Assembly: GCA_023131705.1 (NCBI GenBank)
Contig: JAGLZG010000182.1
Location: 1 to 54,349 of the forward strand
Length of the DNA: 54,349 nucleotides
Reading direction: 5' to 3'
DNA from: Nanobdellota archaeon
Lineage (GTDB): Archaea > Nanobdellota > Nanobdellia > Woesearchaeales > B3-WOES
Shown: one piece after another, positions 1 through 54,349 of the stretch
Layout: every line of letters starts with the position of its first letter
Position numbering within the stretch: position 1 is the stretch's first letter
Made by a program: the position numbers and the translations under genes
The notes under the pieces: model-generated
Seen by the model: only the letters and a program-made list of their open reading frames with translations
Databases searched by the model: none
What the model was told of the DNA's origin: nothing

Positions 1-242
1 AGTAAAACACCCCAATCTGTCAAGTCTATTGAATCTTCTAATTCCAAATCTTCAGCCCAATTATAAAAATTAATAGACCCCTTTCCACCAACCAACTCTT
101 CTTCATAAAAAAGATTCCCTAAGATATCCACATGTTCTAAGGTTATAGTTGAAGGGGAGATATGCCCCCCTTCAACTGTATTACCTAAATCTAACCCACC
201 GAATGTTATAGTAGCTGGACCGAAATTAACTATATTACTCAT
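1..242 (-). CDS. tail tube-like protein paralog, N-terminal 80 codons (ORF runs off the window start; in-frame continuation at 54190..54349)
   Basis: The ATG at 242-240 lies immediately after the stop of 243..743. The N-terminus MSNIVNFGPATITFGGLDLGNTVEGG parallels MSFELGPCQVLYDNADVGATEGG of the adjacent ORF. Confidence 0.6.
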   Translation of the reverse strand, partial: MSNIVNFGPATITFGGLDLGNTVEGGHISPSTITLEHVDILGNLFYEEELVGGKGSINFYNWAEDLELEDSIDLTDWGVL

Positions 243-743
243 CTAAGAAGCCGTTTCGTCTCCTAAAATAGCCACTTCACCTGTGTCACTTGCAAATGCT
301 ATAAAGATTACTTTAATTACTCTCTGTGTGCTTACATCATAAGTAACCTCTTCATCTGCCTTAATCCCAGCTAATGGAAAGGTAAACCACTTATTAGCAT
401 CAGTAGTCACTATCCCATTTACATAAGGTTTAACTATCAACTTCTTAGCATTATCCCTAAGGCTCATTCCTACGTTGGGTATGATAACTACCTTCTGTTT
501 ATTTCCATCTGTAACAACACTTGCCTTATGTGCAAAGGCAAAATTAGCCAAATCTATCGAAGCTAAGCTACATTCAATTACAGCAGAAACCCCTGTGATT
601 ATAGTATCTACAGGCTCACTACCAGACTGGTCTGATTTCAAGTCAGCCGATGCTTCTGCCATCTTTATTGAAACGCCACCTTCAGTAGCTCCTACATCCG
701 CATTATCGTAAAGCACCTGACAAGGACCTAATTCAAAACTCAT
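243..743 (-). CDS. major tail (tube) protein candidate
   Basis: 166 aa with a G-rich RBS. It sits between the head-tail joining genes and, across the junction, the chaperone and tape-measure genes. The call is positional. Confidence 0.55.
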   Translation of the reverse strand: MSFELGPCQVLYDNADVGATEGGVSIKMAEASADLKSDQSGSEPVDTIITGVSAVIECSLASIDLANFAFAHKASVVTDGNKQKVVIIPNVGMSLRDNAKKLIVKPYVNGIVTTDANKWFTFPLAGIKADEEVTYDVSTQRVIKVIFIAFASDTGEVAILGDETAS

Positions 744-755
744 AATTTCCCCCCT

Positions 756-1079
756 TTATATCCTTACTGCCCCAGCAGTAACAGTTGTAATAGCACTATA
801 ACCTACAGTTACTTTCCCTTCACTGCTGTTAAATCGCCCAGTGGAAAATTCTCCAATCCACCTATCTTCTCCCGCAGGAACTGCTACCACAATATCGTGG
901 TCATGACCATAATTACAAGGAACTATGCAATCTATAGTCACATCAATAGAACCTCCACTTCCATTAGACACAACAAGAAAAGTCCTACCATCATTTATAA
1001 AAGCATCACTTAACGCAACTGCCACTAAAGCAGGCTCAAGTCCTGTTAACGCTATCGCTTGCACTGTATAATCAGCCAT
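756..1079 (-). CDS. hypothetical structural protein
   Basis: 107 aa, tightly packed in the late operon between the tail-terminator-like and tube genes. Confidence 0.55.
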   Translation of the reverse strand: MADYTVQAIALTGLEPALVAVALSDAFINDGRTFLVVSNGSGGSIDVTIDCIVPCNYGHDHDIVVAVPAGEDRWIGEFSTGRFNSSEGKVTVGYSAITTVTAGAVRI

Positions 1080-1442
1080 CTATTCCTCCACATAACTTAC
1101 TTTAAAATTTAAAGATGTTACTTGTCTTTTCGCTTCATCAAAACCTTCATTTCCTACTTCCACATCACCCAAAACCGTCCACCCAATACCACTAAGACCT
1201 CGATGGGTTATAAGAAGTTCCCTCAAAGCTCTAACTTCTCTATCCCCCAAACTCCAATCTTTTGATATATAATATACCACTATAAAAGCAGTTTTTAGTG
1301 TCCCTGCTCCAGATGAACTAATGAAACGAGTTACAACACCTTCTTTAATAGGTTCAGGTAGGTAGTTTAAGAACAAGTCTGTCCCACCCACGAACCTCGT
1401 GTTTTGCTCAATAAAGTCCCCAATTTGCTCAATCACGCTCAT
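1080..1442 (-). CDS. tail terminator / tail completion protein candidate
   Basis: 120 aa, abuts the next gene (1079/1080) and has the position typical of a gpU-like protein. The LFLNYLPE-type N-terminal motif is seen in minor capsid/tail completion families. Confidence 0.45.
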   Translation of the reverse strand: MSVIEQIGDFIEQNTRFVGGTDLFLNYLPEPIKEGVVTRFISSSGAGTLKTAFIVVYYISKDWSLGDREVRALRELLITHRGLSGIGWTVLGDVEVGNEGFDEAKRQVTSLNFKVSYVEE

Positions 1443-1899
1443 TTATAATCTCATTCATACTTTTTCTTGCAAAACTTTTTAATCTACTTTTTGCCATCAT
1501 TGCCTCAATCCAAAGGTGATGAAAAGGGTTTCCTATTCTTACAGCATAGTTTTGGTAGTAGGCATAGTTAAAGGTTTTATCAAATGCACTATAGATGAGA
1601 TATATCCTATGAGAAAGCCCACCACCTCTTGATGTAACTGGAGTTCCTGAGCCATTGTTAGTTGTTCCTATTAACTTACTTCCTACAAAAACTGAACCAC
1701 TTTGTCTTAGCCTCCCAGTTTTTACAGGAGGTTGTCTAAGTGTCATATTAACATTGGCTAAAACCTTCTCCGCAACCCTTTCGTGTAGAGTTTGAGATAT
1801 TTTTTCTTTAAGCTTCAAAGCTCTAATCCCCATAGATGCACAAGCCCGAAACTGTCCTTTGCCGCCTTTAAAGGTTCTTCCATATCCAACTTTAATCAT
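1429..1899 (-). CDS. HK97 gp10-like head-tail joining protein candidate
   Basis: 156 aa with a KTGRLRQSG motif and a YAYYQNY segment reminiscent of the HK97 gp10 family, in the expected position. Confidence 0.45.
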   Translation of the reverse strand: MIKVGYGRTFKGGKGQFRACASMGIRALKLKEKISQTLHERVAEKVLANVNMTLRQPPVKTGRLRQSGSVFVGSKLIGTTNNGSGTPVTSRGGGLSHRIYLIYSAFDKTFNYAYYQNYAVRIGNPFHHLWIEAMMAKSRLKSFARKSMNEIINERD

Positions 1900-2204
1900 T
1901 TGTAAATAACCTCTGTGTGATGGTATCTACTCTTTCCATCCATATATCTATAACTCTGCACAATATCACACCTTTTTTCATCCACAATAAAGAAACAAGA
2001 AGTCAGGTCTAAGTCATCCCACAAAAACAGAGTTCCTTTTCCCATCTCAGTCACTCCAATCTGTCCACCCTCTCCTCTTATAAAAACTAAATTACTTCCC
2101 TCTTCAATCCAGCCTTCATAACTACCGACAAGGTTATTTATAGTGTGACCCTTCCATGTTATGGTCTCTTTGTATATTTTTACAGTCGTGTTTATTCTGA
2201 CCAC
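1896..2204 (-). CDS. head closure / head-tail adaptor candidate
   Basis: 102 aa with a 4-nt overlap to neighbouring genes. The call is positional. Confidence 0.45.
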   Translation of the reverse strand: MVRINTTVKIYKETITWKGHTINNLVGSYEGWIEEGSNLVFIRGEGGQIGVTEMGKGTLFLWDDLDLTSCFFIVDEKRCDIVQSYRYMDGKSRYHHTEVIYK

Positions 2205-2494
2205 TTGCTCCTCTCAATAATATTAGCTTGAGAACTACCTGTATGAATTCCTACACTAAGTTGTTTAACATACTGAAGAAAAATCTCTTTATAAGCTTTA
2301 TACCTATCACTCTCTTTCTCATAGAGCTTACCCATTCTATAAGTAGGTTTAAATTTCTTCCACAAAAGCTCAAAAACCTTCATTCCAGCCAGCTTTATAT
2401 CACTATACTCACTTATAAAATGGGCAACTTCATCAGGAGTGAGGTCTAAAAAAGCCTCACTCCCTATCTCAAGTTTTAACTGTTCTTCAGTCAT
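2192..2494 (-). CDS. head-tail connector (gp6-like) candidate
   Basis: 100 aa, helical, and the first gene after the major capsid protein gene. Confidence 0.45.
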   Translation of the reverse strand: MTEEQLKLEIGSEAFLDLTPDEVAHFISEYSDIKLAGMKVFELLWKKFKPTYRMGKLYEKESDRYKAYKEIFLQYVKQLSVGIHTGSSQANIIERSKWSE

Positions 2495-2502
2495 TACCTA
2501 CT

Positions 2503-3480
2503 CTATACAATAGCGTCGTAAAGAATACAACCTAAATCACTTGCAATTAACTTCGGAGTAAGATTCATAATACCTTCAACTCTTAGAGCGTTATTATTCT
2601 GAGGCATCGGAATCCTTCTTATCTCCACTTCATCAGCCTTTTTACCAGCAGTCTTCAAAATATGATAACCACCAGATGGTTCATGTTTGCTCGCCTTGTT
2701 AGGAGCATAAGTTAGTAAGACTTTTTTAGTGGCAAAATAACCTGTATTACTTGAAGTAAGAGTCTCACCCTTCTTTGCAGTCGACTTCACTGCTCCTAAA
2801 ACAACAAGAGAATCCATGTCAAAAAGTTTCTTCAAAGCCCCTGCTGTTACTACCTTATCATCCGTTACCTTTAAAGAATCCTTAATATCAGGATTTGACC
2901 TTAAAACTCTATAAACGTCAGGAGTCATTAACATTCTATTAGGCTTGAAACCTGTCACTGCTCTTACTGCATCCTGAAACTTCAGAATATCATCAATAGG
3001 AGTTGAGTTGGTGTAATCACTCCACTGGGTGAAATCTCCACCAGCGCCACTTGCTTTACCCTGTAAATCTGAACCCCATAAACCAGTAGCTATAAACTGA
3101 CTAACAAAGTTAGCGATTACAATAAGTTTTAGTCTATTTATAACAAACCTTGTTCCATCTGCAACAGCATCAAAGGGACTATCTGACTCTTCATTATCTC
3201 TTGCAGTTATGTCTTTGTGAAAAGACACATCCTCAACACTATAAGGCTGGGGTGTTACATCATAGTCTCCGCCCATACTCTCAGCTGCCCCTGTTCTCTT
3301 ATAGTCATTTACATTACCTAATCTAAGCCAATCACCTTTGTCATACTTGGCTATATTCCCTGAACTCTTTTTTGTCTTTATAACTGGAAACAACGAAAAA
3401 GGTTCAAAGTCTAATTCCTGCTCATATTTTACAGCTACGCCTCTGATAAATTCTGTATTTATTTGGTCATACCAGTGCAT
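2503..3480 (-). CDS. major capsid protein (HK97 fold, lambda gpE/Phage_cap_E-like)
   Basis: 325 aa located after the protease, scaffold and decoration genes. The N-terminal FEPFSLFPV...G.IAKYDKG pattern resembles E-like capsid proteins. Confidence 0.75.
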   Translation of the reverse strand: MHWYDQINTEFIRGVAVKYEQELDFEPFSLFPVIKTKKSSGNIAKYDKGDWLRLGNVNDYKRTGAAESMGGDYDVTPQPYSVEDVSFHKDITARDNEESDSPFDAVADGTRFVINRLKLIVIANFVSQFIATGLWGSDLQGKASGAGGDFTQWSDYTNSTPIDDILKFQDAVRAVTGFKPNRMLMTPDVYRVLRSNPDIKDSLKVTDDKVVTAGALKKLFDMDSLVVLGAVKSTAKKGETLTSSNTGYFATKKVLLTYAPNKASKHEPSGGYHILKTAGKKADEVEIRRIPMPQNNNALRVEGIMNLTPKLIASDLGCILYDAIV

Positions 3481-3492
3481 TCTATCACCTCC

Positions 3493-4269
3493 CTATATAA
3501 TCCGAACTCTAATGAGTTTCTTTATGTTGTTAGTATCTTCTGCTGTGATTGCCTCAAGAGCTATTGCAAATGGGAAACTTCTTAGTAAAGTAGATTCCAA
3601 TTCCACAGTTATCGCTCCACCAGCAAGAGTTGTTAAAGTTCCTGTAAAGTCCACTGAAAGTCTGTCACCTATAGCAAGAGCAAGATGAGCACCTGTAGCA
3701 GTCAAAGCAGGAGACTGAACAGTATTAGCCGCTCCCTTTAAGTCTATCTTTGTGGTATTAAGCAAGTCATCACCAGCCGTAGGGTCTTCAGTTCCCTGAC
3801 ATCTTTTTATTGTTGCGGCTACAGCCGAACCATCATTACCAGCTACTGCATGAACTTCACTAATTTTTGTCACGGTGCACGCAAAAGGTGCTGTGAAAAA
3901 GAAGCCATCAACAGAAGCTGCTGCAATAGCATGTGAAGCAGGAAATCTTCCATTAAAACTTGCTATCCACTTCATAAGAAGTCCACTGATATTACTACCA
4001 GCACCATCAAGCTGAATCGCAGCTGAAGTTGTTAATGGTTCTCCTATAGCAATACTTACATTCGGCAAAGCCATAACATAGGCATAACTCTCACCACCTA
4101 CTATTCCAACACACACATCTCCACTTGCCTGTCCACCATCTTTGATAATACCCAAAGAAGCCTCTCCATCGGCATCACAAAGTGTATTATCAGTTCCAAT
4201 GGCATAATATTCCTTCGTATTCAGGTTTTCCCCTGAAACAAAATTAGTCAATATTTGATTTCTCTCCAT
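3493..4269 (-). CDS. head decoration protein candidate (DUF2190-like N-terminal half, duplicated)
   Basis: 258 aa, Gly/Ala-rich and beta-rich, lying between the scaffold and capsid genes. Confidence 0.45.
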   Translation of the reverse strand: MERNQILTNFVSGENLNTKEYYAIGTDNTLCDADGEASLGIIKDGGQASGDVCVGIVGGESYAYVMALPNVSIAIGEPLTTSAAIQLDGAGSNISGLLMKWIASFNGRFPASHAIAAASVDGFFFTAPFACTVTKISEVHAVAGNDGSAVAATIKRCQGTEDPTAGDDLLNTTKIDLKGAANTVQSPALTATGAHLALAIGDRLSVDFTGTLTTLAGGAITVELESTLLRSFPFAIALEAITAEDTNNIKKLIRVRII

Positions 4270-4272
4270 TAT

Positions 4273-5079
4273 CTAACCCTCCTCACTTTTGCAGAGTTCT
4301 GGATTTTCCTTGCAAAAGATAACATAAGCATCTGCGTCACTTTCTATATGTCTATCTTTCTTGATTTTCTCAATCCCATCTTTAACTAACTTCTCCACAT
4401 CCTCATCGCCTTTCTTACCTATACCTTTTCCTAAGTCCTTCAACATCTTCTGCATTCCTACAATTTTGTCAACTAAGGTGTTAATCTCCTTTTCCTTACC
4501 TTCCGCATAGACATCCATGATATCCTTAGTAATAGACTCACCCACCTTAATTTCGATGTCCTTCTTAATTGCATCTTTCTTTAACTGAACTTCTCTCTTC
4601 CCAGCTTCTACTTCCCTTTTACCAGCTTCTACCGCATCCTTTTCCAGTTTCTCAAGTCTATCCTTAATTACCTGAGGAACATCCTTCAAGATAGTATCTG
4701 GGTCAGCTTTCTTTAACTTAGCCAATTCAGCTACAGCAACATCTAAGTCCTTCTTTACCTTATCATACTTCTCCAACTTCTCCTTGTCCTCTTTGGAAAT
4801 CTCTCTCTTTTTAACATGATACTTCATGTCCTTATCTACAGTCACATCTATGTTGTCATTAAAAACAAGATTATCTCCCTCTTTAGGAAGAAAGCTCTTC
4901 AACTCCTCCTTAACCACTGCTGGCACATCCTCTCCACTAAGTAGCAAACTTGCTAACTTAATCTTATCACTCATATCAAGACCTCCATCTTTGATTAGCA
5001 AAAATTTCTCACCATTTATTGGATTGCCTGCTAAAGCAACCTCTTCAATTAACAACTTCTTGTATAGTTTTCCCATCAT
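4273..5079 (-). CDS. scaffolding protein
   Basis: 268 aa, Lys/Glu-rich coiled coil with an internal VEAGKRE VEAGKRE repeat. It is ATGA-coupled to the protease gene. Confidence 0.6.
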   Translation of the reverse strand: MMGKLYKKLLIEEVALAGNPINGEKFLLIKDGGLDMSDKIKLASLLLSGEDVPAVVKEELKSFLPKEGDNLVFNDNIDVTVDKDMKYHVKKREISKEDKEKLEKYDKVKKDLDVAVAELAKLKKADPDTILKDVPQVIKDRLEKLEKDAVEAGKREVEAGKREVQLKKDAIKKDIEIKVGESITKDIMDVYAEGKEKEINTLVDKIVGMQKMLKDLGKGIGKKGDEDVEKLVKDGIEKIKKDRHIESDADAYVIFCKENPELCKSEEG

Positions 5080-5705
5080 TCAACTCCAAAACCGCCGATT
5101 GAAAATCCTTTGATTATACCTTCTTTCACCTCCTTCCTTAACTTCTCATCATCCACAACACTTCGCATTAACCAAGTCCCCTCTTTCACCACAACATCAC
5201 TCAACTTCATATCACAAGGAGCTATATAACTTTCCACAATAGACACTTGGTTCTTTGTCAATAGATGTGTATGTCTATAAGACTGATTCATAAAATCTTT
5301 GTTAAACTCATAACAGGCATCTTCTATCGCTTCCTTTGTGTAAGAATCTCCATCTTTGTCCTTCACTTCAGGAGACAACACAATTCCAAAAACCTGTTTC
5401 CCTTCACTATCTTTATTGATGACTTTAAAAATTATGTCTTTTTTCTTCTGAAAATACTTCTCAAGAAGAACCTTCGCTTTACCCTCTACTTCAGCATAAT
5501 GATATTGAGCAGCTCTTATTATCGCCGCCCTTACAAGACCATAATGATACTCTCCAGACTTCGGGTCTTTCACAGGGAATTTTCTCTCGCCTTCAGGAGA
5601 TACCAAGAGGAAGTAATTTGCAGGATACTCCTTTCTCCGTTTTTGTGTAAGATATGCTTCCTTTACATAGTCTGGAATTAAACTATCTTTAAAGACATTT
5701 GGCAT
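5076..5705 (-). CDS. XkdF-like prohead serine protease
   Basis: 209 aa. The pattern FGIVLSPEVKDKDGDSYTKEAIEDA...HTH...ESYI matches the XkdF (Peptidase_S78_2) family layout. It lies between the portal and scaffold genes. Confidence 0.6.
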   Translation of the reverse strand: MPNVFKDSLIPDYVKEAYLTQKRRKEYPANYFLLVSPEGERKFPVKDPKSGEYHYGLVRAAIIRAAQYHYAEVEGKAKVLLEKYFQKKKDIIFKVINKDSEGKQVFGIVLSPEVKDKDGDSYTKEAIEDACYEFNKDFMNQSYRHTHLLTKNQVSIVESYIAPCDMKLSDVVVKEGTWLMRSVVDDEKLRKEVKEGIIKGFSIGGFGVE

Positions 5706-6868
5706 TACTTTCCTCCTTCTTCCCTTTCTGGTAGTTTCGCAATCCTTAGCAAACTATTCTCCAACTCAGGTGTTACACTAATAACTTCTTGATTGACAAG
5801 TCTTGCTACATAGGAAGCTAAATCCTTTATATTTTCGGCATTAACAGGAGTGTATTTTAACACAGGAACATTCTTCACACCATTATATTCACACACTCTT
5901 TCTATCACTTGTTTATTTATATTGTCTACAAAAAATCTCACCCAACCTTCACAGCTATTTAAAAACATACTATAACCTACTTCACTCGCTCCTCTTGTTG
6001 AACTTCCAAAAGCCCCCTCAGCCACAAAACTTTCAAGAAGCCCCACACAAATTTCGGTGTTATATCTTCTAAGTATTTTGTCAGTATCAGTTCCACCCTT
6101 TTCACCTCTTAGGAGTGTAAGATTCCAGTCAAAAGGTAAAACAACACCTTCTTGTTCATCACTTCTTATGTTAGACACCACATCTGCAGCCCACTCAAGA
6201 GTTGTTTTTACTAACTCACTATAATTGGAGTTACCTTCTTGTCCTGATGTAAAGTCAAAACCTTCAGGAGCAGTCAAAACAGGCAAACCTGCTAAATCCC
6301 TGTCCGCACCCACAGCCTCTGCCGCTTCAATAGACTTCTTATAGTAATAAGGCTTATAGACGTGTCTCAAGAGACTTCTACCAAATTTCCACCTTACCTC
6401 ACTCATTATAGTCAGGTAAAAGCATTTGTCTGTAGGAATTGGCTTATTACCATTTATTTGAGATATACCTTTTTCATCTATTTCATCTATTGTCATTTGC
6501 CCACGAGGTTCAATGTCATTAATAACTACCTTTCCATTCTTCAAGCTATAGATAATTTCCCCTACATAAAAACCATAAGTAAAAACGGATGTAAATTCCC
6601 TTATAATATTCCTTATAATATCTATACTTAGAATTTCCTCTCCATCATAAGTCCACTTTACTGAAGAGAAAATAGACTCCATTCTCATTAACAACCCTCC
6701 TATAACAGGGTCATTCCATCTCATCTTTCTATAAATCCTAAGTCCTCCAACACCTCTGAGGTCACCCATGAAGTCTTCACCCATCTCACCATATAGGTCA
6801 AATACACCCTTTTTTGATGAGAAATTTCTTGGAAAACGTTTTTTAGAGGAATCTTCCGAACTTACCAT
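5705..6868 (-). CDS. portal protein
   Basis: 387 aa lying between TerL and the protease. The ATG at 6868 has a GGAGAG RBS; the longer track ORF starts at a TTG at 6901. Confidence 0.7.
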   Translation of the reverse strand: MVSSEDSSKKRFPRNFSSKKGVFDLYGEMGEDFMGDLRGVGGLRIYRKMRWNDPVIGGLLMRMESIFSSVKWTYDGEEILSIDIIRNIIREFTSVFTYGFYVGEIIYSLKNGKVVINDIEPRGQMTIDEIDEKGISQINGNKPIPTDKCFYLTIMSEVRWKFGRSLLRHVYKPYYYKKSIEAAEAVGADRDLAGLPVLTAPEGFDFTSGQEGNSNYSELVKTTLEWAADVVSNIRSDEQEGVVLPFDWNLTLLRGEKGGTDTDKILRRYNTEICVGLLESFVAEGAFGSSTRGASEVGYSMFLNSCEGWVRFFVDNINKQVIERVCEYNGVKNVPVLKYTPVNAENIKDLASYVARLVNQEVISVTPELENSLLRIAKLPEREEGGK

Positions 6869-8294
6869 ATTTACTCTCCACTCTTCTAATTCTTGACACA
6901 ACCTTCTTGGTTATATAACTTGGTTTTTGTCTTGACACAAAACTTTTAACTACCTCAGTTAATGAAAGAGCATCAGCTTCATCAGTTGAGAACCCAAGTC
7001 TCCTTACCAAAACCCTTTTATCTTCTAAAGCTATCTTTTCTTTTGTAAAGTCAAATCTTATATTACAAAGTTCTTTTTTCAATCTTTCAGGAGGTTTCTC
7101 GGGGAAATGCAGTTGGTCAAAATCCTTACCCAATCTGTCATAAACCTCTGACCTTTTATTTTGATATATCATATCTGCATAAGCGTGTTCACTACCTATA
7201 TGACCAATAACATCAAAATGTCTTAGGTGGTTTAGTTTATCATAAACCCCCGCTCCTTTTCCTATCGCATCAACTACTACTGTTATATGTTTTCTTTGAT
7301 AGCGGAACTCCCAAGCTGCTACAATTTTATCAGCCAACTCTTCAGTATCACTCGTTCCATAAATGTCCCAATGGACTATAGAGTTTCCAATTCTATGGCA
7401 GATAACACTTCTATTATCCGCCCCCCCAACATCAACACCCAAAACAATAGTTCCTTCATGTGTCATCTGATTTTCAGCAACCACTCTGTCATATACATCA
7501 GGAGCTACTATTACACCCTCGTTCATCTTTATCAGACTTCCAGTTACCTTTGCTTTATACATAGGAGAGTCTTTTCCATATCTACCTGCAATTCTTTCTC
7601 CATAGCCATCAGAGACGAGTTTACTTTCTAAAGATGAATAAGTCCTCACTGCATACCCTTCGCTACTGTTTCCACTAACTACATCATAGAAGTAACCTGC
7701 CATTGAAACAGGATTAGATATTAGGAGAATATAAGCATTACTATTAGTAAGAGCTCCGTCCAAAGCGGTGTAAACAGGGTCAGGTATTCCACTTGCTTCA
7801 TCACAAATAATAAGTAAATAAGGAGCATGGAAACCAGCTAAAGTATCATTTAAAATTCCCCCTGCTTGACGAGGAACTGTCCTTGCAACAGCATACCAAG
7901 ATTTCGTTCCCTTTATTTGAAGTCGGGTAGTTGTGGGGTAGAATAAGTCTTTTATTTTACACCTTGCAAGCCACAAAGGAATCTCACTCCATAAAATGTC
8001 ATTTAATAGATGTCCAGATGGGGCTGTTGTGGGAACTTTGGCAAAAGGATGAGTAGATAAGAACCATAAAACTAAAAGAGCACCAAGAGCTGTCTTACCT
8101 ATACCACCACCACCAGCTACTGCTAAGTAATGCTTCTCAAGTAAAGTATCAGCTATGTCAATTTGTTGGTCGGTTAAGAAATCTAACTCTAAACCCTCAA
8201 AATTTATATTATCTCTAACCCAACCTTTAAAATCATGTTCATATTTTTTCTGAAGGTCGAGACATATTTCAAGAGCCTTATTAGCTTTTTTCAT
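6843..8294 (-). CDS. terL: terminase large subunit
   Basis: Walker A is AGGGGIGKT and Walker B is LLIICDEAS, followed by a C-terminal RNaseH-like nuclease half. Confidence 0.9.
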   Translation of the reverse strand: MKKANKALEICLDLQKKYEHDFKGWVRDNINFEGLELDFLTDQQIDIADTLLEKHYLAVAGGGGIGKTALGALLVLWFLSTHPFAKVPTTAPSGHLLNDILWSEIPLWLARCKIKDLFYPTTTRLQIKGTKSWYAVARTVPRQAGGILNDTLAGFHAPYLLIICDEASGIPDPVYTALDGALTNSNAYILLISNPVSMAGYFYDVVSGNSSEGYAVRTYSSLESKLVSDGYGERIAGRYGKDSPMYKAKVTGSLIKMNEGVIVAPDVYDRVVAENQMTHEGTIVLGVDVGGADNRSVICHRIGNSIVHWDIYGTSDTEELADKIVAAWEFRYQRKHITVVVDAIGKGAGVYDKLNHLRHFDVIGHIGSEHAYADMIYQNKRSEVYDRLGKDFDQLHFPEKPPERLKKELCNIRFDFTKEKIALEDKRVLVRRLGFSTDEADALSLTEVVKSFVSRQKPSYITKKVVSRIRRVESKYGKFGRFL

Positions 8295-8718
8295 CTTGCT
8301 CCTTTTGCATTTTTCTGAAAAGTATGTCTAAGTCATCATCAGCCGAAGATTGTTTCTTTTCTTTTCTTTTTAAGTAGAATTGAAGGTGAAGAGCTGCCGC
8401 TTGAAGTAAAATCCTCTTATCCTTCGTTTCCCTATTATTCATTATATCTGCTACAATGTTTAATCCATCAGGTAAGGCTAAATTATTTGTTCTTATTGCA
8501 TCCTTATCCGAAATACCCGCAACCTCTTGGTCTATTCTTTCTTCTATTTCGGGGTAAGCAGAAAAAAGTCTTGAAAAAAATCCTTTATCAACTTTTAGAT
8601 AGTCCGCCACTTCATCAAAAAACCTTTTTTCATAATAAAGACGAGCCAGATAATTCAGATATTTGTCATCTTCCTCTATCTGGGCTATGATTTTTTGTTC
8701 AGCTTCGGTAAAGTCCAT
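8281..8718 (-). CDS. terminase small subunit candidate
   Basis: 145 aa, helical, the first gene of the late operon, and overlapping the TerL start. Confidence 0.5.
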   Translation of the reverse strand: MDFTEAEQKIIAQIEEDDKYLNYLARLYYEKRFFDEVADYLKVDKGFFSRLFSAYPEIEERIDQEVAGISDKDAIRTNNLALPDGLNIVADIMNNRETKDKRILLQAAALHLQFYLKRKEKKQSSADDDLDILFRKMQKEQDEKS

Positions 8719-8762
8719 TCACATCTCCATTCCATAAAGAATAATTTTCACCTTACAAATGG

Positions 8763-8771
8763 AGTATACCA
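8763..8771 (-). promoter_or_regulatory. candidate extended -10 promoter (TGgTATACT) for the late operon
   Basis: The minus strand reads aaaTGGTATACTcc about 45 nt upstream of the 8718 ATG. No TTGACA-like -35 element is present. Confidence 0.3.
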
Positions 8772-8835
8772 TTTATGGGAAATTAAAAAGAATGTTATGA
8801 TTTAATTATTTCTTAGATATTGATTAAAGGGAAGT

Positions 8836-8860
8836 AGTGGGTTTCTTCAGGAAACCCACT
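8836..8860. terminator. perfect 10-bp hairpin AGTGGGTTTC-ttcag-GAAACCCACT (dispersed hairpin family)
   Basis: The stem is perfect by direct complementarity. It lies between the end of nrdD (leftward block) and the late-operon promoter region. Confidence 0.6.
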
Positions 8861-8869
8861 TGCTTTGAA

Positions 8870-10993
8870 TTAAATCTTTAGAGTTTTTCGGTCAGAGAAT
8901 TCTTGTTGTTTACCATTATTCCACTGGTTGACAGGGCGTAAGTAACCTACGCTCCTTGAGTAGACTTCACAAGTTGCTTTACATCTCGGACACTCTACAT
9001 GTTCACCTTGGATGAAGCCACAAGTTGGGCAGATTGAAAAAGTAGGAGTTAGGGTAAAATAAGGTAGCTTGTAATGACTAACTACCCGCTTCACTAAAAG
9101 TTTGACAGAACTCCAGTCGGCTATACTTTCCCCTAAAAATAGATGTATTACAGTCCCACCTGAATACCTTACTTGTAAGCTATCTTGTAAGTCTAACATT
9201 TCAAACAAATCATCTGTGAAAGCTACAGGTAGTTGGCTTGAATTGGTGTAATAAACCTTGTCACCCTTTCCTTGTAGTTTGATGTTACTCTCCCCAAAGT
9301 ATTGTTTATCCTTCAAAGCTAAGGAATGAGAACATCCTTCAGCAGGAGTTGCTTCCAGATTAAACACATCTCCCGTTTCTTTTTGATATCCCACAAGCCT
9401 GTTTCGCATAAAATCCAGCACATCCTCAGCAAACTCCCTTCCTCTATTACTACCTATTCCAGCATGGAGGAGGTTTATGATACTTTCATTCATCCCCACC
9501 AGACCTATTGTTGAAAAATGATTTTTCCAATAAGCCCCACTGTTTTGTTTAACCGACCTCAGGTAGAATTTAGAATAAGGGAAGAGACCTTGTTCAGTCA
9601 ATCCCTCTACGACTTTCCTCTTTATAATAAGACTATCTTTGGCTACATTCATCAAGTCACCCAGTCGTTCTAAATAATCTTCTTTGCTTCTTGATACAGC
9701 TCCTATTCTACCCATGTTAAGCGTTACTACTCCCAAACTCCCAGTTAACGGATTAGACCCAAAGAGACCACCTCCTCTCTTTCTTAATTCTTTAAGACTT
9801 AATCTCAAACGACAGCACATAGACCTTGTGTCTTCTATCTTCATGTCTGAATTTGTGTAGTTCGCAAAATAAGGATTTCCCATTTTACCAGCCATCTTCC
9901 ATATTACATCATACTCAGGATTGTCCCAATCGAAGTCTTTTCCAATGTTATAAGTTGGAATGGGAAAGGTGAAAGGTCTTCCGTCTTTATCCCCTTCCAT
10001 CAAAAGATTAGCGAAGACATTGTTGAGTAGATAAATCTCTTTTTGAAAATCGCCATAAGTTTCTTTTTGAAATTTCCCACCTATTATAATAGGCTTCATC
10101 TTCATGAACTCGGGAATTTTTAAGTCCAGCGTTAGATTGGAAAAAGGGGATTGAAAACCAGTCCTTGTTGGAACATTCATGTTGAATAGGAATTCTTGAA
10201 GAAACTGCTTTACTTCTTCCTCATTAAGTTTATCCCTTCTTATAAATGGGGCTAAATAGGTGTCAAAACTTGAAAAAGCCTGAGCACCCGCACTTTCCCC
10301 CTGTAAGGTAAATAAGAAGTTCACAACCTGCCCTAAAGCGCTGCTGAAATGTTTCGGAGGTTTGGATTCTATTTTTCCGGGAACACCACCGAAGCCACTT
10401 ATTAATAGGTCTTCTAAGTCCCATCCTACACAATAAGCTCCTAAGAAATCCAAGTCATGGATATGGAAGTCGCCACTTCTATGGCATTCCCTAATCCTTT
10501 CATCATAAATTCTATTAAGCCAAAAACCTGTAACAGCTTTCTTAACAACATAGTTATTTAAACCCTGCACGCTATAACTCATATTAGAGTTTTCTTTTAT
10601 CTCCCAATCCTCGCCGCCTAAATAATCCTCTATTAAGGAAACAGGCTTCAAGAGACTTCCTAAATCTCTATTCTCTTTATGTTTCTCTCTATAGATTACA
10701 AAACTTCTAAAAACATTCCAAAGCCCGTTAGATAAGAGGACTTCTTCAATCATATCTTGCACGAGTTCAACAGTAATGACATCACTTTCTATAAGTTTCC
10801 TTCTAACTTGTTTACTTAATTTACTAACATCCCCTTTCTCTTTTACAGACTTGAAGGCTTTGTTCAAGACACTTTTAATCTTACGTTCATCGAATGGAAC
10901 AGCTCTACCATCTCTTTTAAGAACATTTTTCGAAAGCGTCCTTCTTTTCTCTTGCTTTATAACTCGTCCACATCTATCATCTTTCAATATCAT
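8870..10993 (-). CDS. nrdD: anaerobic ribonucleoside-triphosphate reductase (class III)
   Basis: It has an N-terminal ATP-cone (VLKRDGRAVPFDERKI), a C-terminal Zn ribbon CPTCG...CPRCK and the glycyl-radical motif RSVGYLRPV. Confidence 0.93.
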   Translation of the reverse strand: MILKDDRCGRVIKQEKRRTLSKNVLKRDGRAVPFDERKIKSVLNKAFKSVKEKGDVSKLSKQVRRKLIESDVITVELVQDMIEEVLLSNGLWNVFRSFVIYREKHKENRDLGSLLKPVSLIEDYLGGEDWEIKENSNMSYSVQGLNNYVVKKAVTGFWLNRIYDERIRECHRSGDFHIHDLDFLGAYCVGWDLEDLLISGFGGVPGKIESKPPKHFSSALGQVVNFLFTLQGESAGAQAFSSFDTYLAPFIRRDKLNEEEVKQFLQEFLFNMNVPTRTGFQSPFSNLTLDLKIPEFMKMKPIIIGGKFQKETYGDFQKEIYLLNNVFANLLMEGDKDGRPFTFPIPTYNIGKDFDWDNPEYDVIWKMAGKMGNPYFANYTNSDMKIEDTRSMCCRLRLSLKELRKRGGGLFGSNPLTGSLGVVTLNMGRIGAVSRSKEDYLERLGDLMNVAKDSLIIKRKVVEGLTEQGLFPYSKFYLRSVKQNSGAYWKNHFSTIGLVGMNESIINLLHAGIGSNRGREFAEDVLDFMRNRLVGYQKETGDVFNLEATPAEGCSHSLALKDKQYFGESNIKLQGKGDKVYYTNSSQLPVAFTDDLFEMLDLQDSLQVRYSGGTVIHLFLGESIADWSSVKLLVKRVVSHYKLPYFTLTPTFSICPTCGFIQGEHVECPRCKATCEVYSRSVGYLRPVNQWNNGKQQEFSDRKTLKI

Positions 10994-11007
10994 CCCCCCT
11001 TTCTTAA

Positions 11008-11592
11008 CTAAACCTTAGCATAAACTACTTCTTCACCTTGACCTTGATATTTCCCTCCTTTGTCTTTATAACTCACTTCACAACCCCGATTCTCAAAAAA
11101 TATAACTTGAGCTATTCCTTCATTGCTATATATCTTTGCGGGGATTGATGAGGTGTTAGATATTTCAATAGTTACATGTCCTTCCCACTCACTCTCAAGG
11201 GGTGTGACGTTTACTATAATTCCACATCTGGCATAGGTTGATTTCCCTACAACCAAACACATTATGTTTCGGGGGATTTTGAACTTCTCCATACTCCTTC
11301 CTAAGACAAAACTGTTAGGAGGGATTATACATATATTCCCGTTATAATCTTTACACAGTGACTCATTAAAATTCTTCGGGTCAACCGCAGGAGATGTAAA
11401 ATAATGAGACAAGTTAGAAGTACCAAGTTCAAAAACCTTAAACTCATTTGCAATCCTCATGTCATATCCGTTTCCAGATAGACCATAGCTTACTACCTTA
11501 TTCCCTTCTACCTCTCTAACTTGTTTGTCAACAAAAGGGTCTATCATTCCCGCTTCAGCAAATTTTCTTATCTCTTTGTCAGTCAATAGCAT
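11008..11592 (-). CDS. dcd: dCTP deaminase (dUTPase superfamily)
   Basis: [10 protein letters not shown]...[14 protein letters not shown]...[10 protein letters not shown] is typical of Dcd. Confidence 0.88.
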
Positions 11593-11939
11593 TCTTCCTC
11601 CTCTTTAATCTTCCGTCTCAAATCCTCTATATCTTTCATAACATCTGTTTCATCTGGCGTTGCCCAATCATTAGTTTTTTTGGCTATTACTACCATATCC
11701 TCCTTTTTCGGTATCACAATCACCTCAAAATCCTCATCTTCATTGTCAATCCAATACTCTTCGTCAAACTTTTCCAGTAAATCCAATGACTCTTTGATTG
11801 ATGAATTAGTATGAATGTTTATAAAAAGTAAATCACTTTCCTCATCTGGGGTAAAGGTGATTTCTGTTATATGTTCTGCAAATATTTCTCTGATTTTATG
11901 GCAAATTCTAAACAGGCGTTCATAATAAAAGGCTTTCAT
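11583..11939 (-). CDS. hypothetical acidic protein
   Basis: 118 aa, packed in the operon. Confidence 0.55.
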
Positions 11940-12127
11940 ATTGTCTCCCTCTCATCCATACAATAGTTTATTAAATCTGCCACTGCTCCTTCTTCTGTTT
12001 CTCCATCACCATTAAAAGTCCAGTGTGCACCATCTAAGTAAGCCTCAAAGCCTCCACCGTTTTCTTCAAGAATAGGCTCTACTATAACTTTGCGACCATT
12101 AATTGTCATTGTTTCCCAGATTTTCAT
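11936..12127 (-). CDS. small HicB/UPF0150-like fold protein (tentative)
   Basis: 63 aa. The segment GGFEAYLDG...GDGETEEGAVADL resembles the HicB-like motif. No HicA partner was seen. Confidence 0.35.
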   Translation of the reverse strand: MKIWETMTINGRKVIVEPILEENGGGFEAYLDGAHWTFNGDGETEEGAVADLINYCMDERETI

Positions 12128-12361
12128 TTATCTTATCTCATACCTAATAGGATTTCCATTGTTATCAAAGGCGTTAGCTTCCTTATCCTCCCCCTTCTTA
12201 TATGTTTTTATAGGACTTTCTGTGCCTTGTATTAATGCTATGTTATATCCCATTCGTTCTACATTCTCAATATTACGCCACTCTGTCTCACCCTCACTAA
12301 TAACAATAAAATCATCGTCGTTAAATTGTTTTAATCTACTAATTAATTCTTTTTTAGTCAT
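12128..12361 (-). CDS. hypothetical protein
   Basis: 77 aa, abuts its neighbours. Confidence 0.55.
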   Translation of the reverse strand: MTKKELISRLKQFNDDDFIVISEGETEWRNIENVERMGYNIALIQGTESPIKTYKKGEDKEANAFDNNGNPIRYEIR

Positions 12362-12642
12362 CCACTCACCTCCTTATCCCACCCTTTTTTGTAACATTTC
12401 AAGCAGCATTCCACATTATGAAACTTATTATCCATCGAGGCTGTTGAACCACAATACTTACATTTCATTGTTTCGTCTTTGTAAAAAAATTCAACAAGCC
12501 TTTTTGGTATATCTTGGGTGGTTATAAAATCATGAAGGCGCTGTCTTGTAAATGCTATATCACTACGGTATAATAGTGCCTTACAATACTCATCTACCAT
12601 TTGGTTCAAGAACCATACAACTTCAAATGATTCTATTTTCAT
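12358..12642 (-). CDS. hypothetical protein with C-terminal Cys-rich (zinc-ribbon-like) segment
   Basis: 94 aa with CKYCG...ECCLKC and a GAAGGAGGG RBS. Confidence 0.55.
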   Translation of the reverse strand: MKIESFEVVWFLNQMVDEYCKALLYRSDIAFTRQRLHDFITTQDIPKRLVEFFYKDETMKCKYCGSTASMDNKFHNVECCLKCYKKGWDKEVSG

Positions 12643-12653
12643 TTTCCCTCCTT

Positions 12654-12917
12654 CTACAACCTTTCCACAGTAGCTTCACCCATCACTACAGGTGGAAGAT
12701 TTATCCTTGCAGATACCTGTTTACCCATTAAACTCCTTCTCCCATCAGACCCTTCATCAAACCAATCGCTTACATCTACTTCTATAGAAGGTCTCATAGC
12801 GTTTAAAACAGATTGTATTAATTCTTCTTTTACTCTTTCTGTCAATTCCTGTGCAGAATACTCTGACTCCATCATATCTTTCGTAGAAATATATTTTACT
12901 TCACTAAAATAGGTCAT
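12654..12917 (-). CDS. hypothetical protein
   Basis: The start was moved to the ATG at 12917, 1 nt after the upstream stop. The longer track ORF overlaps the upstream gene by 53 nt. Confidence 0.5.
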   Translation of the reverse strand: MTYFSEVKYISTKDMMESEYSAQELTERVKEELIQSVLNAMRPSIEVDVSDWFDEGSDGRRSLMGKQVSARINLPPVVMGEATVERL

Positions 12918-12918
12918 T

Positions 12919-13182
12919 CTACACTCCCACCAACCTCTGCACTTTAATTGAAATAATATTATCATAGGCAAGAAGTGTTTTGTTAAATTCTCTCAGCATT
13001 GTTGCCTTTCTTTGCTCAAGATAACTTATATTTTCTATATCTTCTGTCTCTACTTCGTAAGTTCTGTGAACTTTTTCTGTTTCATAATCCTCCAAAACAA
13101 CTAAAACTTTTTCATTAAACCTTTTCACTACTTCACAATCTTTGTGACAGCGATAAATCACTTCTACTTGTATACTACTCAT
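12919..13182 (-). CDS. hypothetical protein
   Basis: 87 aa, packed in the operon. Confidence 0.55.
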   Translation of the reverse strand: MSSIQVEVIYRCHKDCEVVKRFNEKVLVVLEDYETEKVHRTYEVETEDIENISYLEQRKATMLREFNKTLLAYDNIISIKVQRLVGV

Positions 13183-13388
13183 TCTTCCTCCTCTACCACC
13201 AGCTTATTCACCAATTCCTCTGAAAGAGCTTCCTCTACTCCATGTTTATACCCATGAATGAAGGCGGTTTTATAATGGTAGCCAATTACCTTTATCATAT
13301 CTTCCATCTCACCATGCACTTTAAGCATACCTTCAATGTATTTCCAATGTGCCTCTACAAGTTTTTCCATATCATTCTTTATTTTCAT
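13179..13388 (-). CDS. hypothetical protein
   Basis: 69 aa with a 4-nt overlap to its neighbour. Confidence 0.5.
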   Translation of the reverse strand: MKIKNDMEKLVEAHWKYIEGMLKVHGEMEDMIKVIGYHYKTAFIHGYKHGVEEALSEELVNKLVVEEEE

Positions 13389-13602
13389 GTCTCTCCTTCT
13401 CCATTAAAAGTCTATACAAAGTATAATTAGATATAAGTCTGCCATCAAAAGGGACAGTTATCCTGTCCCCTTTAAACACCTCTATTGATTTAACTTTATG
13501 CTTGCCGTTTATTATGTAAGGTTTTATTGAAGTGCAACTTGTTAGACATAACACAACTACTCCTGTTGCTATTCCTAAAAGGAAATAAAAAAGATATTTC
13601 AC
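13372..13602 (-). CDS. lipoprotein (possible o-spanin-like lysis accessory)
   Basis: It has a signal peptide plus lipobox (VVLCLTS|C) and is ATGA-coupled to the transglycosylase gene. Confidence 0.5.
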   Translation of the reverse strand: MKYLFYFLLGIATGVVVLCLTSCTSIKPYIINGKHKVKSIEVFKGDRITVPFDGRLISNYTLYRLLMEKERHENKE

Positions 13603-14051
13603 TTCAATCCCTCAAAGGCGACTTTGAATTTTATCACATAACTTGGTTTTCTTAATCCCTTTCTATATTTCGTTTCCCCAAGATTGTATTGCATAATCGC
13701 AGCTTCAAGAGGGTAGTTTTTAAGAAGGTGGGATAGGAACTTAGTTCCATAGAATACATTATTAGCTGGTAGGAATAATCCAAGTCTTGAGCCCTCATAG
13801 CCAAGTGCTTTTGCTGTTGGAGGTAATATCTGCATCAGACCCGTGTCTCCATCTTTGTTAATCGCAAAAGGGCAACCGCTACTTTCTACTTCTATAATTG
13901 CTCTTACTATTCTCTCATCCACACTGAAACACTCTGAATATCTTTCTATGTAAAAATCTTTCGTAGCATAAAGAGAAAGAACAAAGGCACATATACAACC
14001 TAAGATAAATCCCAAAATGAAAAGAAGGATACGATTTCTAAGTTTTTTCAT
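13599..14051 (-). CDS. lytic transglycosylase (SLT domain) with N-terminal signal-anchor; endolysin
   Basis: The SLT motifs are EVESSG...GLMQI...YN. The N-terminal TM segment is ILLFILGFILGCICAFVLSL. Confidence 0.8.
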   Translation of the reverse strand: MKKLRNRILLFILGFILGCICAFVLSLYATKDFYIERYSECFSVDERIVRAIIEVESSGCPFAINKDGDTGLMQILPPTAKALGYEGSRLGLFLPANNVFYGTKFLSHLLKNYPLEAAIMQYNLGETKYRKGLRKPSYVIKFKVAFEGLK

Positions 14052-14277
14052 TAAAACCCCCTACCCAAAAAATAAAAACAGTAGCACAAAAAGTATAAAG
14101 ACATATTAAAACAAAAGAAAGTTCGGGAATAATAAGAGTAGTAATCCCACAAACTTTTTTCATCTTTTGTGATACAAAAGGGTTGTCTTTAAATATCAAA
14201 AGCAGCAATACCCCACACATTACTATCATAAATAAATGAAGGGCTATTAATCCTACTATTTCATTCGCAAAGTGCAT
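14038..14277 (-). CDS. holin candidate (multi-TM)
   Basis: 79 aa with 2-3 predicted TM helices, immediately upstream of the endolysin. Confidence 0.5.
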   Translation of the reverse strand: MHFANEIVGLIALHLFMIVMCGVLLLLIFKDNPFVSQKMKKVCGITTLIIPELSFVLICLYTFCATVFIFWVGGFNEKT

Positions 14278-14402
14278 CTAAACCTCCTTTTCACTCTTTC
14301 TATTCCATAATCAAGTGTTTTCCAAATAGGAGAAGTTATAGTAACAATAATTACCCCTATCAATAAAAGACCGAAGCTCAACATTTGTTTTTCTTCTTTC
14401 AT
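14256..14402 (-). CDS. small single-TM protein (48 aa, not in the ORF track)
   Basis: It is ATGA-coupled to the stop of 14399..14626 and has a hydrophobic core LSFGLLLIGVIIVTIT. Confidence 0.35.
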   Translation of the reverse strand: MKEEKQMLSFGLLLIGVIIVTITSPIWKTLDYGIERVKRRFRCTLRMK

Positions 14403-14626
14403 CTATTCCTCCCTCCAATTTTGACATCTTTCCTTATGTCATTTATCAATTCTTTTATACTGTCTACAATTTCCACTCCTCCTGCATATATAGCAAGGAC
14501 TAAAATCGGCACAATAGATAATAGGATATGGAAAGTGTAGAAAGGGATTCTTTTAACGGCTCGCCTTGTTTTGGGGTATTTATCCAAACATTTTTTTAAA
14601 GGCAGTATAACATTCTTTAATTTCAT
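14399..14626 (-). CDS. membrane protein
   Basis: 75 aa with an AAGGAGG RBS and the TM segment FYTFHILLSIVPILVLAIYAGGV. Confidence 0.55.
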   Translation of the reverse strand: MKLKNVILPLKKCLDKYPKTRRAVKRIPFYTFHILLSIVPILVLAIYAGGVEIVDSIKELINDIRKDVKIGGRNR

Positions 14627-14644
14627 TTTATAAGTCTACCTCCT

Positions 14645-15049
14645 TTATTTCTTCTTAGGAAACAAGTGTCCTGACAAAGCATAGCTTCCAAAGTAAAAAA
14701 AACCTACAAGAAGGGCAAGATAAGCCAACTTCATTTCTATCGTGGTGTCTTTAATATATTTTGCCCATTCAGGGTCTATCTTCCATAAGGCACAAGCCAT
14801 AAACACTAAAAACAAGAATAGCCCCATAGTCGCCCATGCTAAAAGTCTCCTTGTCACAGAACGGATGGAGTTTTCTTGAGCAATAGCCCCTTGAATTTTC
14901 ACCCATACTTCCATTAGCTTGTTCGCATTTTCGGCTTTTTCTTGGTTTGTATAGAAGGCTTTGTCTACAAAATCCATCCCACCTTTCACTGTGTCTGCTA
15001 CTGTGTTGACTATCTTAGGTGCTCCCAAGAGAGTCGTTAGAAATCCCAT
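14645..15049 (-). CDS. 3-TM holin-like membrane protein (GTA_holin_3TM-like, tentative)
   Basis: 134 aa. It has an N-terminal amphipathic region with TNQEKAEN followed by TM helices. The family call is from memory. Confidence 0.4.
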   Translation of the reverse strand: MGFLTTLLGAPKIVNTVADTVKGGMDFVDKAFYTNQEKAENANKLMEVWVKIQGAIAQENSIRSVTRRLLAWATMGLFLFLVFMACALWKIDPEWAKYIKDTTIEMKLAYLALLVGFFYFGSYALSGHLFPKKK

Positions 15050-15310
15050 TTAATCCTCCTTTCTTCCTTCAATCAAAGGACGACAAATCTTGTTAAATCC
15101 TATTTCGGCTTTTCCACCTCTGGCAAAATCATCACTACCACCACACCATATTAATGCCCGTCTATATTTCTCAATAATATCAGCAAAGGCTTTAGCTAAC
15201 TCTGGTATCATTGTAAAATGTTTAGTTGTAGGCAAACACCATCTTTGTGCAGCAACTTCAAGGGAAGAATTAGAGATAGATTCGTTTATCTTATCGTTTG
15301 TGGCTTTCAT
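15050..15310 (-). CDS. hypothetical protein
   Basis: 86 aa with an AAGGAGG RBS. Confidence 0.55.
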   Translation of the reverse strand: MKATNDKINESISNSSLEVAAQRWCLPTTKHFTMIPELAKAFADIIEKYRRALIWCGGSDDFARGGKAEIGFNKICRPLIEGRKED

Positions 15311-15578
15311 TTAAACCTCCTTTCTTAATTTTTGTAATACATGCTTTACCATTTAAAGGATTGAGTATATAACCTAAATCCATTAACTCTATAAAGTATT
15401 TTTTACTATCTTCTATTGAACCTACATTTAGTAAAAGTTGACTTGTAAACTCCCCATCATCCAATCTCATTTGTAATAAACCATACAATACTTTTGACTC
15501 TGATGATAGTCTCTCATCAGTTAGAAGGTCAATCGGAATAATTACATAGTCATTCTTTTCTGTTTCTTCAAAACACAT
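15291..15578 (-). CDS. winged-helix DNA-binding protein candidate
   Basis: 95 aa with an AAGGAGG RBS. The pattern IPIDLLTDERLSSESKVLYGLL resembles wHTH replication/regulator N-terminal domains. Confidence 0.4.
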   Translation of the reverse strand: MCFEETEKNDYVIIPIDLLTDERLSSESKVLYGLLQMRLDDGEFTSQLLLNVGSIEDSKKYFIELMDLGYILNPLNGKACITKIKKGGLNESHKR

Positions 15579-15631
15579 CTTACCTCCTTTTGAGAGAAGG
15601 GAGACCCTTAAAGCCTCCCTCTTTAAAACAA

Positions 15632-15871
15632 CTATTTCTTAAAACTACCCAAAAACCCTTTCACTGCGGCTGCTACATCTGCCCATTCCTTAAGAATCTT
15701 GGTTTTCTCTTCTTTAGAAATGGTGTTGTCATTCAAAGCATCGTAGGTAACATTTAAAGCCTCTGCCACCTCTTTCAATATGATTTTTGCTTTCATCCAT
15801 TTTGCTGCAAACACTCCAGCAAGGATAAATAACACTAAAGAAACAACTCCCAGAATTAAATCACTGTTCAT
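15632..15871 (-). CDS. small membrane protein (N-terminal TM)
   Basis: 79 aa with the TM segment LILGVVSLVLFILAGVFAA and an AGGAGG RBS. Confidence 0.55.
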   Translation of the reverse strand: MNSDLILGVVSLVLFILAGVFAAKWMKAKIILKEVAEALNVTYDALNDNTISKEEKTKILKEWADVAAAVKGFLGSFKK

Positions 15872-15887
15872 TTAGTCCTCCTTTTTT

Positions 15888-15900
15888 AAGTTTGTTAGAC
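15888..15900. promoter_or_regulatory. third copy of the AAGTTTGTTAGAC box
   Basis: The same 13-mer occurs as a tandem pair at 18179..18212. This copy lies in the intergenic gap inside the leftward operon. Confidence 0.45.
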
Positions 15901-15941
15901 AAAGTAGCCCGCCTTTTATTATTCAATCTACCTCCTCTACT

Positions 15942-16451
15942 CTAACTTCGATAGTTATCTCGCCTGCTGGTTGGCAGTTTCCTACAAAACATTTCAAGCT
16001 CCCTAAGACTCTTTAATCTTACTTTCGCCTCTACTTCTTTGTTATAAGGATAACTTAATAAAATAATCCTTTCATAACTTTTGAAGTGTGGGTAGTCCTC
16101 CATTAAAAAAGTTGACTTGTCCGCTTCAAGAAGTTTTTCCTTCTCAAGAGGGTTTCCTACGAAAACTGTCTTTTTTACCTTATCACCCAAGAATCTATAA
16201 AGCCACCTTTTAGTATAGGGTCTCCACTTAACTGGCTGACTTGTCCATACTTCGATTTCATCAAAATAATCTCTTATGATTCTAAAATACACAGTAGGAA
16301 TGGCTTCTTCCAAAATTGATAAGTCTTCGTTGATAAGGTCTATAGCATTCCAATGCCAAGTCGTTGGATAAGGAAGATTTAGTTTTCGGCAGAGACTACC
16401 TGATAGGTCTCTAAGGACACCATCAAGGTCGAAGACTATTTTTTTTGTCAT
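15942..16451 (-). CDS. HAD-family 5'(3')-deoxyribonucleotidase-like protein
   Basis: It carries the N-terminal DLDGVL HAD motif I, and its ~170 aa size is typical of the NT5C family. Confidence 0.6.
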   Translation of the reverse strand: MTKKIVFDLDGVLRDLSGSLCRKLNLPYPTTWHWNAIDLINEDLSILEEAIPTVYFRIIRDYFDEIEVWTSQPVKWRPYTKRWLYRFLGDKVKKTVFVGNPLEKEKLLEADKSTFLMEDYPHFKSYERIILLSYPYNKEVEAKVRLKSLRELEMFCRKLPTSRRDNYRS

Positions 16452-17047
16452 TCTTTACTCATTTTAATAACTTCATACACTTTATCAATAGACATTTTTC
16501 TTTCTATCTCAACAACTCTTTTTAGATTACACTTCCTGTCAGGCACAATAAAGAGAAATTGTCTATGGGGTTCATCTATCACTTCAAAAAATCCTTCTAT
16601 TCCACATTCTTTAACAGCTATTTTTACCTCATCAATAGACAGAAGTCCTGCATTTTCTAATCCATCGGGGTATAGAAAATTATAGAGAGTTTCTTTAAGG
16701 AAAAGGTTCTTTTCTCCATCTACTTCATCATCTAAATCCTCAATTTTCAAAGAACGCCCTCTGTAAGAAAGTTGCCCCTCATCAAAAACTAGCTCTGATT
16801 TCCCCAACTGTGACACCCAAATACTCATAACTTTGATTACTTTACCCTCTAAAAGCGGTAAGTTAAAAATTTTGTCATCGTGAACAAAGTTATAATTTGT
16901 ATGTGCAGCCTCAGATAGAAACTTTTCTACAAGCTGTGATGAAGAAATTCCTTGAAGTTTCGCCTGAATTTTTATGTTCCGCACTAAGGATTTTCTAATT
17001 GCAGCCGCAAAACTCACCTTTTTGTTAAATACCTTCTTCCTACCCAT
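16448..17047 (-). CDS. ribbon-helix-helix (CopG/Arc-like) N-terminal domain protein
   Basis: KKVSFAAAIRKSLVRNIKIQAKLQGISSSQLVEKFL fits a beta-alpha-alpha RHH pattern. The 150-aa C-terminal part is unknown. Confidence 0.45.
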   Translation of the reverse strand: MGRKKVFNKKVSFAAAIRKSLVRNIKIQAKLQGISSSQLVEKFLSEAAHTNYNFVHDDKIFNLPLLEGKVIKVMSIWVSQLGKSELVFDEGQLSYRGRSLKIEDLDDEVDGEKNLFLKETLYNFLYPDGLENAGLLSIDEVKIAVKECGIEGFFEVIDEPHRQFLFIVPDRKCNLKRVVEIERKMSIDKVYEVIKMSKE

Positions 17048-17098
17048 TTCTTATTACCTCCTTCTTTTTAAAACTTAATCTATTAATTATCTTTAACT

Positions 17099-17584
17099 TC
17101 AAATTATCTCCATAAGACTTTTTATTTTTTCCTCTTCAATTTCTTTTTCACCTTCCTTTATTTTGTTCATCCAGATTTTATGAATCGCCATGAGTTCATC
17201 CTCTATTTCTTCAAGATTGTTAAGTTTTTTATTAGGTAAAGATATAGTGCCTGATATAATTTCAAACCTAACTTCATCTCCAAAGATATCTACATTTTTT
17301 ATCTTCTTACTTCCTTGTAACCGCCTTCTTAAAACCTGCACCAAGTAGGCTGTATTACTCACCTCAAAGGCTATTTTTATCAGCTGCCCCTTTGAGAAAA
17401 AAAAGAAAATTAGAGTTTCATCTAAACCTTCTTTTTCAACAACTTCTTGAATCTTACCTCCTAAGTCGGAAAGAAGAAGACTATTTATATAATCCGACAT
17501 AGATATTTCAAGACTATTAACTTTCTCCTTAACCTTATACATGAGAATTTTTGAAGTGACAAAACTTGTTGTTACTTTTTCCAT
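17099..17584 (-). CDS. first gene of the leftward operon; RHH-like N-terminus (tentative)
   Basis: TSFVTSKILMYKVKEKVNSLEISMSDYINSLLL fits the RHH pattern. It has a GAGGAGG RBS and is preceded by a consensus promoter. Confidence 0.4.
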   Translation of the reverse strand: MEKVTTSFVTSKILMYKVKEKVNSLEISMSDYINSLLLSDLGGKIQEVVEKEGLDETLIFFFFSKGQLIKIAFEVSNTAYLVQVLRRRLQGSKKIKNVDIFGDEVRFEIISGTISLPNKKLNNLEEIEDELMAIHKIWMNKIKEGEKEIEEEKIKSLMEII

Positions 17585-17619
17585 TTTACCTCCTCATTTA
17601 GTTTTTCCTGTCCATTATG

Positions 17620-17648
17620 ATTATAACCGATTTATCAAAAAAATGCAA
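17620..17648 (-). promoter_or_regulatory. sigma70-type promoter: TTGCAT-N17-TATAAT (leftward)
   Basis: The minus strand reads TTGCATttttttgataaatcggtTATAAT. The -10 element lies about 35 nt upstream of the 17584 ATG. Confidence 0.7.
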
Positions 17649-18013
17649 AAATTAAAATTATTTCCAAGAAACCTACTGTCTCGGAAAAGTAAAGTTTTTT
17701 GTTGAAGCGGGAACTCTTTCTAAAGGTAATAATAAAAGGGAAAAGAAAAAGAAGGGAAAGTCGGTGGAGTAAACAAAGGTTCACTTAATTGAAAGTTAGC
17801 AGAGTAGACAGGGGTTTGGGAGTTATAACAAAGAGTCTGTGGAGTAGAAGCAACAACTTGTGAAAAAAGAAATTTTGGAAAACGGCGTTCTTCTATAGAA
17901 ACGAAGAAACCTCACATGTTTTTATAAATAGAGAAGTTTGGGAATTGAAGCAACTTTTTTATAAAACCACCCTTATTTAATGAACAAAGCAACTTAAAAA
18001 AGTAACCGAAAAG

Positions 18014-18037
18014 GTAAGTTTCCGCCCGAAACCCACT
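18014..18037. repeat. hairpin-family copy GTAAGTTTC-cgccc-GAAACCCACT followed by a T-run
   Basis: Its arms are the same as the copy at 31441..31464. A related half-site GAAACCTACT occurs at 17668..17677. Confidence 0.5.
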
Positions 18038-18178
18038 TTTTCAAAAGAAAAGAAGTCTCTTCAACAAACCTACTAAAGTCGCTTCATCAGTCAAAATTGG
18101 GTTGTGTTAGAGGGTAAGCCCCATGTTAGGGGCTACTAACAATCTTAGCCAAAATGAACCTTTACCCTGCTGGGCTTT

Positions 18179-18212
18179 GAAGTTTGTTAGACCTTTCGAA
18201 GTTTGTTAGACC
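18179..18212. repeat. tandem 15-bp direct repeat GAAGTTTGTTAGACC x2 (19-bp period); putative operator/iteron
   Basis: The two perfect copies are at 18179..18193 and 18198..18212. Confidence 0.7.
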
Positions 18213-18329
18213 ATTCGGGAATTGGCTAACTTTCTTTTAAACATCTGGGTTTGTTTAACAATGTTAGTTCGTTGTAACAAAATAAGTTGCTTAGAAATGG
18301 CGGCTACATGGGATTTATTAATAAAATTT

Positions 18330-18545
18330 TAATGATTAAATAATCACTTTTTTATTGTCTTAAATAAAGGTCATTATGCGATTGAGTTATTATTATATGT
18401 TTTTATTCTTATTATTATATATATATCTTTATTATTACTATTATTCTATTATATATATATTATTATATATATAAATATATACTTATTAGGTATACACACA
18501 ATGACCCTTATTTAGAGATGTTAAAAATTGATTAATTAATCATTA
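18330..18545. repeat. origin-like element: nested inverted repeats flanking a ~100-bp (TA/TTA)n low-complexity core
   Basis: The outer inverted repeat is TAATGATTAA (18330..18339) / TTAATCATTA (18536..18545). The inner one is TAAATAAAGGTCATT (18361..18375) / AATGACCCTTATTTA (18500..18514), with 1 mismatch. The core is roughly 18391..18485. Confidence 0.55.
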
Positions 18546-18751
18546 AATCTTTACTTCTATTATCTTACAGGTAAGACAAGAAAATTTTTTATAAAATTAA
18601 ATCTTTAAAATTACAACCAACAACCAGCTAAAAAACTAAACAACATATTTTTGAAAAGAAATAACTTTTTAAATAACTTATCTACTTTTTAAAACCTAAA
18701 TGACTAAACAACATCTATCTACTCTTTAACTTATCTTCCAACTTGGAATAA

Positions 18752-18766
18752 ATAACTTAGTCATCT
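18752..18766. repeat. left arm of a 15-bp perfect inverted repeat, ATAACTTAGTCATCT
   Basis: The partner AGATGACTAAGTTAT is at 19127..19141. A partial third copy, TTAGTCATCT, is at 19829..19838. Confidence 0.65.
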
Positions 18767-18922
18767 GCTCGGTGGAAAATTTTTTAATGGTTAACTTGTT
18801 AATTTTCTAAAGTTAACCACTTTACAGGTTAAGAATGTTCAATGATTGAACAAGGCTTCAGAAATTGCACAAGCAAAGGCTTTTTAAAAAGGCAAGCTCC
18901 AGAGCGGCATTTTAAAGCACGA

Positions 18923-18968
18923 CAAGGCACGCTTGAAAAAACTTGATGGATTGGTCAAGGCACGCTTG
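18923..18968. repeat. 13-bp direct repeat CAAGGCACGCTTG x2, 33 bp apart
   Basis: The two perfect copies are at 18923..18935 and 18956..18968. Confidence 0.65.
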
Positions 18969-19070
18969 GAAAGTTGCTTAGAATGCTTTAAAAATTGCCT
19001 TGACAAAGCACAAAATCCCTTTAACAATCCGCTTTTAAAAATCCAGATTTGGAAAGTTTTTTATTATTAA

Positions 19071-19092
19071 AATGTTAGACTTAACTAACATT
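19071..19092. repeat. palindrome AATGTTAG-acttaa-CTAACATT (TGTTAG-box pair)
   Basis: The 8-bp arms are perfectly complementary. Confidence 0.6.
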
Positions 19093-19126
19093 TAAAAATG
19101 GCTTCTACTCAACGAAATTTGATGGT

Positions 19127-19141
19127 AGATGACTAAGTTAT
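19127..19141. repeat. right arm of the 15-bp inverted repeat, AGATGACTAAGTTAT
   Basis: It is the reverse complement of 18752..18766 and lies just upstream of the rightward promoter. Confidence 0.65.
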
Positions 19142-19159
19142 ATATATGACTAAAAGAGA

Positions 19160-19188
19160 TTGACAAGATGTTTTTAATTTGTTATTAT
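19160..19188 (+). promoter_or_regulatory. sigma70-type promoter TTGACA-N17-TATTAT (rightward)
   Basis: The sequence reads TTGACAagatgtttttaatttgtTATTAT. Confidence 0.6.
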
Positions 19189-19414
19189 TCATTTATTGAT
19201 TATTATTAAAAGTTTAATCTTAATTTCAATATTCTAATCTCCATATTAAAAAATTGTTCTTTAACAATTGACAAAGCAAAAAAGGTGTTTTACTTCTTTT
19301 AAAAAATAGGAGTTTTTAAAATGATAAACTTGATACCTTTAATGTATGCAGCAGCAATGCTAACAATGTTATTTGGCATTTTATAAAACTTGAAAATTAA
19401 AAAGGAGTAAAAAA

Positions 19415-19735
19415 ATGAATAGAAATGAAATGAAAACACTTTCAGATGCTACCAGCAAGGAATGGAGAGAAATAAGAAAACAAGCGGTTAAACATAATTT
19501 TGATAACTTTGATAATTTAGAAGTTGACCTACAAAGTTATTTAAAAAAACTCGGTATTTCAATTTTAATAGATAGGTTGAATGCTACAAGTGAAAGCAAG
19601 CAGGATTGTATTATTGCTAACAAAATCAATCTAAAACTACCGAGCAAAAAACAAACAGCCGAGCAAAAATTTGTAAATCAATTTAGCAAGTTGACAGACG
19701 AACAAAAAACCGAAATTATCAAAAAGTTATCTTAA
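19415..19735 (+). CDS. early hypothetical protein (Lys-rich)
   Basis: 106 aa with an AAGGAG RBS. It is a monocistronic unit ended by the terminator at 19783..19812. Confidence 0.6.
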   Translation: MNRNEMKTLSDATSKEWREIRKQAVKHNFDNFDNLEVDLQSYLKKLGISILIDRLNATSESKQDCIIANKINLKLPSKKQTAEQKFVNQFSKLTDEQKTEIIKKLS

Positions 19736-19782
19736 CGGTTAAATTGTTAAAATTTTAATTAAAAAGAAGTAAGACACCTAAC

Positions 19783-19812
19783 AACCTACCTTAAAAAGTA
19801 GGTTATTTTTTT
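19783..19812 (+). terminator. rho-independent terminator
   Basis: AACCTAC-cttaaaaa-GTAGGTT followed by aTTTTTTT. Confidence 0.7.
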
Positions 19813-20022
19813 AGCCCAGATAAGTGATTTAGTCATCTATGTTAGATGGTTATAAAAAGTTGCTTTGGAATGGTCAAACTGGAATGGTTAAATAAATTTG
19901 GATTGACAAAATAAGTTCAATCTAACTTTGTTAGCGGGAACTTTGAAAGTTTGACTGGACTAACACTTGACAGAGGTGAACGAGAATGTTAGTTTGGACT
20001 AATATCATGTTCCAGAAATCCC

Positions 20023-20152
20023 TGTCGGGCTATTCTGTCGGGCGTTCTAAATAATCCTGTCGGGGTGTTGGGTAGATGTGTCGGGGTGTGAAGTGGGTTT
20101 CATAAGGAAACTCTCTAAAATGTTTTTTAAATTATCTGTCGGATAAGTCGGG
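20023..20152 (+). repeat. array of five TGTCGG(G/A) boxes plus one GTCGGG, upstream of the rightward multigene operon
   Basis: The copies are at 20023, 20036, 20058, 20079 and 20137, with GTCGGG at 20147. All are in the same orientation. Confidence 0.7.
20092..20116. repeat. degenerate hairpin-family copy AGTGGGTTTC-ataag-GAAACTCTCT
   Basis: The left arm is identical to the copy at 8836. The right arm has diverged. Confidence 0.45.
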
Positions 20153-20183
20153 TGATTCTGAAAATTTTTTGGGAGGTGTTGTT

Positions 20184-20378
20184 ATGAAACAGACAATAGA
20201 AATAAAGACAGTTAAATCTCATGTAGAAGTCAAATCAGATTGTCCATTCTGTGGCGGGACAGGAAAATATCTAACAGGAAAATTAAAGGGTTTTACTTGT
20301 GTTGAGTGTATGGTTTTTTCTGACCCTGTAATGGAAAAAACAGAAATAGAAATTACAAAATCTGGTATTTTTATTTAG
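20184..20378 (+). CDS. small zinc-finger protein (CxxCxGxG ... CxxC)
   Basis: 64 aa with CPFCGGTG and CVEC, and a GGGAGG RBS 7 nt upstream of the ATG at 20184. The track ORF begins at an upstream TTG. Confidence 0.6.
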   Translation: MKQTIEIKTVKSHVEVKSDCPFCGGTGKYLTGKLKGFTCVECMVFSDPVMEKTEIEITKSGIFI

Positions 20379-20390
20379 GGAGGTGTTGAG

Positions 20391-20549
20391 ATGGAAGATG
20401 TCAGAGGAGTGGAATTTGCAGAGATTTTAATCTCTGCAGATGGGAAAGCTATCTGGGTGAACACTGAAGAAGGATGTGTCGCCAGACTTAAGGAAGTTTC
20501 AGTAGTTGTCGTAAATGATATGAGAAATAAGAAGGTGAAATATGTCTGA
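20391..20549 (+). CDS. hypothetical 52-aa protein (not in the ORF track)
   Basis: It has the same GGGAGGTGT RBS context as the preceding gene and overlaps the next start. Confidence 0.5.
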   Translation: MEDVRGVEFAEILISADGKAIWVNTEEGCVARLKEVSVVVVNDMRNKKVKYV

Positions 20550-20877
20550 AAATTTAGAATTTAAGAAAAAAGTTCTGTCGGATAGTGAGCATCAAAACTT
20601 CAGAGACCTTTTTGAAAGAGAGGTCTTTCGGATTGACCAGATGCTTGGAATTGAGAGTCGTCGGCTGTTAGTAACTGTCGGATTGAGAAAAGTCATGTCG
20701 GAAAAATACGAGTCGGATGAAGCAAAAGAACTTGCCCTCAAAGAGAATAAGTTGCACTTTAACAAAAAACTATCATTCGCAAAAGAAACTAACCTAATGA
20801 AAGGTCTGGAAGAAATGAAAAATGACAGACCAGATGTATTTAAGCAAATCATGAACATTCTGAAGAATGATTTGTAA
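20542..20877 (+). CDS. hypothetical protein
   Basis: 111 aa, helical. Confidence 0.6.
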   Translation: MSENLEFKKKVLSDSEHQNFRDLFEREVFRIDQMLGIESRRLLVTVGLRKVMSEKYESDEAKELALKENKLHFNKKLSFAKETNLMKGLEEMKNDRPDVFKQIMNILKNDL

Positions 20878-20892
20878 AAATAGAGGTGTAAT

Positions 20893-21084
20893 ATGGATAC
20901 AGATGTATTAATATTTTTGTTATCTCTAATCATCTTCTCATTCTTATATTTTATTCCTACTTTTGTCGCACACTTTAGACATAAAGAAAATACAAATGCT
21001 ATTTTTTTAACCAACCTATTTTTTGGGTGGACAACAGTCGGATGGATTATTGCTCTGATTTGGGCGGTAACTAAGGATGTTTAA
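20893..21084 (+). CDS. superinfection immunity (Imm) family membrane protein
   Basis: YFIPTFVAHFRHKENTNAIFLTNLFFGWTTVGWIIALIWA matches the Imm_superinfect signature. Confidence 0.8.
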   Translation: MDTDVLIFLLSLIIFSFLYFIPTFVAHFRHKENTNAIFLTNLFFGWTTVGWIIALIWAVTKDV

Positions 21085-21099
21085 AAAGAATGACCTTTA

Positions 21100-21167
21100 G
21101 AGGTTTTTCTGGGTATCCAATAGATAAGTTGGGTATCCAAAAAAGTCTTTTAAAAGGAGGATTTAGA
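21100..21167 (+). promoter_or_regulatory. leader/promoter element copy 1: GAGGTTTTTCTGGGT-N19-TATCCAAAAA-N17-AAGGAGG
   Basis: It is homologous in sequence and spacing to 21788..21854. Confidence 0.55.
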
Positions 21168-21353
21168 ATGTTAAAAATCGGAGACCATGTAAGATTACCA
21201 AATGGCTTTGTGGGTATTATTAAAAGTGAGCCAAAAACTATAGTAGATAAAACTTACTACAGACTGCATATTCCTGCAATTGTAGAGTTGTCGCATTACT
21301 ATCCAGAAGAGGATTTGACAAAACTTTCTGATGAGGAGGTGAGAGATGTCTAA
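21168..21353 (+). CDS. hypothetical protein
   Basis: 61 aa from the ATG at 21168 with an AAGGAGG RBS. The N-terminal extension in the track covers the conserved leader element. Confidence 0.55.
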   Translation: MLKIGDHVRLPNGFVGIIKSEPKTIVDKTYYRLHIPAIVELSHYYPEEDLTKLSDEEVRDV

Positions 21354-21420
21354 TATAGAAGAAATAGTAGTAGCAATAATGATAGTTTGTCTAATGTCGT
21401 TGTCAATAGCTATATCGTGA
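21346..21420 (+). CDS. 24-aa hydrophobic micro-ORF (tentative)
   Basis: GAGGAGG RBS 6 nt upstream; sequence MSNIEEIVVAIMIVCLMSLSIAIS. Confidence 0.3.
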   Translation: MSNIEEIVVAIMIVCLMSLSIAIS

Positions 21421-21433
21421 AAAGGAGGAGATA

Positions 21434-21553
21434 ATGAAAAAAGAAGAAAGTCCTTTATTAATAGAGGCAAAAAAAGTTCAAAGTTGGTTTCTTAAAATCC
21501 ACATAGACTGCACCTTAAAGGAAGCGATTATTATTGTGATGGAAGAAAGTTGA
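21434..21553 (+). CDS. 39-aa hypothetical protein (not in the ORF track)
   Basis: AAAGGAGGAG RBS with 4-nt spacing. Confidence 0.4.
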   Translation: MKKEESPLLIEAKKVQSWFLKIHIDCTLKEAIIIVMEES

Positions 21554-21555
21554 AG

Positions 21556-21780
21556 ATGAGTATAATAGATGTAAAATTAGCAAGTGCCTTTACTTGGATA
21601 TTAGACAAGGGAACAATAAAAGACTGGACAGAGCTTTATGCTGCTTTTTATGGAATTGAAAGACATCGTAAAGTTTTTGAGACCGCCACTTTCACCAATC
21701 CTGATGAAGAGATAAGGATAAAGGACGAATATATGACAGTGACACTAATCAACGCCCTTGAGAATGAAAAAGAAAACTAA
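21556..21780 (+). CDS. hypothetical protein
   Basis: 74 aa from the ATG. The track used a TTG at 21550. Confidence 0.5.
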   Translation: MSIIDVKLASAFTWILDKGTIKDWTELYAAFYGIERHRKVFETATFTNPDEEIRIKDEYMTVTLINALENEKEN

Positions 21781-21787
21781 AGAAATG

Positions 21788-21854
21788 GAGGTTTTTCTGG
21801 GTGGGCATCAAAAAAGGTGTCTATCCAAAAATATCTCAAGAAAGGAGGCTTAAG
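21788..21854 (+). promoter_or_regulatory. leader/promoter element copy 2
   Basis: The layout GAGGTTTTTCTGGGT-N19-TATCCAAAAA-...AAGGAGG is the same as copy 1. Confidence 0.55.
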
Positions 21855-22229
21855 ATGAAACACACAAAAGAAGAGAAACAAAGTTATTTCAAGAACCTTA
21901 GAGAAAAGTGGAAACTTTCAAAAGACAAAGCAGATGTCGGGGCTATAAATGAGGTCATTGAAGAATATGGTCTCAAGGTTTCCCCCTATTCTTTTGCCTT
22001 TGTCGCCGCACAGATGAAGGAACTTGGTCTAGTAGGTATTCCCTACGTGGATATGAAAACCTATGATGGCTGGAGGGAGAATGGTTTCCAGGTGAGAAGA
22101 GGTACGAAGGCAAAAGTTGCAGGTCTCTTATGGTTAAGGACGGATAAAGAAGATAAGGAAAACAACTTCAGTTTCCCGAAGGTCTACCACCTTTTCCATA
22201 AAACTCAAGTGGAGGAGATAAAATGTTAG
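21855..22229 (+). CDS. ArdC N-terminal-like (DUF1738) ssDNA-binding protein candidate
   Basis: TYDGWRENGFQVRRGTKAKV resembles the ArdC_N core motif. The start was moved to the RBS-supported ATG at 21855. Confidence 0.4.
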   Translation: MKHTKEEKQSYFKNLREKWKLSKDKADVGAINEVIEEYGLKVSPYSFAFVAAQMKELGLVGIPYVDMKTYDGWRENGFQVRRGTKAKVAGLLWLRTDKEDKENNFSFPKVYHLFHKTQVEEIKC

Positions 22230-22486
22230 ACAAGGAAATAAACCCCACTTTGGAAATCTTAAAGCAAGACACAGTAGTCGCAGTGTGGGACAGAAAAAAA
22301 GTTGCTCCAGATAGTAAGGTAATCTTTGTCTTGTTTGTTAATGGAAAATTTCTCTATTTCACCCCTACTCCTGTCGGGTTGGAAAGTTGGTCTGCATTCG
22401 GGGATGAAGATGTGTTTGATTTTGAGAAGGCAGACAAGTTTATGAGAAATTTTGGTGGGCGGGTTATCTGGAAGAAGGAGGATTAA
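22223..22486 (+). CDS. hypothetical protein
   Basis: 87 aa, overlapping its neighbours. Confidence 0.55.
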   Translation: MLDKEINPTLEILKQDTVVAVWDRKKVAPDSKVIFVLFVNGKFLYFTPTPVGLESWSAFGDEDVFDFEKADKFMRNFGGRVIWKKED

Positions 22487-22487
22487 G

Positions 22488-22796
22488 ATGAGTATATTTA
22501 TGCAAGCAAGAGGCTTAACTGATGATAATGTTTTTTTCGGGGATTCTGGGGTTTTTGAATCCAAGTTTGATGACCTCAATACTCTGTTTAAATCACTTCA
22601 AAGAAGTTATGGAAAATGTATAGGTAAACTTTACCATAAAAATGGAGATTGTATTGGGTGGAAGTTTAAGAAGAAACTTCCTTACAAAGTAACTTATATA
22701 GTTATAACCCATGTTACTCTACATAAGAAAATGCCTGAAGTAACAACTAAGTATTTTTATAAAAAAGTTATGAGAAGGAAGAAAGGAGAAAGTTAA
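22488..22796 (+). CDS. hypothetical basic protein
   Basis: 102 aa from the ATG at 22488 with a GAAGGAGG RBS. Confidence 0.55.
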   Translation: MSIFMQARGLTDDNVFFGDSGVFESKFDDLNTLFKSLQRSYGKCIGKLYHKNGDCIGWKFKKKLPYKVTYIVITHVTLHKKMPEVTTKYFYKKVMRRKKGES

Positions 22797-23146
22797 TGAA
22801 ATCTAAAAAAGCTACTATTAGTTTGAATAAAGTCTTTGTTGGAGATGAACTTTTTTATATGGTTAAGTATTGGAAAAATGTAAAAAGCATCCAGCATTTA
22901 CCAGAAGATTATATAAGTGGAAATATTTATTTTTATGGTTATAAAAGACCTAATTTAAAGGGAGAATTTAGACAATATTTACATCTTCATATGGGATTGT
23001 TAGACTTTAGAATTACAACAGGTAAATTAATTCCAAAAGAGTATTGGGAGGATAATATTTCTCCTGCTTTAAAACAAGCAGCAAAGAGATTACAACATAT
23101 AAATCAAAGAGATAGTTGGTCTGGAGAAGTAACATTAGAGATTTAA
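22796..23146 (+). CDS. WSG-tail paralog 1 (domain only)
   Basis: 116 aa ending ...PALKQAAKRLQHINQRDSWSGEVTLEI. It aligns with the C-terminal ~110 aa of 25896..26483 and 27152..27736. Confidence 0.65.
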   Translation: MKSKKATISLNKVFVGDELFYMVKYWKNVKSIQHLPEDYISGNIYFYGYKRPNLKGEFRQYLHLHMGLLDFRITTGKLIPKEYWEDNISPALKQAAKRLQHINQRDSWSGEVTLEI

Positions 23147-23156
23147 TGTCGAAAGG

Positions 23157-23181
23157 AGAGGGTTTCATAAGGAAATCCTCT
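23157..23181. repeat. hairpin-family copy AGAGGGTTTC-ataag-GAAATCCTCT
   Basis: 10-bp stem with one G-T pair. It separates paralog 1 from the Ubl cassette. Confidence 0.5.
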
Positions 23182-23270
23182 TTCTACAGAATAAATAGAG
23201 AAGATGGAATTTCCCAAGAGTTTCACTCCAAATAGGAGCTCTTAGAAAATTTCGTTTTGGGAGGTGTCAA

Positions 23271-23558
23271 GTGACAGCAAAGAAGGAGACAACAAAGAAA
23301 AAGGGAACAACAACGAGGAAAACTGCAACAAAGAAGAAGATTACCCCAAAGGTAATCTTAGCTTTCGAGGGAGAGGAAGAGACTTACGAGGTAAGTGAAA
23401 TCACACCTGAGTTGCTTAGAAAAAAAGCAATAGAGGCAGGGATTGGAAAATTCGTTGTTACGGTAAACGGCTTTGCCATTGAGAGTCCAAGTGATTTTCC
23501 CGCCTTAGTAGGAAAGGAATACATCAAAATCCTTCCTTATGATAGGTGGGCTCTGTAG
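23271..23558 (+). CDS. ubiquitin-like beta-grasp (ThiS/MoaD-like) protein with a Lys/Thr-rich N-terminal tail
   Basis: It has a GTG start 6 nt after GGGAGG. The ~65-aa core KVILAFEG..ETYEV..ITPELLRKKAIEAGI..KFVVTVNG..EYIKILP follows a beta-beta-alpha-beta-beta pattern. It is the first gene of the E2/E1/JAB cassette. Confidence 0.55.
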   Translation: MTAKKETTKKKGTTTRKTATKKKITPKVILAFEGEEETYEVSEITPELLRKKAIEAGIGKFVVTVNGFAIESPSDFPALVGKEYIKILPYDRWAL

Positions 23559-23581
23559 GCTCTTTTGAAAAAAGAAGGGTT

Positions 23582-23598
23582 GGGGACTTAAAGTCCCC
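23582..23598 (+). promoter_or_regulatory. GC-rich hairpin GGGGACT-taa-AGTCCCC between the Ubl and E2-like genes
   Basis: Perfect 7-bp stem with no T-run. It ends 6 nt before the AAGGAGG RBS of the next gene. Confidence 0.45.
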
Positions 23599-23616
23599 GC
23601 CCTCAAGGAGGTCTTG

Positions 23617-24711
23617 ATGATAATAGAAGCCTATGTTGACGGTTCAACCTTTCATGTCAAAATAAAAATCACTTCAAAAATAAAACAAGCATTACATGAA
23701 AGATTTAAAGAATCCTCTGAATGGCAAACTTGGTTTCAAGAAGTAACCTCTCATTGTCGGTGTAATGATGGAGGTTATATAACAATGTCAGGTAGTATTG
23801 AAAGTATAATCAACTTTGACATAGCATATGACTATAATGAAGGGGCTGGTGAGTATACTCATTACAACTATACTTCTCATGAAGATGCAGAAGAGCGGCT
23901 CAGGTTATTTAACTTTTGGTTAAAAGATTATGGAAACCATGCTTTAAAAATTCTCCATGATTATTTTGTAGACCCATCTGATTTTTTGGGAAAACTAAAG
24001 GCTGATTGGCAACCAGCATTTCCAATTGAAGTTTCTCTTAATGGAAATGTATTCAAGCTTGTCGCAACAAACCAAAAGGATTTAGGAAAAAGTCTCACTG
24101 ATGACCTTAATAGACAATATACAACTTTGGTAGACATGTTCAAAAACCAGATAGGTGCTTATAAAGTATCATTAAAAATTAAAAGTGATGAACTTATAGC
24201 AAATAGTCTGCCTACTTTCCCAAAGTGGTTTACCTTTAACTCCCCTATGAAAAGACCTATAATTCTCTCTTACAACTTCCCATTCAATGCTGTGCAATTT
24301 TCAACAGTTATCTTATATAAACCAGAAAAATGGGTAACTGATGGTAAACTTTATAGAATAACAAATCCTATAAAGAGTGTGAAAGTCTGGTTTACTTTTT
24401 GTATTAGAGATAATAATAGAACAAATTTGAAAACTTGCCATTTACAAAGACCTATTGGGAAACTCTTTGAACATTATCACACATTAGACACTGGCTATGA
24501 TTGTCTCGGAAAAACAAAGGAAGTAGAATTAACATCTATGTTATCTTTAATAAACTTTATAGAAAGTATTGAGTTATCTCTCAGAACCATAGACAGAGAT
24601 GGGATAGCTTATAAAGCTCCAAGAAATAAATATCTTCCATCGATAGATAAATATAGCTTAGAAAAAGTAACAAAGGAGGAAGGGTGGATAGAAAAAGACA
24701 AGACGACTTAG
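23617..24711 (+). CDS. E2-like (UBC-fold) protein with an unknown ~200-aa N-terminal domain
   Basis: HYHTLDTGYDCL has spacing identical to the UBC active-site HPNIxxxGxICL. The Cys codon is at 24502..24504. A beta-rich segment precedes the motif. Confidence 0.55.
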   Translation: MIIEAYVDGSTFHVKIKITSKIKQALHERFKESSEWQTWFQEVTSHCRCNDGGYITMSGSIESIINFDIAYDYNEGAGEYTHYNYTSHEDAEERLRLFNFWLKDYGNHALKILHDYFVDPSDFLGKLKADWQPAFPIEVSLNGNVFKLVATNQKDLGKSLTDDLNRQYTTLVDMFKNQIGAYKVSLKIKSDELIANSLPTFPKWFTFNSPMKRPIILSYNFPFNAVQFSTVILYKPEKWVTDGKLYRITNPIKSVKVWFTFCIRDNNRTNLKTCHLQRPIGKLFEHYHTLDTGYDCLGKTKEVELTSMLSLINFIESIELSLRTIDRDGIAYKAPRNKYLPSIDKYSLEKVTKEEGWIEKDKTT

Positions 24712-25259
24712 GTCTTCTTATTCCTGAAAAAGTTTGTATTGTCGGGGCAGGTGGCACAGGGGTTTGGACCTCTATTCTGCTTGCCCAAGTTGGAGTTAAG
24801 GAACTTATTATCTTTGATGACGACACGATTGAGGAACATAATAGAAATAGACTTCCTTTCAGGAAAGAAGATGTCGGAAAGAAGAAAGTGGTGATTTTAA
24901 AAAACCTCATAACAACTACCTATGAAGAGTGTGTAGTATTCGCCTTTGACATTAAGTTTTCTGCAGACTTCGTGATTGAAAAACCTGAATATGTAATAGA
25001 TTGCACAGATGACTTCAAATCCCAGATGAACATAGTCAAGTGGGCTAAGGAAAACAGCGTCTACTACATAAGAGCGGGTTCAAAGGAAAATCACATAACT
25101 GTAACAGACTTTGTCACAGGTTGGGACTCTGATTATGAGGAAGAAGATGGTAAGTGCGGGGTAACTATTTCCCAATGGATAGTGCCTCAAGTGATAGTCG
25201 CCTCATCTGTCGTGAGGTGGATTTGTCTTGGAAAGAAAATTAAAATAGAGGAGATTTAG
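24684..25259 (+). CDS. minimal ThiF/MoeB-type E1-like adenylation domain protein
   Basis: The motifs are IVGAGGTGVWTS (GxGxxG), FDDDTIEEHNRNRL and VIDCTDDF. It has a GTG start after AAGGAGG and is only 191 aa. Confidence 0.8.
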   Translation: MDRKRQDDLGLLIPEKVCIVGAGGTGVWTSILLAQVGVKELIIFDDDTIEEHNRNRLPFRKEDVGKKKVVILKNLITTTYEECVVFAFDIKFSADFVIEKPEYVIDCTDDFKSQMNIVKWAKENSVYYIRAGSKENHITVTDFVTGWDSDYEEEDGKCGVTISQWIVPQVIVASSVVRWICLGKKIKIEEI

Positions 25260-25260
25260 A

Positions 25261-25881
25261 ATGGCAAAGAAAAAAGCTAAGAAATTTTACAAGTGGTGGG
25301 AAGATGAGAAAGAAGAATATTGGGACTCAGGACTGGAAGCCCCGATTGAAAGTTGTAGTCTTGTGAAATGCCCTATAATTTACCTCCTACCTGAGGTTGT
25401 GGGACAAATTCAGTTTATGATGAAAAAGTATCCTAAAACTGAATGGGCGGCAGATTTACTTGGAGAGAAAGTAGACAATGACTTCTACATAACAGGTATT
25501 TCTGTTTTTAAACAGACTGTAACCAGCGTGACAGTTAAAAGAGAAGAGCCGTCTTGTAAAGGGGCAATAGGAGTTACCCATTCTCATCACACTATGGGAA
25601 ATAACTTCAGTGGGACTGATGATGACTACCCTAATAGTAACCATGACTTAAGTGGCGTTATCTCAATTTCTGATGATGGAGAAAACCTAATAGGATTAGA
25701 CATTAAGTTCACTGTTCGAGTAGAGACTCCTTGTGGAAAGAAAGTGAGATTTGATGAAGTGCCTGTTAGGGTTCTTTTTTCTCTTCAAGAAATTAACCTC
25801 AAAGGTAAGATTACAGAAGAGAAACAAATCATGCCTCAGGCTGGTTATTATATGTCTGCAGGTTTAACAAACTATCTTTAA
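25261..25881 (+). CDS. JAB/MPN (JAMM) metalloprotease
   Basis: The JAMM motif is intact: upstream Glu (TEWAADLLGE) and HSHHTMGNNFSGTD = HxHx7SxxD. Confidence 0.8.
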   Translation: MAKKKAKKFYKWWEDEKEEYWDSGLEAPIESCSLVKCPIIYLLPEVVGQIQFMMKKYPKTEWAADLLGEKVDNDFYITGISVFKQTVTSVTVKREEPSCKGAIGVTHSHHTMGNNFSGTDDDYPNSNHDLSGVISISDDGENLIGLDIKFTVRVETPCGKKVRFDEVPVRVLFSLQEINLKGKITEEKQIMPQAGYYMSAGLTNYL

Positions 25882-25895
25882 AAAAAGGAGGAGAA

Positions 25896-26483
25896 ATGAT
25901 ATTTTATAGTGAAGGTAAAGATAGAGACATCTCAAAACATACAGAAAGATATCTTAAATGGTTGCTATTAGACTTAAAATCTGATAGGATTAAAATTGAG
26001 AAAGTCGGAATAGGTAATCATTTTCTTGAAGATACTTCAATAAATGGATTTGGAAGGATACCCAGAGGCAGGAAAACACTTACAGTTACTTATTCCATGA
26101 AGGATTTATTGTCTAAAAAGAAAGAGCAAAAAGTAATGGAGAATGGTAAAGCTGTTTTTTATCTACGAGGGTTTGGTAGAGGATATAAAGAATATTATGA
26201 ATTAAAAGGTTGGAAAAATGTGAAAAATCAGCCTCAATTACCATTCTCTTATAAAGAAAAAGCTCCTTATTTTTATGAACTTAGAGAGTGTAAAGACAAG
26301 AAAGAAATATATCTTGTTACAGGTAAAGACGAATGTATTGTATGGTATCTAAGAGAAGGTCAAATTATTTCTAAAGACCTCTGGGATAAAAAGTTTTTCC
26401 CTGCATTTGAAGAAGCAGGAGCAAAACTTCATGATATTCTACAAGAAAAGAAGTGGTCTGGTGAAATAGAAGTTAGGATATAA
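25896..26483 (+). CDS. WSG-tail paralog 2 (N-terminal extension + paralog domain)
   Basis: 195 aa ending ...PAFEEAGAKLHDILQEKKWSGEIEVRI, with an AAGGAGG RBS 14 nt after the JAB stop. Confidence 0.65.
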   Translation: MIFYSEGKDRDISKHTERYLKWLLLDLKSDRIKIEKVGIGNHFLEDTSINGFGRIPRGRKTLTVTYSMKDLLSKKKEQKVMENGKAVFYLRGFGRGYKEYYELKGWKNVKNQPQLPFSYKEKAPYFYELRECKDKKEIYLVTGKDECIVWYLREGQIISKDLWDKKFFPAFEEAGAKLHDILQEKKWSGEIEVRI

Positions 26484-26516
26484 TAAAAAAGAAAAACAAA
26501 ACAGAGGAGGTATGAA

Positions 26517-26780
26517 ATGGGATTAGAAGTAACAAAATGTTGGACATTCTATGAAGGAAATTCATCTTTGTGCTACAACCCCGAGTTCGATAGAATAGAT
26601 GAAGATGACATAAATGAATATAGAAAAACCCACAAATTTCCTATTGACCTGCACTATTCCTTTGAAGATATGTTTAACGACTTAACAATGTCATCTGGTT
26701 GTTATGTTCTACCTATTGAAGTGAAAGAAGAAACTGTCCGATATGTAAAAAAGTTGATAACAGACCTATTAGGATGGTGA
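26517..26780 (+). CDS. hypothetical protein
   Basis: 87 aa with a GAGGAGG RBS. Confidence 0.55.
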   Translation: MGLEVTKCWTFYEGNSSLCYNPEFDRIDEDDINEYRKTHKFPIDLHYSFEDMFNDLTMSSGCYVLPIEVKEETVRYVKKLITDLLGW

Positions 26781-26784
26781 AAGA

Positions 26785-27120
26785 ATGCGACTTTTCAACC
26801 CCTTCTTAGATGAAACCCTTGAAGTAACTTGGGAAGAAACAGGAGGGGTTTATGAGATGGAGGCTGTTAAAAAATATGGTCTCTACGTTATTGGAACAAG
26901 AGACTACACTTATGGCTACCTTCTTAAAAGCGGGCAGTTAGTCGAGGAAGGTGGTCATTTTCTTGTCGTGTTAGATGATGTTAGGAATTACCCTACTTAC
27001 AAATTTGGGGAATTTTCTTTTGTCGGGGAAGTTGAAGATGATGAAGAAGAAGTTAAATCTAAAGAAGAGGAAAAGAAGGAGAGTTCTTTTTGGGACTCTT
27101 CTTTTTTGAAGGGTGTTTAG
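26785..27120 (+). CDS. hypothetical protein with acidic C-terminus
   Basis: 111 aa. Confidence 0.55.
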   Translation: MRLFNPFLDETLEVTWEETGGVYEMEAVKKYGLYVIGTRDYTYGYLLKSGQLVEEGGHFLVVLDDVRNYPTYKFGEFSFVGEVEDDEEEVKSKEEEKKESSFWDSSFLKGV

Positions 27121-27151
27121 ATATGAATAAAGAAGAAATGGAGGTTGATTT

Positions 27152-27736
27152 ATGAATCATGAAGTGAATGAAGAAGTAAGAGTTAAATCGTTAAAAGAGT
27201 TATGGGCATTATCTTGTGAGAAGGGTATTATAAGAATGCCTTCAGGGTGTGTTTTTGTAGAAGACATGAAAAAGTTCTGTGGTAAAATTGTTACAATAGC
27301 AACTAAAAATGAGAGTGGAATTTATAAAAACAGGTATAAGGTTAAAGAAGACAAAGATAATTGGAGCTGGTCAGATGAAATGCTTGAGAGACTTCCTAAG
27401 AAATCATTTATAAAGCAAGCCATTTTCCACTTAAAGAAGGTGATTGTGAGTGATAAAGAATATTACAGCCTTATGGAGTGGGAGAATGTGCAAAAGCTTG
27501 ATGACTTACCAAAGGAATATTTAATTAGGCGTCCATGCTTTTCAAGGAATAGTGCAGGCAAACCTCATGTAACACTCATAACCAAACATACCACAGTGTA
27601 TCTTGTTATAGGAAGACGTTACACAAAATCTACAATGGAAAAAATTATCATCCCCGCACTTAAGGAAGCAGGGAAACGGTTGAGTTTGATTTTGAAGAAG
27701 AAAAAGTGGAGTGGAAAAGTTGAAGTCAAGATATAA
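27152..27736 (+). CDS. WSG-tail paralog 3 (N-terminal extension + paralog domain)
   Basis: 194 aa ending ...PALKEAGKRLSLILKKKKWSGKVEVKI. Confidence 0.65.
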   Translation: MNHEVNEEVRVKSLKELWALSCEKGIIRMPSGCVFVEDMKKFCGKIVTIATKNESGIYKNRYKVKEDKDNWSWSDEMLERLPKKSFIKQAIFHLKKVIVSDKEYYSLMEWENVQKLDDLPKEYLIRRPCFSRNSAGKPHVTLITKHTTVYLVIGRRYTKSTMEKIIIPALKEAGKRLSLILKKKKWSGKVEVKI

Positions 27737-27747
27737 GGAGGTTTTAG

Positions 27748-27909
27748 ATGAGAGATTATTGCATTGAAAATGATTTACCAAGACAACAAGAAATGGCATA
27801 TATAATAAAGGAACAAAGAAGAAAGAAGATAGCAAGTATTGTAGAACGGTTTAAAGATTTTTTAGAAAAGGAACTTTCTATAAAAGAGTTTGAAAAGCTT
27901 TTAAAATAA
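27748..27909 (+). CDS. 53-aa hypothetical protein (not in the ORF track)
   Basis: AAGGAGG RBS; it fills the gap between the flanking genes. Confidence 0.5.
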   Translation: MRDYCIENDLPRQQEMAYIIKEQRRKKIASIVERFKDFLEKELSIKEFEKLLK

Positions 27910-27919
27910 GGGAGGAAAT

Positions 27920-28693
27920 ATGAAATACAAAGAACCTGTCGGTAATGAAGAGTGTGAATTCAAACTAATTCCTATCAACCAGCTTAAAACATCTCCTTTC
28001 CAAAGGGAGATAAGTAAAGCCCTTGTGAAAAACCTATCACAATCCATGATAAGGGGTTTTATAGGTGTTATAACTGTCTATCAAGAAAGTGAAGATAGTT
28101 ATGTAGTTTTAGATGGTCAACACAGACTTGAAAGTGTTAAACCCATGCTACCCCCTGAGGCGGAACTTCCAACTATTGTCGTGCCGAAAAAATATATGTT
28201 CCAGCCCCTCATCTACAACATCGAGAAAGCAGACAATACAAAAGACCTTTGTCTGAAACTTTTTAAGGAGTATGAATGGTTTGTGCAGAATCAAGCGGAA
28301 GCAAAAGAGAGTGATGTGTTCCAAGTAGTAACAATGGGTCGACCCCATCTTTTAAGTCTCGCTTATAGTTTCGGGGTTTGTGGTCTAATCTCACCCTCCT
28401 TAGTAGACATGATTACTAAAAAGCTGGACTCTTTCCTAACAACTCCCGTTTTTGAAGCACGGGAAGTAAGAATTAAAAGAGGGCAACTTCTTAAGGAGCT
28501 GGAAGAAAAAGCAGATGCAATATGTGCTGGATATGATGTAAAGGATTTTAATTTAAAGAAGTCAGTTATATCAAGAACTTCAACTAAACTTTGGGGTAGA
28601 GTTAGGTCGCTTGACATGAGTTTTGAAGAAGGGATATCTATGTTGATGAATGAACTCGATGAGAGTGATTTCAGTTGGCTTGAGAGGACTTGA
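27920..28693 (+). CDS. ParB/Srx-fold protein with a DGQHR motif (DndB-like)
   Basis: IPINQLKTSPFQREIS...VVLDGQHRLESV. Confidence 0.6.
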   Translation: MKYKEPVGNEECEFKLIPINQLKTSPFQREISKALVKNLSQSMIRGFIGVITVYQESEDSYVVLDGQHRLESVKPMLPPEAELPTIVVPKKYMFQPLIYNIEKADNTKDLCLKLFKEYEWFVQNQAEAKESDVFQVVTMGRPHLLSLAYSFGVCGLISPSLVDMITKKLDSFLTTPVFEAREVRIKRGQLLKELEEKADAICAGYDVKDFNLKKSVISRTSTKLWGRVRSLDMSFEEGISMLMNELDESDFSWLERT

Positions 28694-28739
28694 GGAGGAG
28701 GTGATAGATGCAGATATTTAGAAGAAAAAGGGGAATAAA

Positions 28740-29177
28740 ATGAAATACGAAAAGTTAAAGTATGCACAAGACTTAATTAAAACGAATAATCCAAGTATTA
28801 CTTGTAGTTTTAATAAGTTCATATTGGGATATGATAGCCCAGAACCTAAAGGTATGCAAGGCTATGAATGTGCAAAGAGAATGGCTGAAAATGGCGAAAT
28901 TGCATTTACACATAAATTCAGATGTAAGTGTGGCGGCTATCCCTTTCTTTATGGAGGTTTTTGGGTTTGTAATCGTTGTGGAAGAAAAAATGTAGATGAG
29001 GATTGGTGGAAAATTAAAGTTGAAAAAGATGGCAATGAGTTTTGTTGTCACGGATTAGATTTTGTTGATATTATGGAATCTGATAATTATGCTTTCGGTA
29101 AAACATTTAATGAGGCTATTGACAATTATGGTGAGTTGATGGCTGAAAAGAGGAGGATTAAAGATGAGGAGAGATGA
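28740..29177 (+). CDS. Cys-rich (zinc-ribbon) hypothetical protein
   Basis: 145 aa with CKCGG...CNRCG. Confidence 0.55.
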   Translation: MKYEKLKYAQDLIKTNNPSITCSFNKFILGYDSPEPKGMQGYECAKRMAENGEIAFTHKFRCKCGGYPFLYGGFWVCNRCGRKNVDEDWWKIKVEKDGNEFCCHGLDFVDIMESDNYAFGKTFNEAIDNYGELMAEKRRIKDEER

Positions 29178-29352
29178 TAAACAAAAAGAAGAACAGAAAA
29201 TAGATAAATCCTCAACTTGGAAAAGTTGTAAAGAAATATTGAAAAGGCGAGAGGTATCTAATGATACAATAAAGATTTTAAAGGATTCGTTTAATTTAGA
29301 ATTGGAAAGAAGTTATAGAAATGGTTACGAAGATGGGTTAAAGAAGAAGTAA
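29164..29352 (+). CDS. hypothetical protein
   Basis: 62 aa with a GAGGAGG RBS. Confidence 0.5.
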   Translation: MRRDDKQKEEQKIDKSSTWKSCKEILKRREVSNDTIKILKDSFNLELERSYRNGYEDGLKKK

Positions 29353-29421
29353 TATAAAATAAGGTTCTTTATGGTAGACAGCTAAAACTGTCTATCCTAA
29401 AAAATCTTAGGAGGTTTTGGG

Positions 29422-29583
29422 ATGAACTTAAAGGAAAAATGGCAACAAAGGTCTAATGAGTTGGCTATCCAAGAGTATGGTAAGGAATTTAAAAATCTGC
29501 CAAAAGACATTCAACTCATTGTCCTTAGTGAAGGTAAAAGGTTGGTTTATGAAAGAGAATTAGCAGATTATAAAGGGAAGTGA
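29422..29583 (+). CDS. 53-aa hypothetical protein (not in the ORF track)
   Basis: AGGAGG RBS. Confidence 0.45.
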   Translation: MNLKEKWQQRSNELAIQEYGKEFKNLPKDIQLIVLSEGKRLVYERELADYKGK

Positions 29584-29585
29584 AG

Positions 29586-29741
29586 ATGAAAGAGGTTATA
29601 GAAAAAATAAAAGTAATAGTCGAGAGTGAGCTCGGTGAATGGGTTTCAGCAGACCTATTACACATGCCTCTTCAACTTCAAGTGTGGAGGAAAATTCAGA
29701 ATTTAATCAAAGACTATGAAGATAGTCTTAAAAGGAGGTAA
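29586..29741 (+). CDS. 51-aa hypothetical protein (not in the ORF track)
   Basis: It follows the previous stop by 2 nt and fills the gap to 29745. Confidence 0.4.
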   Translation: MKEVIEKIKVIVESELGEWVSADLLHMPLQLQVWRKIQNLIKDYEDSLKRR

Positions 29742-29744
29742 CGA

Positions 29745-29942
29745 ATGACTACTGAAGAAAAAGAAACCATTAACAAAATAAACCAAATGAAACATTTAGA
29801 TATGGCATCAATGTGGAGATTTAACGAAGGCTATCATCCATATTTCGATAATACAAAGCCCTTTGCGAAAGTGTTTGAGGATAGGTTATTTAATCATTTT
29901 GGAGGATTTACTCCAGAAATTTCTAAAAAAATAGGGTGGTAA
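29745..29942 (+). CDS. hypothetical protein
   Basis: 65 aa with an AAGGAGG RBS. Confidence 0.55.
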   Translation: MTTEEKETINKINQMKHLDMASMWRFNEGYHPYFDNTKPFAKVFEDRLFNHFGGFTPEISKKIGW

Positions 29943-29955
29943 AAAAGGAGGAAAC

Positions 29956-30339
29956 ATGTGTCTTTATAGTAAAGCAAACATAACCCTTCCTAACAAACCA
30001 AAGTGGAAGGTAGGAGTTAAGTTAAAAGGGAAAATTTATCCTTTCTTCAGAAGATGTTTTTCAAAACCCTTTGAATTAAATAAATGGATAAATGAAAAAG
30101 ATTATAGACATAATGATGGCAGGAATTCTATTGCTTGTGAATATGGTAGAGGTGTCGGGTCATATTCTTGTGGATTTCATTGTTTTGTCTATAAAAAAGA
30201 TGCAATAAGACTTCGTGAAGAGGAAGGAGAAGGCACACTTTTAAAAGTCTATTGTCGGAAAATTGTAACAACTGGATATGGATTTGGTAAAGCAGAAACA
30301 ATTGTGGCTAAACAAATTTTTTTGGTGGAGGAAAAATGA
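29956..30339 (+). CDS. hypothetical protein
   Basis: 127 aa with an AAGGAGG RBS. Confidence 0.55.
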   Translation: MCLYSKANITLPNKPKWKVGVKLKGKIYPFFRRCFSKPFELNKWINEKDYRHNDGRNSIACEYGRGVGSYSCGFHCFVYKKDAIRLREEEGEGTLLKVYCRKIVTTGYGFGKAETIVAKQIFLVEEK

Positions 30340-30557
30340 GAATGTTTGTGGAGGTTTCATTTTTTAAAGAAATAGGGGAGAATGTATTACAAGAGATGGC
30401 AGAGGAAGCAATAAACTTCTGCAAGAAATGTGGAGTTGGCGTTCAGTTCACTTGGAATAGATGTGAGCTTTATGCAACTCCACATGACACTGTTAAGAGT
30501 ATTATGGAAAAATATAATGTTAGAAGAAAATTACAAGAACGAAAAATAAGGAGGTAG
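30336..30557 (+). CDS. hypothetical protein
   Basis: 73 aa with an ATGA overlap. Confidence 0.55.
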   Translation: MRMFVEVSFFKEIGENVLQEMAEEAINFCKKCGVGVQFTWNRCELYATPHDTVKSIMEKYNVRRKLQERKIRR

Positions 30558-30561
30558 AAAA

Positions 30562-30708
30562 ATGATAGAAGAAAAAGATGAAGAAGACCTAAGTTTTTGG
30601 GACAAAGTAAACATAGACCACATGGTAGATAGTGCTATTGAAAAAGACCAAGAAAGGCGACTAAATAAAGAGGAGGAATTAAAGGATGAAACAAACAACA
30701 GTAGCTAA
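30562..30708 (+). CDS. 48-aa acidic hypothetical protein (not in the ORF track)
   Basis: AGGAGG RBS. It overlaps the next gene by 23 nt. Confidence 0.35.
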   Translation: MIEEKDEEDLSFWDKVNIDHMVDSAIEKDQERRLNKEEELKDETNNSS

Positions 30709-30898
30709 GAAATTAGCTCAAAGGAGAAACTTCAATAAATTACAAGTGTCGAGAATGGCAGGTGTTTGTAAACATACCATAGATAATGAAAAGGATGTGT
30801 TGTCTTCTGGTGAGATTTACAGGTTTTGTGTAATCCTTAAGGAACTTAAAGGGCTTTTAAGAGACTGGAAAAGCACAGTTTCGGAGGTGATAAGATGA
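30686..30898 (+). CDS. small HTH DNA-binding protein candidate
   Basis: The segment LQVSRMAGVCKHTIDN is helix-turn-helix-like. Confidence 0.4.
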   Translation: MKQTTVAKKLAQRRNFNKLQVSRMAGVCKHTIDNEKDVLSSGEIYRFCVILKELKGLLRDWKSTVSEVIR

Positions 30899-31083
30899 AA
30901 GAAAATAACGCAAGCTATTTAGCAGATTTAGCTATGAAAGAGTGGATAAATTTACCAAAAGACATCCAAGAAACATTAATGTCTCAACAAGAAAAAGACA
31001 GAAAACATACAGAACAAAATAAGACTATATTATTTTGTCTTACATTTTTTATTGTCGGGTTTGTTCTTGGGTTAATATTTTAA
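30895..31083 (+). CDS. small protein with C-terminal TM helix
   Basis: 62 aa with the TM segment ILFCLTFFIVGFVLGLIF. Confidence 0.5.
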   Translation: MKENNASYLADLAMKEWINLPKDIQETLMSQQEKDRKHTEQNKTILFCLTFFIVGFVLGLIF

Positions 31084-31100
31084 AAGGAGGAATAAAAATA

Positions 31101-31424
31101 ATGAACTTATTAATTGAAACTTTACAGATTTTGGAGAAGAATGGAAAGACTGAAAAAGATGTTAAGTGGATAGGGAATAATAATTTTCACATAAATTTCC
31201 TAACTTTCAAAAAATTTGCTAATGAAGATTATGATAATGGCTATGGAAGAGTTGAAGTAACACAGAGTTTAGTAGTTGTAGGAGATGATTGGTGGTTGGA
31301 AAGATACACATATGATGGTGCTGAACAATGGACGTTTAAAACTTATCCAAATAAACAACGAATGAAAAAGAAGACCAGAGAAGCATTAAATGCAAATATG
31401 TTGTTTATGGGAGAGGAGTATTAA
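31101..31424 (+). CDS. hypothetical protein
   Basis: 107 aa from the RBS-supported ATG at 31101. Confidence 0.55.
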   Translation: MNLLIETLQILEKNGKTEKDVKWIGNNNFHINFLTFKKFANEDYDNGYGRVEVTQSLVVVGDDWWLERYTYDGAEQWTFKTYPNKQRMKKKTREALNANMLFMGEEY

Positions 31425-31440
31425 GTTTATTTTGAAACAA

Positions 31441-31464
31441 GTAAGTTTCACAAGGAAACCCACT
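31441..31464. repeat. hairpin-family copy GTAAGTTTC-acaag-GAAACCCACT
   Basis: Its arms are the same as the copy at 18014. It lies just upstream of the sigma factor gene. Confidence 0.5.
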
Positions 31465-31490
31465 CAATAGAAAGGGAGGTTTTAAGAAAA

Positions 31491-32021
31491 ATGGAAGGAA
31501 TGGAACAAATTATAAAAGAAGGTGAATATGAAGAGGCTTTTAGAAAAGGGGCATCTTATGCAATTGGCGTTGGAAGAAAATTCCACATAAGGGGAATGGA
31601 TAGGGACGACATAGACAATGAAGCCCTCTACAGCCTCTGGTTAGCAATCACTTCTTATGATGGAGCTCTTAAAGTAGCTTTCAAAACCTACCTAGGAAAC
31701 TGCCTATCCAACAACTTAATGAAATTATTAGACCATTCAAAGCGGCAAAAAAGGGATGAGGAGAGTATAAGTATAAATGACTTAGCAACTATACTTTCTT
31801 CCTACCACACCTTTAATTTGGATGATAAGATAGATTTACACCATTATTTACCTAGAATCATATCTTATAGACTTATTCCCCTGTTCAAAGAATATCTAAA
31901 AAGCGGCTCTTTTCGGGATGCGGGCACTACTTTAGGTTACACTTGGAATGAGACCCGTTATTTAAGACGTTGTATTTTAGACACTCTCAAAAATGTGTGG
32001 CTAAATGATGGAGAAAAATAA
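31491..32021 (+). CDS. phage sigma-70-family (ECF-sized) sigma factor
   Basis: 176 aa. It has a region-2-like segment DDIDNEALYSLWLAITSYDG...FKTYLGNCLSNNLM and a C-terminal region-4-like HTH FRDAGTTLGYTWNETRYLRR. Confidence 0.65.
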   Translation: MEGMEQIIKEGEYEEAFRKGASYAIGVGRKFHIRGMDRDDIDNEALYSLWLAITSYDGALKVAFKTYLGNCLSNNLMKLLDHSKRQKRDEESISINDLATILSSYHTFNLDDKIDLHHYLPRIISYRLIPLFKEYLKSGSFRDAGTTLGYTWNETRYLRRCILDTLKNVWLNDGEK

Positions 32022-32044
32022 ACTATTGTATTCTTTTGGATTGT

Positions 32045-32073
32045 TTGCATTTTTACCAAAAATCGGGTATAAT
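32045..32073 (+). promoter_or_regulatory. sigma70-type promoter TTGCAT-N17-TATAAT (replication module)
   Basis: TTGCATttttaccaaaaatcgggTATAAT is a near-twin of the promoter at 17620..17648. Confidence 0.7.
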
Positions 32074-32119
32074 TAAATTGTCATCGGAATTATAAAAATT
32101 TTTATTTTTAGGAGGATAT

Positions 32120-32518
32120 ATGAAGAAACAGAACACATCGGTAAGGACAAAGACGGGTGAAAGTTGGGAATACACTGGAGTGCTTCCTGACTCTTGTGAA
32201 GAGGCGGTATCAACTTATGGTGAAACAGGAACTCTATTCCTAATCCAGACTGCCCTCGTGGTAAAACAGCAAGGTATTGCAAGAGAAGGTTTTAGAAAGG
32301 AAATGTCGAGAGAAGATGTCGATGCTGCTGTCGAACTCTACAAACCAGGTAGTAAGAGAGGCGGAGGCGGCGGAGCTAAGAAACAGGTCTTTGAAAGAAT
32401 CTTGGGAGACAAGGGTCTTATCTCAGCTAACCCCGAAGTAAAAGATGCTATTAGAGAGTGCATCCAGAAGGGTGATTGGAAGGGTGCTTTAGAAGCCCTC
32501 GATTCTTTGGAGAGGTAG
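32120..32518 (+). CDS. hypothetical protein with a poly-Gly linker
   Basis: 132 aa with an AGGAGG RBS. Confidence 0.6.
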   Translation: MKKQNTSVRTKTGESWEYTGVLPDSCEEAVSTYGETGTLFLIQTALVVKQQGIAREGFRKEMSREDVDAAVELYKPGSKRGGGGGAKKQVFERILGDKGLISANPEVKDAIRECIQKGDWKGALEALDSLER

Positions 32519-32519
32519 A

Positions 32520-32549
32520 GGGAGGGCAATCGCCCTCTCCCCCCTTTTT
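32520..32549 (+). terminator. candidate intrinsic terminator/attenuator
   Basis: GGAGGGC-aatc-GCCCTCTC stem, then CCCCTTTTT. Confidence 0.4.
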
Positions 32550-32551
32550 AA

Positions 32552-32731
32552 ATGAAGAAAAAAAATATTCACATAAAAATAAGTGAGAACTCTTATTTTA
32601 AGGCAAAAGAAGTGTTCCCTCTCTATGGGGAAATAACTTTTGCTATCTCAAAACTATTAGAATGGATAATAGAAAATCCCGAAAAAGCAAGGAACTTTGT
32701 TTATAGGAGGAAAGAGAACGATGAAATTTGA
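32552..32731 (+). CDS. 59-aa RHH-like protein candidate (not in the ORF track)
   Basis: NIHIKISENSYFKAKEVF...ITFAISKLLEWII fits a beta-alpha-alpha pattern. Confidence 0.4.
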   Translation: MKKKNIHIKISENSYFKAKEVFPLYGEITFAISKLLEWIIENPEKARNFVYRRKENDEI

Positions 32732-32930
32732 AGAATTTTTAAGTAAACCTATAGACCTGATGTCGGATGAAGAAATAGCCGAACTTGTCAGTAAGTTGAG
32801 TGTCCCAGAAATAGCCCGCCTTGAAAAAGCTATTTTCAACAAGATGGGAAGAAAGCAAAGACCTTCAAAGAAGGTTAAAGAAGATGTTGACCTTTTTGAC
32901 AAGATTGTAGGCGTAGATGTATCTAAGTAA
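32721..32930 (+). CDS. hypothetical protein
   Basis: 69 aa from the ATG at 32721 with an AGGAGG RBS. Confidence 0.5.
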   Translation: MKFEEFLSKPIDLMSDEEIAELVSKLSVPEIARLEKAIFNKMGRKQRPSKKVKEDVDLFDKIVGVDVSK

Positions 32931-33705
32931 TTCATCCTTATCAGCTTTTGTCAAATGCCCTGCCTATGGCATGTATAAATACATTCTTAAACTTACTAAA
33001 AAAACATCTGCAAATCCCAACAGAGATGCTTTATTTGGCACGATAGTTCATCGGGCTTTAAAAATTTATGGTGATACACAAAGTCCTGAAGAAGCTATCA
33101 AAAGTATCTACTCTGACCCAGAAGGTCAATTCCTGTCAGCCCACTCTAAAAAAAGTTTAGCTGTTGCTGACATCCTTGCTAGGAAGGAAATACGCATACT
33201 TCAAGGTTATAACATAAAGGAAGTTGAGAAAGATTTCCAATTTCCTGTCGGGGAACACTTCTGGGTTGGAAGATGGGACTCTATCATTGAGGACAAAGGC
33301 TTAGTCTATGTTATAGATTATAAAACAACAGGAGACGCTGAATTCCAACTAAGACCAAATAGTCAAATCCTCTCTTACTATGTCGGGGCTTCCAAGTATT
33401 TTAAAAACTTGGGTGGTGTTTACATTCACGTGCTTAGGGCATCAGATTGCACGATTCAATCTTTCTACATCAAGCCCTCTTTTAGTGAAGTGGAAGAATG
33501 GAAAGATGATACCATTTGGCAAATGAAGCAAATTTCATCCTACATAGACTTAGGGATTTTTCCAAAAAACCCTGCTTCTTGTAACCTCTACAGGAGACCT
33601 TGTGAGTATCTACCTTTGTGTCAAAGTTTCGGGAAAGTAAGAGAAGTCCTTATGCAGAATGACTATGTTAAACAAGATAGGAGGTGTTTAAATGAGGCTG
33701 AGTGA
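32917..33705 (+). CDS. PD-(D/E)XK nuclease, Cas4/RecB-like with a Cys cluster
   Basis: There is one N-terminal Cys (FVKCP), the core GRWDSII...VIDYKT...QILSYY, and C-terminal CNLYRRPCEYLPLC. Confidence 0.7.
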   Translation: MYLSNSSLSAFVKCPAYGMYKYILKLTKKTSANPNRDALFGTIVHRALKIYGDTQSPEEAIKSIYSDPEGQFLSAHSKKSLAVADILARKEIRILQGYNIKEVEKDFQFPVGEHFWVGRWDSIIEDKGLVYVIDYKTTGDAEFQLRPNSQILSYYVGASKYFKNLGGVYIHVLRASDCTIQSFYIKPSFSEVEEWKDDTIWQMKQISSYIDLGIFPKNPASCNLYRRPCEYLPLCQSFGKVREVLMQNDYVKQDRRCLNEAE

Positions 33706-34498
33706 AATGAAAACCATAAGCAGACTTGTTATCCTACTTTATGGAAGACCACTTGTAGGAAAGACAGTTCTCGCTTCACAATTTCCTTCGCCCACAATTA
33801 TTGAACTTGATGAAAAACTATCATCTGTCATGTCGTCTCGCAGCATGAATAATGAGAAGTTTGACTTGGATGCATTTTTCGTAACTAATGACACGACAAC
33901 AGACCCAGATTTTATAAAACTCTGTGGAGAGGGTTTTGCCAAACAAGACGCTTGGATTAAGACAAAAAAGTTGACAGAAGTTCTTCTTGAAACGCTCCCA
34001 CAAGATAGCACCTTAGTGATAGACAGCATCACAAGACTGTCTGAACACTTAATGCACTTTGTGGAAAAGCTCTCAAACAGAAAGCCCCTTCAAATTCAGG
34101 ACTGGAATACTTTCACAATGTATTTGTCGGAATATAGGGACTTGTTGAGAACCTCGAGTGCTAAGTGTAATGTCATCGTGATTGGTCATGAAGATGTTGT
34201 CGAGGATAAAGTAACTGGTGCGGTAGAAAAGATTTTATACTTACCCACAAGACAGCGTTATAGACTTCCAGCCATTGCTGATGAATATTGGCTTCTTAGA
34301 GCCGAACCTAAATTGAAGGATGGCAAGAGAGTAAGTCATAGAATTCTCCAAGTTATCCCTGATAGAATAACTCCTTGTGGCTCATCTCAATGGATGGGAA
34401 ATATAGAAGACCCAACTTATGAGAAGATTAAACCATATCTGGAAAAGGGTTTAGGAAGGAAACTCCCCGAGCCTACATGGACGCCTAAAGAAAGTTAA
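33692..34498 (+). CDS. AAA_24/Sak4-like RecA-fold ATPase
   Basis: Walker A is YGRPLVGKT and Walker B is LVIDSI. Confidence 0.65.
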   Translation: MRLSEMKTISRLVILLYGRPLVGKTVLASQFPSPTIIELDEKLSSVMSSRSMNNEKFDLDAFFVTNDTTTDPDFIKLCGEGFAKQDAWIKTKKLTEVLLETLPQDSTLVIDSITRLSEHLMHFVEKLSNRKPLQIQDWNTFTMYLSEYRDLLRTSSAKCNVIVIGHEDVVEDKVTGAVEKILYLPTRQRYRLPAIADEYWLLRAEPKLKDGKRVSHRILQVIPDRITPCGSSQWMGNIEDPTYEKIKPYLEKGLGRKLPEPTWTPKES

Positions 34499-34527
34499 AT
34501 AAACCAAATTTTTTGAGGAGGTGGCTA

Positions 34528-34905
34528 ATGCCATTACTTACTTTACCAAAAGACATCTCAGAGATGCAGGACGAGTTCACATCACTACCAACAGGTAGCT
34601 ACGAAGGGATTATCGATAGGGTTAACATCGGTAAAACTCAGAAGGGTAATCCAAAGATTGATGTGATGTGGAAGAACAAAGGAGAGGAAGGTGGAGTGGT
34701 TTGGGATACGGTAGCTTTGAATGTGGATTTCAAGGTGAAACAGTATGCTAAGTTACTTGGAGTAGATGCAGGAAATACCATAGACACAGACCTCTTAATT
34801 GGAGCAGAGGGAATTCTTGATGTTGTCGCAGAGTCTTATACAAATCCAACAACTGGTGAGACATCAACAAGACCTAAGATTAAAAGAATCTCCCCTGTAG
34901 CCTAA
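34528..34905 (+). CDS. DUF669-like protein (putative ssDNA-binding partner of the AAA_24 ATPase)
   Basis: It has the LPTGSYEGIIDRV motif, the expected position after the ATPase, and a GAGGAGG RBS at the ATG at 34528. Confidence 0.5.
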   Translation: MPLLTLPKDISEMQDEFTSLPTGSYEGIIDRVNIGKTQKGNPKIDVMWKNKGEEGGVVWDTVALNVDFKVKQYAKLLGVDAGNTIDTDLLIGAEGILDVVAESYTNPTTGETSTRPKIKRISPVA

Positions 34906-34913
34906 AACTGAAG

Positions 34914-34943
34914 AAGAGAGGCATGAAAGTGCCTCTCTTTTTT
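34914..34943 (+). terminator. rho-independent terminator
   Basis: AGAGAGGCA-tgaaag-TGCCTCTCT followed by TTTTT. Confidence 0.75.
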
Positions 34944-34956
34944 GTTTAAAAATCTA

Positions 34957-34973
34957 GGTTTCTTGATGAAACC
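34957..34973. repeat. short hairpin-family copy GGTTTC-ttgat-GAAACC abutting an RBS
   Basis: AAGGAGG begins immediately 3' of the hairpin. Confidence 0.45.
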
Positions 34974-34987
34974 AAGGAGGTTTAAAA

Positions 34988-35164
34988 ATGGTTAAAGTTA
35001 TTTTAGTCACAAGACTTTTGGAAGAAAGATTTTTAGAGGATTTACAAAACACTCTTAAAGAAATTCAATCAAAAGGAAATGAAATATTTGATATTAAATA
35101 TTCAACATTACCTACTAATGGATATAGTGCCTTAATCCTTTATCAACCAAAGAGAATTTTATGA
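34988..35164 (+). CDS. 58-aa hypothetical protein (not in the ORF track)
   Basis: AAGGAGG RBS; its stop is ATGA-coupled to the methyltransferase start. Confidence 0.55.
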   Translation: MVKVILVTRLLEERFLEDLQNTLKEIQSKGNEIFDIKYSTLPTNGYSALILYQPKRIL

Positions 35165-36453
35165 AAATCCCAATAGGTAAGTTCACCTTAATAGACGACT
35201 ATAGAGAAGATGTAGGAGATGTAGGTGAGTTAGCTCGCTCTATAGCCGACCCTGATATTCGCCTTCTCCACCTTATTCGTGTGGATAAAAACTTCAATAT
35301 TCTTGAAGGAAGAAGAAGATTCAGAGCCTTTAGGGATTACCTAAAGTTAGAAGAACTTGAGGAAGGTGTTCATTTTATTTTTTCAGGAAACGCCACAAGT
35401 GGCACTCCTATTGCTCTAAGAATTCAATGGGAAGAAAACATACAAAGGAAAGACTTCACTCCAAAAGAAGCTTCTCAACTCCTTATAGCCCTTCACAACA
35501 AAATGAAGGAAACAGATAAAGACTGGACACAATCCGCCACTGCTAAATTAGTGCGGAAAAGTAAAGGTTATGTTTCAAAGCTCCTCTACATGGCGGAGAA
35601 TTCGGAAATCATTGAAGATTGTGAAACAATAGAAGAGGCTTTAGATAAATTAAGTAAAGTAAAAGCAAAAGGTCTTCTTAAAAATATCAGACAACACAAG
35701 GTTGATAAGATAAAAAAAGAAGCCCCAAAGAGTGATAAATTCAAACTCTACAACGAGTCTCTTAAACTTTGTGATTGTCAAGAAGGTGTTAAGGGGATTG
35801 AAGACAATAGCCAAGACCTTATCTATTGTGACCCGCCTTTCGGGATAGACTTAGATGACACTTTGGATGGAGGGATAAACTATGACATCTACAAAGATGA
35901 TGCTAAGACTATTATCCAACTTTTAAAAGCTATGTCGACTCAATGGTTTAGAGTTGCAAGAGAGAATAGTTTCATTGTAGTATGGACAAGTTTTGAACAC
36001 TCTGGACTATTAACCACAATTTTAATGAACGCAGGTTTCAAGATAAAACTTGTTCCTTTTGTTTGGGTTAAAAGTAATGCTCAAGCGATAAGCAGAGACC
36101 AACAAACAGGGATAGGGTGTATTACAGAATTCGCCGTCTATGGTTATAAAGGGCTACCTTTTATGAAAAGAAGATTAACCTCTAATGTTCTCTACTTTCC
36201 TACTATAAAGAAAGAGAGAGTGCACGTTGCTCAAAAATCTGAAGCCCTCCACAAAGAACTACTTACAACCTTCGCAGACCCTGCTATGACGGTTCTTGAT
36301 TGTTTTGCAGGAAGTGGTTCAATAGAAAGAGCTTGTGTGGATTTGGGAATGAAAGTTATGGGTTTTGAGAAAGACAAGGACACTTTTAATAACGCCATTT
36401 CTTATGGTTATAACTATTACAACAAAACGGAGGATAAAAATGATGTTACCTAG
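35161..36453 (+). CDS. ParB-like N-terminal domain fused to a beta-class DNA (N6A/N4C) methyltransferase
   Basis: The ParB-like segment is ILEGRRRFRAF. Motif IV is CDPPFG and motif I is DCFAGSGS, in the order IV then I. Confidence 0.8.
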   Translation: MKIPIGKFTLIDDYREDVGDVGELARSIADPDIRLLHLIRVDKNFNILEGRRRFRAFRDYLKLEELEEGVHFIFSGNATSGTPIALRIQWEENIQRKDFTPKEASQLLIALHNKMKETDKDWTQSATAKLVRKSKGYVSKLLYMAENSEIIEDCETIEEALDKLSKVKAKGLLKNIRQHKVDKIKKEAPKSDKFKLYNESLKLCDCQEGVKGIEDNSQDLIYCDPPFGIDLDDTLDGGINYDIYKDDAKTIIQLLKAMSTQWFRVARENSFIVVWTSFEHSGLLTTILMNAGFKIKLVPFVWVKSNAQAISRDQQTGIGCITEFAVYGYKGLPFMKRRLTSNVLYFPTIKKERVHVAQKSEALHKELLTTFADPAMTVLDCFAGSGSIERACVDLGMKVMGFEKDKDTFNNAISYGYNYYNKTEDKNDVT

Positions 36454-36658
36454 AATTATACTATTCATCATAGGTGTAGGTCTTATAATGAGTTCCACTT
36501 ATTATGGTCTATATTTTGGAATAATAGATATAATAAATGGTTTTCAAGGTGGGATAGCAGAAGAAGTCGCAAGCGGTTTTGTTACATTGTTCTATTTTCC
36601 TTTTGCCTTCTTATTAGGGTTTATTTGTGTTATGAGTTCTATTGTTCCTCGAAATTAG
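36440..36658 (+). CDS. small 2-TM membrane protein (paralog A)
   Basis: 72 aa from the RBS-supported ATG at 36440. It is similar in pattern to 36667..36882. Confidence 0.5.
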   Translation: MMLPRIILFIIGVGLIMSSTYYGLYFGIIDIINGFQGGIAEEVASGFVTLFYFPFAFLLGFICVMSSIVPRN

Positions 36659-36666
36659 GAGGATAG

Positions 36667-36882
36667 ATGTTTAGAATTATATTAGGAACTATTAGTTTTC
36701 TTTATGTATTTTTCTGTTTTTATGCTTTCTTGTATACAGGAACAATGTCTGTAGTTCAAGGTCTTAGTGGTATAATAAGTCCTCATCAAGTAGGTATAGG
36801 AGTTGTTCTTTTAGTTTGTTTTCCTCTTAATCTTGCAACTGCTTTTTATATCCTTTACTTAGCTATTTCAGGAAATAAATAG
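36667..36882 (+). CDS. small 2-TM membrane protein (paralog B)
   Basis: 71 aa. It shares the pattern RIIL..I...Y...G...G..G.I...G...FP with paralog A. Confidence 0.5.
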   Translation: MFRIILGTISFLYVFFCFYAFLYTGTMSVVQGLSGIISPHQVGIGVVLLVCFPLNLATAFYILYLAISGNK

Positions 36883-39200
36883 TGTCTATCATAAATAGGA
36901 AACAAATTCCTGATACTCCATCAAAAATAGCCATTGTAGGTGAATGTTGGGGAAGAAACGAAGAAATAGAAGGCAGACCCTTTGTCGGGGCTTCTGGAAA
37001 ACTTCTAACTTATCTAACAAGACAAGCAGGTTTAAGTAGAGAGCAGTGTTATATAACAAATGTAGTTAATAAGAAACCTCAAGATAATAAATTCTACATG
37101 TTTTCTAAAGAGGAAATAACAAAAGGTGTCGATGAACTTAAAGATGATTTGGAGAAATGGCAGCTTGATGGATTAAACATAGTGGCGGCTCTTGGAGGTA
37201 ATGCTCTTGAGCAGTTAACAGGATTGACTGGGATTATGAAATATAGAGGAAGTATCTTAGAATCAACTTTAGTTAAGGGACTTAAGGTAATTCCTACAAT
37301 CCACCCTGCTATGTTAATAAGGGGACAGACTGGTTGCAATCCAATAGTTGTCGCTGACCTAAGAAAAGTTAAAAAAGAAAGTGAGTTTCCCGAAAGAAAA
37401 ATTCCTGTTAGAGAAATCCAAGTAGTGAAAGACCCTACAACTGCAATTGCTTTATTAGAAAGTGTTACTGATATAGAAAAACCTGTAGCTTGTGATATTG
37501 AAACTCCTATAAAACAGGGAAAGAAAAGACTCTTGTCGTATGGAGTTGCTACTTCAACAAGTAAAGCATTTGTTCTCACAGAACCTATTTTGAAAATTCC
37601 CAGAGTTCTAAGAGCTTTAGGAGTTTTTAGTAAATCCAAAACAAGAAAAATTTTTCATAATGCAAACTTTGATGCTTTTGTTCTTGCCCACTCTTATAAG
37701 ATAGTTACCAAAAACATAGAGGACACAATGATAGCCCAGCATATTTGTTACCCCTTTCTACCTGCACTTCTAAAACCTAAGAGTTTAGCCTTCTGTGGTT
37801 CTATGTATACTAATGAACCTTATTGGAAAGACACAATGGGTAGAGAACTCTACATCTACAATGGGAAGGATTGTTGTATAACTTATGAAGTCTACAATGC
37901 CTTACAAAAAGAAATGGACAGTTGGGGTGTTAGGGAAGTTTATGAGAAAGACAGAGAACTTATAGAACCGCTCTTAACTATGGAGTTGAAAGGTATTCCA
38001 GTGAGTATGGAAACTTTAAAGAGGATTAAGGAAAAGAATGAACTTATCATAGAGAAATTAGAGATTATAAAAAAAGAAACTATCGGAGATGTTAATGTCC
38101 AAAGCCCAAAGCAAATGAACACCCTCCTTTATAATCTCTGGAGATTTCCCCCTGTCGTGAAGGATGGTAAAATAACAACAGATGTGAAGGCAATGAATAA
38201 GTTAGAATCAATCCCTACTCCTTATCAACCCCTTATAGGTTTGATTAAAAAATTAAGGAAGCATTATACAATGAGAGGCTTCTATAACCTAACCCTCGAT
38301 GAGGACAATAGAATGAGGGCGGATTTCAAAATTGCTGGAACACTTAGTGGCAGACTCGCATCATCTGAAATGGAGGGGACTGGTATTGGAAGAAATCTAC
38401 AAAATATTCCTAAACCTCTTAGGGAAATCTACATTCCAGATGAAGGTAAAATATTCATAAATGTGGATTTAAGTCAAGCAGAAGCAAGAGTTGTCGCAGC
38501 ACTTTGTGGTGACAAAGAATGGGTTGAGGAGTTTGAAAGAGAGGACACATATATAAGAATTGCTTCATTTCTATTTAATGTCAAGAAAGAAGATGTTACA
38601 GATGACCAAAGACAAGATGCAAAGACTATCACCCATGCTTGTAACTATGGAGAAAGTTGGAAAGGTTTAAGCGAAACTTTAAAAGTAACTGCCCAAAGAG
38701 CAAAATTTCTTATGGCGAAACTCTATGAAATTAGACCTTTTTTAGAAAAATGGCACGATGAAGTAGCAAGACAAGTAAAGGTAGATAGAATACTAAGAAG
38801 CTCCTACGGAAGAATCATCCAGTTTTTTGGTTTAGTATCCCAGAAAGACATAAGAACTGCCTTGAGTTTCAACCCTCAAGGAATTGTCGCAGACTACCTA
38901 AATAGAGGTATCATCTCTATCTATAACAACATAGATGAAGCAGAACTCCTATTACAAGTGCATGATAGTATTTTATTCCAAGTGGACAATAACTATGAAG
39001 TTGTGAAGAGTGTTATAGAAAGAGTAAGAGAGTTAATGAAACAAACTCTTACTGTCAATAATTTTAGTTTCGTTATCCCTTGTGATTTTGAGATTGGTTA
39101 CAATTGGTATCATCTTTCTAAAGTAAAAGGGGATTTTGACTTAATATGGAGGGAAGTTAATGAAAGAACTGTTAAAACAAGAAAGGATTTATCTAACTGA
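36882..39200 (+). CDS. family A DNA polymerase with N-terminal family-4 UDG-like domain and 3'-5' exonuclease domain
   Basis: UDG-like segments are VGECWG..E..GRPFVGASGKLL and IHPA. The exonuclease motif is ACDIET. Pol motifs are A (DLSQAEARV), B (RQDAKTITHACNYG) and C (QVHDS). Confidence 0.92.
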   Translation: MSIINRKQIPDTPSKIAIVGECWGRNEEIEGRPFVGASGKLLTYLTRQAGLSREQCYITNVVNKKPQDNKFYMFSKEEITKGVDELKDDLEKWQLDGLNIVAALGGNALEQLTGLTGIMKYRGSILESTLVKGLKVIPTIHPAMLIRGQTGCNPIVVADLRKVKKESEFPERKIPVREIQVVKDPTTAIALLESVTDIEKPVACDIETPIKQGKKRLLSYGVATSTSKAFVLTEPILKIPRVLRALGVFSKSKTRKIFHNANFDAFVLAHSYKIVTKNIEDTMIAQHICYPFLPALLKPKSLAFCGSMYTNEPYWKDTMGRELYIYNGKDCCITYEVYNALQKEMDSWGVREVYEKDRELIEPLLTMELKGIPVSMETLKRIKEKNELIIEKLEIIKKETIGDVNVQSPKQMNTLLYNLWRFPPVVKDGKITTDVKAMNKLESIPTPYQPLIGLIKKLRKHYTMRGFYNLTLDEDNRMRADFKIAGTLSGRLASSEMEGTGIGRNLQNIPKPLREIYIPDEGKIFINVDLSQAEARVVAALCGDKEWVEEFEREDTYIRIASFLFNVKKEDVTDDQRQDAKTITHACNYGESWKGLSETLKVTAQRAKFLMAKLYEIRPFLEKWHDEVARQVKVDRILRSSYGRIIQFFGLVSQKDIRTALSFNPQGIVADYLNRGIISIYNNIDEAELLLQVHDSILFQVDNNYEVVKSVIERVRELMKQTLTVNNFSFVIPCDFEIGYNWYHLSKVKGDFDLIWREVNERTVKTRKDLSN

Positions 39201-39465
39201 CAAACAGGTAACTAATTTAAGCAGAATTATACCTAAAGAGTTTATCCCTAAATATGCACCTTTAATCAAGGTGATTGGTAAAATCCCTAACATAGAAGCA
39301 ACTTTTGTTGTGGACGAAATGACTTGGCATATAATATGTAGTGAGGCGGCGAGAAGAAGAATACCTGCTAAAGAACTTATTAAGGAGTTTACTTGTAAAG
39401 AAGTCTGTCGGTTGGATAAAGACTACAAAGCAATTTATCCACTTATCAAGGCTTTAACAATATGA
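39160..39465 (+). CDS. hypothetical protein
   Basis: 101 aa with a GGAGGG RBS. It overlaps the polymerase 3' end. Confidence 0.5.
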   Translation: MKELLKQERIYLTDKQVTNLSRIIPKEFIPKYAPLIKVIGKIPNIEATFVVDEMTWHIICSEAARRRIPAKELIKEFTCKEVCRLDKDYKAIYPLIKALTI

Positions 39466-40673
39466 AGAACTTCCACATACCTGCCGTTTTAAAAACTTAC
39501 TTAAACTACACCGAAGGTAATGAAACACCTGAGATATTCCACTTTTGGGTTGGAGTCTCAATCTTAGCAGGTGCTTGTGAAAGGCGAGTATGGATAGATA
39601 CAGGATTTTTCAAATCTGCCCTCAACTTCTACATCGTGCTTGTTTCCCCACCTGGGATTTGTGGTAAAAACACTGCCTTTGGTTTAGGTTATAAATTACT
39701 CCGAGCTTCAGACTTCACAATTATAAGAGATGCCATCACAAAGGAGAAGATAATTGTGGAGATGGAAGATTGTCGAAAAGTCTTCAATGTTCCCGACACA
39801 GCTAAGATTTTTCAACATTCCTCTATCACACTTGTCGAAGAGGAACTAAATGTCTTGGCTACTACAGGGCAAGAGATGATTAAGTTTCTCACATCTATAT
39901 TTGACACTCTGGATGTCTACACTTATAAAACAAAGGGTCAAGGTCAATTCGAACTAATAAATCCTTGCCTAAATCTTGGTGGAGCGGCAGTCCCTTCTTG
40001 GTTTTCCACCTCTGTCGGGGATGATGTGTCTAACATGGGTTTTGTCGCAAGGTGTATTACAGTGTATGAGAATGAACCCAGAGGTTCACATCCAATCCCT
40101 TACATGACCCCTCAACAAAAGGCTCTTAAAGGTAAGATAGTTTCTAAACTTGACGAGATTGGTGGAATGTTTGGACCTTTAAACTTCAACAAAGAAGCCA
40201 GTGAATTCTTTATAGATTGGTATGAAAAACATCCTCTTGATATTACAGAGGATTATAGAATATTAGGTTATTTGGTTAGAAAGAGAAGGATTCATATTTG
40301 GAAATTAGCTGGATTGTTTGCTGTTGCTTCTGGAAGATATATAATAGAGTGTGATGATGTTTTGGGAGCTATTGAAGTTTTAGATTACACTGAGAGGAAA
40401 ATGCGACTGGCTTTTTCATCTATGGGAAGTAACAGAGTTGCCCATATTTCTAATAAACTCATAACTTTCCTCGTTAATTGTAATGGAAAGGCAACTCTTG
40501 AAGAGATTGTTAGGAAATTTTATACCGAACCCTCTATGACAAGGGAAGATTTCAAAGCCGCTATTGAGACAATACAAGAAATGAGAATAGCAAGACTTGT
40601 CTATGTCGGGAATGATAGGTATTTAGAGTTATTAGTAACGGATAAGAAATTGTTAGATAGGTTTAGAGGATAA
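39462..40673 (+). CDS. DUF3987-like P-loop ATPase (putative replicative helicase/primase-associated)
   Basis: It has a Walker A-like segment SPPGICGKNT after a hydrophobic N-terminal region, and is the last gene of the replication block. Confidence 0.45.
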   Translation: MKNFHIPAVLKTYLNYTEGNETPEIFHFWVGVSILAGACERRVWIDTGFFKSALNFYIVLVSPPGICGKNTAFGLGYKLLRASDFTIIRDAITKEKIIVEMEDCRKVFNVPDTAKIFQHSSITLVEEELNVLATTGQEMIKFLTSIFDTLDVYTYKTKGQGQFELINPCLNLGGAAVPSWFSTSVGDDVSNMGFVARCITVYENEPRGSHPIPYMTPQQKALKGKIVSKLDEIGGMFGPLNFNKEASEFFIDWYEKHPLDITEDYRILGYLVRKRRIHIWKLAGLFAVASGRYIIECDDVLGAIEVLDYTERKMRLAFSSMGSNRVAHISNKLITFLVNCNGKATLEEIVRKFYTEPSMTREDFKAAIETIQEMRIARLVYVGNDRYLELLVTDKKLLDRFRG

Positions 40674-40697
40674 GTAGGTTTCCTCAGGAAACCTACT
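40673..40697. terminator. bidirectional terminator; perfect hairpin AGTAGGTTTC-ctcag-GAAACCTACT
   Basis: 10-bp perfect stem between convergent operons, followed by CTTTTATT. Confidence 0.7.
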
Positions 40698-40707
40698 CTT
40701 TTATTAC

Positions 40708-40974
40708 CTAATGATGAGTTGCGGCATAAACAAGTAATCCTATGCTTAGGGAAGTCAAAATAGTTATCAGAGCAGTTGCCCAATTGGGTAACCTTTTACT
40801 TAGATTGTTTGCAATATCCTTCATCCCTTCTTCCATGACCTTCAATCGCTCACAGTGTCTTTTAAGTCCTGCGTCTAATCCTTTCCAGAGACCCTTTATT
40901 TCTTTTTGAATGCCTGCAACATGTACTTCACAGTCTCTTTGTCTTTCCTCTACTTTATCAATTCTTTCTTCCAT
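40708..40974 (-). CDS. XhlA-like coiled-coil protein with C-terminal TM
   Basis: 88 aa from the RBS-supported ATG at 40974, with a coiled coil and the TM segment WATALITILTSLSIGLLVY. Confidence 0.45.
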   Translation of the reverse strand: MEERIDKVEERQRDCEVHVAGIQKEIKGLWKGLDAGLKRHCERLKVMEEGMKDIANNLSKRLPNWATALITILTSLSIGLLVYAATHH

Positions 40975-40975
40975 T

Positions 40976-41131
40976 TTATTTCTCCTTTCGCCATACATCA
41001 TAAGAGTTTGACTGATAAAAACCCCTGCAAGTTATCTCTATTTCCTCTTTTGTTACCTTAGCAACTGTTCCTTTTTTACCATATTGGTTTGTTACTTCGT
41101 CGCCAACTTTAACTTGTCCTTTTATTTCCAC
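40976..41131 (-). CDS. 51-aa KOW-like micro-protein (tentative, not in the ORF track)
   Basis: GTG start after GGAGA. The segment GDEVTNQYGKKGTVAKV resembles a KOW motif. Confidence 0.3.
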   Translation of the reverse strand: MEIKGQVKVGDEVTNQYGKKGTVAKVTKEEIEITCRGFYQSNSYDVWRKEK

Positions 41132-41270
41132 TTTGCTTCTCCAGCTTATCATCACAGATTTTATTGAGGTTTTCCCCAGCGTGTATCAGTTTCGTAATCA
41201 TCCGCCCTGTCTTGTCATCTGGCACAAGCTCGTATTTCAGCCCATCTATCACAACTGTATCACCCATCAT
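41109..41270 (-). CDS. 53-aa hypothetical protein (not in the ORF track)
   Basis: It is ATGA-coupled to the stop of 41267..41938. Confidence 0.4.
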   Translation of the reverse strand: MMGDTVVIDGLKYELVPDDKTGRMITKLIHAGENLNKICDDKLEKQSGNKRTS

Positions 41271-41938
41271 AATAGCCCTCTCTGCATACGGTAAATTGGG
41301 GAATTATAATAGAGTTCTGCTCTTTCTCGGTCAGTCAAACTGTGGTTATAAAGGCGAGTATCTGCTTGAACCCCAGTAAAGGGTTGAGAGGCAAAAGAAA
41401 ATCCTCCAACTTCAACAGAAGCATTTATAATTTGAGGAGTTGGCATTCCTGCTTGAGAGTTTATTTCTTTAAGATTCAAATATATTTTCCCAGTATTATT
41501 TGTAAAAGTAATAATAATAAATAGAAAATCATTATTATATGGTAAAAGGATATTTGTAGTGGTAGCAATATATGGTTCATTAGTTACTCCATCTGAGCAT
41601 TGAAATAATAAAACTAAATTACCACCAATCCGTAAGACCCAGCCTGTGGAGTTTCCCCAGCCAATTATTTTCCCTATTAAATTTTGATTACTTTGATGAT
41701 TATGTGAAAATATCCAAGTTGCTATAGAAAAATCACCTGTATGAAAATCAAAGATTGAATTATTCCCACAATCAACATAACTCGCAGTCTTTCCTTTATA
41801 CCCCATCACCCCATCATAAATTTGATATGGTCTTGCACCGCCTACTGGAGTCCCATTGTTGTGGAAGCCTGATTTATCTAACCATTTGCCACTGCGACAA
41901 TCTAACTTTCCTGAACCGAGTTTCAGCACATTACCCAT
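41267..41938 (-). CDS. LamG/concanavalin-A-like lectin domain protein (receptor-binding accessory)
   Basis: LDKSGFHNNGT...GKTASYVDCG...FSIATWI is typical of Laminin_G_3. Confidence 0.65.
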   Translation of the reverse strand: MGNVLKLGSGKLDCRSGKWLDKSGFHNNGTPVGGARPYQIYDGVMGYKGKTASYVDCGNNSIFDFHTGDFSIATWIFSHNHQSNQNLIGKIIGWGNSTGWVLRIGGNLVLLFQCSDGVTNEPYIATTTNILLPYNNDFLFIIITFTNNTGKIYLNLKEINSQAGMPTPQIINASVEVGGFSFASQPFTGVQADTRLYNHSLTDRERAELYYNSPIYRMQRGLL

Positions 41939-42099
41939 TACACTACCTCAGTAACTTTGTTGTAGATTAATTTAACCTTTGCCTCAATAGCTTTGAGCTT
42001 TACGAGGTGTGTGTCTACTGGGTCAGGCACGGTTGTGGTTACTTCCTTAATGAATATTCCTTTGTCAGTTTTTTCATATACTATTGTTTTGACTTTCAT
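41938..42099 (-). CDS. 53-aa hypothetical protein (not in the ORF track)
   Basis: AGGAG RBS; TAATG-coupled to the LamG gene. Confidence 0.45.
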   Translation of the reverse strand: MKVKTIVYEKTDKGIFIKEVTTTVPDPVDTHLVKLKAIEAKVKLIYNKVTEVV

Positions 42100-42112
42100 A
42101 ATTTACTCCTTC

Positions 42113-42697
42113 CTAACGTTTATATAAATCCACAAAGGAATCACCTGAACCACGACTAATCATCAATTTAATCTTTCCATTACCAGCCGCAACCTTACCC
42201 CAAACATCCATTTGTAAACAAAACCTTTCTATAGCTTTAATCTCATAAGCAGGTGAAGTTGGAAAAAATGCCTGTGCACTCAAAAATTGATAACTCGTGC
42301 TATCTGTAGAAACATTCGGTGTTGCAGTTGCAACTAATTTAGACACAAAAGTTCCATCCTCCTGCATAAGTCCCGCCGTGAAAACAACCTTTGTGCAATA
42401 GGAATTACCTGTTCCTTTCGCAATAGCTATTTGAGCAATCGCCTTGAAAGGTTTTGTCACGTAAGGTAATGGATTTAAATCTGCATGGACGAACTTTTTA
42501 GTTATCTTCACTTCCTCATCAGTGTTGGTCATTCCCGTTACTTCATAATAATCCAAAGTATCATCACTATCCAAGTCAGATGGGTTTCTTGAAAAAATAT
42601 CAGTATGCCCTGTTCCCCAAGGATAGGCATCATTTACCTTCTGTGCAAACATTGTGAGAATGTTTGGATTGTCCGCTACGCTATATACTCTTATCAT
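42113..42697 (-). CDS. hypothetical tail-fibre-module protein
   Basis: 194 aa, beta-rich. Confidence 0.55.
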   Translation of the reverse strand: MIRVYSVADNPNILTMFAQKVNDAYPWGTGHTDIFSRNPSDLDSDDTLDYYEVTGMTNTDEEVKITKKFVHADLNPLPYVTKPFKAIAQIAIAKGTGNSYCTKVVFTAGLMQEDGTFVSKLVATATPNVSTDSTSYQFLSAQAFFPTSPAYEIKAIERFCLQMDVWGKVAAGNGKIKLMISRGSGDSFVDLYKR

Positions 42698-42739
42698 TAT
42701 TTCCTCCTAATAATTTTTATTATTTATCTCTTAATTTAT

Positions 42740-43264
42740 TTAGTTAATTTTTACTGTTATATTAATACTGTAATCAGTCTCACCTCTCAAAGTTCTCTGG
42801 TGATATTCCATTTTCCTGTAAGCATCTTCACCTATAGTTGTAGCGACAACACCTACTCTAAATCCACCAATAACTTTCATTTTTCCGTTATACTCTATTT
42901 TATTAGGTCTCAATTCACTTTGTGAGTCATATTCTAAATCGCCCTGTCCAAACATTCCAACCGCACTGTCAAAACACTCATCACTGGACATATAACCCAT
43001 CTTTTCTAAGACACTACCCTTTCCTATAGCTGACATAGTGGTTGTCATTTTTTCATTAGCCTTGAAGGTAGATTTAACGCTCATTTCACCTATGTGAGAC
43101 CCATATTTATTCTGGTAGAGACTTCTATCTGTGGCTGTCTCGGAAACATACGCAGTTGTTCCTACTGAAAACCCTTTTGTTTTTGACTCAATCTGTATAT
43201 CAATCGTCTGTGCGAATGCTGGTAAAGCAAATAAAAGTAGTGCGATAACTAAAAACTTTTTCAC
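42740..43264 (-). CDS. secreted protein with a Sec signal peptide
   Basis: MKKFLVIALLLFALPAFA|Q is followed by a beta-rich mature part. Confidence 0.6.
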   Translation of the reverse strand: MKKFLVIALLLFALPAFAQTIDIQIESKTKGFSVGTTAYVSETATDRSLYQNKYGSHIGEMSVKSTFKANEKMTTTMSAIGKGSVLEKMGYMSSDECFDSAVGMFGQGDLEYDSQSELRPNKIEYNGKMKVIGGFRVGVVATTIGEDAYRKMEYHQRTLRGETDYSINITVKIN

Positions 43265-43273
43265 TATATCCTC

Positions 43274-44179
43274 CTAACTATAATTCTTTTCTAACTGTGC
43301 ATACCATTGTTTGTCTGCTGTTTTATAAGCTACACTTAAAATGTCTTCCCTGCCTACATTCGTTGATAAAATCCCTAATGTTCCGCCTTCCCATTTTACA
43401 AGTTGCTGAACGGTATGTGTTCCTGTCCCTGCGTCTGTTATATCTATTTGTGTTCCAGCATGGGCATTTGCTTTTGTAGTCGCAACCTTGATGTGATTTT
43501 CTGAGCTTCTAATAGCGTAGTAAATCGTGTCTACTACTAAAGGAACTGGTAAATCAGCAGCGGTTGTTTTAAATCTTATCCTCGCTCCTGTAGGTATGTC
43601 AACTGATAAGTCAATAATATCTGTATCAGCATGAACATCTGCAACAGCAATAGCCTCATCCTTTTGAGTAACAATTTCATCCATAACCCTCGTTCCTGTG
43701 CCGTCCTGAGTGATAATAAGTTGAGCTTTCAAAGCACCTGAAGGTGGAGCTATTGTAATGGTAAAGTTGTGTGCCGCTGTCAAAATTGCCTTATTACCAT
43801 TTACTAAATTCCAAGCAATCGCAGCTCCTGAGGTTAAGACTTGTTCTGTGAAAACTATTGAATGTGCTTGTGCATTAAACTCTGCCCCAAGTTTAGGAGC
43901 TGTCTCATCTTCTAATAGTCCAGTCGTTTCTTTCCAAATCGCTGTTCCAGCTGTAGCATCTATACAAACATAAAGATTGTCATTTGTTACATCTGCCCAC
44001 AGTGAACCAACTGTATAACCAGCTGTAGTATCATCATTTACTGTAGGTGCAGTTGTTGCATCAAGTTTATGTTTCGGGTTATTAGCATCTATTTTATCTA
44101 AGTTAGCCCATACTTTTTCATGGTAGGGTTTTGTTCCAGATGCAATTTTTTCTAAATCTAAATTCGGTGTATTAGCCAT
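43274..44179 (-). CDS. tail fibre protein
   Basis: The N-terminus PNLDLEKIASG...NLDKID and the segment GYTVGSLWADVTNDNLYVCIDATAGTAIW are patterns common in phage fibres. Confidence 0.55.
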   Translation of the reverse strand: MANTPNLDLEKIASGTKPYHEKVWANLDKIDANNPKHKLDATTAPTVNDDTTAGYTVGSLWADVTNDNLYVCIDATAGTAIWKETTGLLEDETAPKLGAEFNAQAHSIVFTEQVLTSGAAIAWNLVNGNKAILTAAHNFTITIAPPSGALKAQLIITQDGTGTRVMDEIVTQKDEAIAVADVHADTDIIDLSVDIPTGARIRFKTTAADLPVPLVVDTIYYAIRSSENHIKVATTKANAHAGTQIDITDAGTGTHTVQQLVKWEGGTLGILSTNVGREDILSVAYKTADKQWYAQLEKNYS

Positions 44180-44217
44180 TTTTTACTCCTTTAATCTTCT
44201 TACTTTAATATCTATCC

Positions 44218-44781
44218 CTATGATACTCTCCAAAATTCAGCAATAGTATAAACATTATTTATTCCTGAAAAACCATGTGCTATTCCAAAGCCTTCATCAG
44301 CTCTGGTAGATTGACATCTATGTTGTATCTCAAAAATTTTTTGTGCTGTTATTATAAATTTACCAACAATGAAAGCAAGAGTAACACCACCATAATTAGC
44401 GTCAGCAAATTGTGACATTCCTAAAAGTGTCGTTGCACTATCTGTAATATTATATAATTGAGCTATATGTCTATTTACCCAAAAAGCAGGACATATTATA
44501 TTACAAAGATAAGTTCCTGCTGCTAAAGTAATTTGATTACTTGCAATTGAACAAATACTTGAAGTATCTGAATCTTCTGTGTTTATAACCCTTGTTTGCA
44601 TTGAACCTGAAGTAAAAGTGCCACCATCTATATTATAAGCCTTAACATCAGAAACTTTTACATATTCAAATGTAGAAGAACAAATTACTATTCCATCTTC
44701 TTTTAAAGCTCTAAAATTTTCCCTAACATCAGCTGCGACTAAACTTCCTCCTGTTACAGGTTTTGAGCTATCATACGCCAT
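44218..44781 (-). CDS. tail fibre/tip-associated protein
   Basis: It has an N-terminal VAADVRENFRALKED motif and lies after the J-like gene. Confidence 0.45.
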   Translation of the reverse strand: MAYDSSKPVTGGSLVAADVRENFRALKEDGIVICSSTFEYVKVSDVKAYNIDGGTFTSGSMQTRVINTEDSDTSSICSIASNQITLAAGTYLCNIICPAFWVNRHIAQLYNITDSATTLLGMSQFADANYGGVTLAFIVGKFIITAQKIFEIQHRCQSTRADEGFGIAHGFSGINNVYTIAEFWRVS

Positions 44782-44789
44782 TTTTCCTC

Positions 44790-47700
44790 CTAAACTCCTA
44801 TTATTGTAATATTACAAGTTCCCCCAACAAAATTTCCAGCCAAATTATATAACTTAATAGTCATACTACTACTACTTTGTGCTGTTATTAAGGGAACTAA
44901 AACAGTTGAACCAACTGGTGTTACTGTTATTGCAGGAATATCATTAAACCCACTTAAAGTAAATGTTGTTCCACCTGATGCAATAGTTTGATTTACAAGG
45001 TGTCCAAAAAGATTTACTACATTTCCTAAATAAGTTAGAGTATGTAAAATAATTCTTTTTGAAGTATCTGAAGTTGTAAGGGCTATTTTAAGTTTAAAAT
45101 ACCTAAAAGTAAATAAAGCCCCCATACTTTTATATATATCTCCTGTAATTTGTCTTTGTGTTAAAGTTTCCCAATTATTGTCATTTAAGTTAGGTTTATT
45201 TGTTCCCCAGTTTGTATTATCTGTTGAATACTGAGCTGATATTGTTAACCCTGTTACAGAAGCTAAGTCCTCTATCATAGTATATCTTAAAGCCATCTGT
45301 AATGTTTTTGAAGCTCCTAAATCCATAGAAGCAGATGTCCAATTACCCGAACTACCTATAGGTTTATCCCAAGTTCCTGTATCCCATACAGCTCCACCAT
45401 CATCCCATTTTGTTGCTGTTATTATTCGTGTTGAAACTCCATAATCCCCATGAGTATCAGCATCTATGTTTGTTCCAGAACCATTAGACATATCAGTATC
45501 TGTCAAATCATGCTCATACTCATCCCCACCACTTAAAACAGTCTTCACATAACTCATAGCTTGGTTTAAATCACCATAAAGAGTGGAAACGAATTTATCA
45601 GCTATAATTGTATTAGCTATTATTTTGTCTCCATCTAAACTTTCTATTTTTGCATTTTTTATAATTGCATCTTTTATATTTGCTTCATTAGCTATTATTT
45701 CATTAGCTCCTATTAAATCTGCTGTAATAGTAGATGCCTGTAAAAGTCCAGCATGCTGTATTTTATTTTGTGTAGCAGGATAAACTTTATCGTTTACAAC
45801 ATCATAATAAGCCATTAACCAAATATCTGCTCCTATTGTAGGTCTTGTATCTGAATAATGAAAAGTAGTAGGTGTATCATTTTTATCCCACCAAATATAT
45901 TTTAACCCTGTGTTTCCTGATGAAATTGAGTAGACTGTATTTTTATATACCAAATTCCCTGTAGTCCAAGTCAATCCAGAAGAAGTAGACCAATCTATTC
46001 CACTCATAAGAGGTATATCTAAATTATAATCTTTTGCTTGCACTGACAAAGCTGTTGTTACTATTTCAGGAGACTTATTCCCCTCACCAAAAGGGTCAAC
46101 AGCACTAATTGCTACATAATATGTATCCCCACTTTCACATTCGAAAGTATAAGAATCTCCTTGAATAAAGGCAACTTTTGTATCCGCCGTTGCTACTCCT
46201 GTATAAACATAATATCCTATTATATCATTATCAGAAACCAAATTCCACTTCACAGCTATTTTTGAAAAGTGTGGTGTTAAAGTCGGTGCTGATGGAGTTG
46301 ATGGAAAAGGATTATTTGCTGCACCTATTATTGTCTCTGAACTCTGCCCCCACTTATCTACTACTACAATAGAAAAAGAATAATCTCTTTGTGAAGGTTG
46401 ATTAATTATAAATTCATTTGTTTCGACAGAAACTGTTTTTGTTGTTCCTTCAGTATAAGTTACCTCATAATGACTAATTGCCGAACAAAGAGCTTTCGTC
46501 CACCAAATATGAAGTTTTGTATCAAATGTATTACTTATTAATGCTCCTAAAGGAAAAAAAGGTTTTTGTAAAGAACTCTTAGTTATTATACTCACCTGTG
46601 AAGCTTCATCAGGAGATTCTTCTCCATACACAGCTACACCACAAACTGCAAATGTATATTTACCTCCAAATACACTATCAAAAATAACATCAAGTGCTGT
46701 TGTTCGTGTGTATCCATAATAATGCCAAGCATCATAAACATCAGGACTTCCATAATTAGTTTCCCCAAACTCTTCTAATCCAAAACCTTCATCAGAATGT
46801 ATTTTGTAATAAATTTTCCATCTTGATACATCTTCTCCACCTCTCCAGAAAAGTTTAAACACATCCTTATCTCCTGAAGGTGAAACCTGTGTTCCTTGTT
46901 CTACTGTCAAATCATGGGCAACTAAATCATAAGAAGGAGCAGGCAAAGCAGGGAAAGATGGTATATCTGTATAGATAGAAGCATTATATTCTATCCAAGA
47001 AATGTGTCTGCGTAAATCGTCTTGTCTATCAATTTCCATAATACGAACTAATTTATAAGGTAATGAAGAAAGTCCTACTGCATATATATCATATTTACTT
47101 GGGACATCCCCTGCAGCAATAGTAAGTAAAATAGTATCTGTTGTATCTGTCCCAGACTGTGTCCAAGTTTTTTCTATTTGTGTGTCATCCTGAAGTCGCC
47201 AAACTATTTTATACTCTTTAGTATCTTCAAATGTCAGTTCCTTATCTAAAACCACCTGTGTTATTGTTGCACTAACTATCCTACCACCATCCCCCCATTG
47301 TGGGACATCATGTTGGAGTTTTACTACATCACCAACTGTACAAGCAATAGCATCTATATCTGCATCAAATTCACCTGCTCTGGTTAGATATTTATTATAA
47401 TTCAACATATACTGTGCATGTTTTGTAGCTGCCGTATAATCTGTTATACTATAAAGAGTTATACTCTTTTTTATCTCAGTTTCAGTATCCCAACTGGAAA
47501 GATATACCATAAATTGTTCTCGTTGATAATCATGGTCTTCATTCCAAAAAGTTATTTCTGCACAATTTGCCCTTCCCTTTAAAGGCAAAAAGTGTTCTTT
47601 AAAACTATCTTCTATAATATTCGAAACATTAAATAATTGAACTGCAGAAGTTACTTGGTCAATAGTTACAGTTATTTTTGTGCCTTCTATTTTCAGAATA

Positions 47701-49142
47701 CCCTTACTTTCCATTGCAATTTTCAAGGCAGCGTCCCAAACAGACATAGAGCCATCCAAATAAATATTACACTCTATATTATTTGTTGTGCAGAAATTCG
47801 CCCAAGTTGTAAATGAAGTTAAATCTATTGTATATTCCCCACCATAAGATGTGTTTGTTAAGACATCATAAACTGCCCAAGCAGGATTATTTGAAGGTTT
47901 TGTGTAAAGGTTTGAATTTACTCCAATATCTGTAGAAACAAAATTACCTCTATCTACCAATGAAGTAATATTTGGTAAACTTCCACTTAGTTGATTTGTG
48001 GCAAGTGCTTGAATACCTACAAGTGATACACAAGGATAAGAATAACTATCATAGATAATCTCACTAAATCCTTCTAACTTTACATCATCCCTTTGTCTAT
48101 TATTTGTATTATCTGCTGTTTGTCTTGTCAATTTAATTTTATATTTTCCTGCATCCAATCCTTCTTTTTCTTCACTATATCTAAGAGCAGATGCTTGAGC
48201 GGCGGAATAAGAAGCTGTTTTCCAATTTACATAAGCATCCCAGCCAGTTCCATTCCATTTAGCATATTCTAATTTAATCTTTACTGTTCGACTATCCAAT
48301 CCACCATCATCATTTGAATAAAAAAGACCATAAAGAAACAGGAAATTAACCTTCAATCCCTCTACTACATTACCTGTAGTTTCTACATATATAGGTGTGT
48401 TGTGTGTAAGTAAACTACCAGATGTATGTGCTGTTTCATTCTTATTCATATATGGAATTGTAGTTTGGTTATTTACACCAAGTCTTGTTGAAAGTGTAAT
48501 ATCGTGATAGTTTGTAGAAGGTTGATTATTTATTTTTATAGCAGAGATTGAACTTACCTGATGTCCAGTAAGAGCAACTTCCATATTCAAATATTGATTT
48601 TGACCATTTAGTAATGTGGAAACAGCAATTACATTTCCACCAACTCTCCTTTTACCATACAAAACAGGAATAGAATTACCTTGCTTTACTATAGACTGAA
48701 TTCCTTGCCAACCATAAGTTTGCTCAGACATATCTTCAAGTAAGTCTATTTTCGGAATAGGAAAAATAGTATTTATAAGCATTGTTCCAGCAAGCATTAT
48801 TCCTGTTGATATCAAAGCTCCTGTTGTAGTTGTTAAAGCATATCCTAATAAAGGAGGAATAACAACAGCGGCAATTAAAACTGCTATAGAAGCGATTGCT
48901 CTTAGTATATCCTTACCATCTCCACCTTCAATAATAGGAACAATAATTATTTCTGATTCATAAGGAATTAAGAGATTATATTCTTCTTCACTAATAACAT
49001 TTCCATTTAAGGATACAATTACATCTTTATCATCTTCATTCAAAAAATCATTAACTTTTGCAAAAGGAAAATAAGGTCTGGTCTCAACCATACAATGGTT
49101 TGAAATTGGATTTATTACATGAGTGATTTTTACATCTACCAT
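44790..49142 (-). CDS. fusion of lambda gpI-like tail assembly protein (Ubl + hydrophobic segment) with gpJ-like central tail fibre/host-specificity protein
   Basis: Residues 1-180 (LNGNVI..IIIVPIIEGG, a Gly/Ala/Ile-rich hydrophobic stretch, QGNSIPVLYGKRRVGGNVIA) align with lambda gpI. The rest carries gpJ hallmarks (SYPCVSLVGIQA, NNPAWAVYDVLT, VGDVVKLQHD..GGRIV) plus FN3-like repeats. Confidence 0.85.
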   Translation of the reverse strand: MVDVKITHVINPISNHCMVETRPYFPFAKVNDFLNEDDKDVIVSLNGNVISEEEYNLLIPYESEIIIVPIIEGGDGKDILRAIASIAVLIAAVVIPPLLGYALTTTTGALISTGIMLAGTMLINTIFPIPKIDLLEDMSEQTYGWQGIQSIVKQGNSIPVLYGKRRVGGNVIAVSTLLNGQNQYLNMEVALTGHQVSSISAIKINNQPSTNYHDITLSTRLGVNNQTTIPYMNKNETAHTSGSLLTHNTPIYVETTGNVVEGLKVNFLFLYGLFYSNDDGGLDSRTVKIKLEYAKWNGTGWDAYVNWKTASYSAAQASALRYSEEKEGLDAGKYKIKLTRQTADNTNNRQRDDVKLEGFSEIIYDSYSYPCVSLVGIQALATNQLSGSLPNITSLVDRGNFVSTDIGVNSNLYTKPSNNPAWAVYDVLTNTSYGGEYTIDLTSFTTWANFCTTNNIECNIYLDGSMSVWDAALKIAMESKGILKIEGTKITVTIDQVTSAVQLFNVSNIIEDSFKEHFLPLKGRANCAEITFWNEDHDYQREQFMVYLSSWDTETEIKKSITLYSITDYTAATKHAQYMLNYNKYLTRAGEFDADIDAIACTVGDVVKLQHDVPQWGDGGRIVSATITQVVLDKELTFEDTKEYKIVWRLQDDTQIEKTWTQSGTDTTDTILLTIAAGDVPSKYDIYAVGLSSLPYKLVRIMEIDRQDDLRRHISWIEYNASIYTDIPSFPALPAPSYDLVAHDLTVEQGTQVSPSGDKDVFKLFWRGGEDVSRWKIYYKIHSDEGFGLEEFGETNYGSPDVYDAWHYYGYTRTTALDVIFDSVFGGKYTFAVCGVAVYGEESPDEASQVSIITKSSLQKPFFPLGALISNTFDTKLHIWWTKALCSAISHYEVTYTEGTTKTVSVETNEFIINQPSQRDYSFSIVVVDKWGQSSETIIGAANNPFPSTPSAPTLTPHFSKIAVKWNLVSDNDIIGYYVYTGVATADTKVAFIQGDSYTFECESGDTYYVAISAVDPFGEGNKSPEIVTTALSVQAKDYNLDIPLMSGIDWSTSSGLTWTTGNLVYKNTVYSISSGNTGLKYIWWDKNDTPTTFHYSDTRPTIGADIWLMAYYDVVNDKVYPATQNKIQHAGLLQASTITADLIGANEIIANEANIKDAIIKNAKIESLDGDKIIANTIIADKFVSTLYGDLNQAMSYVKTVLSGGDEYEHDLTDTDMSNGSGTNIDADTHGDYGVSTRIITATKWDDGGAVWDTGTWDKPIGSSGNWTSASMDLGASKTLQMALRYTMIEDLASVTGLTISAQYSTDNTNWGTNKPNLNDNNWETLTQRQITGDIYKSMGALFTFRYFKLKIALTTSDTSKRIILHTLTYLGNVVNLFGHLVNQTIASGGTTFTLSGFNDIPAITVTPVGSTVLVPLITAQSSSSMTIKLYNLAGNFVGGTCNITIIGV

Positions 49143-49522
49143 TTATAAAACCCCATTATCTTTCTTTTCCAATAAGAGTCTTTAACATTACTTAAAATTA
49201 CTCCAACCTTTTTAAGACAATGCAAAAATTGATTATTTTCAACATAAAAACCTATATGGTTTATATAAAGAGGATGATTACGAATAAACAAAGCACAAGG
49301 CACTTCTGGTTTCTCTATTCTTTTCCATTCTCCTTTACTTAAATTAATCACTTTATTTATATCCTCTCCCTTAAGAGCATCTATGTTTTTATGTCCATAA
49401 GAAGGAATTTCTATGTCAAAAAATTTTGAATACATAAATCTCACTAAACCATAACAATCAAATCCCTTTATATCATTCCCACCTTTTTTAAAAGGAATAC
49501 CTATTATATCATCATAAATCAT
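49136..49522 (-). CDS. NlpC/P60 tail-tip protein (lambda gpK C-terminal half only; no JAB/MPN domain)
   Basis: GFDCYGLVRFMY...NHIGFY...FLHC aligns with the lambda gpK C-terminal domain. At 128 aa there is no room for the N-terminal HxHx7SxxD domain. Confidence 0.75.
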   Translation of the reverse strand: MIYDDIIGIPFKKGGNDIKGFDCYGLVRFMYSKFFDIEIPSYGHKNIDALKGEDINKVINLSKGEWKRIEKPEVPCALFIRNHPLYINHIGFYVENNQFLHCLKKVGVILSNVKDSYWKRKIMGFYKW

Positions 49523-50124
49523 TTGTAAATTCCACCTATTGGGATTGCTGGAAATCCACCAAACCTTAATTCATTCCCTTTAGATTGACAATCTGTCAAT
49601 GTATGGTCACAAGTTACAGCTACTCCTGCATACCCACATCTTGTTCCCTTAAATTTAAACCTACAAAAATTTTTAATAAACTTCTGGGATGGAAATCCTA
49701 ATAAAAAGGGATTCAATAAAGACAAAGTAATATAAACCCACATATTGTCTGTGTCAACCTTTGTAATTATAAAAGTTTCCTCAATTTCTGGGTCTGCAAG
49801 GTCAAGATGTTCAGAATGAACTAATCTAAGAATAACAGTTGAGCCAACAGCTCCACCTGATTGTTCAGCATAAGACTGCATAAGTCTATTTACATTAGAT
49901 ATTTTTATTTGCACGGAAGGTATCTCACCTTTCGAGGTATCTGTTTTTGCATCAAGCTCAAAAGGAAATGCTATATAAGTATTCCCACCAGCCGTAGGCC
50001 AAACTATATCTTCATTGTTTTTACAAATCCTATAAGTTGGAGTAAATTGCAATTCTATAAGTATTATCCAAACATCACCACTTATCTTATTCTTCTCTAA
50101 TTTAGCTTCTGCTGATATACTCAT
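49519..50124 (-). CDS. minor tail protein L (lambda gpL-like)
   Basis: It has the C-terminal Cys cluster and the FGGFP motif (CRFKFKGTRCGYAG..CDHTLTDC...RFGGFPAIP). The ATG at 50124 is ATGA-coupled and has a GGAGG RBS. Confidence 0.8.
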   Translation of the reverse strand: MSISAEAKLEKNKISGDVWIILIELQFTPTYRICKNNEDIVWPTAGGNTYIAFPFELDAKTDTSKGEIPSVQIKISNVNRLMQSYAEQSGGAVGSTVILRLVHSEHLDLADPEIEETFIITKVDTDNMWVYITLSLLNPFLLGFPSQKFIKNFCRFKFKGTRCGYAGVAVTCDHTLTDCQSKGNELRFGGFPAIPIGGIYK

Positions 50125-50468
50125 ACTTCCTCCAGAACAAAAGAGCAATTTACAAAAGAAGATGTCATATAAGAAACATTTAAAATATCTTCTTTGAATC
50201 TAACTTCATAAATCACACTTGTGATAGGATGTGTCCAGTTAAATATTTCTGTTCCCCCCTTAGCATTTACTGTAAAAAAACTTAATAAGGTATTATAGTC
50301 TGTAGTAGACATATCATTATATTTTATTGTAAAGGTCTTTCTTGCTTTTGTCCACGCTGCTCTTGAAATCACATAACCATCTTCAGCAGGTGATTTAAGA
50401 GTCTTGAGTTTTGTGCTTTCATCAAGTGGAGCAAGACAAATTGCCGTTAGTGCAGGAAAATTCATCAT
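50121..50468 (-). CDS. minor tail protein M (lambda gpM-like)
   Basis: EDGYVISRA...TFTIKY....LLSFF...GGTEIFNWTHP parallels the gpM pattern GDGYSQRA..TYSVTL..LESFLEEHGG..FLWTPP. Confidence 0.65.
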   Translation of the reverse strand: MMNFPALTAICLAPLDESTKLKTLKSPAEDGYVISRAAWTKARKTFTIKYNDMSTTDYNTLLSFFTVNAKGGTEIFNWTHPITSVIYEVRFKEDILNVSYMTSSFVNCSFVLEEV

Positions 50469-53400
50469 ACACTCCTTATTGCATTTCTAAAAGAAGGTTG
50501 TGAACCTAAAGCATCTAAGACAACATCGATAACCCATTTTCTACCATCAAACCGCATTGCTCCTTGTTTAGCACTTACTGGTTGAGTTTTATTTATTACA
50601 TTTATTTGAACATCAGGTTTTGTTTCTTTTCCAACAGGTGTTATTTGAACATGTTCTGTTCCTGCCTCACCAGCTATCATAGGAGTAATACCCTTTGTGT
50701 AAAAATCTGCTCCTTCAGCAAGATGAGGAATACCTTCAAAATGAGGCGTAAATCCTCCAATAGATGTAGAAGCAGAAGAAGTGGTCGTTCCACCTCCCAT
50801 ACCTATTACATTTCCTAAGGCAGTCATTAATGTTCCCCCAATTTTTGCCCCAAGAGCCTGTGCCATAGCATTACGAACAGTGGTTAAGAAATTTAATACA
50901 TAATCTTTAAGATTTTTCAATTTTCCAGAAACAGCATCTACAAAATACTTTCCAAAAGCATCTTGCATATTTTTACATGCTTGTTCCCACATATTTTCCA
51001 TAAGTGTTGTTGTTTTCTTTGTTTTATTCTTTACACTCTCTACATATTCCTCTTTCTTTCTTCTTACCCATTCTGCAATCAAAATTTCTGAAACACCTAA
51101 CTTTCTATACCCTTCTACCTGTTTTGCTAACTGCCATTTTAGATGTTCAAATCCACCATCTCTCATCCTGATAATCTCACCCTGAATTTTTTCTTCAGCA
51201 GCTATTCGTTTTTTGGCAAAATCTGCTTCTGCTTTTAATCTCTTCTTTATTCTATCTATAGCCGCCTTAGCATGTTTTTCTTCCCAAGGCATTATGATAA
51301 ACTCTTCCTTCATATCCCTAATAGAAGCTTCATGAGCTTTTATCTCTAATGCTGTTTCTGCAAGTCTATTTATAATTCTAGCTCTCATATCAATAGCTTC
51401 TTTAGGAATCTGTGCAAGGGATTTAATTAACTTACGCCTTTCCTCTTCTATAGTATGAATTATAGCGATTGTTTCAGACTTAACATAAGGAATTAGTTGA
51501 ACCGCTAAACTCAAGTCGCCGCTCTTAATAGCCTTTTCATATAAAGACCTCATGTTAGTTTTTAAACTACTTATCTCATCGGCAAGCCCAGTTGTAAGTC
51601 CCTTCATTTCAGCCTGAATACCTTTAAGATGTGTTTGAAAATCTTTCCAGCTCTTTTCATCAGCTAAGTCTAAATCACCTAATACTCCTTTCGTAAGAGA
51701 AGAACCTAGTTTTGATATCATAGGACTAACTTTCTTAATAAGTATATCTAATTCATCTATAGCATCCTTAAATGAATCTTTAAGCCAGCCACCTAATTTT
51801 TTAGATGCCTTAGAAGGTTGAAAACCAGGATACATTTCAAAAAAACTCTTATCTTTTGCAGGACTTATCTTATTTTTAAACTTTATTACTGCTTGTGCCC
51901 ATTTAGGCATGTGTTTTTCATAACTTTCCTTAAATTTATTATTCAAATCATCTATTCCATCTTTTACTTCTTCAATATTCTTTGCAACTACCAACGCCGC
52001 CCATGCAACTAATAAAAAAGTTGTTATCATAAGAACCATTGTAATTCTTGCAAACATAGTAGCAGTTCTTAAAGCAATAATTGCTTTAACTTCCTCTTCT
52101 GTAGCCTTAGCTGCTATTCTTCCAGCTCCTGCAAGACCTATAAGAGCTCCAGATAACATAATAACAGGTCTAAAGGCACTCATAGTCATACCTATAACAA
52201 CCCCAAAAATCGACTTAATACCCCATAAAGCCATTGTAAATGCGAGAGCCTTAGCTATTAAACCTCCAAATTCTTTCACGCCACTTGGTATACCTCTAAT
52301 AGCTACACCCAAATATAAAATAGTTTTATACATCTTCATGGTTAAACCTGTCACTTTTTGTAACAACTCACAAAAACTAATCATATTTACTGATAATGCT
52401 TTCTGAAACTTTTCACCAGCCATAGTTTCGTTAACTTGTTTAAAAGCTCTATTAACAGCAACAGCAAAGATGTTTGATGTATCCGCAGCGTTTTTCTGGA
52501 GGAAACCCAGGTCTCTGGCAATAGGAACTGCTTTTATTATAAGTTTCTGAATAGAAATAAGATATTTTTGCCAACCAACAGTATAGGCATATGTAGGAGA
52601 CGCTTTCGCCAACTCTACATAAAGCCCTTTCATTTTATTTCCAATAACTTCAACAACCTCAAAGAAAGCCTTTTTACCTCTTTCACCTCCAGCAACTATA
52701 TCTTTAACAACATGTTCACTAAATTGTGCACCAGACTTAGCTAATCTATCTATAATCTTTATAAGGATATTACCAACTCTTTTCGACCCTTCATGTAAAG
52801 ACTGAATCTCTTGTCTTATCTGTCTTCCTGCATTTCCTGTGGTAGTAGCAATTATGTTAATAAAATCTAAGAAACGAACAAAATTCTTCATATGTTGAGG
52901 TTCAACTATTATACCCCACTGAGCCGCTTCATCAATACCCTGACCTAATTCGGCAACCGTGGAAATCGCCCCAACACAAGCTTCTCTAAAAGCCAACATA
53001 TTAGCATGGGCTTTAGTAAAGGCATCACTAAAATCAACAGCATTAGAACCAAACAACGTCGCAGAAACAGCCATCCTTGCTTGGATTTCTACAAACTCAC
53101 CACTCAACGTAATAGCTTCTTTCATACTTTCTACAAACTTTCCTAACGCATTCTCAATTGCGTTAACCCCTCGATAGATAAAAGTAAATCCAAGACCTAC
53201 TTCTCCAAACCTCTTCCACCAGCTTTGAAGTAAGTCTCCCCCTTCTCTCATTCCTCTGTTCATTTGTTTAGTCTTACTGATATTACTTTTAGCCATTGTG
53301 TTAAAGGTTCTTCTTACTTTCTTAATACCAGATGTCATCTTATTAGTAGTACCTTTCCAAAGAGTCTTAATCTTATTACACATTCCTTTCCAGATTCGGG

Positions 53401-53683
53401 TAGATTGAGTAGTTTCTCTTTTCATAGCACTTCTTATAAGTCCAGAATGCATCATGTCTTTTCCTATAAGTCCTCTCGTAGCTTTTCTAACTCTTGTTGT
53501 AAAACCTTTTATAGCCCGCTCTGTATTAGCAAGGTCTCTTTTAATACGAGCTTTATCAGAACCTATAGTCGTAGATTTTTGCAGAGTTTTTTGTAGCTCC
53601 CTACTTTTATGGGCAAGTGTATTCAGAGCCTTCATTGGCTGAGATATGTCTATATAATATTCATCTCTTAATTCTCTTCCCAC
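50465..53683 (-). CDS. tail tape measure protein
   Basis: 1072 aa, helical, with central TM-like segments and a GTG start. It lies after the chaperone genes. Confidence 0.9.
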   Translation of the reverse strand: MGRELRDEYYIDISQPMKALNTLAHKSRELQKTLQKSTTIGSDKARIKRDLANTERAIKGFTTRVRKATRGLIGKDMMHSGLIRSAMKRETTQSTRIWKGMCNKIKTLWKGTTNKMTSGIKKVRRTFNTMAKSNISKTKQMNRGMREGGDLLQSWWKRFGEVGLGFTFIYRGVNAIENALGKFVESMKEAITLSGEFVEIQARMAVSATLFGSNAVDFSDAFTKAHANMLAFREACVGAISTVAELGQGIDEAAQWGIIVEPQHMKNFVRFLDFINIIATTTGNAGRQIRQEIQSLHEGSKRVGNILIKIIDRLAKSGAQFSEHVVKDIVAGGERGKKAFFEVVEVIGNKMKGLYVELAKASPTYAYTVGWQKYLISIQKLIIKAVPIARDLGFLQKNAADTSNIFAVAVNRAFKQVNETMAGEKFQKALSVNMISFCELLQKVTGLTMKMYKTILYLGVAIRGIPSGVKEFGGLIAKALAFTMALWGIKSIFGVVIGMTMSAFRPVIMLSGALIGLAGAGRIAAKATEEEVKAIIALRTATMFARITMVLMITTFLLVAWAALVVAKNIEEVKDGIDDLNNKFKESYEKHMPKWAQAVIKFKNKISPAKDKSFFEMYPGFQPSKASKKLGGWLKDSFKDAIDELDILIKKVSPMISKLGSSLTKGVLGDLDLADEKSWKDFQTHLKGIQAEMKGLTTGLADEISSLKTNMRSLYEKAIKSGDLSLAVQLIPYVKSETIAIIHTIEEERRKLIKSLAQIPKEAIDMRARIINRLAETALEIKAHEASIRDMKEEFIIMPWEEKHAKAAIDRIKKRLKAEADFAKKRIAAEEKIQGEIIRMRDGGFEHLKWQLAKQVEGYRKLGVSEILIAEWVRRKKEEYVESVKNKTKKTTTLMENMWEQACKNMQDAFGKYFVDAVSGKLKNLKDYVLNFLTTVRNAMAQALGAKIGGTLMTALGNVIGMGGGTTTSSASTSIGGFTPHFEGIPHLAEGADFYTKGITPMIAGEAGTEHVQITPVGKETKPDVQINVINKTQPVSAKQGAMRFDGRKWVIDVVLDALGSQPSFRNAIRSV

Positions 53684-54193
53684 CTTCTATAAACTCCTCA
53701 AAACGTTTTCTTTCGTTTTCATAGAAACCCTCTGTATAACCACCGTGAATTTTCATCAGTTGCTCTAAATGATTAGAAGCCTTCCTATCCCCATTGAAAG
53801 CTGCATTCATAAAACTTGCATCTACAGCCCTTTGTCTCATAGCCTCGTTGAAAAAAATATTAAGCCTACTTTCACCAAACTCTAAAACCTCTGTCAGCGG
53901 AATATGTAGAATATGAGCTATCGTCCCCGCTTTTTCGAGTCGTCTAACAGAGGTGTTTGAAAATTTTTGGGTATTAAGTTTTCATGTAAAAAATCATATA
54001 TTTTCAAAAGTGCGGCAGACCCATAATCCGCAAGGTCTTCAACAGGACATCCAATAATCTTGGAAACTAAAAGGTCATTAGATTCTTCATCATCAAAATC
54101 CTTTGGAAAATCCTTTACAACATACTCCTTCCCTTTAATAACAATCTTCACACCCGTGCTTTTCAGATATTCATCGATGTCCAATGTCTTCAT
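53661..54193 (-). CDS. tail assembly chaperone G-T fusion product via -1 programmed frameshift
   Basis: The -1 frame is open for ~90 codons from the G stop region down to a stop at 53661-53663, with no start codon of its own. The candidate slippery site is G-AAA-AAG. Confidence 0.55.
53918..54193 (-). CDS. tail assembly chaperone (gpG-like)
   Basis: 91 aa, acidic, directly upstream of the tape measure gene, with an AAGGAGG RBS. Confidence 0.65.
   Translation of the reverse strand: MKTLDIDEYLKSTGVKIVIKGKEYVVKDFPKDFDDEESNDLLVSKIIGCPVEDLADYGSAALLKIYDFLHENLIPKNFQTPLLDDSKKRGR
53930..53936 (-). promoter_or_regulatory. candidate -1 frameshift slippery heptamer GAAAAAG
   Basis: The minus strand reads tcG-AAA-AAG-cgg four codons before the 0-frame stop. 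The -1 frame is open from 14 codons upstream of the site. Confidence 0.4.
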
Positions 54194-54349
54194 AAAACCT
54201 CCTTAATAGATATTACTTTACCATTAAAATCTTTACCAAAAACAAACTTTACCTTGAAAGGACTTTGACTCAACTTTCCAAACTCGGTGTCAAAATCCAA
54301 TAACAACTTACAATGCCAAAGTTTAATAGACATCTTCGGGCAAACAATG
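54190..54349 (-). CDS. C-terminal part of the junction-spanning tail tube-like ORF (joins 1..242)
   Basis: Reading from position 1 into 54349 stays in frame for 53 codons. It ends in a TGA that overlaps the ATG of the chaperone gene (ATGA). Confidence 0.55.
   Translation of the reverse strand, partial: IVCPKMSIKLWHCKLLLDFDTEFGKLSQSPFKVKFVFGKDFNGKVISIKEVL

Follow-up and report, generated by a model that had tools for sequence, protein, structure and literature searches.

So far, the conjugation of ubiquitin-like (Ubl) proteins in prokaryotes has been seen as a weapon of the host against phages, in the Bil and Type II CBASS systems and probably in Bub. Bil operons occur in bacterial defence contexts with the gene order Ubl-E2-DUB-E1; in their Ubls a short tail of variable sequence comes after a conserved C-terminal Gly, the system's own JAB peptidase pre-processes these Ubls, and the Bil E1 has the architecture IAD-AAD-CYS. 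Bub E1s use a catalytic Tyr in the crossover loop (BubCD/BubBD). In Type II CBASS the conjugated C-terminus is Gly or Ala after a variable penultimate residue, Ala being tolerated. In tailed phages, a Ubl-like protein and a JAB have been described together before only in lambda/T1, as TAPI (Ubl) and TAPK (JAB + NlpC/P60).

In this study, we analysed a four-gene cassette in a 54-kb window, by which we mean the whole stretch of DNA under analysis (54,349 nucleotides), the siphovirus-like genome of an uncultured tailed phage. Genes for the major head protein, portal, terminase, tape measure, J-like central tail fibre, PolA and primase lie in the same window, and the view of the original prediction that the cassette is carried by the phage itself was thereby borne out. 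All four ORFs were found where that prediction had placed them, in the same direction and overlapping or adjacent, and are named here by their predicted roles:

23271..23558, + strand: small ubiquitin-like protein precursor (95 aa, GTG start)
23614..24711, + strand: protein X, the proposed E2 equivalent (365 aa with a TTG start; 364 aa if the next ATG is used)
24684..25259, + strand: minimal E1 (191 aa, ThiF/MoeB-type adenylation domain only)
25261..25881, + strand: JAB/JAMM metalloprotease (206 aa)

The start of the E1 gene overlaps the end of the protein X gene by 28 nt, and the JAB gene begins 1 nt past the E1 stop. The strings HYHTLDTGYDCL of protein X, GAGGTG and DDDTIEEHNRNR of the E1 and HSHHTMGNNFSGTD of the JAB were verified in the window. 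The cassette had been described as embedded among paralogous genes, and three flanking ORFs (22796-23146, 25896-26483 and 27152-27736) do have a common C-terminal domain of ∼115 aa, which ends WSG(E/K)(V/I)..(E/R/K)I. Counter-defence, host takeover and maturation of the phage's own tail tip had been suggested as purposes. The genomic position argues against the last of these, because the cassette adjoins replication/recombination genes and not tail genes; the tail module of the same phage (tail L, J-like fibre) lies ∼20 kb off on the opposite strand.

The original prediction had proposed a search for the same gene order in other phages, and the order small protein - X - E1 - JAB was found in ∼45 other independent loci, which all come from viral or metagenomic contigs 9-240 kb long. 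The four families strictly co-occur, and the arrangement is far beyond chance because the same families appear in the same order in so many loci. The small-protein gene always lies directly upstream of the X gene, even in a permuted locus (L009), and in another (L059) the whole cassette is duplicated. Using the JAB family as the search query, 75 further loci were retrieved. In many large lytic-type phages the cassette follows a clamp loader gene and a clamp-like gene inside the core replication block, and the conserved neighbours identified were clamp loader, exonuclease and primase/helicase. A pattern scan of 185,579 bacterial and archaeal species, each represented by one genome, did not find the cassette, and we found no description of the phage cassette in the searchable literature.

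First, the 191-aa protein is an E1-like adenylyltransferase of the ThiF/MoeB/UBA superfamily with all adenylation residues kept. It matched Pfam ThiF (PF00899) at 1.3e-24 and 87 bits (cut-off 28) and contains R5-Q6, G21xGGxG26, D45xD47, N53xN55-R56, K68 and D106-C-T-D109; among these, R5, Q6, G21/23/24/26, D45, D47, N53, R56, K68, D106 and D109 are each kept by 80% or more of the 57 family members compared. Only the adenylation domain was matched and the family has a median length of ∼199 aa, in agreement with the earlier description of an E1 pared down to that domain; identity with a canonical or Bil-type E1 was rejected, as neither a CYS/SCCH domain for a separate catalytic Cys nor an inactive adenylation domain or UFD is present. 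Catalysis is tentatively assigned to Cys158 (codon 25155-25157), which lies in a short loop before an S-Q-W-x-x-P segment, at a position occupied by a near-invariant Tyr in relatives (51/57). The loop residue co-varies with the penultimate residue of the Ubl (Trp with loop Cys in 6/6, Ala/Val/Pro with loop Tyr in 34/34), although this covariation tracks one clade split and is not independent evidence. TcdA, MccB (2e-9), PaaA (2e-8), UBA5, ThiF and MoeB were the relatives in PDB, and PADLOC matched CBASS Cap2-type E1-E2 models at 1e-11, in their E1 half only. The closest sequence relatives are sulfur-carrier and tRNA-modification adenylyltransferases, an observation that was counted against a conjugation reading, and every score falls well short of the ThiF/MoeB equivalog cut-offs.

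Second, the 206-aa protein is, by its motif, a JAMM/MPN+ metalloprotease. As had been reported, its motif is intact, comprising E61 and H107-S-H109-x7-S117-x2-D120 (codons 25441-25443 and 25579-25620), and E61, H107, H109, S117 and D120 are invariant across six cassette JABs. The match to Pfam Prok-JAB (3.6e-5, 24.1 bits) falls just under the cut-off of 25, and relatives reach 36 bits.

Third, the 95-aa protein consists of a basic, K/T-rich N-terminal tail and a core of ∼60 aa, and its C-terminus (...ILPYDRW-A94-L95) is of the Ubl type. A C-terminal Gly is conserved in ∼40 of 45 non-redundant family members and is followed by 0-6 residues; Ala takes its place in four members, namely Ala94 in the window and the equivalent residue in three others. 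Judged by sequence, a conserved terminal Gly/Ala with a tail of 0-6 residues marks a Ubl precursor of the kind that a JAB trims. That the window Ubl bears Ala, not Gly, at the reactive position was itself counted against a conjugation reading. Pfam gave weak matches in 3 of 42 members (ThiS in two, at E = 0.011; TGS in one), alignment with MoaD/ThiS by hhalign was non-significant (P = 0.23-0.28) with the register correct, and the family profile retrieved no Ubl from PDB sequences. The view of this protein as a Ubl in the original prediction is supported by the precursor-like terminus, the weak ThiS/TGS matches and the MoaD register, and a beta-grasp fold may be presumed.

Protein X is the least familiar component. 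It comprises a variable N-terminal region (∼1-150), which differs between clades, a long helix (∼154-196) and a conserved C-terminal domain (∼200-360). The N-terminal domain of ∼200 aa claimed earlier thus resolves into ∼150 aa followed by a helix of ∼45 residues, and the region is not constant between clades. Full-length X as query retrieved only 6 relatives among 1.8 billion representative proteins, and a profile of the domain retrieved 119; by sequence comparison, X represents a new family with more than 120 members lacking annotation, for which Pfam, PADLOC, PHROGs and NCBIfam gave no match. H287-Y288-H289 (codons 24472-24480) and Cys297 (codon 24502-24504) are invariant in 96/96 aligned homologues, so the loss of the catalytic Cys that was to speak against the original prediction is not seen, and the H-Y-H...C pattern has the look of an active-site signature. 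The spacing of these residues, described earlier as identical to that of the UBC catalytic loop, is so in the window member only; across the family the distance from His to Cys ranges between 3 and 9 residues. A metal site would be an equally good reading of the H-x-H...(D)C motif.

The claim that the 364-aa protein has a UBC fold found no support. At E <= 1, X matched no E2 family of Pfam (where these include Prok-E2_A to Prok-E2_E), PADLOC, PHROGs or NCBIfam, no E2 profile was among the listed top families for 46 relatives, the X profile retrieved no E2 from PDB sequences, and hhalign against four human canonical E2s gave P = 0.18. The AF2 model (pLDDT 88.4) shows a long helix, a beta-meander, a loop with HYH...C and a further helix, which is the element order of a minimal E2, and H287-Y288-H289 and Cys297 fall in coil between the last strand and the next helix. 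Foldseek found nothing significant for this model in BFVD or in PDB, where the best match was an unrelated protein at E = 0.49; the best UBC-fold match was Tsg101 UEV at rank 18 (E = 2.8, TM 0.39). A first model had placed Tsg101 UEV at rank 1 (prob 0.47, TM 0.42), with four further UEV/E2 entries within the top 50. Membership of the UBC/E2 fold is therefore unsupported. In the model that we propose X would work as the E2; it is not demonstrably a UBC-fold protein, and the resemblance to a minimal E2 lies in the predicted topology only.

On balance, and with modest confidence, we consider the cassette to be a phage-encoded module for Ubl activation and conjugation, with X as the E2 equivalent, expressed together with early replication/recombination genes. 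The points counted for this reading are the ThiF E1, the invariant JAMM, the Ubl terminus, the U-X-E-J order, the motif and topology of X and the covariation; those counted against it include the failure of X to match an E2 by profile or structure and of the small protein to match a Ubl in PDB. In the proposed pathway, the JAB would trim the residue(s) past the conserved C-terminal Gly/Ala, which in the window phage would remove Leu95 and expose Ala94. The minimal ThiF-type E1, presumably a homodimer, would adenylate the exposed terminus with ATP, and the activated Ubl may be captured by a nucleophile in the short C-terminal E1 loop, Cys158 in the window clade and Tyr in most relatives, as in Bub E1s. 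It would be passed to the invariant Cys297 of X, with the neighbouring H287 and H289 assisting catalysis, and X would transfer it to a candidate host or phage protein, the variable N-terminal region being the likely target-recognition part; the JAB probably also reverses the conjugates. Every covalent intermediate of this pathway, the part played by X and the protein target itself are predictions. A more far-reaching version, which we offer as a tentative possibility, would make X a structurally new, non-UBC Ubl-conjugating enzyme, an independent invention of E2 function whose partner, the smallest E1 known, exists in a Cys-type and a Tyr-type version. The module would then be used early in infection by diverse uncultured phages, from 54-kb siphoviruses to those with myovirus-like genomes of 240 kb, for covalent tagging of host or phage proteins, such as the adjacent replication factors or host immune proteins.

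Among the alternatives, a sulfur-carrier pathway survives best, although we regard it as unlikely. Here the small protein would be a carrier of the ThiS/MoaD/CysO/QbsE type, the JAB would expose its C-terminus for adenylation by the E1 and conversion to a thiocarboxylate, and X would be a novel Cys-dependent enzyme that transfers or uses sulfur, for example to thio-modify nucleic acid or a cofactor in the course of infection. The best-scoring relatives of the E1 (ThiF, MoeB, TcdA and the SAMP E1) are in keeping with this, as are its lack of a separate catalytic Cys domain, shared with ThiF and MoeB, the absence of a recognisable E2 match for X, the setting amid nucleotide/DNA-metabolism genes, and the Ubl + E1 + JAB trios documented in sulfur-assimilation neighbourhoods. 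Sulfur carriers typically end in Gly-Gly, however, and the family studied here ends in a single Gly/Ala, the residue before it being Ala, Val, Pro and sometimes Trp; rhodanese, PP-loop ATPase, cysteine desulfurase and other sulfur enzymes are missing from its conserved neighbours, where replication genes were identified instead; and the E1 scores stay far from the ThiF/MoeB cut-offs.

Counter-defence by interference is quite improbable. In this reading the chief activity would be deconjugation or competition: conjugates made by host Bil- or CBASS-type systems would be stripped off by the phage JAB, for instance from the phage's own J-like central tail fibre, and the Ubl, E1 and X, instead of modifying a target of their own, would be decoys that saturate or misdirect the host machinery. 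Host Bil does conjugate its Ubl to the phage central tail fibre, of which the window phage has a J-like example, CBASS Cap3 and BilC are JAB isopeptidases, and the cassette appears to be transcribed with early genes. Deconjugation would need the JAB alone, however, whereas all four genes, with the adenylation and Cys/His sites intact, are kept in ∼45 loci, which points to a complete forward pathway; moreover, the JAB has no PADLOC match and is thus not detectably close to the Cap3 or BilC models. We are more doubtful still of a phage-carried, Bil-type antiviral that tags the proteins of competing phages (superinfection exclusion). Phages are known to carry defence genes, the components are those of Bil (Ubl, Cys protein, E1 and JAB), and the E1 matches PADLOC CBASS models as given above. 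Against it stand the position of the cassette inside the core replication block of many large lytic-type phages, its absence from the bacterial and archaeal genomes scanned, the lack of an integrase or repressor among the window ORFs tested, and a gene order and E1 architecture unlike those of Bil. Finally, MccB/PaaA-type tailoring, in which adenylation of the small-protein C-terminus leads to a non-conjugative product (a peptidyl-nucleotide or cyclised terminus) and X is an unrelated Cys/His or metal-dependent tailoring enzyme, would accommodate the PDB matches of the E1 to MccB and PaaA, a metal site in X and its lack of an E2 match, and is very improbable given a substrate that appears to be a folded domain, conserved over ∼60 aa and Ubl-like in its pattern, and not a short peptide, trimming by a JAB to a terminal Gly, which is characteristic of Ubl systems, and conserved neighbours that include no export or immunity gene.

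If the phage conjugation reading is true, a complete and widespread phage-carried Ubl/E1/JAB module would reverse the picture of a host weapon, and prokaryotic viruses would run their own protein-tagging chemistry, as eukaryotic viruses do. More than 120 sequence clusters of unannotated Cys/His proteins would represent an E2 that has diverged beyond recognition or else a new way of transferring a Ubl, and E1 subtypes (loop Cys or loop Tyr) that co-vary with the Ubl C-terminus would bear on the evolution of thioester and oxyester E1s. In addition, hundreds of "hypothetical" genes of viral metagenomes would gain a name and a testable hypothesis.

The cassette shares features with several known systems. 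PRTRC cassettes of plasmids and ICEs are likewise mobile-element cassettes with a ThiF-family protein, and a ParB-like gene lies 2 kb downstream of the window cassette; the sole NCBIfam match of the JAB was PRTRC protein A (E = 0.025). Membership of PRTRC (NCBIfam/TIGRFAM) was rejected on scores of 31.3 bits against a cut-off of 144.75 for PRTRC_ThiF and 14.1 against 101.8 for PRTRC_A, and other PRTRC components were not detected. TAPI/TAPK are encoded among tail genes and lack both an E1 and an E2-like partner, whereas the cassette lies in an early/replication operon and includes an E1. The sulfur-carrier pairs ThiS/MoaD-ThiF/MoeB, taken with their variants that have a JAB (CysO/Mec+ and QbsE/QbsD), combine, like the cassette, a small protein of ThiS-like pattern, a bare E1-like adenylyltransferase and a JAB that exposes the C-terminus; they differ in their Gly-Gly end, where the cassette has a single Gly/Ala with a bulky or variable penultimate residue, and the cassette has an obligatory fourth Cys/His protein and a phage replication setting free of sulfur-metabolism neighbours.

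Conjugation systems come closer. Type II CBASS Cap2/Cap3 share ThiF-type adenylation, a JAB isopeptidase and a Gly/Ala terminus with variable penultimate residue, and Cap2-type E1-E2 models are the best PADLOC matches of the E1. Cap2 is an E1-E2 fusion, however, and only the E1 half of its models was matched; its substrate is a CD-NTase, whereas that of the cassette would be a small beta-grasp-like protein, and no cyclase or effector gene accompanies the cassette. Bub (6E/DUF6527) has a minimal, homodimer-type E1 without a CYS domain, a crossover-loop Tyr (BubCD/BubBD) that the loop Tyr of the cassette relatives resembles, while the window has Cys158, and a JAB tightly coupled to the E1, fused in BubCD and encoded by the adjacent gene in the cassette. 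The Bub E2 uses a catalytic Ser in a diverged but recognisable UBC domain, whereas X has an invariant Cys and is unrecognisable as UBC; the BubE/DUF6527 protease has no match in the cassette neighbours scanned; and the Ubl is not fused to the E2 in the phage-encoded cassette. Membership of a Bub operon was rejected on the Cys in place of Ser in X, the absence of DUF6527 and Cys158 of the window E1. BilABCD (Type I/II) has the same four components (Ubl, conjugating protein with a Cys, E1 and JAB peptidase) and a Ubl Gly with a short tail removed by the JAB, a removal that is predicted for the cassette. Membership of a BilABCD operon was rejected, order and context differing in the ∼45 viral or metagenomic loci, and the Ubl, X and JAB of the cassette have no PADLOC matches. 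The Bil E2 is recognisable, with C...H (CEHH), whereas in X the His motif precedes the Cys and a UBC fold was not detected; the order is Ubl-E2-DUB-E1 in Bil and Ubl-X-E1-JAB in the cassette; the E1 is IAD-AAD-CYS in the former and a single adenylation domain of ∼190 aa in the latter; and, in contrast to Bil in bacterial defence islands, the cassette resides in a phage replication module.

The window encodes the genome of a tailed phage. Its structural genes include a major head protein, a portal, a large terminase, a tape measure and a lambda-J-like central tail fibre, and further genes code for NrdD, a family A DNA polymerase, a primase, a dCTP deaminase, an exonuclease and a Sak4-like annealase; tRNA genes are absent from the window. 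The structural and replication genes all look like tailed-bacteriophage genes, with the terminase sharing only ~28% identity with those of cultured bacteriophages, and the public record label of the contig, a 'Nanoarchaeota archaeon' MAG, is probably a binning artefact. Residues 49-175 of the central tail fibre, an N-terminal segment, match a PHROG 'tail assembly protein' family, and this fibre may be a fusion of tail assembly protein and J of the kind noted by Iyer et al. for TAPI-TAPJ.

Four co-directional ORFs, coding for a small protein, the Cys/His protein X, an E1 and a JAB, lie exactly where the original prediction placed them, and all of the motifs it quoted were found, with Cys297 of X encoded at 24502-24504. 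The three flanking ORFs it had called paralogues indeed have in common a C-terminal domain of ~115 aa ending WSG(E/K)(V/I)..(E/R/K)I, and a fourth copy occurs in the locus most closely related to the window (L004:4247-4834). These paralogues gave no family match, and we place them outside the conserved module because they are absent from the neighbourhood of the cassette in other clades. Downstream of the cassette in the window follow ParB-like, exonuclease, annealase, methyltransferase, polymerase and primase genes. The ParB-like gene lies 2 kb downstream, and L004 has one too.

Features of the window discussed in the text
22796-23146, plus strand: flanking paralogous ORF, 116 aa
23271-23558: ORF of the small protein, 95 aa
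23614-24711: ORF of X, 365 aa
24684-25259: ORF of the E1, 191 aa, overlapping the X gene by 28 nt
25261-25881: ORF of the JAB, 206 aa
25896-26483, plus strand: flanking paralogous ORF, 195 aa
27152-27736, plus strand: flanking paralogous ORF, 194 aa
27920-28693, plus strand: ParB-like/GmrSD_N-like gene (Pfam 7e-5; PHROG ParB-like 4e-8)
44790-49142 and 49519-50148, minus strand: J-like central tail fibre (1450 aa, 44790-49142) with the Phage_tail_L gene upstream of it

The 191-aa protein belongs to the ThiF family as an adenylation domain (Pfam 1.3e-24); its PDB relatives are TcdA, MccB, PaaA, UBA5, ThiF and MoeB, and its PADLOC match is confined to the E1 half of CBASS Cap2-type models. An alignment of 57 members of the family showed all residues required for adenylation to be conserved; since their median length is only ~199 aa, this is a bare E1 without a CYS domain. 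In the window, Cys158 (G-K-C-G-V-T) is located on a short loop ahead of a conserved S-(Q/x)-W-x-x-P segment, at a position that we take to be the crossover-loop Cys site of ThiF, MoeB and UBA5. Cys at this loop is restricted to the clade of the window, and G-Y stands there instead in 51 of the 57 members. The E1s of Bub systems are minimal, homodimeric and devoid of Cys; they form a Ubl~Tyr oxyester through an invariant Tyr in the crossover loop. From one cassette locus to another, the E1 loop residue pairs with the penultimate residue of the ubiquitin-like protein (Ubl) as Cys with Trp (6/6) or as Tyr with Ala, Val or Pro (34/34). The covariation is perfect but tracks a single clade split, which makes it suggestive and not independent evidence; it would fit a direct contact between the E1 loop and the Ubl tail. 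As for the JAB, the Pfam Prok-JAB score was 24.1 bits, just below the cut-off of 25, and the JAMM residues E61, H107, H109, S117 and D120 were invariant among cassette JABs.

A conserved Gly was found in ~40 of 45 non-redundant members of the small-protein family, where it ends the motif (P/S)(Y/F)(D/E)x(A/V/W/P)G and either closes the protein or has 1-6 non-conserved residues after it. The window protein ends PYDRW-A-L, and Ala is present in three other members as well. Bil Ubls likewise carry a conserved Gly, after which the JAB cuts off up to nine residues, so the architecture, a conserved terminal Gly and then a short non-conserved tail, is the same. In Type II CBASS, the conjugated C-terminus shows Gly/Ala alternation with a variable penultimate residue, and a Gly-to-Ala change still supports thioester formation; the same alternation and variability are seen at the small-protein terminus. 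In contrast, sulfur carriers end in Gly-Gly, which the small protein does not resemble. Direct evidence for the predicted beta-grasp fold is weak: Pfam ThiS matched at E = 0.011 in 2 of 42 members and TGS in 1 of 42, and a non-significant hhalign comparison with MoaD (an approximate reference sequence) aligned the family's ...GD.I.I.P-x4-G with the ...GDEVAFFP-x4-G terminus of MoaD. Comparisons of the family profiles with approximate sequences of ThiS, MoaD and ubiquitin yielded nothing significant, and all comparisons with such reference sequences count as leads only. For both the small protein and X, profile searches of Pfam, PADLOC, PHROGs and NCBIfam were uninformative, and PDB sequence-profile searches with the family alignments gave no relevant match. 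In addition, the small protein begins with a Lys/Thr-rich low-complexity tail of ~35 residues (23271-23380, plus strand; MTAKKETTKKKGTTTRKTATKKKITPK...), which is common to L004 and missing from most family members; it may bind nucleic acid or act as a Lys-rich acceptor in chain formation.

Protein X carries an essentially invariant motif, F-x-H-Y-H-x(3-9)-(D)-C-(W)-G. H287, Y288, H289 and C297 were identical in all 96 aligned sequences, and the loss of the Cys in homologues that would have spoken against the original prediction was not seen among them. The HPN-to-Cys spacing of the window protein, in turn, is not family-wide, and the assignment of X to the UBC fold was tested and is unsupported. 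No profile in the libraries searched (Pfam, PADLOC, PHROGs, NCBIfam) recognised X as an E2, and hhalign against four human E2s (approximate reference sequences) gave P = 0.18. A first AF2 model rested on 7 sequences and scored pLDDT 70-89 in its C-terminal half; its best PDB neighbour was the UBC-fold Tsg101 UEV (E = 0.56, prob 0.47, TM 0.42), with four further UEV/E2 entries among the best 50. A second model, of residues 150-365 and built from 96 sequences, was confident (pLDDT 88.4, pTM 0.72) and had no significant match in the PDB or in BFVD; its best PDB hit (E 0.49) was an unrelated protein, and a UEV ranked 18th (TM 0.39). The weak matches of the N-terminal region to ERp29/Windbeutel and FosA were below cut-off, fall in a low-confidence, non-conserved region and were attributed to chance. 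The model runs through a long helix, a meander of five to seven strands, an extended loop with HYH and Cys, and a helix, which is the element order of a minimal E2, and the W-x-x-P-helix after the Cys resembles the W-S-P-A-helix of E2s. Since only topology and motif position remain, we treat X as E2-like in function without support for UBC membership; that X acts like an E2 is our leading inference.

A word-indexed search with X retrieved zero relatives, and HMMER, run exhaustively over 1.8 billion representative proteins, retrieved six only. All six adjoin a ThiF gene, and also a JAB gene where the contig allows, and each has an ORF of 75-145 aa directly upstream, even in L009, a related locus with the permuted order E1-JAB-small-X. 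With the well-conserved JAB as probe, 75 further loci were collected from IMG/VR and metagenomes, and gene order was scored with HMMs built from all four families. The order small-X-E1-JAB occurred in ~45 loci, 40 of them exact and the others with a duplicated X, small gene or whole cassette; loci with E1-JAB or JAB only were mostly on contigs truncated upstream. Individual variants include two cassettes in tandem (L059:424-7081), two X paralogues side by side (L023/L024:2301-4043), two small-protein genes (L050:2044-3148) and, besides a full cassette, an additional set lacking X, made up of a small protein of 90 aa, a ThiF of 217 aa with a Tyr-type loop and a JAB of 247 aa (L003:12933-14651). 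A domain-profile search with X added 119 clusters, none annotated, some on contigs of 120-240 kb. A JAB pattern scan across representative genomes of 185,579 cellular species turned up no copy, either cellular or prophage-borne, and BLAST at DNA and protein level with the cassette, X, and the X and JAB of the large clade gave no match among 50,697 GenBank phage records; the sole related matches in the GenBank phage searches were distant ThiF-like genes.

In the largest clade (L012-L036 and others), two clamp-loader subunits (phrog_168 and phrog_225) and a clamp-sized gene of 245 aa with no profile match stand directly ahead of the small-protein gene (upstream position, e.g., L036:1904-2644); in other clades, the neighbours of the cassette are a primase/helicase-type ATPase and an exonuclease. 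Because these are replication and recombination genes, the cassette is part of the early/replication module in many different phages rather than of the tail module. Tail-tip maturation as the primary role was rejected, as the cassette never lies in a tail module and is found with replication genes. A Ubl system beside a clamp-like gene is intriguing because PCNA is ubiquitinated in eukaryotes, and the adjacency may be mere shared ancestry of these phages.

One locus comes from a cultured phage, Flavobacterium phage FpV4 (L085; NC_041872, record 60819-68001, locus 113-5215). Its gp50, annotated 'thiamine biosynthesis protein', matched the cassette E1 HMM (1.9e-18), and gp51, annotated hypothetical, matched the JAB HMM (1.3e-14). 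By eye, the upstream gp52 contains 'YMHSH...NFCIG' and gp53 begins with a Ubl-like segment ending ...KSGG; profile comparison did not support them as X and Ubl homologues (P = 0.14 and 0.07), and the resemblance counts as a lead only, not as evidence. FpV4 may carry a distant form of the system that lends itself to experiments.

The best-supported reading, on balance somewhat probable, is a complete Ubl pathway, in which the JAB would trim the C-terminus of the Ubl, the E1 would adenylate the trimmed Ubl and capture it on the loop Cys or, in most relatives, the loop Tyr, the Ubl would pass to Cys297 of X, and X would hand it to a target that the variable N-terminal region of X would select. 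A sulfur-carrier pathway, suggested by the nearest E1 relatives and by an X not recognisable as an E2, is unlikely, given a terminus that is not Gly-Gly and the absence of sulfur enzymes from the conserved neighbours. We regard interference with, or deconjugation of, host Bil or CBASS tagging as less probable again, and a phage-carried, Bil-like exclusion system as slightly more doubtful still. Tailoring of the small protein in the manner of MccB or PaaA is very improbable.

Host-encoded Ubl systems, related but distinct, are documented in the literature, as are the Ubl-JAB pair TAPI/TAPK in the tail modules of lambda and E1-like genes alone in Asgard-archaeal viruses. A literature search limited to open-access papers and bioRxiv gave no description of a phage Ubl-X-E1-JAB cassette, which is not proof of novelty. 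Weak PRTRC matches of the E1 and JAB, far below the cut-offs, together with the ParB-like gene recall the 'ParB-related, ThiF-related cassette' of plasmids and ICEs; as a PRTRC system, the cassette fails the score cut-offs. Its Gly/Ala terminus is like that of Type II CBASS, but the CBASS E1-E2 fusion and CD-NTase substrate do not apply. With Bub it has the minimal E1 in common, and in most relatives the loop Tyr, whereas the Ser E2 and the BubE protease of Bub do not fit. The parts list and the Ubl processing logic are those of Bil, but the gene order and E1 architecture differ, and the third component, X, may be categorically new.
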